Shown here in pieces: positions 1 to 64,000 of a DNA stretch of 64,000 bases. The notes below the pieces were generated by a model that made no database searches, was not told where the DNA came from, and saw nothing but the letters and a program-made list of their open reading frames with translations. Source of the DNA: Octopus bimaculoides (lineage: Eukaryota); the NCBI RefSeq assembly GCF_001194135.2, contig NC_068983.1:135047921-135111920 (forward strand), given 5' to 3'. The position numbers and the translations under genes are program-made. The first letter of the stretch is position 1, and each line of letters opens with the position of its first letter.

Positions 1-707
1 TGAATGCAGGATGCCTTTAAGCTCTATGAGAATTGATTGCAGTGCACGCATTATACTGTATTATATGGAAGTGCAGCCCCCTGCTTACCAGTTTTCAGTC
101 AAACCATCCAACCCATTCCAGCATGGAAAGCAGACATTGAACGATGATGATGATATGGAGCAGAGCTTCCAGAAGTCAATTTAGTCCCGGTGGGCAAGTT
201 TTCATGAGAACTTTGTATCACCTGAGATCTTGTTCCCTGGTCATTTCCTCAGTGAGGCTCAGGGTCCTGAGAGCTACCTTTATCATTTCATGTCTTTCTG
301 GAACTTCCTCATCCACAAGCTCCAGCCATGTTTAGTGATCGGCACTTTATACAGCTGTCATCATATACACCATACATCTGTATTGGCACAGTCTTCCCTC
401 CTGAATACCACATCCAACTCCTCCTATGTCCAGTCCCTCTCTCAGCACATCTACGCTGTGACACTGAGGCACACCTGCACTGCTCATCCAATGGAGCATG
501 CTCATAGTTGTTGACTCATAATGAGTAAAATTCCCTTTTACTCCAGTTTATTTGGTATCATTTCACTCATGTTACAAATGTCTTATAGTAAATGCATATA
601 TCACGTAACATCAGACTCTGCATATATATATATATGTATGTATAATGTACACACGCACACTCACAGAAGGAGAAAATTTATATTACATTTCTTATGTTGT
701 TCTACAG

Positions 708-796
708 GGAACACAATATCCAGTCTGTGGGTATTTGTCCAATCCACTCATCACAGCGAGGATATCCCCTTATAGATGGTGCACATTTAGCCATCA
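708..796 (+). CDS. GDAP2: GDAP2 internal exon (macro domain C-terminal part): EHNIQSVGICPIHSSQRGYPLIDGAHLAI(R)
   Basis: ttctacag acceptor (706-707) and gtgagt donor (797). Matches the recalled vertebrate GDAP2 segment ...SSVGFCVINSAKRGYPLEDATHIALR. The last A joins GA of the next exon to give Arg. Upstream exons lie outside the window. Confidence 0.9.
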
Positions 797-2222
797 GTGA
801 GTATTCTTGCATTTTCCTTTTACTTCTATTTTCTCATGCCATGACCAGATAACTGTTTTTAAATGTAATTTTTTAATATTGTATATAAGTGTAATAAGTT
901 AATTTTTTTACAGCTGTTTCATACTGCAAACTTCCTAACTACAAATTAAAAAGGAGTATTTTGGTAACTGTACAGGCTGAAACGAGCTATGTTTTGTATC
1001 TTGTAATAGGTCACACACTACAGTAACATAGCTTGATATATAGTATAGTTTGATCTCATGAACCTATGATCAATAGTCAAGCACCTTAAGCCACTAAATT
1101 ATGCTTTGTAATATCAATCTTTGTCCATCAATAAATAATCAGATTGCCCCTTTATTGACATCTGATAATCTCTTAACATGCCATCTCACTATTCATCATT
1201 CACTCTCTTTTACTCTCTCTTACCAACTAATATTACCCTAGTTTATAACTACTCATCCTTTGCTCCCTCTCTCTCTCTCTCCCCCCTCCACACTACTCTC
1301 TGCAATTATTCTCTCTCATTACATCATTGTTTACTATGTCCCTGCCTTCACTGTTTCTCTTTCATTACTGTCCTTCTTCATCAAATCTAGAACAGTCACT
1401 CCTATTCCTTCTTCCTTCCATACTGTCATCCCAATCACTCTGTCTTCTCACCATACTCTCACTTCTTTCTCCTTGCAATCATCCTCTGCTCTATTTACTT
1501 TATTGGTGGCTGCGATACCTCAAATGGAATCAACATACAGAGGCAATGTAGGGTCAAGCAGACCTTTTAATCTTGTCAAGAACGTAACAACTTTTTTTAA
1601 TCTTGGTTCCATGGTAAAATACACCCAATACATTCTGTAAAATGATTGGTCTTAGGAAGGGCCTTTCTTGTCGTCATATATGTATGTTTTCAACCACATC
1701 TCTGTCAACTGCATTGTCTGATTTCTTTGTTCGGCTTACTTGATGTAGGTCATATCTCTTCTATACTTCCACCTCAAATCAAAGCATTTTCATGTCTGTT
1801 TCTTTTCAGTGACAATAAGGACAAATGTGCCATCTTCATTCTGTAGACACTTCTCCCCAATGTTTCAATTCTTTCTTGTACATTGTATTGCAATCCAGAA
1901 CATCACACTCTCTGATCTTCTTATTTCTCCCTTTCCTTCTCACCTACTTATTTGATATTGTTTCTTACTGCTCTCTTTGTAACCTGCATCCTGCTTTTCC
2001 TGGTTCTTGCTTCACTACTACCCTGCTATCATGTCACTCTGGCTAGAACCTTGCATAAACCACGGAACTGGTCTGCAGCCCTCAGTAAGTTGCCTCATAC
2101 ATACATAGATGTGTGTTTGTATTATATACCAATACAATGGAATGTAACTTTCTATACTTATTTCCAACTCAACTGCTCACCTTCCTTCATTTCATTTTTC
2201 TTTATCTTTTATCTTTCTCCAG

Positions 2223-2302
2223 GAACAGTCCGTAGATTCTTAGAAAAATTCGGCAGTAACTTTGAAACAATTATATTTGTTTCAGCAGATGAGGAAGTGA
2301 TG
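2223..2302 (+). CDS. GDAP2: GDAP2 exon: (R)TVRRFLEKFGSNFETIIFVSADEEVM
   Basis: ag acceptor 2221-2222, gtaagg donor 2303. The RTVRRFLE motif of GDAP2 is present and phases fit both neighbours. Confidence 0.93.
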
Positions 2303-3621
2303 GTAAGGCCTTTATTGTTTTTATTTTTGTGTTATTATTGAGAGTGTAGTGTTTGGCCTGTCACAAGGGCAAAAATGGTAAAATTAAATGTATTCTGACA
2401 GTAAACATTCAGCTAAGCTATTAATTGCTCATTGTTTTATCCACTAAAGTGTCAATCTATTGACAGTGTGTAATAAATAGATCTACATAAGTAAAGGAAG
2501 CTTCTGTGTAGTTTGAACCTGCTAGAAATAGCTACCAAGTCTCTCTTAGGTTACCCTCTACTATCTTGCAAAGGAAAATACATTGAATAATATAGTCCTC
2601 TATTCATTACACCTCAAAACAAGACTGGAGAGGCACAGCTGGAGCACTTTTCACTATAAGTTTGCACCTCTAGAGCATCCATACTGAATAGTTATTCAAG
2701 AAGATCCACTGAAATGAAATCTTAAATCGAGGAATAAACAGGAGTAACAGGCAAGAAATGTGATTCTCAATTTAGCTCAAATTATTTGAACTCTTGAATT
2801 CTCTAAGACTTCCGTTTAAAATACTAAAAGCACATCTAGTCTTATCTTTAACATTAATACACCCCAAGTGAGAGACTGCTTGAGTCCCTTTTAGAGGGGG
2901 ACCATACTAATAATGCTAAGAGCATGCATTATAGCTTCTACATCATCATCTTCATCATCATCGTTTAACGTCCACTTTCCATGCTGGCATGAGTTAGACG
3001 GTTTGACTGAGGACTGTAGGCAGCACCAGGCTCCAATCTGATCCAATACATTTATGGCAAACATTTTCTTTTGATCTTACTTGGGCTCAGCTTCTCTATT
3101 CATCAGGATTAATGAAACAAATATCAATCTTAGTCAATCCAATTGATTGTAAGCAATTTTTACCTTCACACCACACTACATTCAGTGGCTTTCATTCAGT
3201 GTAAGAACTTTGACTATTGTTACTTCATATTTTATTTATAAGACTGAAAATGTTATAGTTTACAATCTCATCTATGCATATTTCAATAAGCTATAGATGC
3301 TTATCAATTTTAAGTTTTTTATAGCCCACATAGATATAGCAATATTTCCTATTTTGACAATCTTGGCATCAGATTCAGTATATTTAGTCATTTGCCATTG
3401 TTGCAAAATTGTTTTTGTTTTTTTTTAACGTACTCATCAGAAATTTCTTTAATTGTAAATAGGATTTTACAATTAACTATTTGCGATTAAATATATTCAC
3501 AGCTGTGCTTCTGTTGTAATGTAGTCCTTCATTATAAACCATAACTTTGGTGATGAGATGCCTCTCTATTTAAAAATACCTTAGAAATATAACTTTTGGT
3601 TCACTCTGACGCATTCCAGTA

Positions 3622-3679
<58 letters not shown>
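3622..3679. repeat. (ATT)n microsatellite
   Basis: Seen directly; another at about 49559-49598. Confidence 0.95.
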
Positions 3680-3680
<1 letters not shown>

Positions 3681-3890
3681 GGTGGTCAGCTGGCAGGTTC
3701 ATTACCATGCCAGACAAAATGCTTGGCAACATTTCTTCCAGTTTTAAGTTTTCAGTTCAAATTCTGCTATGGTCAATTTTGCCTTTTATCCCTTCAGGGT
3801 GAATGAAATAAGTACCAGTTGAGCATTGGTTTTAATGTAATTGACTACCATTTCCCCACAAATTTCAGGTTTTGTGTTTATAGTGAAAAG
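3680..3890 (+). mobile_element. tRNA-derived SINE (Meta-domain-like family) directly after (ATT)n
   Basis: ggtggtcagctggcagg...ttcaaattctgc...ggtcaatttt gccttttatcc...aataagtaccag; same family as 45504-45718. Confidence 0.75.
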
Positions 3891-4573
3891 AATTATAATT
3901 TTCTTTTGTTATTGTTGATTTCTACCATTTTGTATCATTAAGTGTTGTACAAAGAATCTGTACAATACATGGGTGGTTTCTTATTGCCTGCTCAAAGAAG
4001 GACTTGAACTCAGCATATCAAATTAATTACAGGATCATTACTCATACAATTGATCTCCCTGTTTGCAGCAGGAAGCTGTACCAATTCATGGTAGCCATTG
4101 AAGTGAACTGGGTCATAGAATCTGAATTATTCATTGCTTAGAGGTGAAGAGATATAAATATATCAACTTACTCTCAACTCAACCAACAGTTTGACCTGCT
4201 TGAGATTACAGCCAAATCTCACTCAAATCACACCTTGCTGCTTTAAATAGGGAAATAACACATTGAATAATGTAGACCTTAAAAAGATGAGATGGCTATG
4301 GCTGGAATACTTGTGATTATTACTCTGCTTGATCAGGGTTGATCTGGAGCTAGCCACTACCAGTAACAGCAACAACAGCAAAAGTAATCTTTTCCCAGAA
4401 TCTAAATGGATAAAAATTAAGATATTAATTGTATTTTAGAGCAATTAATTATTATTATCCATATTCATCTGGATTAACTGAAGTTAGTAGAGTTATATTT
4501 GTCTTTCTTAGAAACATAATGCCTGTAATAAGGTTTGAAATTGTAACCTTTTTGTTTTCTTTTATTTCTCTAG

Positions 4574-4736
4574 GAAGTTTACCAGCAACTCATGCCATTG
4601 TATTTCCCACGAAACTGGAAAGAAGAAATGGAAGCCAAGAATTATTTACCTGAAAATATTGGAAATGAGGAAGGAGAACCTGTAATACCTGAGCGGAAAA
4701 TTCGAATTATAGACAAGCCAGCATTTGCTGCTTTAA
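4574..4736 (+). CDS. GDAP2: GDAP2 exon: EVYQQLMPLYFPRNWKEEMEAKNYLPENIGNEEGEPVIPERKIRIIDKPAFAAL
   Basis: tag acceptor, gtaagt donor at 4737. Matches recalled GDAP2 LPLYFPRS...LPADIGNAEGEPVVPERQIRI. Confidence 0.95.
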
Positions 4737-6849
4737 GTAAGTACTTTCTTTGTCTATGTTGCTTCTCTCATTGAGCTCTTGTGGAAATGTATCTAGTTGT
4801 CTAGTAAATAGAAGTGTAATCTCTTTTGTGGGTTTTTTTAATATATATTCCCAGTTTCAGTCATTGAACCATGCCCATGCTGGGGCATCACTTTCAAGGG
4901 TATTGATTTTATTGATTCTATACTTCATCAGTAATTATTTTATCGATTATAACAGGATGGAAGCTAAGTCAATCTGGGCAGGATTTGAATTCAGAATATA
5001 AAAGCACATTACCAACTCCCATGAGGTATCTCTGGATTCTGACATCTACCACACGTTTTTTTTTTTTTTGTTTATTGTTGTTTTTTCCATGTTAGCATGG
5101 TTGGAATGGGTTTTACTATAGCAAACATTTGGCATGTGGATGCTTTTTTTCTAAACACACAATCATGAAGTAGGAACAGAATTATTAATACTGAAGTGTG
5201 ACAAGCTGGCGAAATTGTTAAAACTTTGGAATAATATACCTTGTTATATTTACTCTAGCTCTTTGTGTTCTAAAATCAAATCCCACTATAGTCAACTTTG
5301 CTTTTCAATTTTTTGAAGTGAGTAAAATAAAGTACCAGTCAAGTACCGAGGTCAGTGTAATCGATTCGCCCCATCCGTTGTACCGAAATTAGAAATTATC
5401 AGTAAAGTCAGAGTTGTGTACCTTGCTTTAGAGTGCTAAACGATAAACGTAATAAGCCAAATGGCCTTATGTCTCTTTATGATTATGATTTCAGTTCAAA
5501 TCCAGCTATGGCTAACTTTGTCTTTCATTTCTCTAGGACCAATAAAATAAGTATAGGTAACAGTAAGAGACAATTCAATTGACAATGCTTGCCCTTAGTT
5601 TATGGTCTTTGCTGATGTAAGAAATTAATTTAACAGGCCGTAGTAATGAGCTATTTGATTTAAAGATGGGGAACACTTTTGTCTAACAGTTTTCTCTTGA
5701 AATTTCTTTGTTTCCTAACTGGTCTGAGGTTCACCAGTTTTATAGTAAGAGCTCCATCAATGAAAGCTCATAACACCAAAGACCCCTGCACAAGCAAAGC
5801 ATACTACCTTGGTCGATGTCTCTCTCACTGTAACTTTTGCAAGACACAGTCTAAAACATCTCCCACCTCTCAAATTGTATCAGTACAGTCTTATACCATA
5901 CTTTCTTTACACATCAACAACCAATGAAAGCCTCCAGATGTTAGGTCTTGCAATATCTGACGATCTCTCATGGTAATTTACATTTATAATATTGCCAATC
6001 TACCTCCTAAAGGTTAGACTTCATTTTCAGGTAAAAAAAAAAAAAAGAAAAAGTTCTTCAATTCTGATCTTGTGGTGATCCTGCACAAAGCTAAAATAAA
6101 AACTGCATTGAAGTACTGCTCACATATATTGCTATACACTCAAACAGTGTAGATTGATAACTGAGTGACAGTTAGATGACTGACTGCAAAAAAAAAAAAA
6201 AAAAAAATATCAACCCCCAAAGGACTATTGCTACCAGCTTCTGCTGTGTCTCATTTCCAGATTGCATGCCAAACACCCAATTATTCCTTCATATAGTAGC
6301 AGCCTCTGGAATTACCTAACCAATCCTTATTTTATGTGCAAGCCATAGCCTACAGGTATTCAGACTAGACATCCTCAGCAGTCTTGCCAGTCTCAAGGGA
6401 GCCTACAAAAGTCATGGGTACTTAGGAAAAATAAGATGATGATGAAAGAAATTGTAATATTCAATCTTGGAAACCTTTAACTCACAGAAGAAATGACAAA
6501 AGACTGAAATAGTGGGCAATATTATTTGGACCTATTTTATGTTTGCTAAAATGAAAGATGGGATGATGATGGTGATGACCATGTGGAGGGGAGGATAGTC
6601 CTCATTCTAAAATTGAATGTGTTACATTAGCATTTTCTAATAGCTGTAATCTCAGTTTTAAAACTACAATGAATCTGAGTGAAAACGAAAATATATTCTC
6701 AAAGAAATATTCTACTAATATCTTGATTAAAGTTTGATTTTGAGTTGTATGAATTTTTTCTGTATGGTTAATAATTTCAGTTTTGATGAACATAATCATC
6801 CTAAGTCAGTATTTTTCAATAGAGATAGTGTGTTATCCTGGACGACCAG

Positions 6850-7120
6850 AGACAGTGCCTAGCACTATCACAAGCTGGCCATGATCATGTGACTGTCTAG
6901 ATTATTATACATCACTTTGCATCATTTTAGCCTTCAAATGATACCACCCCACTGGCTAGCTGAGCAACCCAACATTCTCTCTTGGTCAAAGTGGGGAGTG
7001 GAGCAACATGATATGAAGTGTTTTGCTCAAGAACACAATATGCTGCCCAGTCTCGGAATCGAACCCTTGATCAAGCAATTGTGAATGCAACATCCTAACC
7101 ACTAGCCACATGCCTTCACA
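6850..7120 (-). mobile_element. Old tRNA-derived SINE
   Basis: Minus head gtgaaggcatgtggctagtggttagg...gggttcgattcc followed by gtgttcttgagcaaaacacttc core. Confidence 0.65.
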
Positions 7121-7592
7121 TAATGTATAACACTGACTATTAATAGGTTTGTACAAACCTATTAATAATCATCTCTGATCAAGTCATCCCTGATCAAGCA
7201 AACCTATGATCAAAGGTATTCCAACCACGACCATTCCAACTTATTTTTAGAGACAGTTACTTGCTTTATTTAATGTTTCCTTTTTTTTTTTCTTGAAGAT
7301 ATAATTTTAGAAATACTTGGTTATTTTTTTTAGCAAGTCAAGCAACCACCTATTGGGTTCCATTTTTGGCTTGACTTCTACAGATTCTTTAAAGAAGTAC
7401 CACAAATTGATAATATAAGTTGTTGCAGGTAACATTGTAAAACATCATCACTGTCTTTTCTAGTTGATTTAACTCCATAATGTGACTTTCCTTTCTATGA
7501 TAAGAAAGTTAAGCAATGAAAATGAATTTCCAATTTTTTGATTTTTATTACTTTAACTACTTTGAGACTCAAAACCATTTCTCCATTTCCAG

Positions 7593-7773
7593 AAACACAA
7601 GGTAAAGAGTTTGATGAAACTATAGATCTTAATCAAGAATTTCGATCACCTGATGGCCCTGAAGTTGGACGACATCCTTTTGCACAAATGAAGGAGGATA
7701 AAGATAAAGAACGACTGACCTCACTGCAGTGCAAACCTTCTGTAGAACAAAGAGAAAAGGAGAAAGTCAGACA
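7593..7773 (+). CDS. GDAP2: GDAP2 exon: (K)TQGKEFDETIDLNQEFRSPDGPEVGRHPFAQMKEDKDKERLTSLQCKPSVEQREKEKVR(Q)
   Basis: ttccag acceptor, phase 1 in. Probable gtgcgt donor at 7774 (phase 2). GxHxFAxM..D.DK motif as in GDAP2. Confidence 0.85.
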
Positions 7774-8827
7774 GTGCGTTTGAACTATTTTTTCTTTTGT
7801 CGTTTGCCTTTTGACATTTTGTTTTTCTTCTAGAAATTGTCTTTTTATCTTTTATTTGTTTCAATCATTGGACTGTGATCATGCTGGGACACTCCCTTGA
7901 AGGGTTTTAGTCAAACAAATCAACCCCAGTGCTTTCTTTCCACCCATGTTTACTCACTGCATTCCTCTCTCCTCCATCTCCCACTCTACCCTTGAGCACT
8001 CTTGCAAAGTTACCTGCCCACTAACTTTTAACACATCATCTGTACCATTTCACCTGTATACTGCCTCCTGTAACTTGAGGGTATGCTCTGACACATCTTC
8101 ACCATCTCTCTCTCTCTCTCTCTCTCCCTTTTCTAACTGGAGTAGCCATACATCTCCTCTACTGCAAGACATCAATTTCTATCTCTCTATCATACTCTAA
8201 TCTCTCATCTGGCACAAAGCCACTTCACTCATTACTACTACTCTCTCCACTCAGTTGGGGAGGTCTTGTCTTGCAAGGGATCTGGTGACCTCAGTTGTGC
8301 TGGTACCACATAAAAAGCACCTAATACACTCTGTAAAGTGGTTGGCATTAGGAAGGGCATCCAGCTGTAGAAACTATGCCAAAGTAGACAGTAAAGCTTT
8401 GCACAGTCCTGTAGTTTGCCAGTTCCTGTCAAAGCGTTCAACCCATGTCAGCTTAGAAAGCAAGCAGTAAGCAATAATGATGATATATATGACAAGATTC
8501 CACACAGTTTCTGTTTACCAAATTCACTCACAGGGCCTGGAGCTTTAGTAGAAGACACTTGTTGAAGGTGCTGTGTATTACAACTGAACTTGCCAAGCAA
8601 GCTAAGTCCTCTCAGAAAGATAAAAATGGGTCCTGTTATGAACTTAAAAGAAAATTCATTTTGACTGTGCTCAAGCCAACACTAGTGGCGATGGGGGTGG
8701 AGAGAAAAATTTTCAGTAGTCAGTCTCACTGCTGACAAATTCTACATCTACATCATAGTTGAATAAGTGAGTGTAGAAAAAGTATTTAGCTGCAACAGTA
8801 TGCAGTTATACGAATTTTCAGAAAGTT

Positions 8828-9216
8828 GATGCAGGCATGGCTGTATGGCTAAGAAATTTGCTTTTCAACATGGTTTCAGGTTTGGTCCCAGCATGTGGCA
8901 CCTTGCACAAGTGTCTTCTACTATAGCCCCAGGCCAACTAGAGCATTGTTAGTGGATTTGGTTGACGAAAGCTGATAGAAGTCTGTTGTATGTATGTAGA
9001 TATACACATTGCATGATAGTTGTAAATAAGTGTTACTGTCATACAAGCAGTAGCATTCATTTCCAATGTTCTGTGAAAACATGTCTGGTCATGTGGAAAT
9101 ATTACCTTGCATGCAAACAGATGAGGCTTGGTGACAGGACAGGCATCTGGTTATAGAAAAATCTGCATCAATAAACTCCATCTAACCCATACAAGTATGG
9201 AAAAGTGAATGATGAT
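8828..9216 (+). mobile_element. tRNA-derived SINE with CORE-like body and RTE-like 3' tail
   Basis: Head gcaggcatggctgtatgg, ggcaccttgcacaagtgtcttctactatagcc body, and tail ggcatctgg.tatagaaaaatctgc...atggaaaagtg..tgatgat. Confidence 0.75.
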
Positions 9217-9347
9217 ATCCAACTGATCAGTGTTACAGTAATTTTATCAGTGTCAGGAAGTTGAAAGACAAAAAACAACCTTTACATGTATATTTAGATG
9301 AAACTTTTCTTACAAGTTATAAAATTGTTTGCAAAACATTTAAAAGA

Positions 9348-10258
9348 AAATTTTAGGTTTGCACTGAATCTTAACTTTTTGTTTTGGAATTAGACTAAGA
9401 TGACTAATTTTATCTATCAGATAAAATGTATTTTTTTACTAATTTCAGTTGAAATTTGATAGAATTACCTCCCTTGTTTTATATCCCTTGTTCTTGTTTA
9501 GTTTTCATATCAAAAGGATGGTAAGGTGTGTTTTAAGATGAAATTTAGCTGTTAGAAATAACAGCTCAAGCAACTCTACACAGGCTTTCTAAAACAAGTT
9601 GAGATGCTCATGCTTTATATTATTAGGAAATATAAAAGGGCAATATGTTGTGATTGTGAAAAAGAAATAGAAACTTCTAAGAAGGATTTTCCCCATGTAA
9701 ACATTAATATCTATTTTTTCTCCCAACACCCTATATTTTATAAGATATTGGTATTGGGACAGCGGTNNNNNNNNNNNNNNNNNNNNNNNNNNNNNNNNNN
9801 NNNNNNNNNNNNNNNNNNNNNNNNNNNNNNNNNNNNNNNAAATTTTAGGTTTGCACTGAATCTTAACTTTTTGTTTTGGAATTAGACTAAGGTGACTAAT
9901 TTTATCTATCAGATAAAATGTATTTTTTTACTAATTTCAGTTGAAATTTGATAGAATTACCTCCCTTGTTTTATATCCCTTGTTCTTGTTTAGTTTTCAT
10001 ATCAAAAGGATGGTAAGGTGTGTTTTAAGATGAAATTTAGCTGTTAGAAATAACAGCTCAAGCAACTCTACACAGGCTTTCTAAAACAAGTTGAGATGCT
10101 CATGCTTTATATTATTAGGAAATATAAAAGGGCAATATGTTGTGATTGTGAAAAAGAAATAGAAACTTCTAAGAAGGATTTTCCCCATGTAAACATTAAT
10201 ATCTATTTTTTCTCCCAACACCCTATATTTTATAAGATATTGGTATTGGGACAGCGGT
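9348..10258. other. 419-bp duplication flanking a 73-N gap (9348-9766 vs 9840-10258); probable assembly overlap
   Basis: The copies are identical except for one substitution that I found (gactaagat vs gactaaggt). Confidence 0.85.
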
Positions 10259-10638
10259 ACTGTTAGACATGGTCTGGGTCAATAATGGCCAAAACCTACC
10301 TAAGTTAATATAAATAAGTCAATCAACTCATTCTGTAAGCTTAATGATCCCGTTCATTGAATGGCACTTTACAAATGCTCCTTTTGCATGTTTGAAGGGA
10401 ACAAAAACATTATTTCAATGAAACAGAAGCTAAATTTGCACAGTAATTCATTCTTGATATTTTCTTATATTATTCCATCCAGTATATACCCACTTTTAGA
10501 TATTTCTGTAGATTTGTTTGTTTGGTCTTGTTAAATGTTTATGAAGGATTTCTATAATGAAATTATATTGAACCATAGTGCATTGTAATTCATATTTCTG
10601 TCTCATTCATTCTAATTCTGAAGATTNNNNNNNNNNAG

Positions 10639-10715
10639 GTGTTGATCGGTTTGGAAGACCTGTACTAGTCTTCATTGGCAAGAATCTTCCTGTAAATCAT
10701 ATTGATTTAGAAAAA
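10639..10715 (+). CDS. GDAP2: GDAP2 exon, start of CRAL-TRIO/BCH-like domain: (G)VDRFGRPVLVFIGKNLPVNHIDLEK
   Basis: Begins just after a 10-N gap (ag at 10637-10638), gtaaac donor at 10716. GVD..GR.V motif of Sec14/BCH-type domains. Confidence 0.85.
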
Positions 10716-12095
10716 GTAAACCTTTTTATTATATCATTTATAACAATTATCTTGATATTGACAAAGGTTGATTTATTTTGTAATGTTCTAACTTCTTTGT
10801 TGCAGTTTTATTTAGGTATAAGGGAAAAAAAGTTGCCTCTCAGATTTATATATCAGTTCTTTCAGACAGGCAGTTTTTTAGGGGAGTAAAGTTTTCATTT
10901 TTGGTGGTTGGGTAGGAAGAGCTGGAGCTATTCTAGGTTTATTTCCCTATTTCCTTTGTTAACATATATTTTTTTACCTATCTGTACTCATCATTATCAT
11001 CATGGTTTAACATCCACTTTGGACAGTTTGACTGTAAACTAGTAAGCCAGGAAGCTGCACCAGGTCCTGATCTGATTTGGTGCAGCTTCCTGGCTTACCA
11101 GTTTTCAGTTAAACCCACCTACCCATGCCAGCATGAAAAGCAGACATTAAACGATGATGATGATGAATACAGATGGGTAAAAAATGGGGTGGGGTTGTAT
11201 TATAGCTATTAATTAGACAGCCCTCTAGAATACCTGCCTTGGTTAAAATAATTTTCAGTTCTAAATTGATGTATTAACACAACCTTGACCTTATAATAAT
11301 GTATTGATTCCATAAAATGCTCATAAAACATGCAGCAACAATAATTGAAACACATTTTGAGCAGCTATCAACAATTTTGCTTCTTTGGGTTCATTCAATT
11401 TAGGGTAATGTTCAAAATTGCTTGATTAAATTTTCAGGTCACCCTGTCTTTGACTTAGAACTGAAAATATGAGGTTCTCATTTTAAAGATGGTAAAATAT
11501 TTGTTGACTGGTTGAGCAGCTATTCTGTAGTCCACTCATTAATGGGGATGTTATTGTGTTTGTTTATTCTCTGTCCATTTGCCAGTAACTGATTAGGGTT
11601 TGGGGTTTATTCAAAGATTCAGCTTTCAAGCAATTATTAGGCTAAATTCATGGTAGTCAATCTTTTATTTCTCCCCATTATCTTATGTTTTTAATTTAAA
11701 AAAAAAAAAACATTTCCCCCCATATGTTTAAAACTGAATAGTAATATACAAAAAATGTTCTTTACTGCCCCCTTAAAATTTTAAATCATTTCCTAGTTGG
11801 GGGTTGTTGATAAACCCAAAGACTCCTGTGCTACAAGTCAAGTGATTAATATATTTTATGGAAATAATAGCTATTTCTTGAAATATTAAATTTCATAAAT
11901 TTCTAGTAGAAGTGGTTTTATACAGAAAACACAAATCTCATTAAAGTTTTTCAACTTTTAATTCCAATTTAAAATTTAATTCCTTTGAATTCGATAATTT
12001 TTTGTTTTTTTAAATGTAATGAACAGTATGAAAATTTGAGGTTTTAAGGTTACTGCTTTGATTTTGTTTATATTTTTGTTCCTTTTGTACATCAG

Positions 12096-12235
12096 GTTTT
12101 ACAATATATTGTTCAAGTCATGGATTCCATTGCTGATACCAAATATTCTGTGATCTACCTGCATACTCTCACAACAACTGACAATTTAGCTCCCACTTCC
12201 TTCCTGAAATATGCCTACAATGTTCTACACGATAA
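12096..12235 (+). CDS. GDAP2: GDAP2 exon: VLQYIVQVMDSIADTKYSVIYLHTLTTTDNLAPTSFLKYAYNVLHD(K)
   Basis: cag acceptor, gtgagt donor at 12236. Open in the frame set by the previous exon; resembles GDAP2 ALLYFIHVMDHI..EYVLVYFHTLT. Not in the ORF track. Confidence 0.92.
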
Positions 12236-12909
12236 GTGAGTTCCTTATTCTCTTTCTATAAACTGATTGTTTCATAAGTTCCAACTCCCCTTAGCTCCAG
12301 ACTACATCTCTGATCCCACCATCATACATACATACAGCTAATATATACTTCTTAATGTTATATAAAGTCTGCTACAAATTTAAACAGCAAATTATGTAAC
12401 ACTATAAACAAGCTTTAATATTTCACAATTGTAAAGTTAATAAAGTATATTTTAAATTTGTTCTACAGTGCAGGGTAATGGTCAGCAATGTTTTATGATT
12501 TTTTTTTTTTTTTTTGTGACTTTGGCCTCAGCTCAGTGTCAGTTTTTTGCCCACATGTTTACTCATTGTTAATATCTAAGTACAGCTTTGAGCATCTAGT
12601 TTATTTTAAAGAGAAAATGTCAGACATCTTTATACAGGCTATCAAAGTGTGCACATTTCATTTGAAGATCAATGTCTCGTTTGCTTTTATTCAATGTTCA
12701 CACTATCTTACAATATTGCATTTATACCAAACTTATTTACATTAAAATAAACTGGTCAAGTAGCAGTTTTGTTGGCTCTGCAAAGAACACATTACCCAAC
12801 TGGTAAATGACCTATCAACTTGTCAGTTGCTTTACAAAAATATTAATTTTGACTACTTTCAGAAAACTGTAATTTGAAGATATATATTTTGTCTTTTTTG
12901 TTGTTGTAG

Positions 12910-12964
12910 ATATAAGAAAAACTTAGTCACCTTTTATATAGTCCACTCCAACATATGGTTTAAG
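12910..12964 (+). CDS. GDAP2: GDAP2 exon: (K)YKKNLVTFYIVHSNIWFK
   Basis: tag acceptor, gtaagt donor at 12965. YKKNL..(F/Y).VH motif; phase 2 in, phase 0 out. Confidence 0.92.
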
Positions 12965-14213
12965 GTAAGTGATGATGTTATATTAAAGCTATTTTACATT
13001 CACTGAATTTTGTAGTATGCATTAAAGTACAGTTGTCAAAACCATTATTATTATTACAGCTATATACCTTGTTGATTTTGTTGTCTCTTTACATTCTGTG
13101 TTCAATTCCTACTGAGGTCAACTTTGCCTTTCATCATTCTGAGGCTGATAGAATAAAGTACCAGTCAAGCACTGGGGTTAATTTAATCAATTAAACCCTA
13201 CCTTAAAAAATTCTGACTTTTTTGTCCATATTGGAAACAACTATTATATAGGCCCTGGATTAGCAGGATCATAAAAGTAGTGTCAAATAAAATGTTTGTT
13301 GTATATCTTCCAGCACTGCATGTTCTGAGTTCAAATCTCACCAAAATCAACTTTGCCTTTCATTCTTTTGTGGTCAACAAAATAAAGTACCAATCAAACA
13401 CTGGGTTGATATAACTGATTTACTGCCTCTCCTTCAAAATTTGCTGACCTTGTTTCTCCTAAATTAAAAACAATTACTATTAACTAAGGACTGCTGTCAA
13501 AGTACTGGCTGTCCTCTGATCGGTTGCTTTTTAAGCCTGTAACAGTGTAAATGTGTATCATCCTGAGCTCCTAAATTATCTCTTTACTCAGTTTGATTGG
13601 AATAAAGATGGTCATCTATAAAAATTAGCCTTATAAGGTGAAATGGCTCTTTCAATGCATCTCCATCTCCCAATATGTCCTGAATCTTCAATGGATGTTA
13701 AGTTATCAATATTCAACATCTATATCAAGCAGCCTATAATATCCTGAAGTCGATTTAATCAGTTATACCCTTCTCTAACAAACTTGTGGCTATGTGACGT
13801 GACATTCTAAGAAATGTTTGTTATATAGCCTAAAAATTTAATTTAGTTCCTATTTGCATATTAGGAGACATCTAGAAACTGTGTGGTGGTGTGAATGTGT
13901 GTGTGCCTATGTGTATTAAAAATCACTCTTGGTAAGACTCTTAATGTCACTGGTTAGCAAAATGCTTTGAGAAATATAAAAGGATTTTACAAGAAAAAAT
14001 ATATGGAGACCAACAGAGGACTGAAGTCTGATTAAAGCCAAGAAAATTCTTGATAATCAAAAGACATGAGACAGAAGAAAAATACAATGTTTAGCAATGG
14101 TAAGAAATAACTGTTTCTGAAAATCTCATCCTATTAAATATCAAAACAATAGAGCAGCAAATAAAAGGTAAATTTCTTTTTATTAACATTTTTCTTTCTT
14201 GTCATTTGTCCAG

Positions 14214-14357
14214 ATTTCAACATGGTTCTTCACAACATTTACAGCGCCAGAAATAAAAACTAAAATCAGTCATCTGCAAGGTACAGATTATTTGTATGCA
14301 AAAATGAATACAGATCAGCTAGACTTACCTCAGTGGATATTTGAATATGATGTGAAG
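14214..14357 (+). CDS. GDAP2: GDAP2 exon: ISTWFFTTFTAPEIKTKISHLQGTDYLYAKMNTDQLDLPQWIFEYDVK
   Basis: cag acceptor, gtaaga donor at 14358. STWFFTTF is a GDAP2 signature. Confidence 0.95.
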
Positions 14358-14418
14358 GTAAGATTTCATGCAAACACCTTTGATACTTGTTTAATGTATA
14401 AAGTATTTTGAAATAACA

Positions 14419-15722
14419 TTAGGTTGGTGCAAAAATAATTGCAGTTTTTATTTTAAACTTTGATGCTTATTCTAGAAACCATTTTGAAGCACAGATTTCA
14501 CTCTTTTGATTTATGCTTGTGGTTTTGCTTTATTTTGGTTCATTTTAGGCTTTCAAATTAAAAAATGGGGGGAAATGACAAATTTGAATGATTTTATTAT
14601 AAAGAGTTGAAAATTAAATGCAAAGCAGCAAAAGCTGCTTGCAATATCAACCAAGTATTTAAATAGGAGACCATCAATGAATATACTGTTCAACAATGGT
14701 TCAAAAAGTTTCATGGGAGAGATAAGAACCTTGAAGATGAAGGAAGTTATGTATGTTCTTCTGTAATTGACAAACGACTAACTGAGGGATTTATTGAAGC
14801 AGACCCACCCAAAACAATGCAACTGGTTACAGAACAACAAAACAGTTGTTTAACATTTGCAACACATTAAATAACCAAAAATAAAAACTCAAGAAATGTA
14901 TGTTGCATCAACTGAATAAAAGTAATAAAAAACAATTGCTATTATGAAGTCTGTTCTGCTCTTCTTATTCATCATCATTGATTAACGTCCGTTTTCTATG
15001 CTGGCATGGGTTGGACGGTTTAACTGTGGTCTAGAGAGCCAGCAGCTGCACCAGGCTCCAATCTGAGTTTCTACAGCTGGATGCCCTTCCTAAAAACAAC
15101 CACTCCGAGAGTGTAGTGGGTACTTTTTTCGTGATCTGTTTCTTCATTGCATTGTAACAACATAAAGAACTAATTCTATGCAACTGACTGTGTTCCATGC
15201 TATGACTGGGCTGAGAGTAAGCACCAAAGCATCCTCCTAACTAAAGGTGCATCAAAGAGAAAGTTACGTTACTGTGTAGGAGTCAGCAAGTGGAATTGCC
15301 CACTACCATTTCTTAAATCCTTGCAAAACCATCACAGGAGAGAAGTATTGTCAGGAAAATCAAGAAAATGCATCAGGAATCACAACATTTATGTCCAATA
15401 TGTTTTAATCTAAAAAAAGGACCAATTGTTCTCAATGACAACACTTGACCACGTCTTGCAAATGACACTACAGGAACTAAATGAAATGGACTACAAAACT
15501 CTCTTCCCTAACCTCTCTGACCCACTACCACTTTGTCAAGTGTCTTTATAGCTCTTTTTTGACATCCAAGCAACTGCTCATCAGTCCTAGGACACCAAAA
15601 TTTAAGTTGTCAGAATGTATAAACTTTGGCAACAATGTGTAATATATATTATTTATGCTAAGCTGAGTTATATTGCTTTAAAGTTGATGCTTCAAAACTA
15701 CAATTATGTTTGTACCAACCTG
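14419..15722 (+). mobile_element. Degenerate full-length mariner (Hsmar1/cecropia-like) in the last GDAP2 intron
   Basis: Left TIR ttaggttggtgcaaaaataattgcagtttt and right TIR aaaactacaattatgtttgtaccaacct. Transposase remnants include NEYTVQQWFKKF, IEADP, HFLNPCKTITGEKYCQE, KGPIVLNDN and WQQCV, with stops and frameshifts. Confidence 0.85.
14964..15130 (-). mobile_element. RTE-type 3' tail fragment inserted inside the mariner
   Basis: Reverse complement of the ...gggcatccagctgtagaaac...ccatgccagcat...acgttaa(tc)atgatg tail; it interrupts the transposase remnant. Confidence 0.8.
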
Positions 15723-16093
15723 GTTGGTGGAATCGGCCTCAAAGATGACATGATCACTGAAAGTGAATGACTGATTAGAGATGAGTAAATAAATAACACA
15801 CTACAACAATGCTTCTCAAACTTTTTGCTCTTCATCCCACTTTGATTGCCCTCATCTAATCCCCCCCCCCCCCCCCACCAAAGAAATTTTAATTAAAATT
15901 TTATTTCAAATTTTATTTACTTGTTACTTACCCCTCACTGTGAAGTAATCCACACTGCACTAAAAGAATGAATTACCTGTCTCAGTAATGTTTATATAAA
16001 TAGTTGTAAAATTCTTATGTATTTATGTATTTTTATGGATATGAATCTTATCTTTGTGTGTATGTGTTAACGTACTCTTCCTCTTTATTCAAG

Positions 16094-16147
16094 GTAAATG
16101 GTCCACGGTATTATGTGCCTGCTGAAGACCCAACAGAAGATCTTTAA
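16094..16147 (+). CDS. GDAP2: GDAP2 terminal coding exon: VNGPRYYVPAEDPTEDL*
   Basis: ttcaag acceptor, in-frame TAA at 16145-16147. Parallels the recalled vertebrate C-terminus ENGPYY...PDL. Confidence 0.85.
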   Translation, partial: VNGPRYYVPAEDPTEDL

Positions 16148-17229
16148 AACAGTGTATTCTGTAAGAACAGAAGCAGGCTTAATTGCTGAAGTACTGGAAG
16201 TATTAGGAAAAATATTGAAGTTTTGTTACGCTATACTGTTATACTCTTCAAATAGCCAAATATTGAACAAACAAATGATAATGCTGCTACCAACAATGAG
16301 AAGTGATGGCCCCTATCATGGGATGTGCTTTTGTTGTTGATTTTTAACAACTATGTCCTTGTATTTTAATTTCCAATGATGTAATATTGATTTGAGAGCT
16401 TAAATCCTGATTGTAAGATGTTATTGCATATCTTCAAGTTTATAAGTATTGTGATAAATCAAATTCTATATAACAACAACAGCTAGCACTAATAATAGTA
16501 ATATAGTTAAAATAATCTATATTTACTAAGCTATATATGGGATTCAAAGTACATTAAGGTTTAGTGTAAAAATGAAGGATGGTTCTAGGTTGAATTTTGT
16601 TAAGGTTTCAGAAGGGGCTTATAAAATGAATATAATCAAAAAAATATTGTTGTTGATGTTGGTTTTAGGAAAAATAATTTTCCAAATACACATGAAGCAT
16701 TTTAACCAGTTGTAAAATCTCTTTATGTAAAGGAACTGTCAGGGATTTAAGTAAGTCTTTTCCTTGAAAGCTACAAAATAAACAAAAAGAAAGGAAATAT
16801 TTATTAACTGGAGTATTTCTTTACTAAATAGTTAATATATTGATTTTTCCAATCCACTGATTATCAGTTGCTCTAATCACTGGTGCTTCTCTTTCTTCTT
16901 CTACAGATTATCAGTATTAAAACTTCACAATGGCTTTATCATGATTTGAAGTTTTGTGATTTAATACATTGATTTAATACATCTCTCTCAAGCAAGAGGA
17001 GAAGGAGGGAGGTCTATAAGTAGTATCTATGGTTTGCTTTCTAAGCCATCAGATATTTGCTAACTTGTATTTTGTGAAAACAGTCATGATAATATATAGT
17101 CAATACTACCAGCTCAAGCTTTATTTTTCTACATTTTATATCAATTACATTCTTGATATTTAAATCTTCAAATGTAGAAAGTCTTATAGTTCATATCTCA
17201 GTGATAACTTTTCAGCGTTTTAGTTGACT

Positions 17230-17870
17230 TAAGAAGTTTATACCACTTGTCTATATTGGATGGACCCCTGACAACACCCCTTCTATCAGCCTCAAATTGT
17301 GTATCCCAAAAGTATCACATTCTCTCTCAACATGTTTCATCTTCTTAAAGGGGTCCTTCTCACACTTTGTACAGTTATCAACCTGCTACTCTTGCTTCAA
17401 AGGTAATTGGAACAGCTGCAAACAATCATCTCCTTCATCACCTTGAATTTCTCTCCCTTCTCAAGGATAATTAGTGTAGTTTCCTAAGAGCCAAATCTAC
17501 TGGTAACTTATTGTCATATATCAATCACCTATACTGTCTCAATTTAGAGAATTTTGATAAAGCAATGCTATTTAATTTGACATTACTAAAGCCTTTAACT
17601 ATGACAGGTATGAGTATATTTTTGCTAAGTTGCCCACCTATATTTCTTAGTTTTCTAGATTGCAAGTTCTCTGCCAGACCATACTATACCCTGTGCTAAT
17701 GCAACTCTCTCTAGCTTACCCTGTATCATCCCTGGTGTATCTTGTGGTTTGGTAATGTCGCTCTCACACTCTTCCTTCTGTACATAGCAGCCTACTGGAT
17801 GTTTCTTGCAACAACACACACACTCATAGATGTCACCTTTCACTCCTCCTTAGCTCTCTACACACAAATG
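17230..17870 (+). mobile_element. Highly degenerate CR1/Jockey-like LINE reverse-transcriptase remnant
   Basis: Translates as FLRAKSTGNLLSYINH...FDKA, resembling the (G)FR..RST.DLL...LD.SKAFD RT motif. Heavily mutated. Confidence 0.5.
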
Positions 17871-19328
17871 TCATGAAAGGCCTTTTATGTTATATATCAG
17901 TAATATCTTTTAGTGCTATTATTGATGTTTATTTTGTGTCCAACTCCGATAAATAAGATAATTCAACTAGTGTTAAGTCTGAATCAATTCTTTTGAAATA
18001 GGAAGAGATATATCTACCTGTAAAATGTTTTGGACTACATAGTTTTACAGCCAAAAAGCATTTTGTAATGGTGATCATTGCTAATATGAACTGAGAGGAA
18101 TGGTGCCTAATTTTCAAAAAATCAGGAGTCTACTATGACTTTTCTTAACAGCTCATCAGATTAACATGGGTGAAATCTTAGCATTTTTTAAAATTCTGTG
18201 AAGAAGCTTAATATTTTAACCACTTACCTATAGCTAACAGGTTAGATTAAACAAATATTGGTAGAAGTTCACAATACAAATGCTTAATTATTTGCTTGTT
18301 GCTCTACTAATTCTAAACAATTATGTTGTTTAGCTCCAAGTCAACCCTGATGAAGTAGATCTACAATCGAATGAGTTCCAGCTGTGTCTATTCACTCTTT
18401 TCTATACAGAGTTTCTAGCTCTGCATTAGTCAATGTGTTCTTCCAGTTTTAAAAATAGTAGGGTGTAATATGAGAGATTTAACTGTAGAAGTTAACTCAT
18501 AAACTATTCATTTGATAATGAGGGATCTGAAAACAAGTGGCTAACTTTCATATTAAACAAGTGAAATAAGCAGTCCTTCTATAAAGGAGTCTTCAGCTAG
18601 AAAATATGCTAACCCTCTTCTCTATAATGTTGCACACATCTATTTGTAATACATACTTTTTAAAAAAAAATTTTTTATTTATATTCTTTCATAACTCCTC
18701 TTTTGGAATTCCACTGTTGACAAGTTATTTGTTTTCCAAAAGCTGGATTTCATCTAATGTTATCACTATCAGCTCCCTACTGTTTTATACATCTGAAGGA
18801 AATCAGAACAAATATTTCTGATGCCATTTGCTTTTTGTCTCACCAAGCTCATAGTTGATAACAAGATAGTGATGAATCTAAACTTCTCAGTAAACATATT
18901 GGGGTTTCTGTAAAAAAAAAAAAAAGTCTTATATCACTTTCCACATGTAGTGATTCAGTATTATTAGCAGTGAAATGCCTTTATTTACATTTATTTTTAC
19001 TTGAGGAATTTGACAATTTTATTAAGGGTTGTGTATGGATATGTATGCATGTAGTATGTGTGTGTGTAATGCTGTTACTGCTATCGATTATGTAGCATGA
19101 ACAAAAAGGTATGAAAAGATATCTAACATATCCTACATGGCAGTGTTATTCTCTAACAAAAAATGTTATGGAAATTATACAATTCCAAATGTAAATAAAA
19201 TATTTTTGAAATGGGTTGTTGTCTCAATAATATTTCTTTTCATTTAAGCGTTAATTTGTGCCAGCACAGAGATGTAATGGTGTTAAAGTCAACAATTGTT
19301 GGTCTGTTTGTAACTTGTTAGTCCACTG

Positions 19329-19364
<36 letters not shown>

Positions 19365-19367
<3 letters not shown>

Positions 19368-19560
19368 TCATGCGGGTGACACGTAAAAGCACCCACTACA
19401 CTCTCTGAGTCGTTGGCGTTAGGAAGGGCATCCAGCTGTAGAAACTCTGCCAAATCAGACTGGAGCCTGGTGTTGCCATCCGGTTTCACCAGTCCTCAGT
19501 CAAATCGTCCAACCCATGCTAGCATGGAAAGCGGACGTTAAACGATGATGATGATGATGA
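19365..19560 (+). mobile_element. 5'-truncated RTE LINE 3' tail ending in (GAT)n
   Basis: Near-identical to the 3' end of the element at 19585-20336; flanked by (TA)n. Confidence 0.85.
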
Positions 19561-19584
19561 TATATATATATATATATATATATA

Positions 19585-20336
19585 TGGTATGGTCATGTGG
19601 CGAGAATGGATGAGGATAGCTGTGTGAAAAAGTGCCACACCCTAGCGGTTGAGGGAACCTGTGGAAGAGGTAGACCCAGGAAGACCTGGGATGAGGTGGT
19701 GAAGCACGACTTTCAAACATTAGGCCTCACCGAGGCATTGACTTGTGACCGAGACTTTTGGAAATATGCTGTGCATGAGAAGACCCAGCAAACCAAGTGA
19801 GACCATCATCCAAGGCCTCTGCCAGGAGTGTAGCCAGCCCCCTTATGTATACCTTTCCTTCATTGGACACTAAACTCCACGTGTGAAGACCTGTTGAGAC
19901 AAGTGAAATCGAAATCAAACTAAATTCGACGACTGGCACCCTTGCCAACCTCTCCTTCATTGGACACTAAACTCGGCTTGCGAAGACCTGTTGGGGCAAG
20001 TGAAATCGAAATCGTGATGGCACCTGTACCAGTAGAGTGCTAAGAGCACTGTCCGAGCGTGATCATTGCCAGAGCAGCTGGTTGGCTTCCATGCCAGTGG
20101 CACGTAAATAGCACCATTTGAATGTGATCGTTACCAGCGTCGCCTTACTGGCACTTGTGCCGGTGGCACATAAAAGCACCCACTACACTCTTGGAGTGGT
20201 TGGCGTTAGGAAGGGCATCCAGCTGTAGAAACTCTGCCAAATCAGATTGGAAACTGATGTAGCCATCTGGTTTGCCAGTCCTCAGTCAAATCGTCCAAAC
20301 CATGCTAGCATGGAAGGCGGACGTTAAACGATGATG
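19585..20336 (+). mobile_element. 5'-truncated RTE-clade LINE: ORF C-terminus WYGHVARM...GRGRPRKTW...D plus long 3'UTR
   Basis: The WxGHVxRM and GRGRPRKTW motifs are typical of the RTE ORF end. Stop at 19800; 3'UTR with internal repeats and a (GAT)n tail. Confidence 0.9.
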
Positions 20337-20948
20337 AATATTATATATATATATATATACACACACACATGTTAGCACACAGTAAATGAACTTTAAGGAT
20401 ATGTCACAGAGTTACTCCGTAGGACGTCTGTGAAAAATTTAAGTACTCTACACTTTTTCATGAAATGTGCTAGAAGTACTTTTCCTAACAACTGGGTAGG
20501 GAAGGGATTAAAATCAAAACAAGCACATGCAATGTTTCACATACCTATTTCTTGATTTTAGCAGACAAGAAACATTTGTGCTTGATGTATATTAAGCTAT
20601 AAAAGAAAAACAGCTAATAAAAGGAAAGTCATGGAAATTCAGAGCAGTGAATTGGTTTTTATGCTGGCTTGCTTTATTTCATTCTATTTATATCTCTGAT
20701 GCCTTTGGGAAAGAGAAGACTCACAACTCTGTTTCCATTAGTTTTTGTGTCTTTAGTAGAAATCTCCATCCTGAACTTACAACTGTCTGTACTTCAAAGT
20801 AATTTGCAAGGAAGTATTAAAATTTATAGGTTTTCAGTTGAACTTATAACAGTAACATTTGTGCTTGAGCAAATAAAGATTGGAGCCAGCTGCTCTGAAC
20901 AACACTGAGAAATAGTGTATTTAATATCAATGTAAACTTGTATGTATG

Positions 20949-21140
20949 CTTTTACTTGTTTCAGTCATTTAACTGTGCTGAAGCACTGCCTTGAAGGATT
21001 TTTAGCCGAACAAATCATCCCCAGGACTTATTCTTTGTAAGCTAGTACTTATTCTGTTGTTTCCTTTTGCCGAACCACTAAGTTATGGGGACATAAACAC
21101 ACCAACATTAAGTAGTGGTGGGGGGACAAAAATGCACACA
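20949..21140 (-). mobile_element. Partial tRNA-derived SINE (same family as 37716-38065), 3' part
   Basis: ttttacttgtttcagtcatt...ggacttattctttgtaagc...ccgaacc matches the family. Confidence 0.75.
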
Positions 21141-21148
21141 CAAATATA

Positions 21149-21495
21149 CACGGTGTGATGGGTAAATTATCGCCATTTTAATAATTTCATGCATGCACAT
21201 TGTTTTTGATTTTGTTGACAACACAGTAGGGTCAGTGGGGCACTGTCTGTGAGAAAAACAACACCATAACACAATTCACTCTGCCAGAAATTTGGAAACA
21301 GCATGCTGTATTGCTTGGCATTCATGCTGGAAGCTCCAATACAAATATTTCAGAGTGTTTGGGTGTCAATATGAGGACAGTGCAGAGGATTCGAAAAGAG
21401 TTGGATGAGTCTAATGGTGATTATGTAGGTACGGCAGCTTGAAAATCTCATTCTGATAAGAAAAGAACTGAATTTGTTGATGAGATCCAGGCAAT
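21149..21495 (+). mobile_element. Tc1/mariner-superfamily element fragment with HTH remnant
   Basis: TA followed by cacggtgtgatggg terminus. Translation ...HAGSSNTNISECLGVNMRTVQRIRKELDESNG is HTH-like. Confidence 0.55.
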
Positions 21496-21704
21496 GAATT
21501 CCAAGCAAGAAAAATGGTGAATCAATTATTTAGTAATCAATTGTGTAAAAATAATAATGGTTGACTGGTATCTTATGAAATTTCTAAAATTATAGCAAAA
21601 GTTGGGAAATCCCATAATATTGGTGAAACTAATTTTGCCTGTGGTATCTCATAGTTTCATCATTTCTGAAACAATGTGAATGAAATTACTTGTAAGATTC
21701 CTTT

Positions 21705-23280
21705 AAGTAACTCATCAGTGTCACGGTGCATTGATGAAATGGTTAAGATGTAGAAAAGCAATGAGTAGCCAAATTACAAGTACAGAAATTTCCTCGTCAA
21801 CCTGATGAATCTACTCTGAGAGATAGTAAAGCTATTTTATTGGCATATGATCGTTATTCGGAGGGTAATGAATTCAAAGAGGAAATGCTTTTTTGTCAGA
21901 CATCTTAAGATAGACACTAAAGGCAAATCAATTTTCAAAAATGTAACTTATTTCGAGGAACATAATATTCTCCTCAGAAATATAATAGCTTTTGCTAATG
22001 ACTGTTCTCCATCCATGATTAGCAGATACAGAGGTTTTGTTACCTATTTAATAGATGCTGTATTTTGTATAGACTGTATGATAACACCAGCAACACTTAC
22101 TTGCAAAACAATTAAGTGCACATCTGCACAATGCCTATAATATTGTAATATTATTTACAAGACCACATCTTTCATGAATTCTGTAATAATAATGAAGAGT
22201 TTGTATGCTTTGTAATTCACACAGAGATAAGATGGTTATCAAAAGGTAATTGTCTGTCTCATTTTTTCTTGCACTTTGGTACACTGTTGTCTCATTCCTA
22301 GCTAACAACAATCTCAGCCAACAAATGGTTGCAGCTAAATGTGATGTATTTATCAGATATATTTGATAAAATTAATTTGATTAACAAACAGCTTCAAGGA
22401 GAAAACCCTGATCTTTTATCCTCCAAAGGAGCTATTACTACTTTTCTAGGGTAAGTACAGCTCTAGAAAATAAATGTATGTTGTGTATTATTACAATTTC
22501 CTAGTAATTTGGAATCAAGTAACAGTAATCTGCATGATAGTGACCTTATATACTGAACATTTGAAAAACTTGCATAATGATATACAATCTCAGTTTAATG
22601 ACCTGCTGCAGTTAAATATACTGCATTGGGTGACATTTCTTATTAATGTTGCTGCTGTAGTTATCTGTTTGCAGGAGAATCTCACTGAATTGCAGAGTGA
22701 TAAAATATTTCAGGCAAGATTTAAATATGGAGAACGTAATGTATAAAAAAGAAATGACACTGCTACTAAGTATCCACTATTCTGGTGGGGAAGCACAGTT
22801 ATACTTTACTGCATTTCCTTTATCTTACTTTGTTGAATCTAGTTTCAGCTATGTCACTAACTTACTGTTAAAAGCTCGTAATCGAATTGACATAGAAAAA
22901 GGTGATCTTCAATTATCATTGACAACATTGGAGTAGAATATTTTAAAACTAGCAGAGCAGAGCCAACTGCTAGACTTGCATTAAAGAAATTAACACTAAA
23001 GTACTATCTTATTTTAATAAATATATACTTGTATGTTTATGACTCATTTTACTTGTAAGCATTCATTTTCTATGGAATTTAGTTGTTAAGAAATTGGTTA
23101 TAGGTCTACAGTACACAAAATATTAAAAAAAATTTTTTATACAAGTCCTAATAATATTTAATTAAAAAAATACAATATGATTTTTTTAAAAAATCAAATG
23201 GGTATGGTGGTGGTGGTGGGTCCACAAGAGTGAAATAGTAATCAAAGGGGTTCACAAATAAAAATAGTTGAGAACCCCTG
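21705..23280 (+). mobile_element. hAT (Buster/Charlie-type) transposase fossil with right terminus
   Basis: Remnants KGKSIF...EEHNILLRNII...SPSMISRYRGF and IHTEIRWLSKGNCL. Ends in gttgagaacccctg, the reverse complement of a caggggttctcaac hAT terminus. Confidence 0.8.
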
Positions 23281-24534
23281 GTTTACATACTTTTGCTGAA
23301 GTTGAGAGTTTGAAACGTAGGTGACAAGTGCTATTTTCAAGAAATTTTTCTTCAAATTTCCCCTTGGGGTCCCCATGGTTTAAATCTGATCCTACCTCCA
23401 TACAGCAATATTGTATGGCAATATTTTATGCCATGTCATCAAAATTTTGCTTATCTTTCCAATTTGTTCTTGAAATAATAAAGCAGCCTCTTTAAACAAC
23501 ACTGCTTTTACTCCCCTGGTTTGGGAGGGAGCAATGAATGTGTGTAACCCTAAACTCCTTACTGGTTGGAAGTGATTTGTTACCTTAATACAAATGCAAC
23601 TAAAATAACTGATGTAATATTCAACAACTGACATAAAATTGCTGTAAAAACTCTAACCATTTCCTCTGTTGCCTTTAATGACATGAGATATTAAATGATT
23701 GTGCTCTTCTCTGCTATTTCCTTGTAATAAGAAGCAACAGCAAAAGGAAATTCACCTAATATCTCTCTACACTCTGATGAGAATAAACACACATGCTACA
23801 TGTATCAGTATTTATGTCTCATAGTAGTTTAGCTGATAATACAATTTATAAAGAAGATGTTTACTCTGACTACCTCTCAACCTTGCATAGAATAAATGGG
23901 GTGAATTTCATTTCAGAGTCAGGTACAAGTATTTACTATATCTTGCTGTTATGAGGACACAAGACTAGACGAACAGCAATGGTCTACTGTCTTTCAACAG
24001 TAAATTCAACATCATTACCATTATCATATTCCAAAAAAGTATAGACACCAAACAACTTGAATGTACTTGCAAATCAAACAGTAACACATTTTAAAATATG
24101 TTGTAGTTCAAAGAAGAGCTATGAGGCACACCTTTGAACTAGTGAGCCACATATTGGTTCAGCCAACTGACCTGAAGTTCCAGCTTGTGACACATGCAAT
24201 GAAAATCACTCAGTTCATTACTGAATGCTCCAGCTTAATATTAGGAAGCTTCAATGCATTAAGTGATGTTTTGGAATATAAATACTATTGTAATGTTTGA
24301 ATCATGCCAGTGGACTAGGATAGTTACACACAAAATTGCAATAAAGATTATCAAACAATTCCAGGTTCTTTGAAGTTGTTAGGTTTTACTGAAGCTTTGA
24401 ATGATATATATAGTGTTAAGAAAGGATATTTTCAGGAATTTTCCCATTAATAAGCAACATCTTATCAGGACAGATTATAGAAACTTATTTGTAAATTGGC
24501 ATTGGGAAAAGCATTCAGCCATAGAAACCATGCT

Positions 24535-24669
24535 ACAATTGGAGTCTGGCCAGCTCCTGTCAAACTGGACAATTGGAGTCTGGCCAGCTCCTGTCAAACT
24601 GGACAATTGGAGTCTGGCCAGCTCCTGTCAAACTGGACAATTGGAGTCTGGCCAGCTCCTGTCAAACTG
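24535..24669. repeat. 34-bp minisatellite x4 (acaattggagtctggccagctcctgtcaaactgg)
   Basis: Units start at 24535, 24569, 24603 and 24637. Three are perfect and the fourth is 33/34. Embedded in a degenerate RTE-like tail (about 24495-24720). Confidence 0.95.
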
Positions 24670-27600
24670 TCCAACTCATTCCAGCATGGAAAACAGATGT
24701 TAAATGTTGATGATGATGTTGTTGTTACACATAACAGAAGTTTCTGTTGAATGTTGAAATCTCTCTTTGAATTCAGATACTGAATGACTGAAAAAGTTTC
24801 TGAAAAGCTTGGCTAAACAGTAACTCTAGTGCCATCTAGAGTTCTCCAACAAACTAGTGTTCAAAGAAATGCTATACACTCTAAAGCAGAAATCAAATTC
24901 CTCACAAAGAAGTAGTCAGATAACAAAGGCACTTAGCAACGACAGCCTCCTGAGAGAGGTGTACAAATATACAACAACCAACTAACCAGATGCGTCTACT
25001 AAATATGGCTCCATGCATCTTTTCCAGCTGTTCAAGAATTCTATCAATATACAAAAATGAACAAAACACGAGAGACAGACACTTACAGCAGTATTTCTCT
25101 TCACAGATCTGTGCTTATGTTACCTTTGACTGATTTAATATTTACCTTGATGATACTGTTCACCTAGGTATCTAGTGTGGATTTAGGTCACTGGCAAATA
25201 AAAATATTAGTGTCACCAAGTATCACAGAACTAAAAATGCAGAAGGCTACTTCCATTGATGCATTAGACAACTTACTGCTATCTATTCACATACACAACA
25301 ATACCTGCCACTTAGATATAGAACTGTGTTTCTGTAATTTAATATTTTTTTCATAGTGACTAATCCATTGGTAAACACCATGGTTAATATTCTCTCTAAT
25401 TGGCACAAGTGCTTGAGAATGATTTGTGTGCGTGTGTGTATGTCTTCAGAAGAGATCTGTTCTTGATTCTGTTTCCAGAATTTCTATTTGAATAATAGCT
25501 TCTAATCTGCATGCCAAATAGAATGATTAGTCATCTGAGGTTACAATGAAATCATGGTAGCTACTGCTCATTCTATTGGTGAGATATTTGTAGATTTTTC
25601 CTGTTTCAAATGTTACCAAGCAAGAATATATTCTTGTGTCTGTCCTCTTCAAGCTGTTCTGCAGGCTGCATTCAGTAACTTTGGCAGCAATAAGAATGAT
25701 ATATCCAGTTCTGATTCTTTAATTCATAATAACATGGACAAAATCCAGCAAAATAATGATTACCTATTTATTTCTAACATCTACATTGGACATTTCTCAG
25801 TACATTGTTGAATGCAGTTTTTCTGCTCAAAATCTTATGGGCAGGGTGTGATTTGAAGATTTGGCTGAAGGTAAGTAAATGGGAAAGAATTGAAATGAAG
25901 GACTGGTGAAAAGGTGGAAGGCCAACCAAGTGAGAGAGTTTAAGGTTCAGAATTCTGGAATGAGAGGTAAATGAAAGGGGAAAGAAGTTAAGTATAGTGG
26001 GGAAAGTAAACAAGTAGTTCATTTTCTTAAATGGGTTCCCTCCCCTCCCTTGAACTCCTTGTATTTCCTTTTTAACCCTTGTTGAGGTATTGATTCTTTC
26101 TACTTTCCCTCGCCAGTTCTTATAGTTATCTCCTTTCATTCTCTTTACATTCCAGGCTTTAAATCCAAGACTAGTCTAGCATGGCATTTATATCACTATG
26201 GTGGTAAAATGCTCAAACCTCATCAATTCCCCTCATCTTGCAATGCTTATAAAACTAAAAATAGCATACATGGAAAAAGCAAAAAGAAAAGCTACCAACA
26301 GATATACTTGAGTATAATCAAGAAACCATTATTTATACGAAAGATTTCTCCCTCCCTCTCTTTTTATATCTCATGCTTTCTCATTTTATATCTCTCTCTC
26401 ACCTTTATAACAATTCACAGGGGAAATGTCCTCAGTTCTTACCAACCATAGTTATTAAGAACCCCTTTCTGCAACAGCAGAAGTTGCGAAGGTTATGAAG
26501 ACTTCCTTTCTATCTTGAAGTATGTCAAATTTCATGCAATGAATATGATAAGATGTAAAATGAGAGGAAAGAGATGACTAAAAAACAGTGACAGTCTCCT
26601 AAATAAGAAATACTGCTTCATCCTGTTTATTTCTGGGTGGTTGAGAACTTTGTTTCTCAACCATGTGGTTTAGGGTTCAGTCCCACTGCATGGTTGAGTG
26701 TCTTACTTTAGCCCCAGATCAAACAAGGTCTTTTTACTGGATATGGTAGGTGGAAACTGAAAGATGACAAGCATAGTGTGTGCACGCATGCAGTGTCATT
26801 TGCTTCCCGTGTAAAACAGGTTCATCCTCTAGCATTTTAAACACTATGAAGATTAATACTGCAATTCATAGAATGTAATATCTGAACATTAAATAAATAT
26901 AAATACTATCTATACACCATTATCTGAAAGAGACATGAGAAACAAAATTTGCTGTCAAAGTTGTTTCTGTACCTCATACTACCACTACATTAAAACTGTC
27001 ACGTTTTCAACACTGCTTTACCAAAGAGAACCTCAGGCCCAAGATCTTTGCCATTCATTTATTGTAGGAATGTTTGAGTTGTTTAAGTTTGAAAGCATCT
27101 TTGAGAAAGAGCAAAGCTGTTTCAAGTCAGATATAAATCAACAAGATTACTAAAAACTGTATTTGTACCTTAATATGAAGGTATAGACACAATAAAGCAC
27201 TTTGCTTTATTGCTTACATTTTGTATTTAAGACAAATTTAATATATAAACAGATATGTGGTGCATGATGGGGAAAAAAGTCTTCAGCTTTGTGTGTGTGT
27301 GAGAGAAAGAGAGAGAGAGATGTGAAGAGAAATTTCAATCTTCTGTGAATTTGCAGGAAAATGGTCTGCTGGAGAATATCCAAAAATGAACACCACAGGA
27401 ACCTGCTTATACATGTACCCAAGAATGTTACAATTTACAGTTAGTTCAATCTTAAGATTGTCAAGCTACATGTTGAAACACATAGTTTGTAATATGTGAC
27501 ATGCATTTTGTATATAGTCCACCTAGCTGAGGGAAGCACATACAATACATTTAAGTCAAATAATAACATACAGACTCAAAATGATAAAGGAGAAATTTCA

Positions 27601-28540
27601 CATAAAACTAGTATTTGGTTACTTTTCTAGTTGAGACATAAAATGCCAAGAAGCCTTTTGTACACCGATTCTGTTAATCTAGCAGGTCACAAAAATGGAA
27701 AGATTTCTAAGAGACAGGATGTGCACCTTAAATTGCAGCCAGTACCAACACAGACTTTTTTCACTCAAAAGGGAAAGAGTCTAAAATAAGATGCATGGCA
27801 ATTGAACTTATCAAACTCCATTTGACTAATTACTGCTGACACAGATCACTAATTGTCATGTATTCACAATCACCATAAGAATGTAAAATGTTGGTCTCCA
27901 GAAAGAAAGGTCATTGAGAACATTCTCAAACACAATATCAATGCTAAATTGAGCTATAGTCAAAAGCAATTCCAGACAACCAAGAAAAAATGAAGTGATG
28001 TTATACCATATCAATTTGCTGCCAAATAAATGATTTGGTAAAAGAAACATTGAAATGAGGAAAGCAATTTGGTGATTTTACAATACCAAGATGTAATTGT
28101 ATAAGAAAAATTTCACACTAAGGTTGTGTTCCAGCAGTCTTGATGGTTGATACAAAGATTTGGAAGTTGTAGAATATAATTTACAGTAACTATTAAAGGC
28201 ACTAAGTTGGCATATTTACTCTACAAATGATAGGTCCTAAGACTGGTTAGTGAAAGCATGTGGGTCGAATGGTTAAATTGTTTGAATCCTCAATTATAAG
28301 GTTTGGTTCCTACACCAGGTGGCACAATGGATACATGGACAGACATTTCCCATTGTCACAATCCATTTAGCTAAAAATGAGTGATGTCAGTGATACTTCA
28401 CAAGCCTGAAATTTTGCAAATGCATATTAATGAACTTCAAGCTTTACACAAATGAGTTTTTTTTTATTTTTTAAATTGAGGTATTTATGTAGCGTATACT
28501 CAAGTGAAATTCCTCTCTATTATATATACATACATACGAA

Positions 28541-29396
28541 TGTAATAGATAACAGCTAGCCTTTGGCCGCATTTTGGACCCCACTGTGTCCATTATTATT
28601 GATTGGTATTGGGGCAATTTGTCTTACTCTATCGCGCCAATACACAACATATAACCAATTGAAGCCCCTAAATAAGGTCATGCGTGACAGCCTGTTCTCA
28701 ACTCAGTTTTGAGCCTATAACTCATTATAAAAACCCAGCTTCTCATCTCGATGTCTTTCGGTTCCAGACCTTTTAAGCTCTAGCCACTGGCCACACAGGA
28801 CACAGCCAGTTCCAGCGACAACAAAACAGCAGTCATGTGGAGACTCACCAGCTTTGTCCATCTCCATCATTGTCCTAACATCAACATCTCTACAAACACA
28901 CCTCAACCTGGTTACAACACTGCACTGTTCATAAATTACTTCACCATAGATCAACAGCAGATATACAACCTGCAAGAACTTCTGTACCAGTTGACCCAGA
29001 CAGCAGCATCACAGCCACAACCAGCTCTGCATCATTGCTGCAACTTCTTGATACTACGAACTGGTATTTATCATTTCTGTGTCGATGAACTTACTCCTCA
29101 CTTCGATGGCTATAGACTCTTTCACTGTCTCTTCATCGCCAACCTTTTATGTTAACACATACGGCTATGCCTACGTACACACGCATACATCTTATTCTTA
29201 TGACAGTGTTGTTCTGTATATACGATGCACACACAATCACACATTAACGTATCAATAAATCTCTTAAACATTCTACCTGGTTGTGTCTTTTTTTCCCTCT
29301 GGCATATATATGCATTGTTCTATTTCTATTTATTGTATCGACCGTGTGATGTACTAAGGAGCCATTCTCGTCTCCTTGCTTTGCACAGATGTTACA
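28541..29396 (+). mobile_element. LTR (TGTAA...TTACA) followed by primer-binding site; internal region absent
   Basis: Terminal TGTAA/TTACA inverted ends, TATAAAAA at 28726 and AATAAA at 29254. Immediately 3' is AAT-TGGTGACCC (29400-29408). Confidence 0.7.
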
Positions 29397-29520
29397 AATT
29401 GGTGACCCATTCCAGCTCGTTGAAACTACAAAAATAATTATAATAGGAAGAGGAGATACTCCACAGGTATTACAAACCTTCCATTCCATTATATACTTAT
29501 AACAAATGAATAAAGGGCAA

Positions 29521-29811
29521 CATTCGAGCAAGATCATTGCCAGTACTGCCGGACTGGCTCCTGTGCAGGTGGCACGTAAAATACACCATTTTGAGCGTGG
29601 CCGTTGCGAGTACCGCCTGACTGGCCTTTGTGCCGGTGGTAGTAAAAGCACCCACTACACTCTTGGAGTGGTTGGCATTAAGAAGAGCATCCAGCTGTAG
29701 AAACTGCCAAATCAGATTGGAACCTGATGTAGCCATCTGGTTCGCCAGTCCTCAGTCAAATCGTCGAACCCATGATAGCATGGAAGGTGGAGGTTAAACG
29801 ATAATGATGAT
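29521..29811 (+). mobile_element. RTE 3'UTR fragment
   Basis: Aligns with 20050-20336, including ggcacgtaaa...gcacccactacactc...ggcatccagctgtagaaac and the gat tail. Confidence 0.85.
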
Positions 29812-30736
29812 ACACTGCAAAAAAAACAATGAACTATTTGGTCACATATACACTATCCACCATTTAACGTCTGCTTTTCATGCTGAACTGACATTGGTTG
29901 GACAGTTTGACTGAGGACTGGCAAATGCTTCAATATTTTTATGCAAGACTCCAACAATGAAATTATCTCCCTTGTAAAGTAAAGAGTTTTTGAGAAAAAG
30001 AAAAAACGACGCAAAGTTGATTTGGTTGATTTAAGAGACCAGGAGTGAAACATTGTTATCAAATTTTGCATCTGGACAACTTTAGAATTTAAGTTAAATT
30101 TTCTGGTGTATTTTGAAACTAACTATAGAATAGATAGTGGCAGTTAAATTTGTAACTAAGAAATTATATTAAATAAGAGGAATAGAAGTTTTAATGTAAT
30201 TTCGAGGAACACAAATCCTTGACAGTCCTTTGGTTAAAATCAAGACATGGTTAATCATGTTTAATTCTAAGAACTTGAATACACTTCAAATATCTCAAAA
30301 GACTGAAGACGTTGTTGAGCTTTTTAAGCAAAAAAAGTGCATAAAATCCAATCCCAAGTCAAATGTGTAGTTTCTTTATCCTAGATGGTCTCATTCCATG
30401 TGAGCAACTAACTTTAAAAAAAAAAAAAATTCCTCTTGGTCAATTTGGTACTTTTTCAATTCAAATACGATGGAAATTTTCCATTATAGTAAACATCAAC
30501 TGATCTAATAAGAAAAACAAATACAAGTATTATGAAAACTGTTCCTGTCTTTAACCAAAGATGTAGTTTGTTCATTTGTAAAATCATTAACATCACTAAA
30601 GCACAAGAAGGTTTAAGGTTTTTATTTTCACCTGCATGGCAAAAGCCTTTTACAGTCTAATAGTTGGTATCTGATATTTTTCAAACAGAACTTCTAACAT
30701 AGTAGACTTATTTTGTTATCTAAACCCAGATACGTT

Positions 30737-30742
30737 TTTATT
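30737..30742 (-). other. Candidate AATAAA polyadenylation signal for AK (another at 30621-30626)
   Basis: tttatt on + just downstream of the stop. The context is AT-rich, so evidence is weak. Confidence 0.3.
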
Positions 30743-30758
30743 TTACAATTGAAAAAAG

Positions 30759-30901
30759 TTAACTGCTGGTTTCCTCACGAATGATCTCATTGACACCTCT
30801 CATCATTTCAGTGACAGCCTCATACTCTGTGAGACCCATACGGCGTTTATTAGAGATATCATAGACACCGCCAACACTTTCTGTATGTTCACCATGGATA
30901 C
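30759..30901 (-). CDS. AK: Arginine kinase last coding exon: (G)[46 protein letters not shown]
   Basis: TTTTAG acceptor; GEHTES and DISNKRRMG motifs; TAA at 30761-30759. Exon lengths sum to 1050 nt (isoform A, 349 aa) or 1047 nt (isoform B, 348 aa). Confidence 0.96.
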
Positions 30902-31008
30902 CTAAAATTGAAATAAAAATTAATAAATATTGAATATTTAAAATTAAAAGGTTCTAAAAAATTTTATATCTCAAATTTCAAAAAATGCAAGAAGGCAAAA
31001 TCTTTTAC

Positions 31009-31189
31009 CTCTGGCCTGGAGGTTGTATTTGTCGCAGATACTTTTGAAGTCTGGTCTCTGAGAAAGCTTAGGGATCTTAATATGCACACTAGCCCTCATG
31101 GTAGTACCCAAGTTGCTTGGGCAGAATGTCAAGTAACCCATGTTGTCTTTCTTTGCAAACTTCAGTTTCTTCTCCATTTGATGGATAGC
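31009..31189 (-). CDS. AK: Arginine kinase exon 5: AIHQMEKKLKFAKKDNMGYLTFCPSNLGTTMRASVHIKIPKLSQRPDFKSICDKYNLQAR(G)
   Basis: TTTTTCAAG acceptor, GTAAAA donor. CPSNLGT active-site signature with the reactive Cys. Confidence 0.97.
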
Positions 31190-32555
31190 CTTGAAAAAGA
31201 TGATTGATTAAATATAAAATATGGACATAAAAATTTGCAATTAAAAAAAATCTGTTTTACTTAAGTTTTAAGTTAAAGATCTGATTATTCCTATGAATGG
31301 AAGGTTACAGAACTTATCTTGAAAGAAATCTCAATTTAATATTAGGGAATACTCTTCAAAACAGTAAATGAAGAAACCACTTTGGTCTTTTTTTTAAACC
31401 ATCCAGAATCTAAAACCTAACCAATATAAGTTGAGGGGACCTCTACTTTACCATGTTAAAAGCAACTAAATACATATCAAGAAGCAGGGATACACACTAT
31501 ACAACAGTATGATCATAGCTGGAATATTTTTCAGGCCAGCCTGAGGCTAAACAATGTTTTAAGAGATATTACTATATTGTATAAACTTAGTCTTCTTTTA
31601 TGAACCACCTCTTGGCAATGTTTATAAAGTGATTGAGAAAGTATTAAAAAAAAAAAAGAAAACTATTCAAATTCTAAATACCACTTAAATTTACTTTGAT
31701 ATGTTATTTCAGCATATTTATATCTTTAGAACAGTAAATGGCAGTTAAATTAATAAACGAAGCAGTTAAATTGTATATTCCTTAACAGAAGGTTTATGAG
31801 ACTAATTAAATGAATTTTTTAAAGTTTCATAGAATAATTTAACAAATTAGTGGGTAGTGTATTTATACTGAGAACTAGAAGAGTAGAATTAAAATTACTG
31901 TTAGAGAGAGAGAGAGTGTGTGTGTGTGTGTGTGNNNNNNNNNNAAAAAAAAAAAAAAAAAAAAAACTATATAAGCAGCAAGCTTGAAGTGGAAAGTATG
32001 AAAGAGGAACAAAGTCTTCATAAACAGTGTAGTCCAAGTGGAAGTGTTACTAGAAATGGGATGAAGAGAATCAGAAGCTAATGGAACCAAGAGATATCAG
32101 CTTTAGATAATAGTTTAGAATTTGTAAAATGAATCCATACAAACAAACTGAAGTTTTAATTGGATAGGGTAATTTTTAAACATTGAGAGCACTAAATGTT
32201 TACTCTACAATTAGTCATATGAACAGATGCATTTCAGCTATGAATAAGCTTTTTCAGGTTTGGTGTAACTAAGACTATCACCCATCAAATGTAGTCCTTA
32301 TAAATGATATGAGCATGATAAAGATGACCGATAATAAAATTACTGGTAACTAATATATAAACATCTAGTACATCCAACTCTGACCAAAATTGAATCTACC
32401 ATTAAACTTTGCTCAACAACCAATGCAAGTTTAAAAAATATCCCCTAATCCAAAGCAGTCAATCTTTCCTGTTAACAGTTTCATCTTGTGGAAATCAAAA
32501 GCAAAGAAAATTTTTATATGTATAGAAAGTGGAGAATTCTAATTCAGATACTTAC

Positions 32556-32721
32556 ATTGACCAACCTCTTGTAGACTTCACCCAAGTTACCACCCTTCTG
32601 CATGGAAATCAACCTAAGATGATCTTCCTCATTGACCCAGCACAGAAAAGTCTTATTGGCACTGAAGTAGATGCCTCTGCCAACAGGCCAGTCATCATAA
32701 CCACTAGCTGCCTTCAAGAAT
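32556..32721 (-). CDS. AK: Arginine kinase exon 4: (R)[55 protein letters not shown]
   Basis: TTTCAG acceptor, GTAAGT donor. Contains the catalytic NEEDH motif. Translated by hand; absent from the ORF track. Confidence 0.97.
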
Positions 32722-34400
32722 CTGAAATGTAATAATGGATCAGTTGCAATGGTATATAAGGTGGTTGTACATGCCTAGATTACAAGCAAGAAGAATAAAA
32801 GAATTCAAAGCAGCAATGTAGGTTTCTTGATATTCACAATTCTTGTCCAACAGAAACAAAATGTTTTATCAAAACCATGTACAGCTTTGATTAAACAAAC
32901 AAAAAATTGAAGTAAATACATTTAAAAACATACATACATTCATCTACTTATTTCACTTTTAGAAAGAAAAAAAATTATTTCCAAAAGATAATTGTGCAAT
33001 CTTTGCCCCTCAAATGCTTGTACTTATGAACTTAATATTATTAACATACTGGGTTTTTGTTTTCCTCCCTTACAGTACATCCCACTGTGTTCTTTTCTCT
33101 GTGTGATTTTTACTCAATCTCACCCAGAATTTGAAAAAACTAAAACAAGGACACAAGCCATAGCTCCTTTATCAGACATTTTATTTGTACACTAAAACAC
33201 ATATTCATCCACCATTTTAAATAGTCTGATAACACATTCATCTCTCAGTCATATTAAAAGTAATTAGCTCATAAATATTTCATTTGCTAACGATGAGGAC
33301 CATCCTTTCTTGCAATGAATATCAGAATATTCATTAGAAATTAAATGCTATTAGAAGTTATTTTATGCTGAAGGGCAGGGAGTTTTATGTATCTCCTTCC
33401 AATTACGCTACACTGTACCTTAGAATATATCTAGAGTTTTTGACAATATGAAATGTATAGACAGATGTAAACACTATCTAAATATCTTGGTGTACAAACA
33501 TTGAGGGATTAATCAGAGTAGTTTCAATCCAATTTGGATTTCAATGACTGAGCCCCCTCTTCAACTGTTCACTGAAAACTGCCTACAAGCCCATTATTAT
33601 TAAGGGGTAAAGCAAATCAGACTAATTTGCACATTATGTATTATCTAGTTTGATGAATAAATTACTGGTGCATCAGTCAATTTGTTTCAATGCTACCCTG
33701 CAAAATATATCAAAAGACAGTGTTTACATCTGTCTGTACACATGCTGGCATGGAAATGATGATTTGAGCTAATACTACATATAGACAAATGTATACACTT
33801 TGTCTTTTTGTATTTAAAAGACATTATAGAGTTCCTTTTCCATCAAAAGGATGCAATGTATAATTGTGTGGTTAAGAAGAAGTTCACTTTGCAATCACAA
33901 GGTTTGGGGTTCTACCAGTTGCATAATAATTTGAGTGTCTTCTGTCAAAGCTTTAAAGGTGACCAATACATTTCAAGAGAAAGTTTAGAAACTGTATGGA
34001 AGTCAGCCAAACACACACACACACACACAGTGTATATTGTTTATCTCAGCAAAGAAAGCAGAATATCCATGACTAGTATTCTGCTTTCTTTGCTAATGTT
34101 TATATCCTTCACCAATGAGGTCTGATGAGATGTTTGTTCCACACAGACTCCATTGTCACTTGGTGTAAGAAACTGTACCAGTAATCAACTAATTATCAAC
34201 CTGTGATCTGCAACACTATTATTTACAAATTGCAATATGAAAACAGCAAAGTGAATAATTTCTTCAATATCAGCAGACCAAAAATATTTTAACTTTTCCC
34301 TCTAAATTATTGAGTCAGCAGTAATTATGACACAATTTAAGTAGAATTTTTAAAATGATGAAATCCCCAACAGAATAGAGCAATCACAACTTTAACTAAC

Positions 34401-34549
34401 CTGTCAGAATCGTTAAAGAGGAAATGATCGTCAGTCAGTTGCTTCTGAACTTCAGGAGTCATGTTGCTGAGGGGGTAATAGCTACCAGCCAATTCACCGT
34501 CAAGGGATTTCAAAGCCTCAACGGACACTTGTTCCATTTTAACACGGTC
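34401..34549 (-). CDS. AK: Arginine kinase exon 3: DRVKMEQVSVEALKSLDGELAGSYYPLSNMTPEVQKQLTDDHFLFNDSD(R)
   Basis: CAATAG acceptor, GTTAGT donor. DDHFLF motif; phases consistent. Confidence 0.97.
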
Positions 34550-34960
34550 CTATTGAAAATAAAATCATTTAAATAATAAAATTACAAGGATTTAAAAGAG
34601 ATTTACAATAAACAACTTTAAAATATTAATAAATGTACTTTTTACAAGATAAGCACTGATGAAGTGAACAGTTCATCTAGACATTTGGTTAATATTCAGT
34701 TCCTAAATGAAAATTATCTAATCCCAATCTTGAATTTGTACAATTTTAGAAGACAAATTTTTCTTAATTACAAACACAATCTAAGTGCAACTCAAGAAAA
34801 TATTTTTAATAAAGCAAGCTTTATTATATATGCATCTTAACATGGCAAAAAAGTCATAAACATTACACTCTTTCATTAAAAGTTTGAATACCCTCAAATT
34901 ACTAAATATTAGCTACCAAGATAAAAACGCTCTATTTTAGATAAGTGTAAAGCAATATAC

Positions 34961-35220
34961 CTCTTTCTTAAGAACTGGTGGGAAGCCAAAACTGTCGTGG
35001 CTCCTGCCTACGCGGACACGTGTAGATACAATCAAGTTACCAGATGGATCAAGATCACCGATGTTCAAGTTATTGACATCACCAAAGTCTGGAACTGGGT
35101 GGGAGACTTTATCAATTTTATGGTAGTCCATGATAACGGCATCAAGGACTTCAGCAAATACAGTGTATGCATCGGGATCGCTAGCGTAGATACCTACACC
35201 GCTGTCAGGGTTTTTGCAAC
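34961..35220 (-). CDS. AK: Arginine kinase exon 2: (G)CKNPDSGVGIYASDPDAYTVFAEVLDAVIMDYHKIDKVSHPVPDFGDVNNLNIGDLDPSGNLIVSTRVRVGRSHDSFGFPPVLKKE
   Basis: TTTTCTAG acceptor (phase 1), GTATAT donor. Contains the DSGVGIYA guanidino-specificity region and STRVRVGRS. Confidence 0.97.
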
Positions 35221-37715
35221 CTAGAAAATTAAGGAAAATATGGTCAAGAATTTATACGGAAAAAGAATTTATACGGTAAAAGTTTGGTCAAGCATGAATT
35301 TGAATACCTAGTGCAAAACTGTATGATAAATAAGATTGGCAATTTATATAGCAAACTTCAAATTCTTAGTCTCAATTCGAAAGTAAATCTGCAAGAAATA
35401 TGAACGTTCAATACAATACTAGAAAAATTACCTAATTCAAGCAAAGATAAACGATTTTGCATCTCATGACATCGCTATTCAAGGAGACACTGGTAATATC
35501 AACAGGAAAATATTTCTATAACAAAATTGGCAATACAAACAGCCCATAAATATTTTAATAGATAAGAGGAGATTCTTCATTCCACCGTAACGTAAACAGA
35601 AACCAGATGGAAAAAATAAAATAAAAGGCTCGAAATTATACGAGCTATGATAAGAAAATCAAACTAATTACAAAAAAAAACAAAAACAAAAAAAACTGTA
35701 CTTTTACGGCTTGAATTTTTCAAAAACATTTAAGACTAATTTTGATTGTTGTGCTTTCGCTAAAAACCACTCGTGCGCAGTCATTTCAACACTATACTGG
35801 TCATCACGTCGTCGCTTATTCCAGAATAATCTGGTACAGTCACTAGAATAGAAAATATCTAACATTCATAGTATATTCTGGTTTCCGTATTTCATCGAGT
35901 TAACTATATAGCCAAATGAGATTATGAAATTTATGCCGTTCCCAAGAAGTCAGTGACGAAATAGTTACAAATTAAAAACAAGGTCTAAGTTACACAATCA
36001 GGAAATTGACTCCATTGTTTGGCTGTTTACTCGGGATTCTACACATTGTAAACAAAAATTCCTGGATGATTATTAATTTACATTACTTCTCCAAAACACT
36101 CTTTAATATCTATTAAATGTTCAACATATTGCATCCCCACTTCTGTAGTTAATTCACTTCAATTCTTCCAACCATAAAATACTAACCTAGAATTCAACCA
36201 TAGCTTTATATTTCCACTATCCATCACAAAGTCTAAAGACCAAGAAAGCTGGTAAAGACAAATCGTTTGGAAAATGTGAGGAAGAGCAGTTATTTCGATT
36301 CAATTGTTGGCGATCATTCGTTTGAAGATCATAAAGTGAAAGTGAAGCACATTCAAAGTTTCTACTGCTTCCGTCTATCAAATCCACTCACCGGTCAGTC
36401 CAGGATACAGCAAAAAGGCACGCTCTTTTACTTGATGCTTCACTTTGTGATCAACTGAAAGCCCACCCAATTTTCCCTATTTAAATCATTTATCCTCTGG
36501 GCATTCGACATGTTTGGCTTTACTTGCCAGATTATCCGCAGATAATAAAACGAGAAAATCCTACGATGTTTGAAATGGACAATGTTTCGTCCACTATTCT
36601 GCATTTTAAAACTAATTGGTTTGTTTAAAAAGATGTATATGCGAATCGACTTGAACGTTTTGGTACATAATTTGTCTGACAATAAAGGTATAAAAAGGCA
36701 AATTTCACTAAGGAGGAAGTTAAAAGAAAATTAAATAATAAATTGCCTTTATTGCAGAAAACCTATGCAAAGACAATGAAAGTAATGTCCTCAATAATAA
36801 AAATATTAGTTTCTTTCAGCCAAACTATCAATGCCTGTAGTCTTCAATCCAATTTTCGTTTATGTACAAAATTTGCAGTTGTAATTAATTTTAAAAAATT
36901 GAATCAGTCTTTCATATTTTCCAGATATATAGAGTAAAATGTTAATTTTTTACATTATTGAATAACCTATTGTTTTATTCAGGTACTCAATTTTTTTTAC
37001 AAAACTTAAATCAACGACAGAGCCTCAATGAGATCGGTCGACATCTCTGACGTCTTAAAAACAAATAGTAAAGTATACTTTGAAAAAGAAATTGACGGCA
37101 TGGTTACAGATGGAACGCTGCTGGTTAACTGTTCGATCAGGCCTGACCTGAGGTTAGGTAACACATCAAGGTTGAAAAGTTAAAAGGAAAGTGAACAATC
37201 AAGTTTACACTCATATTAAAATGGCTACAAACGAAAAATTGGCACTACGAACTAATAACTAGGAAACAATAAAAGGAAAAACAAAACTAATTTTTTAAAG
37301 ACCTGATTATACAATATTTGACAACCGAGTACAGTCCGAACGTTAATTGCAAAGAGACAACGAAGTCACGTTGGGACTGTCTTAAGCACTTTCACTTTAG
37401 TTACAGGCAAGTTTTACACCTGACCTACACCTCAAAAGCAGAATTAATGTTCTGTCGACAATGAATCACCATTACAAAAACGAAAGTATACAAATATGAT
37501 ATTCCTAACTTATATCACTATGTATGTTGCAGTGAAAAGTCAAATTAATGGGACCACTTAAATAAACCCATGAAAAAAGTTACCAGGACGGACACACACA
37601 CAAATGTTTTAAGATATTGAATACAACGAATGTTTCACTTAAGTATAATGCTATTCGTTAAATAAGTTGTGCTGCCATAATGTCAGTTTAAAACCCATTA
37701 AAATAAATACATTAT

Positions 37716-38065
37716 ACTCTTTTACTTGTTTCAGGTATTTGACTGCGGCCATGCTGGAGCACCGCCTTTAGTCGAACAAATCTATCCCTGGACTTATTCT
37801 TTGTAAGCCTGGTGCTTATTCTATTAGTCTCTTGCCGAACCGCTAAGTTACGGGGACGTAAACACAGACACACAAACATATACACACACACATACACATA
37901 TATGACGGGCTTCTTTCAGTTTCCGTCTACCAAATCCACTCAGAATTCTTTGGTCGGCCCGAGGCTATAGTAGAAGACACTTGCCCAAGGCGCAACGCAG
38001 TGGGATTGAACCCGGAACCATGTGGTTGGTAAGCAAGCTACTTACCACACAGCCACTCCTGCGCC
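37716..38065 (-). mobile_element. Full-length tRNA-derived CORE-like SINE with 9-bp TSD in AK intron 1
   Basis: Minus head ggcgcaggagtggctgtgtgg...ccgggttcaatccc (A/B boxes) and ccttgggcaagtg core. atacattat lies on both sides (37707-37715 and 38067-38075). Confidence 0.9.
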
Positions 38066-40903
38066 TATACATTATGGTAGCGATTTATTTTTTTCTTTTC
38101 TCATGCACATAGTAAATACATTTAATCTTGTCAGATTGTCTCAACATTAAGACATACATCGATAACGTTTGGTTCCTGGAGAGAAAAAAACTGACAAACA
38201 CATTACACAAACCAGGAGAGATGGAGTTTCATCAGAAGTAAATATGGTGTCAAAACATGGAAATTTCACTCTTACCAAACAAGAGTTTACTCGTCTTGTT
38301 TCCACCAAATTATCTAGGTCACGTTGATTTAATATGTATTCAGAGAGCAAAAAGGAATTGTTTTTTTCAATTGTGTCAAAAACATCGGTTTGTAGGATTC
38401 AAAAGAATGGAAGCTAATTTTACGTCATTTACAGGATAAATTTGAAACTTTGAACAATGGGTCACTGAAATGTATGTATAAAGAACTAAAGGCGATTACT
38501 TCTCAGACATCACTTAATCACTCGACTGTGACAACAAAAGTGAAAGTGATGTCCTATTTTAGTATAGGACATAACTTTCGACAAAACAAATATATTTTAA
38601 ACGTATTTCTTTTAAATTGATATTTGATTTTAAGGTCCGTTAATAAATCAGTTTGAAATCCCGATTAGGAAACCTTAAAACCTTTCTGAGAAATACACCC
38701 AGATTATTTTTTTTTAATTGTCCAAAATATTACCTAAAAATAAGATGGGTAAAACATGAGCCTAGCCAATGATCTGGTTTCAATTCTGCTTGGACGCCAT
38801 TTCGCTTCATTGTTATTCATTCACCCCGAGATAGCCGCTGTGTGGAGTCTACGTGAGCTAAAAATAGCAGCCAAATTTACCTCAAATCTCACTCCATCAT
38901 GTAAGAAAAGGACACAATGGATATGACCCCCAGTTCCCTGCATACTGGAAAGGTAATGGGATGTTCGTAAGTGGAATGCATTTGATCAAAGGTTTAATTG
39001 ATCAAGGCTGACCTAGTGTTAAACAACTAATGTCATGAGGAAAAGAACGACAGTCACAACCTCCACACTTCTTCTTCCATGATAGAGCTATTTCTCTTTT
39101 CAACTGCCAGCTTAACGCTCCATGCAACTTGAATGTGTCATATACTATCTACTAACATACATGAAATGGCAATTTTAAAAGGACACTAATGAGCAATAAA
39201 GCGGTTATAGATTAAAGTTATCCGTTTGGCAGTATATATTCGCTGAACGTAAATCCCACAACAAAAATACAAGATAAATAGGTATACGAGGCCCATAAGG
39301 TTTCAGTCGAATTTTTTTTTTTTTAATCAATAATTTCGAAATAGGGAAAAATGGTCATTAAATGTGAAATCAGTTTCGTTACACGGGGATTTAGTTATAA
39401 TAAAAATTAGTTCTGATGAGGGGTAAGGCCACCAATTCCGGGTGATTAGTCGATTAAATCGACCTTAGTACTAAGTTATCGACCCCATACAGACGAAAAG
39501 CTAAGTTGACCTTGAAGGGATTTAACAATATTAATAAATTATTTTTTGACAGAGGAACAAAGAGAGCAGTTTTGAGATGAGGGGCAAGTTGATATCATCG
39601 ACCCAATAGTAGACTGAAATTTTATCGACCCTGGTGAGAAAAATATTGGCGAGTAGGAATTGAACTCAAAACAAAGAACCGTCGTAAATTACCGATTCCG
39701 CTGCTCTTTTTTTAAAATTTTTTTTTATAATAACGATTTTTATTTTCCAGAGGTGTCGGATAATATTATAAATAAACAATGGGCAAAGAATATTCTAAAG
39801 AAAAAGAATACGAGAATGGCAAATAAATCTGTCGAAGTAAGATAAAAATCATAGCCATGTTGACTGACAGATTGAAAATTAAGGTCATTATCATCTTTCA
39901 GGCTGACAGAGAATGAATTAAAATAGCAGTTTTAACAGAGGCAAATTCAGGTGAAGGAGATGAGAGAAAAAGGGTGCTAGTCGAAAGAGAGGAGATAGAA
40001 GCAGGAAACTAGCAGCTATTGTTTAGATTTATTGATGAGAGAGAAATATTTCAACTATTTATCAGCGTTCAAGAACCTTTAATAGCAGAATGAATGGAAA
40101 ATGAGAGAGGAATGCTATTGAAGAAAGAAAGCAGAGATTTTGGATCGATTTTAAAATGCATTCACATTACTGATAGATTTGAGTGTAAGTCAGTTGATAA
40201 ATATTGTTAGTGAGGAAAGTACACAGATTAATGACTACCGTTAGTGTCATGATAACAGGATTTCTCTCTTGTTAGCCGACCACCCAGACTACTAAAGAAC
40301 AGCGTTGATAGTTGAAACTGACACTAAATAGTTTCACAATGAAATAACGGAAAGATTCATTTCTTCTATGTTATAGTAACACATTGATGAACAAAATAAT
40401 TAAATTTTATACGAGAAAAAAAAAAGTCGAAATAATATAATATTTAGTAGTGACAATCAGCAATATTGAAATTCCTGTTAGCTAAGTTTTATTTCACAAA
40501 ACAGTGAGTATATTATCTATTGAGGGTCAGCGGTAAACGTCAAATTTGGTATATATGTACATGTATGTGTGTATATGAGTATTCAAATGCAGCTGTCATT
40601 ATTTAAATCACACTTTTACAGCATTCAATATGTGTGTGTGTAGATTGGATGCTATATTAGCGTATGATTTAAATAAGCTATTTAAAACGGGTGCAATAGT
40701 AAAATTACCTATATTTCTTATGAAAGAAGGCATATCCTTTTAATATTTCAATTATATTTTATTTAAATGATAAATATAAAATGACAATTGTAAAAGAATA
40801 ACTATCACAACTTCTCAGAACCCATTAATAAATTTTAGACACCTTAAATGCATGTGAAAAAAAATGATATAATATCAATTTATTAAACATTTTCTTAGCT
40901 TAC

Positions 40904-41051
40904 CAGAACGAATACAATCTGCCAAAGTGCCTCCGAATTTAGTTTTCTTGTTCTTCAGTTTTTCATACCTGGCTGGTGTTAAATGTTTTTTCAAAAGAGA
41001 TTTACTATCAGCCTTTTTCAAAGTCTCCCACAATTCTTTAAGGTCAGACAT
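40904..41051 (-). CDS. AK: Arginine kinase alternative first coding exon B (proximal): [49 protein letters not shown](G)
   Basis: ATG at 41051, phase-1 GTAAGC donor at 40903. 34/51 aligned positions identical to exon A. Confidence 0.92.
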
Positions 41052-41160
41052 ATTCTTAGATTGTGAGCAAAAAAAAGCAGCTGTGTAAGGCAGAAAGTGG
41101 TTGTATCTGGACAACCGATAGCTACAGATAGATTTGACTAACTGTAAGAAGGTGCGACAG

Positions 41161-41221
41161 TGGACTGCACTCAACAAAGCCAGGCTTTTATACCCCATTA
41201 ACTGGGCTTCACTGTGATTGG
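41161..41221 (-). promoter_or_regulatory. Core promoter of AK exon B: CCAAT (41221-41217), TATAAAAG (41192-41185), putative start near 41161
   Basis: Minus strand reads AACCAATCACAG...GGGGTATAAAAGCC. A CA dinucleotide places an A 31 nt downstream of the TATA first T. Confidence 0.7.
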
Positions 41222-42083
41222 TTGATTCTTGTGTCATGCACACATCATGCACGTTCTATCAATGCTTCGTTTGGGAAACGGTAGATACGATTTCAACGTC
41301 TTGTGTAGTTTGATTTTTAGCAACGCTCTGTGTGTATATGTCTATATATATTATATTTAATTATATTATATTATATGTATATATTCTCTGTGCACACCCA
41401 CATACGTCTACGTATGTATTTACTGGTTAAGTTAAAGGATGAAGGGCAGCACCAATGACCTTTTTCAGGTTTCCCCCTATAAACTAATGAAAAATTAAGA
41501 AAAAAGTTATTTGCAGATAAAAAAAAAAACCTGGTTCGAATGCTTGTAATATGAAGTGGAGTCCACTAACGACACTAAATGAACTGGTATTAAAGGGAGT
41601 GGGTTCTTAATACTAGAAAAGATCACCCCCTCCCAGGCAGTTTGCATCTAACATTTTACCTGCGAAGTTATGTGTGTGTATGAGATTTATATATAACACA
41701 CACACACACACACACTCACATACACACACAGAGGCAAACTACTGAACTATATATATTTACAGATACCCATATATGTATATCCATGTATATCTATTTCCAT
41801 ACATGTATATGCCAAAGCATTTCAGTTTTCAGATTTACGCATTTAATTGAAAATATAGGGTTAACAATAATTATATCTAAGTAGATATTGTGTATAGAAA
41901 TGATTGCATTTTTATTGCATATTTACATTTAAATGTGTGTTTGTGTATGTATAATACATAAAAATATATATTCGCATACAATAAATATAAATATATGCAT
42001 ACATTACATACGATATATTTGCATTCTAAATACAGATACACATACTTTAAACAGGTATGTATTTGAAAACTATGCTTGTGTAT

Positions 42084-42121
<38 letters not shown>

Positions 42122-42620
42122 ACATTGAAATTAAATAGTATTTGGATCTCTCTATTCATCTATCTATACAAGCACATATGTATACACATAACACACACAC
42201 GTATCTATACATGTGTGTGTGTGTATAGCTATATATGTATGTATATATTATATATAGTACTTATATGTAAGTAGCTTTTATAGTCTTTCCCTTTCCATTC
42301 TCGCATTCCATTTATTTTCTCTCCATTTGCAGTATCTTAAAATTATATTTAATGCTGTTGTTTAACAGAATAAGCATCTTCTTTAATACATCTCTTGATT
42401 TATTTTTGTTTGTTTTTTTTTTTTTTCCTGTCTCGCTCAGCTCTGTGCTTTATATCACCTATATCTTATACATTTCCCTTGTTTACTTTCACTTTCTGTA
42501 AAGCGGTACGGAAGGACTACACAAAACATTTTATGATACATACATGTGTGTGTGTGTCTGTGCGTTCTTAAACAAGAATATTATAGTGCCTTCGAAGTTT
42601 CGACCAGTTAAACCATATTA

Positions 42621-42692
42621 CATGTATGTATGTATGTATGTATGTATGTATGTATGTATGTATGTATGTATGTATGTATGTATGTATGTATG
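42621..42692. repeat. (ATGT)n microsatellite
   Basis: Seen directly. Other long simple repeats include (GA)n 43026-43091, (AT)n 49959-50012 and many (CA)n. Confidence 0.95.
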
Positions 42693-43043
42693 CACACACA
42701 ATAGCCTCGATATCTGCTCTCTTAGAAGTATGTGTCTATCAAGCTAAGATTTTTTTTTAATACAAATAACAGAACCAAAAAGCTCTAATAGGTTTTACTG
42801 AAAATTCCTTTGAAAAAGACTCTTGCAATATTTGTATACATTCTGACTCTTAGAAAGACTTCTTACCACATCCCTGTCTAAATATATCAGGAAGATAAAA
42901 CCACTAGTTCCATTGAAAAACATGTACCCCACCTATATTAACTGCACTAGAAGGTGTCACTTGTCACTCAGACAAGCGTAACTGGTTTTTGGAATTGTCA
43001 ACAGGATAATTTCAAACTACCAATTGGCTAAAATAATTTATTA

Positions 43044-43094
<51 letters not shown>

Positions 43095-44179
43095 GCTATA
43101 CCCTGAAAAATTGTCATACAAGAAAACAAAAAGCATTTAGCATTAAAAGCAGAAACTTTATTAATGAGCCATGTTTCTTGATTTTATGTGTTTTACACAA
43201 ATGATACTGAAAGACAGGAATATGTCACGTGTTTTTTGCATTGGGATAGATGACTAAATAAATATTATGCATATAACGATTGTGTAAATAATTTTTTATT
43301 TGTTTGTCGGCAATCAATCAAATCTTGTTTTACCATATATTCTTATATGTTTAGGAATATGTTTGCTTATATGTTGTCACGCTGCTTCTCTAGACTCCTT
43401 CGATTAATTAGCAACGCAAAACAGTCATAATTTAAGAGGTTTCGGCTTCTAATAAAATATAGACTCATTACTATATGAACTGAGTACTTTTTCTTTGTAA
43501 ATAAAAGTTTGCCAATGCATATACCTGTGTGTATGTATATGTGAACGTGTGTGTGTGTGTGTGTGCGCGCGCGCGCGCCTGGTGTGATATCTTATTTTTT
43601 CCGTAATATACAACTAGCAAAGAAAACAGGAAGAAGCACACGCATATAAGACAAATACACATTCACAAGCAGGTTCATATGTATGTATGTGCGTCCTTGT
43701 CCAGTTGTGTTGTTAGCATGTAACTGACAGTTTATCGAAGTACCTTACATAATCAAATTACATACATTAATACGCATGCCAAATATCGATTTTTGGAATT
43801 AGTTCTGTGGGCAGAATTGGTTTTGTCAATGTCATCGACACATCATTATTTGACCGACACCAAAATGTTTTTAAAAAGAATACAAGACGAAAGAAATGAG
43901 ATTTCAGTTCACAGCTGAGCGGGACGAGGCTTGTGAAGGTCAAACGACTTTTTAGCCAGATTAATTACATTCCCTACACATGTACAAGCCATATATATAT
44001 ATACAGTTGGCTTACATAGTTTGTGTATGTGTGTGCGCGGGCATATACTCATAAATATATGTGTAAGGGTATATACGCACACACACACACATTGATATAT
44101 GCACGTGTGAGTAGCCTTTAAAAATGATAAACTCCTAGTTGGTCGGGGGATGGGATGGAGAATCTAACTTTACATACTC

Positions 44180-44760
44180 CAGTAGTAGTAGTAGTAGTAA
44201 TACCACGGCCACCACCCCTAGTACACTGAGCAAAGCAGTCGATGATACAGAAAAAAGAAATTAAGAAAAACAAACAAAAACAGAAAAAACAAAGGGGGAT
44301 AGTCACTACTGGAAAGCCTTCGATCGTAAACAACAAAACTGGGAGTGAAGGAGGCTGCTGTTTGCCTCATAATTTGACATTACCGAAATGTGTGTGCGCG
44401 GTAGTGGTCTTGATCGCAAGACAACACTACTACTACCACCACTACCAGTACCATTTATTACAAGACACATCACTACTTTTCTACTACAACCTCTACCGCT
44501 ACTACAGTCACCACCACAACTACTACTACGATAATGAAAATCATCGCCACCACTTTAAATACTACCACTTCTAGTAAGTATCATCAACGCCACCACAACC
44601 GCCGTCAAACACTACCACCCAAACTATTACAACCACTACCAATAGTACTACTACAACCGTCACTACTACTTACCATTAGCGCTGCCCGAATAATGTATAC
44701 AACCTCACTGGGTGACATGAAAGGGTATATGTTGGTAGTAGTAGGGTTTGTTATCTTTAC
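44180..44760. repeat. Degenerate (CTA/CAC)n low-complexity tract
   Basis: Imperfect actact/ccacca trinucleotide arrays. Confidence 0.7.
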
Positions 44761-45503
44761 ATACTCCAGTATGTTCCTAGAGTTTATCTTAAGCGTGTAT
44801 GTGTGGGTGTGGGTGCGTGCGCGCGTATGTGTACTAACACATACATTAAATATGTGTGTGCGTGTATGTGTGTCCGAAATCTATCAGTGGCGATTCGTGT
44901 TCATTAATGTAAAATCATAGTCAGTACATTTTTTTTTTTTAATATGCATACAGTCTAGAGTCCTGTCTGTCTGTATTCCATGGAAAAAATCTAAGCAGTT
45001 TACTAATCTTACTCCAATCTGATCTAACTACATTTAAAAGAAATAATATGCATGCGTGCACACTTAACTCGACAACTGATCAGTGCACAATGATCAGCAT
45101 GTCGATATGCCTACATTTGTAAAAATTTTCCTAAACAAAGTACCCAAGGGGATTGACTCAGGTGTGGTGTAGATGACAACTCACCTGACAAATGATTTTC
45201 AGCTGACAATTTAAATGTTGGTTACTTTACATAGTTGATCCATTATAGTTTATTCTCATTTATTTAACAAAAATAAGGAGAGCTGTAATAGCTACAAATA
45301 AATATTTAGTGTGGTTGGAGGGAGTTTAACAGAAAAGACAAAATTTCTTTCGTTTTTAATTTTTAATGCATTTCGATAATAAAAAAAACATTTGGAAGCT
45401 TTTTCTCTAGTAAGATGGGTGATGGGAAGAATGTTCTACTTAAAAAGTGAAAACTTTTCGTTTAAACATTAATTCTTCTAATTAATATTTTGTCGCTTAA
45501 TAA

Positions 45504-45718
45504 GACAGCGAGTTGGCAAAATCGTTAGCACGTCGGACGAAACGCTTCGCGGTATTTCGTCCGTCTTTACGTTGAGTTCAAATTCCGCCGAGGTCGACTT
45601 TGCCTTTCATCCTTTCGGGGTCAATAAAATAAATACCATTCAAGCACTTTGGTCTATGTAATCGATTTACCCCTCCCCTGAAATTACTGCCTTTGTGTCA
45701 AAAAATGTGAAACCAATA
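45504..45718 (+). mobile_element. Relatively young tRNA-derived SINE (Meta-domain-like core)
   Basis: gacagcgagttggcaaaatcgttagcacg...gagttcaaattccgccgaggtcgactttgcctttcatcctttcggggtc; CpGs are retained. Confidence 0.85.
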
Positions 45719-46895
45719 TCTTGTCTTTCTCAACTGACAAATATTTACTTCTCGACAGAAATGCGAGCCGGTGAAAACAGCTGTTCTCAAGCCATTGTGA
45801 AACTAAAGAATGTCCAAGGTTGAGAAGCTTTCGTTTGCAACTGAAGTTGCAGGGATGACTGGGAAGAATTGTATTAGTCTAAATAGTTTCTGAGGTAGCA
45901 AACAATAAACCCAGTTTATGAAGTAACTTTAAAATGTCATTGCCATTATACATAAACCTGAGCTCATTTGCCGAAGAAAGGTAATTAAACAATTTGCGCA
46001 GCAAACACCCATATATGTTGCATAGGAGATGTATTAGAAAACCCTTCAATCTTCTTCACACCAAAATATAAAAATTACTTAATGTAAGCAAATCACTTAT
46101 ATCAAAACAAACAGGAACTACTAATATGTGGATATGATAAAAGAAAAACAACAATCCTGAATTATTGGACTGCCTTGCTTTAAGACTTTCTATCCAAAGA
46201 AGAATCAAAATAGTTTTCAGAGTTACAGGTATAATACTAAACTGCGTGATCCTAATGATGTGTTTCTGAACAGTTTCGGAAAACGTCAATTTATGGTTAA
46301 TTTTCTTTCGCTTGTTTAATTATGGGGTGAAGTGAAAGGAACTGAGTTCAAGCCATCTAATCATCCAACGTCAGCCATTATTTATTGCTCAATAGATTAT
46401 CAATTCCACTGAGTATATCTTCACCCGACCTTTCATTGTTCAAAATATTTGGAAATATACCTTAAGTTTTCACAAATTCTTTCTGATTAACAGTTTTCTG
46501 GATGGAATGCTGTTCTTCGAAATTCTAAAGACACTTTTTCTGCTTTGTAATAGATATAAATTTACTAAAGATGCGTAAATTTGAAGTTAACTAACACACT
46601 CTACCAAGTAAACTTAAGACGAAGAATGGTGTTGTAGGTCGACCGATAACCAAGTTATGCCTATTATCGCATTTTGTTAGAGTTCCATATGGTAAAGATG
46701 TGGATGGGAAAAATGTGGGTAGAGGGTGATGTGCTAGCAACGCTCTCCCCTTACTGTTTTACCAAGTAAACAACACAAATAACTACGCAGAGGCAGCCAT
46801 GGTTGAAACAAGAACAAGAACAACAAGCATTATTAAAAGAGAAAAGAAGCACGGTCATTCGTTAACCAAATGACCTTATCTTATTGCCCATCACT

Positions 46896-47308
46896 TTTAT
46901 GCGCTCATAAATTAGTTTGATAGTTGAGCTCTAATTGGCTGTATGCAAATGAGTTCATAACTGGGGTCCGGAACTCTCGTANNNNNNNNNNNNNNNNNNN
47001 NNNNNNNNNNNNNNNNNNNNNNNNNNNNNNNNNNNNNNNNNNNNNNNNNNNNNNNNNNNNNNNNNNNNNNNNNNNNNNNNNNNNNNNNNNNNNNNNNNNN
47101 NNNNNNNNNNNNNNNNNNNNNNNNNNNNNNNNNNNNNNNNNNNNNNNNNNNNNNNNNNNNNNNNNNNNNNNNNNNNNNNNNNNNNNNNNNNNNNNNNNNN
47201 NNNNNNNNNNNNNNNNNNNNNNTTTATGCGCTCATAAATTAGTTTGATAGTTGAGCTCTAATTGGCTGTATGCAAATGAGTTCATAACTGGGGTCCGGAA
47301 CTCTCGTA
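46896..47308. other. 86-bp exact duplication flanking a gap (46896-46981 vs 47223-47308); probable assembly overlap
   Basis: Identical sequence lies on both sides of N 46982-47222. Confidence 0.85.
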
Positions 47309-47899
47309 GAAAAAAAAAATTTCGCGTCCTGGGCGGTACTCATTCTAGCTACGCTTCTTATCGATACAGTCAATATTTCTGTCTGTTTGCAATGAAACGA
47401 AACTCAATTTCAGTTCAAATTACATCAACTATAACTACCAATAATCTGTATAAGGTCGTGTACTGTAGTAGAAACTCTTGAAAATATTTTGATCCTTCTT
47501 TGATAGAAAATATTGATAGAGATTCGCTATTTCAGCAAAGTAATCCAATATTTCACAATTGTCTTTTTCTTTATAATGTGTCTACGTACTAACACTTTTT
47601 GTTTGAAGTGTTTAATGTAGCGTTTTGTTTGGAGTGATATCTAAAATAACGTTTTGTGTGAAATAATATATGGTACAACATTTACATTTTTAAATACTAT
47701 CGATTTTCAACAAATTTGTTATGCTGTTCTTTCTCTTAAAACTTCGCAGATTCAATTAACAGCAGTTACTATGTCAAACAAACCAATATTTTGTGGTTAT
47801 TTAAGTGACTTTGAATGGTGTTTGCAATCAATCAGAATGTGTTAGTAGTTACTCTATCTACTACGACAGGAATATAACTTGCTTTCAACTGTCAGCGTT

Positions 47900-48985
47900 A
47901 ATAATTGATTCTTTTATTGGCCACAAGGACTTACATAGGACAACATGGGACATAACAGGACGATACAACAAGTTTTAAAAACGTATAAACAAAAATTATT
48001 AAAATTAAACAAACAAAACTCCCAATTGGGGGAGGCGCTTTAAGGCTACTCGTGGAAAAACCCGCAAAAGCCACAGGTGCCTGACCAACAGAGTAAGAGC
48101 CCTTTTTTTTTTTTCCACAGGCGCATGCTCAAAATGGGTCCTTTCATACTGGTCATTTTTCCGACATCCACCCGCCTTTCAACAAATTTGCTAGAAAGCA
48201 ACACTTCCCTCTCCACCCTCGCTTTCCTTTTCAAGTGAAACTTGAAAAAGTTTATGAGGGCTTGGCCAAAGAAGAAAGTGTCTGTCTTTAGCCCTTTCAA
48301 GCGTGACCACCACACTACCTCTTTCGTTACAGCCACCAGACAAATAAAAATTGTCTTCCCCTCCCGCCCAAAGGAGGGCGGCGGGATAATCTTCACNNNN
48401 NNNNNNNNNNNNNNNNNNNNNNNNNNNNNNNNNNNNNNNNNNNNNNNNNNNNNNNNNNNNNNNNNNNNNNNNNNNNNNNNNNNNNNNNNNNNNNNNNNNN
48501 NNNNNNNNNNNNNNNNNNNNNNNNNNNNNNNNNNNNNNNNNNNNNNNNNNNNNNNNNNNNNNNNNNNNNNNNNNNNNNNNNNNNNNNNNNNNNNNNNNNN
48601 NNNNNNNNNNNNNNNNNNNNNNNNNNNNNNNNNNNNNNNNNNNNNNNNNNNNNNNNNNNNNNNNNNNNNNNNNNNNNNNNNNNNNNNNNNNNNNNNNNNN
48701 NNNNNNNNNNNNNNNNNNNNNNNNNNNNNNNNNNNNNNNNNNNNNNNNNNNNNNNNNNNNNNNNNNNNNNNNNNNNNNNNNNNNNNNNNNNNNNNNNNNN
48801 NNNNNNNNNNNNNNNNNNNNNNNNNNNNNNNNNNNNNNNNNNNNNNNNNNNNNNNNNNNNNNNNNNNNNNNNNNGCATGTCTGCGCATCAGCAACTACGG
48901 CTTCGCTAGCCCCCCACCCCCCCATTCAGCGGGTGTTTGAGCGCGTCCTTCATTTCGGTAAACGCCTTCCATCTTGTCTTTATTC
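47900..48985 (-). mobile_element. L1/Tx1-like LINE 3' fragment spanning a gap
   Basis: GC-richer ORF end KEVVWWSRLKG...LINFFKFHLKRK.RVER..., with similar sequence across the 48397-48874 gap. Clade call is tentative. Confidence 0.55.
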
Positions 48986-48999
48986 TCTTCGAGAACATA

Positions 49000-49200
49000 T
49001 TTGAAATGAAATATTTCGAGAACTGAAGAGAATGATAGATGTGATCGCAGAATACCGAATGTACAAGTTCTGCTGAGCTGGACATGTAAGGTTCACAAAC
49101 AGAAGGTGGACCTGTGCAATTCTCGAGTGGCATCCAAGAGACCAGAAAACGTTTTAGTTAAGCGATATGGGACGAGATGGGACGAGATGGTGCAATCAAG
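49000..49200 (+). mobile_element. Degenerate RTE-like LINE C-terminal fragment
   Basis: Translates to AGHV.RFTNRRWTCAILEWHPRD, the (W)AGHV.R...RW....W.PR motif. Confidence 0.6.
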
Positions 49201-49559
49201 AACTGAAAGTGCATTGTGACCAACGATGTATAACAACATCTGATAGTTTGGTCGATACAGTGACATGTATATAGATAGATAGACGGAGAGAGAGAGAGAG
49301 AGAGAGGGAGAATGTATTTGTGACTGAGAGTATATGCATTTAAATCATATTTTTGTATCGATGGTCAGATGGATGGATGAAAGCACGCATTGATTATATG
49401 TGTTTATGTATATGTATGCATCTATTGAAAAAAATCACGGCTGCGCATTCATTCAAAATATACCACTGAACTTGAACATTTTTTTTCTTATTTTTGTTTT
49501 TTAATTAAATTCCCAGTTACATGATACTTTCATTAACTACTCAGTGATTTGAACAGATA

Positions 49560-49598
<39 letters not shown>

Positions 49599-49954
49599 GT
49601 GCCGGTTCTGTTTGACCTCGTAATTTAAACCATGGGCTTGCTTAATGCGCTGCCCTGTGCACTAAGTTAAACACATTGAATAATGTAACCCTCGAAACAT
49701 TATCTTATTTTTAACGAAAGAAAAAAAATTAGGTAGTCATAGCTGAAACATTTTTATTCATAGGCCTGCCTGATCGAGTTTGATCATAGATTTAAAAAAA
49801 AAAAACAAAAAAAAACTATCAAGTTTAAGTTCTTTGTTAGGCTTGATAGTCAGCTGCTTCTCTTGTTGCTAGTATGTGGGATGTGTTATTAATCAGCAAG
49901 TTTAGCCATGGACTACATAATCCGTATGACAGAATAACTCTGGGTTTGAGCTCG

Positions 49955-50012
<58 letters not shown>

Positions 50013-51860
50013 NNNNNNNNNNNNNNNNNNNNNNNNNNNNNNNNNNNNNNNNNNNNNNNNNNNNNNNNNNNNNNNNNNNNNNNNNNNNNNNNNNNNNNNN
50101 NNNNNNNNNNNNNNNNNNNNNNNNNNNNNNNNNNNNNNNNNNNNNNNNNNNNNNNNNNNNNNNNNNNNNNNNNNNNNNNNNNNNNNNNNNNNNNNNNNNN
50201 NNNNNNNNNNNNNNNNNNNNNNNNNNNNNNNNNNNNNNNNNNNNNNNNNNNNNNNNNNNNNNNNNNNNNNNNNNNNNNNNNNNNNNNNNNNNNNNNNNNN
50301 NNNNNNNNNNNNNNNNNNNNNNNNNNNNNNNNNNNNNNNNNNNNNNNNNNNNNNNNNNNNNNNNNNNNNNNNNNNNNNNNNNNNNNNNNNNNNNNNNNNN
50401 NNNNNNNNNNNNNNNNNNNNNNNNNNNNNNNNNNNNNNNNNNNNNNNNNNNNNNNNNNNNNNNNNNNNNNNNNNNNNNNNNNNNNNNNNNNNNNNNNNNN
50501 NNNNNNNNNNNNNNNNNNNNNNNNNNNNNNNNNNNNNNNNNNNNNNNNNNNNNNNNNNNNNNNNNNNNNNNNNNNNNNNNNNNNNNNNNNNNNNNNNNNN
50601 NNNNNNNNNNNNNNNNNNNNNNNNNNNNNNNNNNNNNNNNNNNNNNNNNNNNNNNNNNNNNNNNNNNNNNNNNTATATATATATATATATATATATGCAT
50701 GTGTGTATGTATGTATGTATGCAGGTATATATATGCAAGTATGTATGAATGCAGGTATATATATATGTGTGTATACATGTATATATATTCTTTGTATTAT
50801 TACATTATTGAACGCACACGTCCTTTTTTGCAAGTAAGTCTACTATATATATATATATATATGTATATATCATCATCATCATTTAACGTCTGTTGTGGTG
50901 GGATGTGGGGTTGATGCTAGTCAAAAACCACAACACCACAACCTATCACTTGAAAAATGTCACACTTGACGTTTTTTTTTTAAAATCTTGGAAGTGGGTA
51001 AGAGTGTGCATTCTTCAATGGAATTAGCATTTTGTGTTTAATGATAACTTTTAATTTTTGACCAAGACCTTTTTCAATTATAATATCTACTATATGCTGT
51101 TTTGAAATTTTAATCATAACAGCTATTTTTTTCTGCTGATATAGTAATTTTTACAATTAATATTCATGAATTTTTGTTAAAAAATATAATAGTTAAAACA
51201 ATTAACTCTACGTTACTTGTGTCAGATTTAATCAAAGAGCATAAACTGCAGTTGGATCTATATATATAGTTATTTAAAAGTTTTCATTGTTATATCCCTG
51301 AACTTTTAGATATAATGAAGATTTTCAAAGAAAACAGTAAACTTTCTTTGATATTTCAAACTTTTCATAATTTTATTTTTTGTTTTGCATTTTTTCCCCC
51401 AAAATTTCATCGTAATGTAATTTCAGTTTAAAATGTACAGAATTTTTTTTAGCCCAGTTGAGACCAAATTATCTATGCATTTCAATTTTATAAAAAAAAT
51501 TCAATAATTTAGAGGAATTTAATAAAATAATGAATGGTGCTGTAAAACTGGTGTATGGAACATAAATATTCTTACATAAAATTGTGATGAAAAGTCTTAA
51601 CTTAAATATGAACAGTTTGAAATAAGAAGTTTCGTGTCATCGATCTTGGGGTGGTCTCAAGTGGGATGATATCAAGAGTGAAATATTACTTCTAAACTTG
51701 CTAACATACATAATAATACATTTTTAAAATTAAAATAATTAACTTTTTAATAATGTCTTTTTTTTTTTTATCATAATATATATATTTGTTTTTTGGTTTT
51801 TCTTTGGTACATTCACTCATAGAAAATAATAAAGTTTTTCAAATATTTTTTGTATCTTAC

Positions 51861-52011
51861 CTGAACGGATGCAATCTGCTATAGTACCACCAAACTTGGT
51901 CTTTAAACCTTTCAACTTATCAAAACGTTCCTTAGTGAGATGTTTCTTCAATAAAGAATGACAGTCCTTTGCAGCCAGAAGAGTCTGGAATAGTTCTTCT
52001 CCATCAGCCAT
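51861..52011 (-). CDS. AK: Arginine kinase alternative first coding exon A (distal): [50 protein letters not shown](G)
   Basis: ATG at 52011, phase-1 GTAAGA donor at 51860. SLLKKHLT...KTKFGGT.ADCIRSG is the phosphagen kinase N-terminal domain and resembles the recalled octopus muscle AK N-terminus. Confidence 0.93.
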
Positions 52012-52086
52012 AGTTATAACTTAGTTAATGTTCCAAGTATTGGGGTAAAATAGTCAGATGCAGCAAAGAAAGCTGCTTGCCAGGGG

Positions 52087-52131
52087 TTTATATACCTGTT
52101 CATCTCCTCAGGATTAGCTCATTTTTATTGG
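52087..52131 (-). promoter_or_regulatory. Core promoter of AK exon A: CCAAT (52131-52127) and TATATAAA (52094-52087)
   Basis: On the minus strand AGCCAAT is followed by GGTATATAAACC, about 80 nt upstream of the ATG at 52011. Confidence 0.7.
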
Positions 52132-52321
52132 CTAAAAAGAAAGGTAACAGGCAGAGTAGTTTTGGAGTTCATAGTATTTATAAAAAAAAAAATTAAGAAA
52201 AAAAGGAATTCTCTTTTGGAGCAGGGTTAGGGTGGAAAATTTAGAATAGCTATGAGAAGACAGCTGTATGTGTACTTAGGTGTGTATGCATTTATGACGT
52301 AAAAGTGTATTTGTGTGTGCA

Positions 52322-52362
<41 letters not shown>

Positions 52363-53400
52363 AAGAGTGTGAGACATACAGACAGATAGACAGAGTATGA
52401 GAAAGTGTGTGTGTGTGTGTGTGTGTGTATACACCTGTATATAATTATTAGACCCTTCCATTCATATTCTTAGTGTGTATGTTTTATGCAAATCCAAATG
52501 TCTTACCAATCTCAGAGAAGCAGCTTTGGGGGTGAGGTGTGTGGGGTTGATGCTAGTCAAAAACCAATGAAAATAAGGTGAATTAGGTGGCTAAGTAACC
52601 CTGATTGGGGTAAGTAGCTAAGTGAAACAGTATTATGGGGTGAAGGGAGGTACCAAAAGTAAGAAACCAAAATGGAATGATTATTATTTCATAGGCTAAC
52701 ATTCTGGGACAGAAAGCAGCATCAACTGTGCCAAAAATACAGCAATATCTGTTATCTTAAATTTCATTTGTATGTCTTTATTCTCTCTCTCTCTCTCCCC
52801 CCTCTCTCCCCCCCTCTCTCTNNNNNNNNNNNNNNNNNNNNNNNNNNNNNNNNNNNNNNNNNNNNNNNNNCTGTACAGTATATGTATCAGTATTTATATT
52901 AGAAAGTAACTGTGTACAGGTAACTCTAATGTATATTAGTAAATCTAATATATATATAGTCTTTGTATATCTATTAGAATTTCTATATGGAATTGCTAAA
53001 TTATTATTAAATTACTTTATGCATTAATAATTGTTTCTTGGAAGTCAAAATAATAATTTGAAAATTGTAGCTGTTCATTTTGTGTTAAGAATATTAATGG
53101 AAATGAGTCAACCAGAGAGCCTCTACACAGTTGATTAGTATCCTGGAAATAGCAACCAATTACACTCAATTGTCTTTAAGAAAAACAAAAAAAAAAAAAC
53201 GAGAGGGCTAGAATTAGAATACTTTTGCTCATCAACATTAATTTGGTGATAAATAACAATATTGGCAAACATTTTAAAATTTTACTTTCTATGACCGATT
53301 TCTACATTAAAGGAGACATTTATAACTTAGTTATTCTCAAATTATTTCACTGATCTCTGATTGCCTCTATTGTGAAACCCTTTACCTGAATGTAAATATT

Positions 53401-55211
53401 GATTTCAAATTTTGGTACAAGGCCAGCAAGTTTGGAAGAAGGATAAGTCGATTACATCAACCTCAGTGCTCAACTGGTCCTTATTTTATTGACCCTGAAA
53501 GGCTGAAAATCAAAGTCAACCTTGGTAGCATTTGAATTCAGATGAAACACCATTAGGCATTTTGCTTGGCACGCTAACAGTTATGCCAGTTTGCCACCTT
53601 CTTGAATGTAAATATTAAGATAATGATTAAATTAATCTCAGTATTCAACTGGTACTTATCTCAAAAGGATAAAAGAGAAAGTTAAGCTTGGCAGAATTTG
53701 AACTCAGAATATAATGAGTCAGAAAAAATACCTTTAGCCCTTTCATTACCAATCTGGCTAAAACCGGCTCTGGCTCTTTAGTATAAATGTCTTGTTTTCA
53801 TAATTTTTGAATTAAAATCTTCCACCAAATCTTAGTCACAATTTATGTTCCTAACACTAGCTTAATGATAACAAAGTTATTTTACTAAATTCTTTGTTAT
53901 ATTTAAAATAATTGAAAGAAACACAGAGCATCTCAAAATAAATACAGTAATGAAAGGGTTAAGCATTTTTCCCCAGTATGCTAACGATTCTGCCAGCTCA
54001 CCACCTTTAATCCTTTCTACTACATGCACAAGGCCAGAAATTTTGTGGGGTGGAGCTAATCAGTTGCATCAACCCCAGTGCTCAACTGGTACTTATTTTA
54101 TCCAAAAGGAGGAACGACAAAATTGACCTTGGCAGGACTTGACCCCAGAGCATTAGGAGCTAAAAGAAGTATTGCCAAGCATTTTGTTTGACTTGCTAAT
54201 GATTTGACCAGCTCACTGCCTTAATAATAATAATAATCCTTTCTACAAAAGGCACAAGGCCTGAAGTTTTGTGGGAGAGGACTAGTCAATTACATTAACC
54301 CTTGTGTTTCACAGGTACTTAATTTATCAACTCCGAAAGGATGAAAGGCAGCTGACCTCAGTGGAATTTGAACTCAGAATGTAGCGACAGGTGAAAAACT
54401 GCTAAGCATTTCACCCAGCATGCTGCTAATGACTCTCCCAGCTTGCCAATTACTACTACTAATAATAATCATTTCTACTTTACGCACAAGGCCTGAAATT
54501 TTGGGGGAGGGGGCTAGTTGATTAGATCAACCCCAGTATGCAACTGGTACTTAATTTATTAACCCCGAAAGGATGAAAGGCAAGGGCGACCTTGGTGGAA
54601 TTTGAACTCACAACATAGCAGCAGGCAAAATACCACTAAGCATTTCACCCAGTGTGCTAACAATTCTGCCAGCTCGCCACCTTAATAATGATGATAATAA
54701 TGATAATAATAATCCTTTCTACTGTAGGCACAAGGTCTGAGATTTTGGGGGAGGGAGTAAGTCAATCACATCAACCCCAGTATTTGACTGGTACTTAATT
54801 TATAGACCCCGAAAGGTTGAAAGGCAGTCAACCTTGGCGGAATTTGAACTGAGAACATAAAGACAAGTGAAATGCTGCTAAGTATTTTACCTGGCGCAAT
54901 AATAATAATATTAATGATTTCTGATTTTGACACAAGGCCAGCAATTTAGTGGGAAGGGCATAGTTAATTACATCAACTCCAGTGCTCAAATAATACTTAC
55001 TTTATTGACCCCAAAAGAATGAAAGGTAGAGCTGACCTTGGTGGAATTTGAACTCAGAATGTGAAGCATGATGCTTTACCAATTATACCAACTCACCATC
55101 TTAATAATAAGAATAAGAATAATGTGTTTATTGATTACAATAAGGTGTAATATGACTTATGAGAAAAAGGTATATGTGGGGAAACTGAAAGAAGCCCGTC
55201 GTATATATGTG

Positions 55212-55248
<37 letters not shown>

Positions 55249-56002
55249 ATGTTTGTGTGTCTGTATTTGTTCCCCCAACATCGCTTGACAACTGATGCTG
55301 GTGTGTTTAGGTCCCCGTAACATAGCAGTTCGGCAAAAGAGACCGATTGAATAAGTACTAGGCATCCAAAGAATAAGTCCTGGGGTCTTATTTGCTAGAC
55401 TAAAGGCGGTGCTCCAGCATGGCCGCAGTCAAATGACTGAAACAAGTAAAAGAGTAATAGAGTAAAGAGAGAGTGGGAATAGAAAGCAACAATAAATCAA
55501 GTAAAGAAAGAGTGCAATGACAGCCAAAAGTCCATGCACAGAACAGAATAAAACACAAAACGTGAACAGTAAAAGAAACATAAAGAGGAAGAGTGGAGAG
55601 GTATGCAAGGAGTAGTGCTGGTAAATTTCAAGAGGCATGGAATTTTTGAAAGATACAGTGTCTTGAGACAATGCAAGTAATTTATTCCATACTTGGATAA
55701 TTCTGAGCATGAAAAAATGTTTCCCAAATTCATGGGTGCTTTAGTATGTTTTGATTTTATAATCATGTCCACAGGTAGTAGATATAGTCTTTTCTACTTT
55801 AGGCACAAGGCCCAAAATTTTTGGGGTGGGAGCCAATTGATTAGATTGATTCCAGTATGCAACTGGTACCTAATTTATCAACCCCGAAAGGATGAGAGGC
55901 AAAGTCAACCTCGGCGGAATTGGAACTCATAACATAAAAACAGATGAAATACTGCCAAGTATTTCACCCCATGTGCTAACGTTTCTGCCAGCTCACCGCC
56001 TT
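53401..56002 (-). mobile_element. Cluster of about 8 same-orientation SINE copies (family of 45504-45718), interspersed with a MITE and a CORE-like SINE (about 55180-55460)
   Basis: Copies at approximately 53401-53600, 53625-54006, 54007-54222, 54223-54450, 54455-54683, 54684-54900, 54900-55102 and 55787-56002, separated by (TAA)n tails. Confidence 0.9.
53738..53958. mobile_element. piggyBac-like MITE (221 bp)
   Basis: Perfect 12-bp TIR CCCTTTCATTAC/GTAATGAAAGGG, flanked by TTAG (left) and TTAA (right). It splits a SINE copy. Confidence 0.75.
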
Positions 56003-57742
56003 AGGTAGTAGATATATTGAATTCAAAAAAGGTGGCCAAAGTTGTTGGAATAATGGTGGATAATCTTAGGGTTTCAACCAAGTCAGCTGCTAGATATGAA
56101 AAACTTTATTGTGTCAATGCCCAGAGACACAAGACACAAATCTCTCTCAACTTACATATTAGCATCTTAAAATAGGAATAATAAATTAAATAATGTAATA
56201 TTGGACGAAAGCCTTTGGTCATGCTTGATCAAAGCTGGCTTAATCCTTTAGCATTCAGATTATTCTGTCAAATGTAATATTTATTAATTCACATTGTTTT
56301 GAATTAATTATGCATTGTCTCAGAACTTCAAGATTTCAATGATGTGATTGTTTATTTTTTAGAATGACATTGTGAGGTAGGTGTGAAAAGCAGGATCTAG
56401 GTAGCTGTATTTACAAGGTTTGTGTTTTTTTCATTTGAAGATTATATATACATTCTGTTATTCTTTTACTCTTTTCAGTCATTTGATTGCGGCCATGCTA
56501 GAGTACCATATATCTATTTATTTATTCATACTGGTTAACTGGTATTGTGTTTATGTTACATTCCTTTATGTCCAATAGTTTAGTAGTTTAACAAATACAA
56601 ATTGGTAAAATAAGTACCAGACTGGAATGAGTATTTAGGACATACATATTGAGACATAAAGCATGGTCTTAATCCAGTGAGGGAGACCAATAAAAGAATG
56701 AAAGAATATCTATGTTAACTGTAGTTTGAATTAAAAATAAAAAGACAAAGTAGCCACTGGCCCTTATCAGGATCCACTAAGTTGGAAGCATTGGGGCCAG
56801 GTTTCCAGTTTGAGGATATCTTCCTTTCACTCTCCCATTAGTATTAGAGGACCCAAAACAGGTCATGAGTACTGCCTTCCCTCGTGACTAGAAGACAAAA
56901 AAACTGGTAGCTGAATAGATAATCTTTGATCATCATATTAGTTTTTAATACTTCATTTTATATAAAATATACTGATATATAATGATAATAAAAAATAAAT
57001 AAGAAATAATGCTTTACTGCATTATTATGTTTTTCTTGATAAAAGTGGGAGGAGAAAATCTTTGTAGCCTTTTACTTGGCATTAATGTAACTATAATCTT
57101 AATCTGGATTTTGATGAAAAAGAGAAGTGTATATTATACATAGTGTTTTGTGGTATATAATAGTCAATCTGCTTTTAACTGAATTTTTAATGACCACATC
57201 TTGCTAGCCTGACAGATTATTAGCTTACCATTTAACACTTTACAATGAAGCTAATTCTGTAAATGTCTACCATTGAGAAATGTCATATCTTAAATGAAAA
57301 GAACAGGAATAAATTATAAATAAACAGTAAAATGCCTTCTTGTGTTTTCTTTTATCTGTTAACCTCTTTCAGTCTAATGACTGAAATCATTCAGTCTAAT
57401 GATTGTGGCCATGCTGAGGCACTTGACAGGTTTATTCCAACGAATGGACCCCAGCACTTATTTTTTAAGTTTAGTACTCATTCTGTTGATCTCTTTTGCT
57501 AAACCTCTAAGTTATGACAATATAAACAAACCAACACTGATAGCACCAAAAAATAGTAATAATTATTTCAAATGTTGGCACAAGATCTGGAATTTTAGGG
57601 GAGGGATTTAGTTGATTAAGTCAACCCCAGTACTTAACTGGTACTTTATTCTATCTTGGCAAACTACAAAATTATGGAAAGTTTATAAGTTACTAGCAGA
57701 AATACCCATCGTTGCTTTGGATTAAAAGGGTATAGCTTTTCT

Positions 57743-58021
57743 TTCACTTGTTTCAGTCATGGGACTGTGGCCATGCTGGAGCATCACCTTTAGTTGAACA
57801 AATCGACGCCAGGATTTATTCTTTGTAAGCCTAGTACTTATCCCATCGGTGTTTTTTGCTGAACCGCTAAGTCATGGGGACGTAAACACACCAACGTTGG
57901 TTGTCAAGCGATGGTGGAGGTACAAACACACACACACACACAATACACATATATATGACAGTCTTCTTCCAATTTCCGTTTACCAAATCCACTGACACGG
58001 CTTTGGTCGGCCTGAGGCTAT
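57743..58021 (-). mobile_element. CORE-like SINE copy (family of 37716-38065), head lost at microsatellite/gap
   Basis: Body aligns with 37720-37970. Confidence 0.8.
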
Positions 58022-58294
58022 AGTATATAAGTGTGTGTGTGTGTATATNNNNNNNNNNNNNNNNNNNNNNNNNNNNNNNNNNNNNNNNNNNNNNNNNNNN
58101 NNNNNNNNNNNNNNNNNNNNNNNNNNNNNNNNNNNNNNNNNNNNNNNNNNNNNNNNNNNNNNNNNNNNNNNNNNNNNNNNNNNNNNNNNNNNNNNNNNNN
58201 NNNNNNNNNNNNNNNNNNNNNNNNNNNNNNNNNATATATATACATATATATATATACATATATATATATACATATATATATGTACATTTATATA

Positions 58295-58690
58295 TCATCG
58301 TCATCATCATCATCATTTAACGTCCGCTTTCCATGCTGGCATGGGTTCCACGGTTTGACTGAGGAATGGCAAGCCAGAAGGCTGAACCAGGCACCAATCT
58401 GATCTGGCAAGGTTTCTATAGCTGGATGCCCTTCCTAATGCCAACCACTCTCAGAGTGTAGTGGGTACTGGCACAAGGGCCAGTCAGGTGCATTTTACAT
58501 GCCACCAGCATGGGAGCCAGTCAGCTAGCACTGGCAACAACCAGGCCCGAATGGTGCTTTTCACGTGCCACCAGCACGGGACCACTCAGATAGCACTAGC
58601 ATTGATCATGCTCGAATGGTGCTTTTTACATGCCACCAGCACAGGTGCCAGTCAGGCAGTACTGGCATCGGCCACAACAATGACTTCACT
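58295..58690 (-). mobile_element. RTE 3'UTR fragment between TA-rich microsatellites
   Basis: Reverse complement of the 19950-20336 tail. Confidence 0.8.
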
Positions 58691-58949
58691 TGACTATATA
58701 TATATATATATATATAAATACCTTCTTCAGCACGTGTTACCATAATGGAAAGCCATGACCCATCACGTAGAAGTCTGCACTGCAACTGATTTGTTTTCAC
58801 CAAAACATGGCAGCCACCAGTGTGAAAATCATTTCAATACGGAGCAAATAATTCAGGGAAAAATATTTGTGAAGATATTATTGACTCTATTATTATCTAG
58901 AGTAACAATTAAAAATGATAATAACAGAATCAATAATATAGGTAATTGC

Positions 58950-60186
58950 AAGCCCTCTCTTTGCAGCCTCGTTTAGTGCAAGTGAACCATCATCCATGCG
59001 GATGCATTTCTCTCCTATGACATCACAATTCTCTCTCACACACTGTCTTGCAACACGAAATACCTCAAGTCTTTGGTTCTCACGGCGCAGAACATTGGCA
59101 ATTTTTTTTCTTATCTACTTCCTCTCTGGCTAAGTAAACCTGTCTCCTAGCTTCCCTTCTGGCAGTCTGATACAATTCCCTGCTACCACCATTCTTCCAG
59201 TCCTTCAAAGCCTGTTTCTTTTCTCTAATAGCCCTGTCAATAACATTATTCCACCACCACGTTACCTTGGGATGAGAGGGGACTTTGCACCATCCACAGA
59301 TCTGGTTAGTGGCCCTCAGCAGGTTGTCCCATAGAAACCTCCAGTTGTCTTCTACATCATGTGATGCTATATCCCTTTCTATTTCGTCAAAGGCTTCGAG
59401 TAATACGCCTCTAAATCTCTGTTCATTCGCAGGATCTTTAAGCTTCTAGACCCTTCTCCATTTAGCCCTGATCCTGAAGTCACTAACTACTAGTCTATAT
59501 TGTGGGGTACATTCTTCACCTGGGAAGGTTTTGGCATTTATAAGCAGCCATCTTTTCCTTTTTCTGGCGAGGATGCAGTCAATTTAGTTAGTGTGTCTCG
59601 CAGAACTTCAGCAGCCTGGTTCCCTCCTCATTGCGGGAACCAAATCCATAGCCTCCATGTACACCATGAACCCCACTGCATGTTGTCCATCATGTCCATT
59701 GAAGTCACCAGCCACAAAGAGAAGGTGCCTGTCATTCGTCAACGAGGTATTCTGCAAGTGGGTGTAATAAAATCGGTCTTTCTGTCCATCAGGTAGCCCC
59801 GGCTGAGGGTCATAGGCCAAGATAATGGTTGCTAACCCATGATGTAGCATAAATCTAATCTTAAGTATTCTATCGCATACTCTGACTACCTCGATTACCT
59901 TATCAACCCATTTCTCCGCAAGAAGTATACCCACACCCCTGACCCTGTCAGTGTTCCCTGCCCAGAAAATCTTGTACCTGTGTTCTTTGCCTGTGAGGAA
60001 CCTAGCGGAACCTCGTCTCGACCTTACTTCTTGGAGGCAGCACAAATCTACACGTCTCCGTTCAAGCATCTCAACAATATCATCAGACCTACCTTTCAGT
60101 GTGCCCACGTTGAGAGTACCAGCTCTGAGGATGTGGGAAGTGTGTGCCTGTGAGACCTTGGCATGGGGGACAGCAGCACTATGTAC
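58950..60186 (-). mobile_element. RTE LINE 5' coding portion: AP-endonuclease domain and linker, frameshifted, broken off before RT
   Basis: LRAGTLNVGTLKGRS...DLCCLQEVR...GVGILL...AGDFNGH...RNEEGTRLL...IDCIL...TWWWNN. Confidence 0.9.
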
Positions 60187-61804
60187 CTGAAAAGAAAGCT
60201 AGCATTTGGCAGAATTCATAAACAAACAATAGCCTTCAGCCTGCATACACTACACCATCATTTTTATGCACTATATGATCACTATCTTACATAGGAGATA
60301 AAACCTAAGTAGAGGTGGGGATGGCGTTAAGCCTTTAGAAGTGTTCATGAGAGACAACCAAAGGATGACAGAGGATAGGGACTTCCGGTACAGGTAGTGA
60401 GGGTGAGAGGCCGGGCGTACCGCGAACTAGCTAATTTAGACGAGGGCATCTTCTGGATTCGTACTCTTTCGGCGGAGTTATGAAAATCGAGTAGGGGAAT
60501 CCGAGTGCGTGCGCTAGTTTATATAGGGTTGGGTGGTGGTGGAGGAGGGAGAAGTGTTGGCGAAGCAAGTGGTAATCGAAACAGAGAGAGAGACAGAGTG
60601 AGGCAGAAAGAGAGAGAGAGAGTGGGGCCAGAGTTAGGGAGGTCAGGGATAGAACACGAGGGAGAAAAATATTATTTTGGGATTTTGTGTAACATAATTT
60701 AATGAAACAGCAAAATGCTGATAATAGTGAAATAGAATTGAAAAATCTTAGAATTTTCGGTCAGCCAATCTGTGACAAAATTAGAGAAATAAGTGACGAT
60801 GTGACAAACTTGAATAAATGAATAAGTGACGAATAGCGAGTATGCATGAAGGAACTTAAGTTTGTCTTAAGACAACAGCGATATATATATTATTTATTAT
60901 ATATATATATANNNNNNNNNNNNNNNNNNNNNNNNNNNNNNNNNNNNNNNNNNNNNNNNNNNNNNNNNNNNNNNNNNNNNNNNNNNNNNNNNNNNNNNNN
61001 NNNNNNNNNNNNNNNNNNNNNNNNNNNNNNNNNNNNNNNNNNNNNNNNNNNNNNNNNNNNNNNNNNNNNNNNNNNNNNNNNNNNNNNNNNNNNNNNNNNN
61101 NNNNNNNNNNNNNNNNNNNNNNNNNNNNNNNNNNNNNNNNNNNNNNNNNNNNNNNNNNNNNNNNNNNNNNNNNNNNNNNNNNNNNNNNNNNNNNNNNNNN
61201 NNNNNNNNNNNNNNNNNNNNNNNNNNNNNNNNNNNNNNNNNNNNNNNNNNNNNNNNNNNNNNNNNNNNNNNNNNNNNNNNNNNNNNNNNNNNNNNNNNNN
61301 NNNNNNNNNNNNNNNNNNNNNNNNNNNNNNNNNNNNNNNNNNNNNNNNNNNNNNNNNNNNNNNNNNNNNNNNNNNNNNNNNNNNNNNNNNNNNNNNNNNN
61401 NNNNNNNNNNNNNNNNNNNNNNNNNNNNNNNNNNNNNNNNNNNNNNNNNNNNNNNNNNNNNNNNNNNNNNNNNNNNNNNNNNNNNNNNNNNNNNNNNNNN
61501 NNNNNNNNNNNNNNNNNNNNNNNNNNNNNNNNNNNNNNNNNNNNNNNNNNNNNNNNNNNNNNNNNNNNNNNNNNNNNNNNNNNNNNNNNNNNNNNNNNNN
61601 NNNNNNNNNNNNNNNNNNNNNNNNNNNNNNNNNNNNNNNNNNNNNNNNNNNNNNNNNNNNNNNNNNNNNNNNNNNNNNNNNNNNNNNNNNNNNNNNNNNN
61701 NNNNNNNNNNNNNNNNNNNNNNNNNNNNNNNNNNNNNNNNNNNNNNNNNNNNNNNNNNNNNNNNNNNNNNNNNNNNNNNNNNNNNNNNNNNNNNNNNNNN
61801 NNNN

Positions 61805-62264
61805 AGAGAACCCATTTCTCATCACCAGTTACTATTCGCTCCAAAAAAGGTTCATTCGTGAGACGTGACTACAGAGAAGAGTACATATTCACTCTCTGCG
61901 CGCGGTTAAACTTGGAAAGTTTAACCCATTGACCCAATTTGCTGATGGCACTCAGGTGTCGATGAATGGTTGAATGACCAAATCCAAGCTTCTCTGTTAG
62001 TTCCCCAACAGTTACAATGGGATTTTGTTCCATCAGGGTTTGCAGGACGTCCTCGTCGAGCTTTAAAGATATTCCAATATGAGGTTCGTCTTGTAGGCTG
62101 TAGTTTCCGGCTCGGAATTTCTGGAACGACCTTTGACACTGGCTTACGCTTATTGTCCGATCCCCATTTACTGCATTAATATCCCTCACACTTTCCATTG
62201 TGTTGTTGTCTTTATTGAACTCATAAAGCAAAATATGCCAAATATGCTCTTTTGTCACTTCCAT
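61805..62264 (-). mobile_element. mariner transposase remnant (N-terminal HTH domains to TGDEKWV), running into a gap
   Basis: MEVTKEHIWHILLYEFNK...FQKFRAG.YSLQDEP...HSTIHRHL and, in another frame, ERIVTGDEKWVL. Confidence 0.85.
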
Positions 62265-62987
62265 TATAGCTTTGAATAAATAACTGCTAAAATAGTTACA
62301 GAAAGTAGTTACAGACCTTCCCTTGCTGTCTGGGTTTCAGACAAATGTTGCTGCTGAAACTCCTTATAAATCCTGGCTGGGGCACCATTTTCTTGAGAAA
62401 AGTCAACATCTATGTATCATACATAAGTCTGATACATAGATTGATATTTTAATTTAATACTGTTTCTATTGCATAATACACACACACACACGCACATGAC
62501 AGTTGTAAACGAGCATCGTTTCCAATCTTCAGTAAAATACGTATCTAGCCATGGAGAAATGTTACCTTGCCTGGAAACAACTGAGGTTTGGTAACTGAAA
62601 GGGCATCCTGCCGTAGAAAATCTGCCTCGACAAATTCCATCCCATACAACCAAGCATGCAAAAGTGGACGCTAAAACGTTGATGATTATTATTTCACGTG
62701 TATATATACGTGTGTGTGTGTGTGTGTGTGTACATACACGCATACACGCGCACACACACACACAATTTTAAATAGTATGACTATTTATCGTAAATGAGCT
62801 GCAGAACAAACATGACTTTGTAGCCCAACTAATATCTTAGCGGCTTTACCACAGCTATGTGTACGTCGTGTGTGTGTGAGCGCGAGTGCGCCTGATTACG
62901 GGTGCGCATGGTTGTGTGTGTGTTTATTAGTGAGACGGTTCACGAGGTCTTCGAATCCATAAATCATAGAAAAGTTAATTAATTAAC

Positions 62988-63580
62988 GGATCTTTTTTTA
63001 AACGGGGGCCACATTTTTCATTAACGAAACACTTTGAAACTTGGAACACTGGTAGAATGTGTCATATAAAACATCTTTTTCTCTTAGTCTTCTTAAAAAA
63101 AAAAAGAAATCCCTAAGTTATTCCATGTTAAAGTTGTCGTATTTCTGTAATTTCAACCAATCACTGACGTCCATTCAGCCGATATACATTAAGTGCCGAC
63201 TACATAAACAAACGATTCTGAAACAGTTCTATCGGTGATAGGGTTAGGGTTATGGTTAGGGTTAGGGTAAAACAGCAAATTTAAAAAGAAAAAAAGCAAA
63301 TAAAACGAAGAAAAAAAAAAGAAAATGAAAAAAGCAAATAAAACGAAGCTATGGCTTAATCAGCCAAAGGAGTAAATATAAACAACTGAATACTTGTCAG
63401 TGATTTGTTGAAATTATCGAAATAAGACAATTTTTTACATGAAATAAATTCGAATACAAAAATATTTTTCTGTTCTATAACACAAAATAGATAAGTATAC
63501 GAAGTTTGAAAGTCTTTCGCTACCAAAAACACTACGTAAAACATTAATGAAAAATGTGGCCCCCGTTTTAAAAAAGATCC
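62988..63580. mobile_element. Non-autonomous element with 37-bp terminal inverted repeats and internal (TTAGGG)-like tract
   Basis: 62988-63024 and 63544-63580 are reverse complements (36/37); tagggttagggttatggttagggttagggt at 63239-63268. Confidence 0.75.
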
Positions 63581-64000
63581 TAATTAACAAATATTTCTTT
63601 GTCAAATTACTTATTAACTGACAATACACGACTTGTACACAAAGATGACACAATTTATATGAACGGTATTAATTACATCCAACTGTACAATAAAATTACC
63701 TTTTATTCCACACATTGAATATAAGAGAAAACAAAAAACACATTAAATCTGGTTTAGTTGTAATTTTCCTATAACCTTTCCCCTTGGATTCGTAGTTACA
63801 GAAATAAGAGTAGCAGCAACAAACTTCTTTTGTAGTAATTATTTAAAACTTTCTCGGTGATGACTGTTGTGCTATCTAAATGGTGATAGTATTGTTAACA
63901 GTGTGATGGTTGGGTTGAGAGATATATTCTATAGCTGTGTGTATAGATAAATGCAGCGTTTTGTCGAAAATTCGCAGTACCATACAGATACACGTATGCA

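What the first reader, a model, noticed from the sequence alone, without database searches (positions are those of the whole stretch)
40904..52011. One arginine kinase body, two duplicated and intact first coding exons (N-domain-swap isoenzymes)
Seen: two exons 11 kb apart encode homologous AK N-termini (MADGEELF... 50 aa; MSDLKELW... 49 aa). 34/51 aligned positions are identical, both are free of stops, and both end at the same codon (CIRS-G) with a phase-1 GTAAG donor. Only one set of exons 2-6 is visible downstream. Established: the N-terminal helical domain of phosphagen kinases closes over the guanidino substrate, and the specificity loop itself (DSGVG) is in the shared exon 2. Inference: an old exon-1-plus-promoter duplication yields two isoenzymes with identical catalytic cores and different N-domains. 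The motif core ([22 protein letters not shown]) is conserved while surrounding residues diverged, which suggests both are under selection. Exon A resembles the octopus muscle AK as I recall it; exon B may be an under-described tissue-specific form. This differs from the two-domain AKs of bivalves, which duplicated the whole gene.
Basis: partly seen in the sequence, partly recalled or inferred. Interest (0 to 1): 0.85.

Follow-up and report, generated by a model that had tools for sequence, protein, structure and literature searches.

The report
Octopus arginine kinase: two alternative first exons
The single muscle-type arginine kinase gene of Octopus bimaculoides has two promoter-plus-first-exon units feeding one shared body, giving two enzymes that differ only in their first 50 residues; the arrangement is real, transcribed and shared with cuttlefish, and it is already in gene annotations but apparently undescribed.

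Summary
Confirmed. The gene lies on the minus strand. Exon 1A (52011..51861) and exon 1B (41051..40904) are intact paralogues, 34/51 identical. Both end in phase 1 at a GTAAG donor and both splice to the same exon 2 (35220). There is one set of exons 2-6.

RNA contigs show both junctions. Use differs by sample: five runs hold only 1B, and two runs hold 1A at 14- to 350-fold excess. Each exon has its own CCAAT+TATA promoter, and RNA depth drops about 30 nt downstream of each TATA.

The three assembly gaps are intronic: one is spurious, one sits in a (TA)n repeat, and one is collinear with O. vulgaris. Four gap-free relatives (O. vulgaris, O. sinensis, Argonauta, Sepia) show the same 1A-1B-body layout with no hidden AK exons, so the pair predates the octopus/cuttlefish split.

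Both exons are under purifying selection. B is the more conserved and more basic form (pI 8.1 against 6.6).

Isoform B is already in databases (A0A0L8H9P1, CAI9720216, the Sepia 'SPAK' cDNA), with a spurious 49-aa extension. I found no paper describing the architecture. Gastropod AK genes have three such first exons.

This is a new member of a known kind, of moderate interest.

The parts
52088..52131 (-). Core promoter of exon 1A: CCAAT box 52131..52127 and TATATAA 52094..52088
   Evidence: Read directly. CCAAT at -120 and TATA at -83..-90 are conserved in O. vulgaris, Argonauta and Sepia.
51861..52064 (-). Exon 1A. The 5'UTR starts at an inferred TSS near 52056-52099. CDS is 52011..51861 (MADGEELF...CIRS + G of a split codon), with a GTAAG donor in phase 1.
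   Evidence: RNA depth is about 86,700-86,900 (X3) below 52100 and 60 above it. Loose end GGGTTTTTGCA at 51859 equals the start of exon 2. Loose end at 35222 equals the 3' end of 1A.
41186..41221 (-). Core promoter of exon 1B: CCAAT 41221..41217 and TATAAAA 41192..41186. The ATG at 41198..41196 inside the TATA region is the false start of the annotated 397-aa models.
   Evidence: Both boxes are conserved in O. vulgaris and Argonauta. For the 397-aa models.
40904..41161 (-). Exon 1B. TSS lies near 41161. CDS is 41051..40904 (MSDLKELW...CIRS + G), with a GTAAG donor in phase 1.
   Evidence: Joint 40904->35220 (GT..AG) appears in X25, X28, X29 and X33. RNA depth falls from thousands to about 150 or 0 between 41124 and 41172, and an X3 contig ends at 41161.
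40751..41451 (-). Highly conserved block around exon 1B (promoter, 5'UTR, exon, start of intron)
   Evidence: Identity between O. bimaculoides and O. vulgaris is 97-100% here, against about 87% for the surrounding intron.
34961..35220 (-). Shared exon 2 (GCKNPDSGVGIY..., guanidino-specificity loop)
   Evidence: It is the acceptor used by both first exons.
34401..34549 (-). Shared exon 3
32556..32721 (-). Shared exon 4 (NEEDHLR motif)
31009..31189 (-). Shared exon 5 (reactive Cys, FCPSNLGT)
30759..30901 (-). Shared exon 6 with stop codon TAA 30761..30759
46982..47222 (.). Assembly gap 1, intronic and spurious (the contig ends overlap)
   Evidence: The same ~74 nt stand on both sides. The flanks overlap by 85 nt in O. 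vulgaris.
48397..48874 (.). Assembly gap 2, intronic, next to a high-copy repeat
   Evidence: It corresponds to O. vulgaris L006 12438-12984 (547 nt, no AK similarity). An X18 contig runs 116 nt into the gap, and the 30 letters shown match L006 12955-12984 at 29/30.
50013..50673 (.). Assembly gap 3, intronic, inside a (TA)n microsatellite
   Evidence: The unaligned interval that contains the gap corresponds to about 256 nt in O. vulgaris.

Best explanation
This is one arginine kinase gene of Octopus bimaculoides (product A = RefSeq XP_014774299.1) with two mutually exclusive first coding exons. Each exon is driven by its own CCAAT+TATA promoter and each splices in phase 1 to the same exon 2.

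The unit 'promoter + exon 1' was duplicated in tandem before octopods and decapods diverged, and both copies have been kept since. The upstream unit (1A) gives the slightly acidic form (predicted pI 6.6). It reaches very high levels in a subset of samples and matches all AKs cloned from cephalopod muscle. The downstream unit (1B) gives a basic form (pI 8.1). It was present in every sample examined and was the only form in several.

Shown: the architecture, both splice junctions, separate depth steps at each promoter, sample-specific use, conservation across four other cephalopod genomes, and purifying selection.

Inferred: A is the muscle form and B the general or non-muscle form. Also inferred: the 17 residue differences change surface or stability properties of the small N-terminal domain rather than substrate contacts. 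They include W8/F8, A28/E28, K36/L36, loss of Cys17 and a net charge difference of +4.
For: - Gene model and ORFs.
- Identity of A with XP_014774299.1, and B present as 397-aa models.
- Joint 40904->35220 in four RNA runs at contig depths 85-893.
- 1A->exon 2 seen from both sides as loose ends.
- Contig depths, 1A against 1B: X3 about 86,700 against about 6,000; X33 30,000 against 85; X1 265 against 4,796. In X25, X28, X29 and X36, 1A is 0 against 217-941..
- Depth steps about 30 nt downstream of each TATA box.
- Promoter boxes conserved across species.
- Same 1A-1B-single-body layout, without gaps, in O. vulgaris, O. sinensis, Argonauta hians and Sepia pharaonis.
- dN/dS against Argonauta: 0.20 (1A), 0.043 (1B), 0.088 (body).
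- B exon more basic in all four species; pI 6.61 against 8.11.
- A processed pseudogene in O. vulgaris derives from a B-type spliced mRNA.
- A 5'RACE cDNA from S. pharaonis is B-type.
- Both isoforms pass Pfam cut-offs for both AK domains.
Against: - Tissue labels of the runs are coded, so 'muscle against general' is inferred.
- Only assembler contigs were available, and their depth is a poor measure of expression.
- Contigs carrying 1B continue at low depth 500-670 nt upstream of the TATA box. Some transcripts therefore start further upstream, and the TSS is not mapped at base resolution.
- No enzymatic or localisation difference has been measured.
- Exon 1 holds no known substrate-binding residue, so the protein difference could be functionally slight.
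- Within Octopus, 1A has dN/dS 0.41, which suggests relaxed constraint. 1B shows 3 non-synonymous and 0 synonymous changes, numbers too small to interpret.
They rest on the exact match to the RefSeq protein and on cross-species tblastn.
Confidence: 0.85

Rival explanations
1. Regulation-only duplication. The two units matter only because they provide two promoters, one very strong and restricted, the other broad. Under this reading the 17 amino-acid differences are neutral history with no effect on the enzyme.
For: - Exon 1 encodes no substrate-contact residue (established AK structures), and the specificity loop is in shared exon 2.
- The strongest nucleotide conservation around 1B covers promoter and 5'UTR as much as the coding part.
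- 1A evolves fast within Octopus (dN/dS 0.41).
Against: - Type-specific residues are kept in every coleoid sequence examined. W8, A28, K36 and Ser17 are invariant in all five B sequences. In the eleven A sequences the matching positions are F/Y8, E/D28 and L/V36, and position 17 is Cys in ten of them but Ser, the B-type residue, in Argonauta.
- The charge difference is conserved in four species.
- dN/dS of 1B against Argonauta is 0.043, as low as the catalytic body.
Confidence: 0.3
2. Different subcellular targeting. The alternative N-termini would send the same catalytic body to different compartments, such as mitochondria, flagellum or myofibril, as in Drosophila Argk1 or Trypanosoma brucei AKs.
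For: - Precedent: Drosophila Argk1 splice isoforms have different localisation (PMC13585230).
- Gastropod AK genes do have a first exon with a long N-terminal extension (Aplysia X1, Gigantopelta X1).
- A and B differ by about 4 charges.
Against: Octopus A and B are the same length to within one residue. Both start M-[AS]-D directly at the first helix of the domain, with no presequence, no Gly2 for myristoylation and no extension. The annotated 49-aa extension of B lies upstream of the main TSS and is not conserved in Sepia.
Confidence: 0.1
3. Assembly artefact or hidden second gene. The two exon 1 copies would belong to two tandem AK genes, with the second body lost in the assembly gaps, or one exon 1 would be a collapsed or misplaced haplotype.
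For: Three N-runs lie between the two exons, and gap 1 is indeed a scaffolding artefact.
Against: - Four gap-free assemblies of relatives have the same layout and no AK-like sequence between 1A and 1B (best tblastn E 0.48).
- The O. bimaculoides interval is collinear with O. vulgaris across all three gaps.
- Both exons join the same exon 2 in RNA.
- The exons are only 67% identical, which is not allelic.
Confidence: 0.02
4. Exon 1B is a decaying relic or a prediction artefact that is not translated.
For: The exact 348-aa B protein is not in the protein collection. Only 397-aa models with an odd extension are present.
Against: - The ORF is intact in five species, with 42/49 to 46/49 identity to O. 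bimaculoides.
- Spliced RNA is abundant and is the sole form in five runs.
- A B-type cDNA was obtained by RACE in Sepia.
- dN/dS is 0.043.
Confidence: 0.01

Closest known systems
Drosophila melanogaster Argk1 (one AK gene, seven splice isoforms with different N-termini)
   Same: A single arginine kinase gene supplies several isoenzymes that share the catalytic body and differ at the N-terminus through alternative 5' exons. The isoforms are used differently between cell types (PMC13585230).
   Different: In the fly the long isoforms carry N-terminal extensions that change localisation to mitochondria. In octopus the two first exons are homologous, of equal length and replace each other within the folded domain. 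No targeting sequence is visible.
Glycocyamine kinase alpha/beta chains of the polychaete Neanthes (Hediste) diversicolor
   Same: As I recall from Suzuki et al. 1999, J Protein Chem 18:13, the two chains differ only in roughly the first 50 residues and were ascribed to alternative, mutually exclusive N-terminal exons. That would be the same exon and the same position as here. The reference is listed in PMC6429109, but the paper itself was not readable here.
   Different: It is a different phosphagen kinase, dimeric, where alpha and beta form heterodimers.
Annotated AK isoforms X1-X3 of gastropods (Aplysia californica, Gigantopelta aegis, Babylonia areolata)
   Same: The architecture is the same: two or three homologous first coding exons in tandem, all ending ...DCIRS|G in phase 1, upstream of one body. 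An A-like signature (LK-x-LKTKFGGT) occurs in one exon of each array.
   Different: There are three exons rather than two, and one carries a long extension. Orthology with the cephalopod A/B pair is not statistically supported. These are known only as automatic annotation.
Vertebrate creatine kinase isoenzymes (M-CK, B-CK)
   Same: They form a muscle-type and a general or brain-type cytosolic phosphagen kinase with different charge and tissue distribution.
   Different: The CK isoenzymes are whole-gene duplicates that differ along their whole length. Here only the first 50 residues differ, and the forms come from one gene.
Two-domain (contiguous dimer) AKs of bivalves and sea anemones
   Same: They are also a duplication within an AK gene. 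The closest solved structures include 4RF6.
   Different: There the whole coding unit was duplicated and fused into one 80-kDa polypeptide. Here only promoter plus exon 1 was duplicated, and the copies are used alternatively.

Membership tests
Arginine kinase / phosphagen (guanidino) kinase family | N-terminal helical domain (Pfam PF02807 ATP-gua_PtransN) | tested here: met
   A scores 94.4 bits and B 98.0 bits against a cut-off of 25.7.
Arginine kinase / phosphagen (guanidino) kinase family | C-terminal catalytic domain (Pfam PF00217 ATP-gua_Ptrans) | tested here: met
   About 258 bits for both isoforms against a cut-off of 22.4. The E-value to solved AKs such as 5ZHQ and 4BG4 is 5e-127.
Arginine kinase / phosphagen (guanidino) kinase family | Reactive cysteine motif C-P-x-N-L-G-T and NEEDH motif | tested here: met
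   FCPSNLGT is in exon 5 and VNEEDHLR in exon 4, read directly in the translation.
Arginine kinase / phosphagen (guanidino) kinase family | AK-type guanidino-specificity loop (D-S-G-V-G-I-Y) | tested here: met
   NPDSGVGIYA is in shared exon 2. The nearest named relatives are molluscan AKs, including the allergen Oct f 2.
Arginine kinase / phosphagen (guanidino) kinase family | Catalytic activity on arginine + ATP for each isoform | not testable with these tools
   This needs recombinant A and B. The AK purified from Sepia muscle was active, but its isoform is unknown (PMC5427814).
Alternative promoter / mutually exclusive first-exon gene | Two first exons, each joined to the same downstream acceptor and never to each other | tested here: met
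   The 1B->exon 2 joint is seen in four runs. 1A->exon 2 is seen as loose ends on both sides. No 1A->1B joint was seen. Both exons end in phase 1 and 1B has no acceptor before its ATG, so joining them would break the frame.
Alternative promoter / mutually exclusive first-exon gene | A separate transcription start for each first exon | tested here: inconclusive
   Each exon has a conserved CCAAT+TATA pair, and RNA depth drops about 30 nt downstream of each TATA. Runs with 1B RNA and no 1A RNA exclude initiation at 1A. However, only contigs were available, and low-depth RNA continues upstream of the 1B TATA. No CAGE or cap data were available.
Alternative promoter / mutually exclusive first-exon gene | Differential use between tissues or conditions | tested here: met
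   The A:B contig depth ratio ranges from 0:893 (X25) to 30,000:85 (X33). Tissue names are not available.
Tandem exon duplication | Homologous sequence, same length class, same splice phase, same order in related genomes | tested here: met
   The exons are 34/51 identical and 151 against 148 nt long, and both have a phase-1 GTAAG donor. The order 1A-1B-body holds in five cephalopod genomes.
Tandem exon duplication | Promoter duplicated together with the exon | tested here: inconclusive
   Both promoters share CCAAT, then 25-30 nt, then GGTATA(A/T)AA(G/A)CC..TGGC. The rest of the upstream sequence does not align, so homology of the promoters is plausible but not proven.

The most novel reading that the evidence does not exclude
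The tandem array of alternative AK first exons may not be a coleoid invention. It may be an ancient molluscan feature that predates the cephalopod-gastropod split. Under this reading there are conserved exon classes with distinct roles: an A-like class with LK-x-LKTK, a B-like class with ELW...KKTK, and a class with a long N-terminal extension seen in Aplysia X1 and Gigantopelta X1. Lineages such as chitons and mussels would have replaced the array with separate genes.
Probability: 0.25. Interest if true: 0.55.

Novelty: new member of a known kind. Interest (0 to 1): 0.4.

Why it matters
Cephalopods power jet swimming and fast arm movements through the phosphoarginine system, yet their arginine kinase is treated in the literature as a single enzyme. 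This locus shows that coleoids make two isoenzymes from one gene and have done so since before octopuses and cuttlefish diverged.

There are practical consequences.
- Published cephalopod 'AK' sequences are a mixture of the two forms. Octopus, Amphioctopus, Sepiella and Sepioteuthis cDNAs are A-type, while the Sepia pharaonis SPAK cDNA is B-type. Cross-species comparisons, homology models and allergen (Oct f 2) work may therefore compare non-equivalent isoforms.
- The deposited B models in O. bimaculoides and O. vulgaris carry a false 49-aa N-terminal extension that starts at an ATG inside the TATA box region.
- Argonauta lacks an annotation of B.

The pair also offers a natural experiment. 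The catalytic body is identical and only the first three helices are swapped, so the role of the outer part of the phosphagen kinase N-domain can be tested directly.

Tried and rejected
1. Hidden second set of body exons. A lenient tblastn of the whole AK against the window and against the 1A-1B interval of four gap-free relatives gave only chance hits. Rejected.

2. Direct bridging of the gaps with DNA-run contigs. A stretch around gap 2 gave a contig entering the gap but none crossing it. The question was resolved indirectly through collinearity with O. vulgaris.

3. The 397-aa 'long B' protein as a real N-terminally extended isoform. Its ATG lies in the TATA region upstream of the depth step, and the extension is not conserved in Sepia or in a squid-like transcript. 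Rejected.

4. Search with only the first 136 residues of B. It returned mostly fragments and was of little use, apart from revealing the O. vulgaris pseudogene and a genomic read-through ORF.

5. Deep orthology of cephalopod and gastropod first exons, tested with an NJ tree of 36 exon-1 peptides. Bootstrap values were below 50% for all deep nodes. Left open.

6. Universality in molluscs. A chiton locus and a mussel locus have a single exon 1. Not universal.

7. Tissue identification. Run metadata are coded, and library words hold no tissue terms. No PacBio RNA run could be listed.

8. Re-checking body exon junctions with reads.

9. Rfam scan of the window. There were no matches at gathering thresholds.

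10. Literature. Nine searches found no description of alternative first exons in molluscan AK. A 2024 AK review never mentions splicing or exons.

Full report
WHAT IS THERE

The window is Octopus bimaculoides chromosome CM046603.1 of assembly GCA_001194135.2. The locus fetched for the encoded protein is letter-for-letter the reverse complement of window 20759-62011, gaps included.

An arginine kinase (AK) gene lies on the minus strand. Reading the sequence and translating it gives these exons:
- Exon 1A, 52011..51861 (151 nt): [50 protein letters not shown] plus one base.
- Exon 1B, 41051..40904 (148 nt): [49 protein letters not shown] plus one base.
- Shared exons 2-6: 35220..34961, 34549..34401, 32721..32556, 31189..31009 and 30901..30759.

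All boundaries are AG/GT. Both first exons end in phase 1 at a GTAAG donor. 1A+body is a 349-aa ORF and 1B+body a 348-aa ORF.

tblastn of the full protein against the window finds each body exon once. It finds the two first exons at 34/51 identity (E 5e-14) and nothing else above chance.

THE GAPS

The three N-runs flagged by the scan lie in the 1A-1B intron and touch no exon.
- Gap 1 (46982-47222) is a scaffolding artefact. The same ~74 nt stand on both sides, and in O. vulgaris the two flanks overlap by 85 nt.
- Gap 3 (50013-50673) sits in a (TA)n microsatellite. The whole unaligned interval around it corresponds to about 256 nt in O. vulgaris.
- Gap 2 (48397-48874) abuts a high-copy repeat. 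An independent O. bimaculoides run has a contig that continues 116 nt into the gap. The 30 letters shown match O. vulgaris at the expected orthologous position, 29 of 30. That position is the edge of a 547-nt segment with no AK similarity.

The whole O. bimaculoides locus is collinear with the gap-free loci of O. vulgaris and O. sinensis. In four gap-free assemblies (O. vulgaris, O. sinensis, Argonauta hians, Sepia pharaonis) the interval between 1A and 1B is 8.1-9.5 kb. The best tblastn hit of the whole AK in that interval has E 0.48, which is chance level.

TRANSCRIPTION AND SPLICING

Only assembler contigs of public RNA runs were available, so depths are rough.

The junction 40904->35220 (GT..AG on the minus strand) is present in all four runs first examined, at contig depths 893, 858, 217 and 85. 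The 1A->exon 2 junction is seen from both sides:
- At 35222, contigs of run X33 continue with GAACGGATGCAATCTGCTATAGTACC, the reverse complement of the 3' end of 1A.
- At 51859, a contig continues with GGGTTTTTGCA, the reverse complement of the start of exon 2.

Use is strongly sample-dependent:

| Run | 1A depth | 1B depth |
|---|---|---|
| X3 | about 86,700 | about 6,000 |
| X33 | 30,000 | 85 |
| X1 | 265 | 4,796 |
| X25 | 0 | 893 |
| X28 | 0 | 858 |
| X29 | 0 | 217 |
| X36 | 0 | 941 |

1B RNA was present in every run examined. Runs with abundant 1B and no 1A show that 1B transcripts do not start at the 1A promoter.

PROMOTERS

Upstream of 1A there is a CCAAT box (52131..52127) and TATATAA (52094..52088). 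Upstream of 1B there is CCAAT (41221..41217) and TATAAAA (41192..41186). The 1A pair is conserved in position in O. vulgaris, Argonauta and Sepia. The 1B pair is conserved in O. vulgaris and Argonauta.

RNA depth falls from tens of thousands to tens between 52000-52099 and 52100-52199. For 1B it falls from thousands to about 150 or zero between 41124 and 41172, and one contig ends at 41161, about 30 nt downstream of the TATA box.

Low-depth RNA continues 500-670 nt upstream of the 1B TATA box. Minor upstream starts therefore exist, and the TSS is not mapped to the base.

The two promoters share the pattern CCAAT, 25-30 nt, GGTATA(A/T)AA(G/A)CC..TGGC. This is compatible with co-duplication of promoter and exon but does not prove it.

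WHAT IS ALREADY DEPOSITED

Isoform A is exactly XP_014774299.1 / A0A0L8H9E4, 'arginine kinase Oct f 2'.

The exact 348-aa B protein is not in the protein collection. A 397-aa version is present for O. bimaculoides (A0A0L8H9P1) and for O. vulgaris (CAI9720216). Their extra 49 residues begin at the ATG 41198..41196 inside the TATA region, upstream of the main start site. The extension is unrelated in the Sepia and squid-like B models. It is a longest-ORF artefact.

In Sepia pharaonis both forms are annotated on one scaffold (CAE1233396 is A, CAE1233398 is B). The 'SPAK' cDNA obtained by 5'RACE (AKS26488) is B-type. Its authors compared it with A-type sequences of other species without noting isoforms.

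The cDNAs of Amphioctopus fangsiao (Oct f 2), 'O. vulgaris' BAA95609, Sepiella maindroni and Sepioteuthis lessoniana are A-type.

Nine literature searches found no description of this architecture in molluscs. A 2024 review of AKs does not contain the words splicing or exon.

AGE AND SELECTION

The order 1A-1B-single-body is the same in O. vulgaris, O. sinensis, Argonauta and Sepia. The duplication therefore predates the split of Octopodiformes and Decapodiformes, which I recall published clocks placing at a few hundred million years.

Nei-Gojobori estimates against O. bimaculoides:

| Region | O. vulgaris | Argonauta | Sepia |
|---|---|---|---|
| 1A | 0.41 | 0.20 | 0.075 (dS saturated) |
| 1B | 3 non-synonymous, 0 synonymous | 0.043 | dN 0.08 |
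| Body | 0.053 | 0.088 | 0.064 |

Both exons are under purifying selection. B is constrained as tightly as the catalytic body, and A about twice as loosely.

The stretch from 400 nt upstream to 300 nt downstream of the 1B start codon is 97-100% identical between O. bimaculoides and O. vulgaris, against about 87% for the neighbouring intron.

An intronless, degenerate copy spans residues 20-204 of a B-type mRNA on another O. vulgaris chromosome. It shows that the 1B-spliced mRNA was present in the germ line of an ancestor.

WHAT THE PROTEINS DIFFER IN

The 17 differences are A2S, G4L, E5K, F8W, Q9E, L12K, A13K, a one-residue deletion, C17S, H18K, K27P, E28A, F30Y, D31E, G35N, L36K and I44L. They change the predicted pI from 6.61 (A) to 8.11 (B). 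The B exon is more basic than the A exon in all four species compared.

Some type-specific residues are kept in the coleoid sequences seen:
- Position 8: W in B, F or Y in A.
- Position 28: A in B, E or D in A.
- Position 36: K in B, L or V in A.
- Position 17: S in B, C in ten of eleven A sequences. Argonauta A has S.

Both isoforms pass the Pfam cut-offs for the N-terminal and catalytic domains. The N-domain model covers residues 16-80, so exon 1 supplies the N-terminal tail and about half of that domain.

From the established AK transition-state structures, the substrate contacts of the N-domain lie in the loop encoded by exon 2 (DSGVGIY). None lies in the first 50 residues. 'N-domain swap' is therefore too strong. 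The swap concerns the outer helices of the small domain.

Neither form has a presequence or extension that would suggest targeting.

MOST LIKELY MECHANISM

Two alternative promoters each deliver their own version of the first 50 residues to a common body.
- The upstream unit is a very strong, restricted promoter. It gives the form found in all muscle-derived cDNAs, so I infer it is the muscle form.
- The downstream unit is broadly active and gives a basic form.

The architecture, the splicing, the separate starts and the differential use are shown. The tissue assignment and any enzymatic consequence are inferred.

The main rival is that only the promoters matter and the peptide differences are neutral. 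I give it about 0.3, because type-specific residues and the charge difference have been kept in all coleoids examined. Targeting (0.1), assembly artefact (0.02) and dead exon (0.01) are poorly supported.

COMPARISON WITH KNOWN SYSTEMS

The closest described case is Drosophila Argk1. It is one gene with seven splice isoforms that have different N-termini and localisation (PMC13585230).

I recall that the alpha and beta chains of Neanthes glycocyamine kinase differ only in about the first 50 residues through alternative exons. The reference is listed in PMC6429109, but the paper was not readable here, so this is unverified.

Automatic annotations of gastropods show the same design with three first exons. 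Aplysia has exons at 10001, 36455 and 38944 of L004. Gigantopelta has exons at 10001 and 14626 plus an unannotated intact one at 20144-20332 of L005.

One chiton AK locus and one mussel AK locus have a single first exon.

An NJ tree of 36 exon-1 peptides places cephalopod A with a Gigantopelta exon and cephalopod B with the general gastropod type. Bootstrap support is below 50%. A pre-cephalopod origin is possible but not shown.

VERDICT

This is a new, well-conserved member of a known kind: an alternative promoter and first-exon gene. It is already captured, imperfectly, by genome annotation but apparently not described.

Interest is moderate. It explains why published cephalopod AK sequences fall into two N-terminal types. 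It also flags annotation errors and provides a clean natural experiment on the outer N-domain of phosphagen kinases.

Noticed in passing
window 41196-41198 (minus strand); proteins A0A0L8H9P1 and CAI9720216: The deposited 397-aa 'long' isoform B models start at an ATG inside the TATA-box region of the 1B promoter, upstream of the main RNA depth step. The 49-aa extension is almost certainly a longest-ORF artefact.
   Followed up: yes
window 46902-46981 and 47229-47302: The sequence on the two sides of assembly gap 1 is the same ~74 nt. The contig ends overlap, so the 241-N gap plus one repeat copy is a scaffolding artefact.
   Followed up: yes
L008 14996-15544 (O. vulgaris OX597818.1): This is an intronless, stop-containing copy of a B-type AK mRNA (residues 20-204 contiguous across three exon junctions). 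It is a processed pseudogene, annotated as a 158-aa 'arginine kinase'.
   Followed up: partly
L002 19331-19480 (Argonauta hians); L005 20144-20332 (Gigantopelta aegis): These are intact alternative first exons that the deposited annotations do not use: 1B in Argonauta and a third exon 1 in Gigantopelta.
   Followed up: partly
window 40751-41451: About 700 nt around exon 1B are 97-100% identical between O. bimaculoides and O. vulgaris, against about 87% nearby. The exon itself has 0 synonymous but 3 non-synonymous differences. The constraint looks to be on the nucleotide sequence (promoter or UTR), not only on the protein.
   Followed up: partly
window 37550-38150, 41650-41750, 42050-42150, 43050-43150, 52300-52500, 53800-54700: Short intronic or intergenic segments have RNA-contig depths of 10^3-10^5 in every run, with many chimeric joints. 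They are presumably high-copy transposable-element or SINE-like repeats expressed genome-wide. Window 54222-54891 is a ~232-nt tandem array.
   Followed up: no
window 59608-60108 (-) and 61869-62264 (-): These are transposon remnants upstream of the gene: an ORF with an endonuclease/exonuclease/phosphatase domain (LINE-type) and an ORF with the Mos1 transposase HTH_48 domain (mariner-type), the latter cut by a gap.
   Followed up: partly
window 24535-24669: A perfect 34-nt tandem repeat is present in 4.0 copies at 100% identity, downstream of the AK gene.
   Followed up: no
window 41068: There is a length polymorphism (one extra A on the + strand) in the T-run of the 1B 5'UTR. It is carried by about 1-10% of contig depth in three of the four runs laid there.
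   Followed up: no
protein BAA95609 (P0006) against L006: The 2000 cDNA labelled Octopus vulgaris has an A-type N-terminus (MAEELFKELQEAKECHS) and body closer to Amphioctopus fangsiao than to the O. vulgaris or O. sinensis genome sequence (MADGDELFALIQGAKDCHS). The source animal was probably another species.
   Followed up: no
window 52056: One X33 contig leaves the genome at 52056, inside the 1A 5'UTR, and continues with 27 unrelated letters (TATTTTTGTTGTTATCCATGGATAATA on the + strand). There is no AG acceptor there. It is probably a chimeric contig at the transcript 5' end.
   Followed up: no
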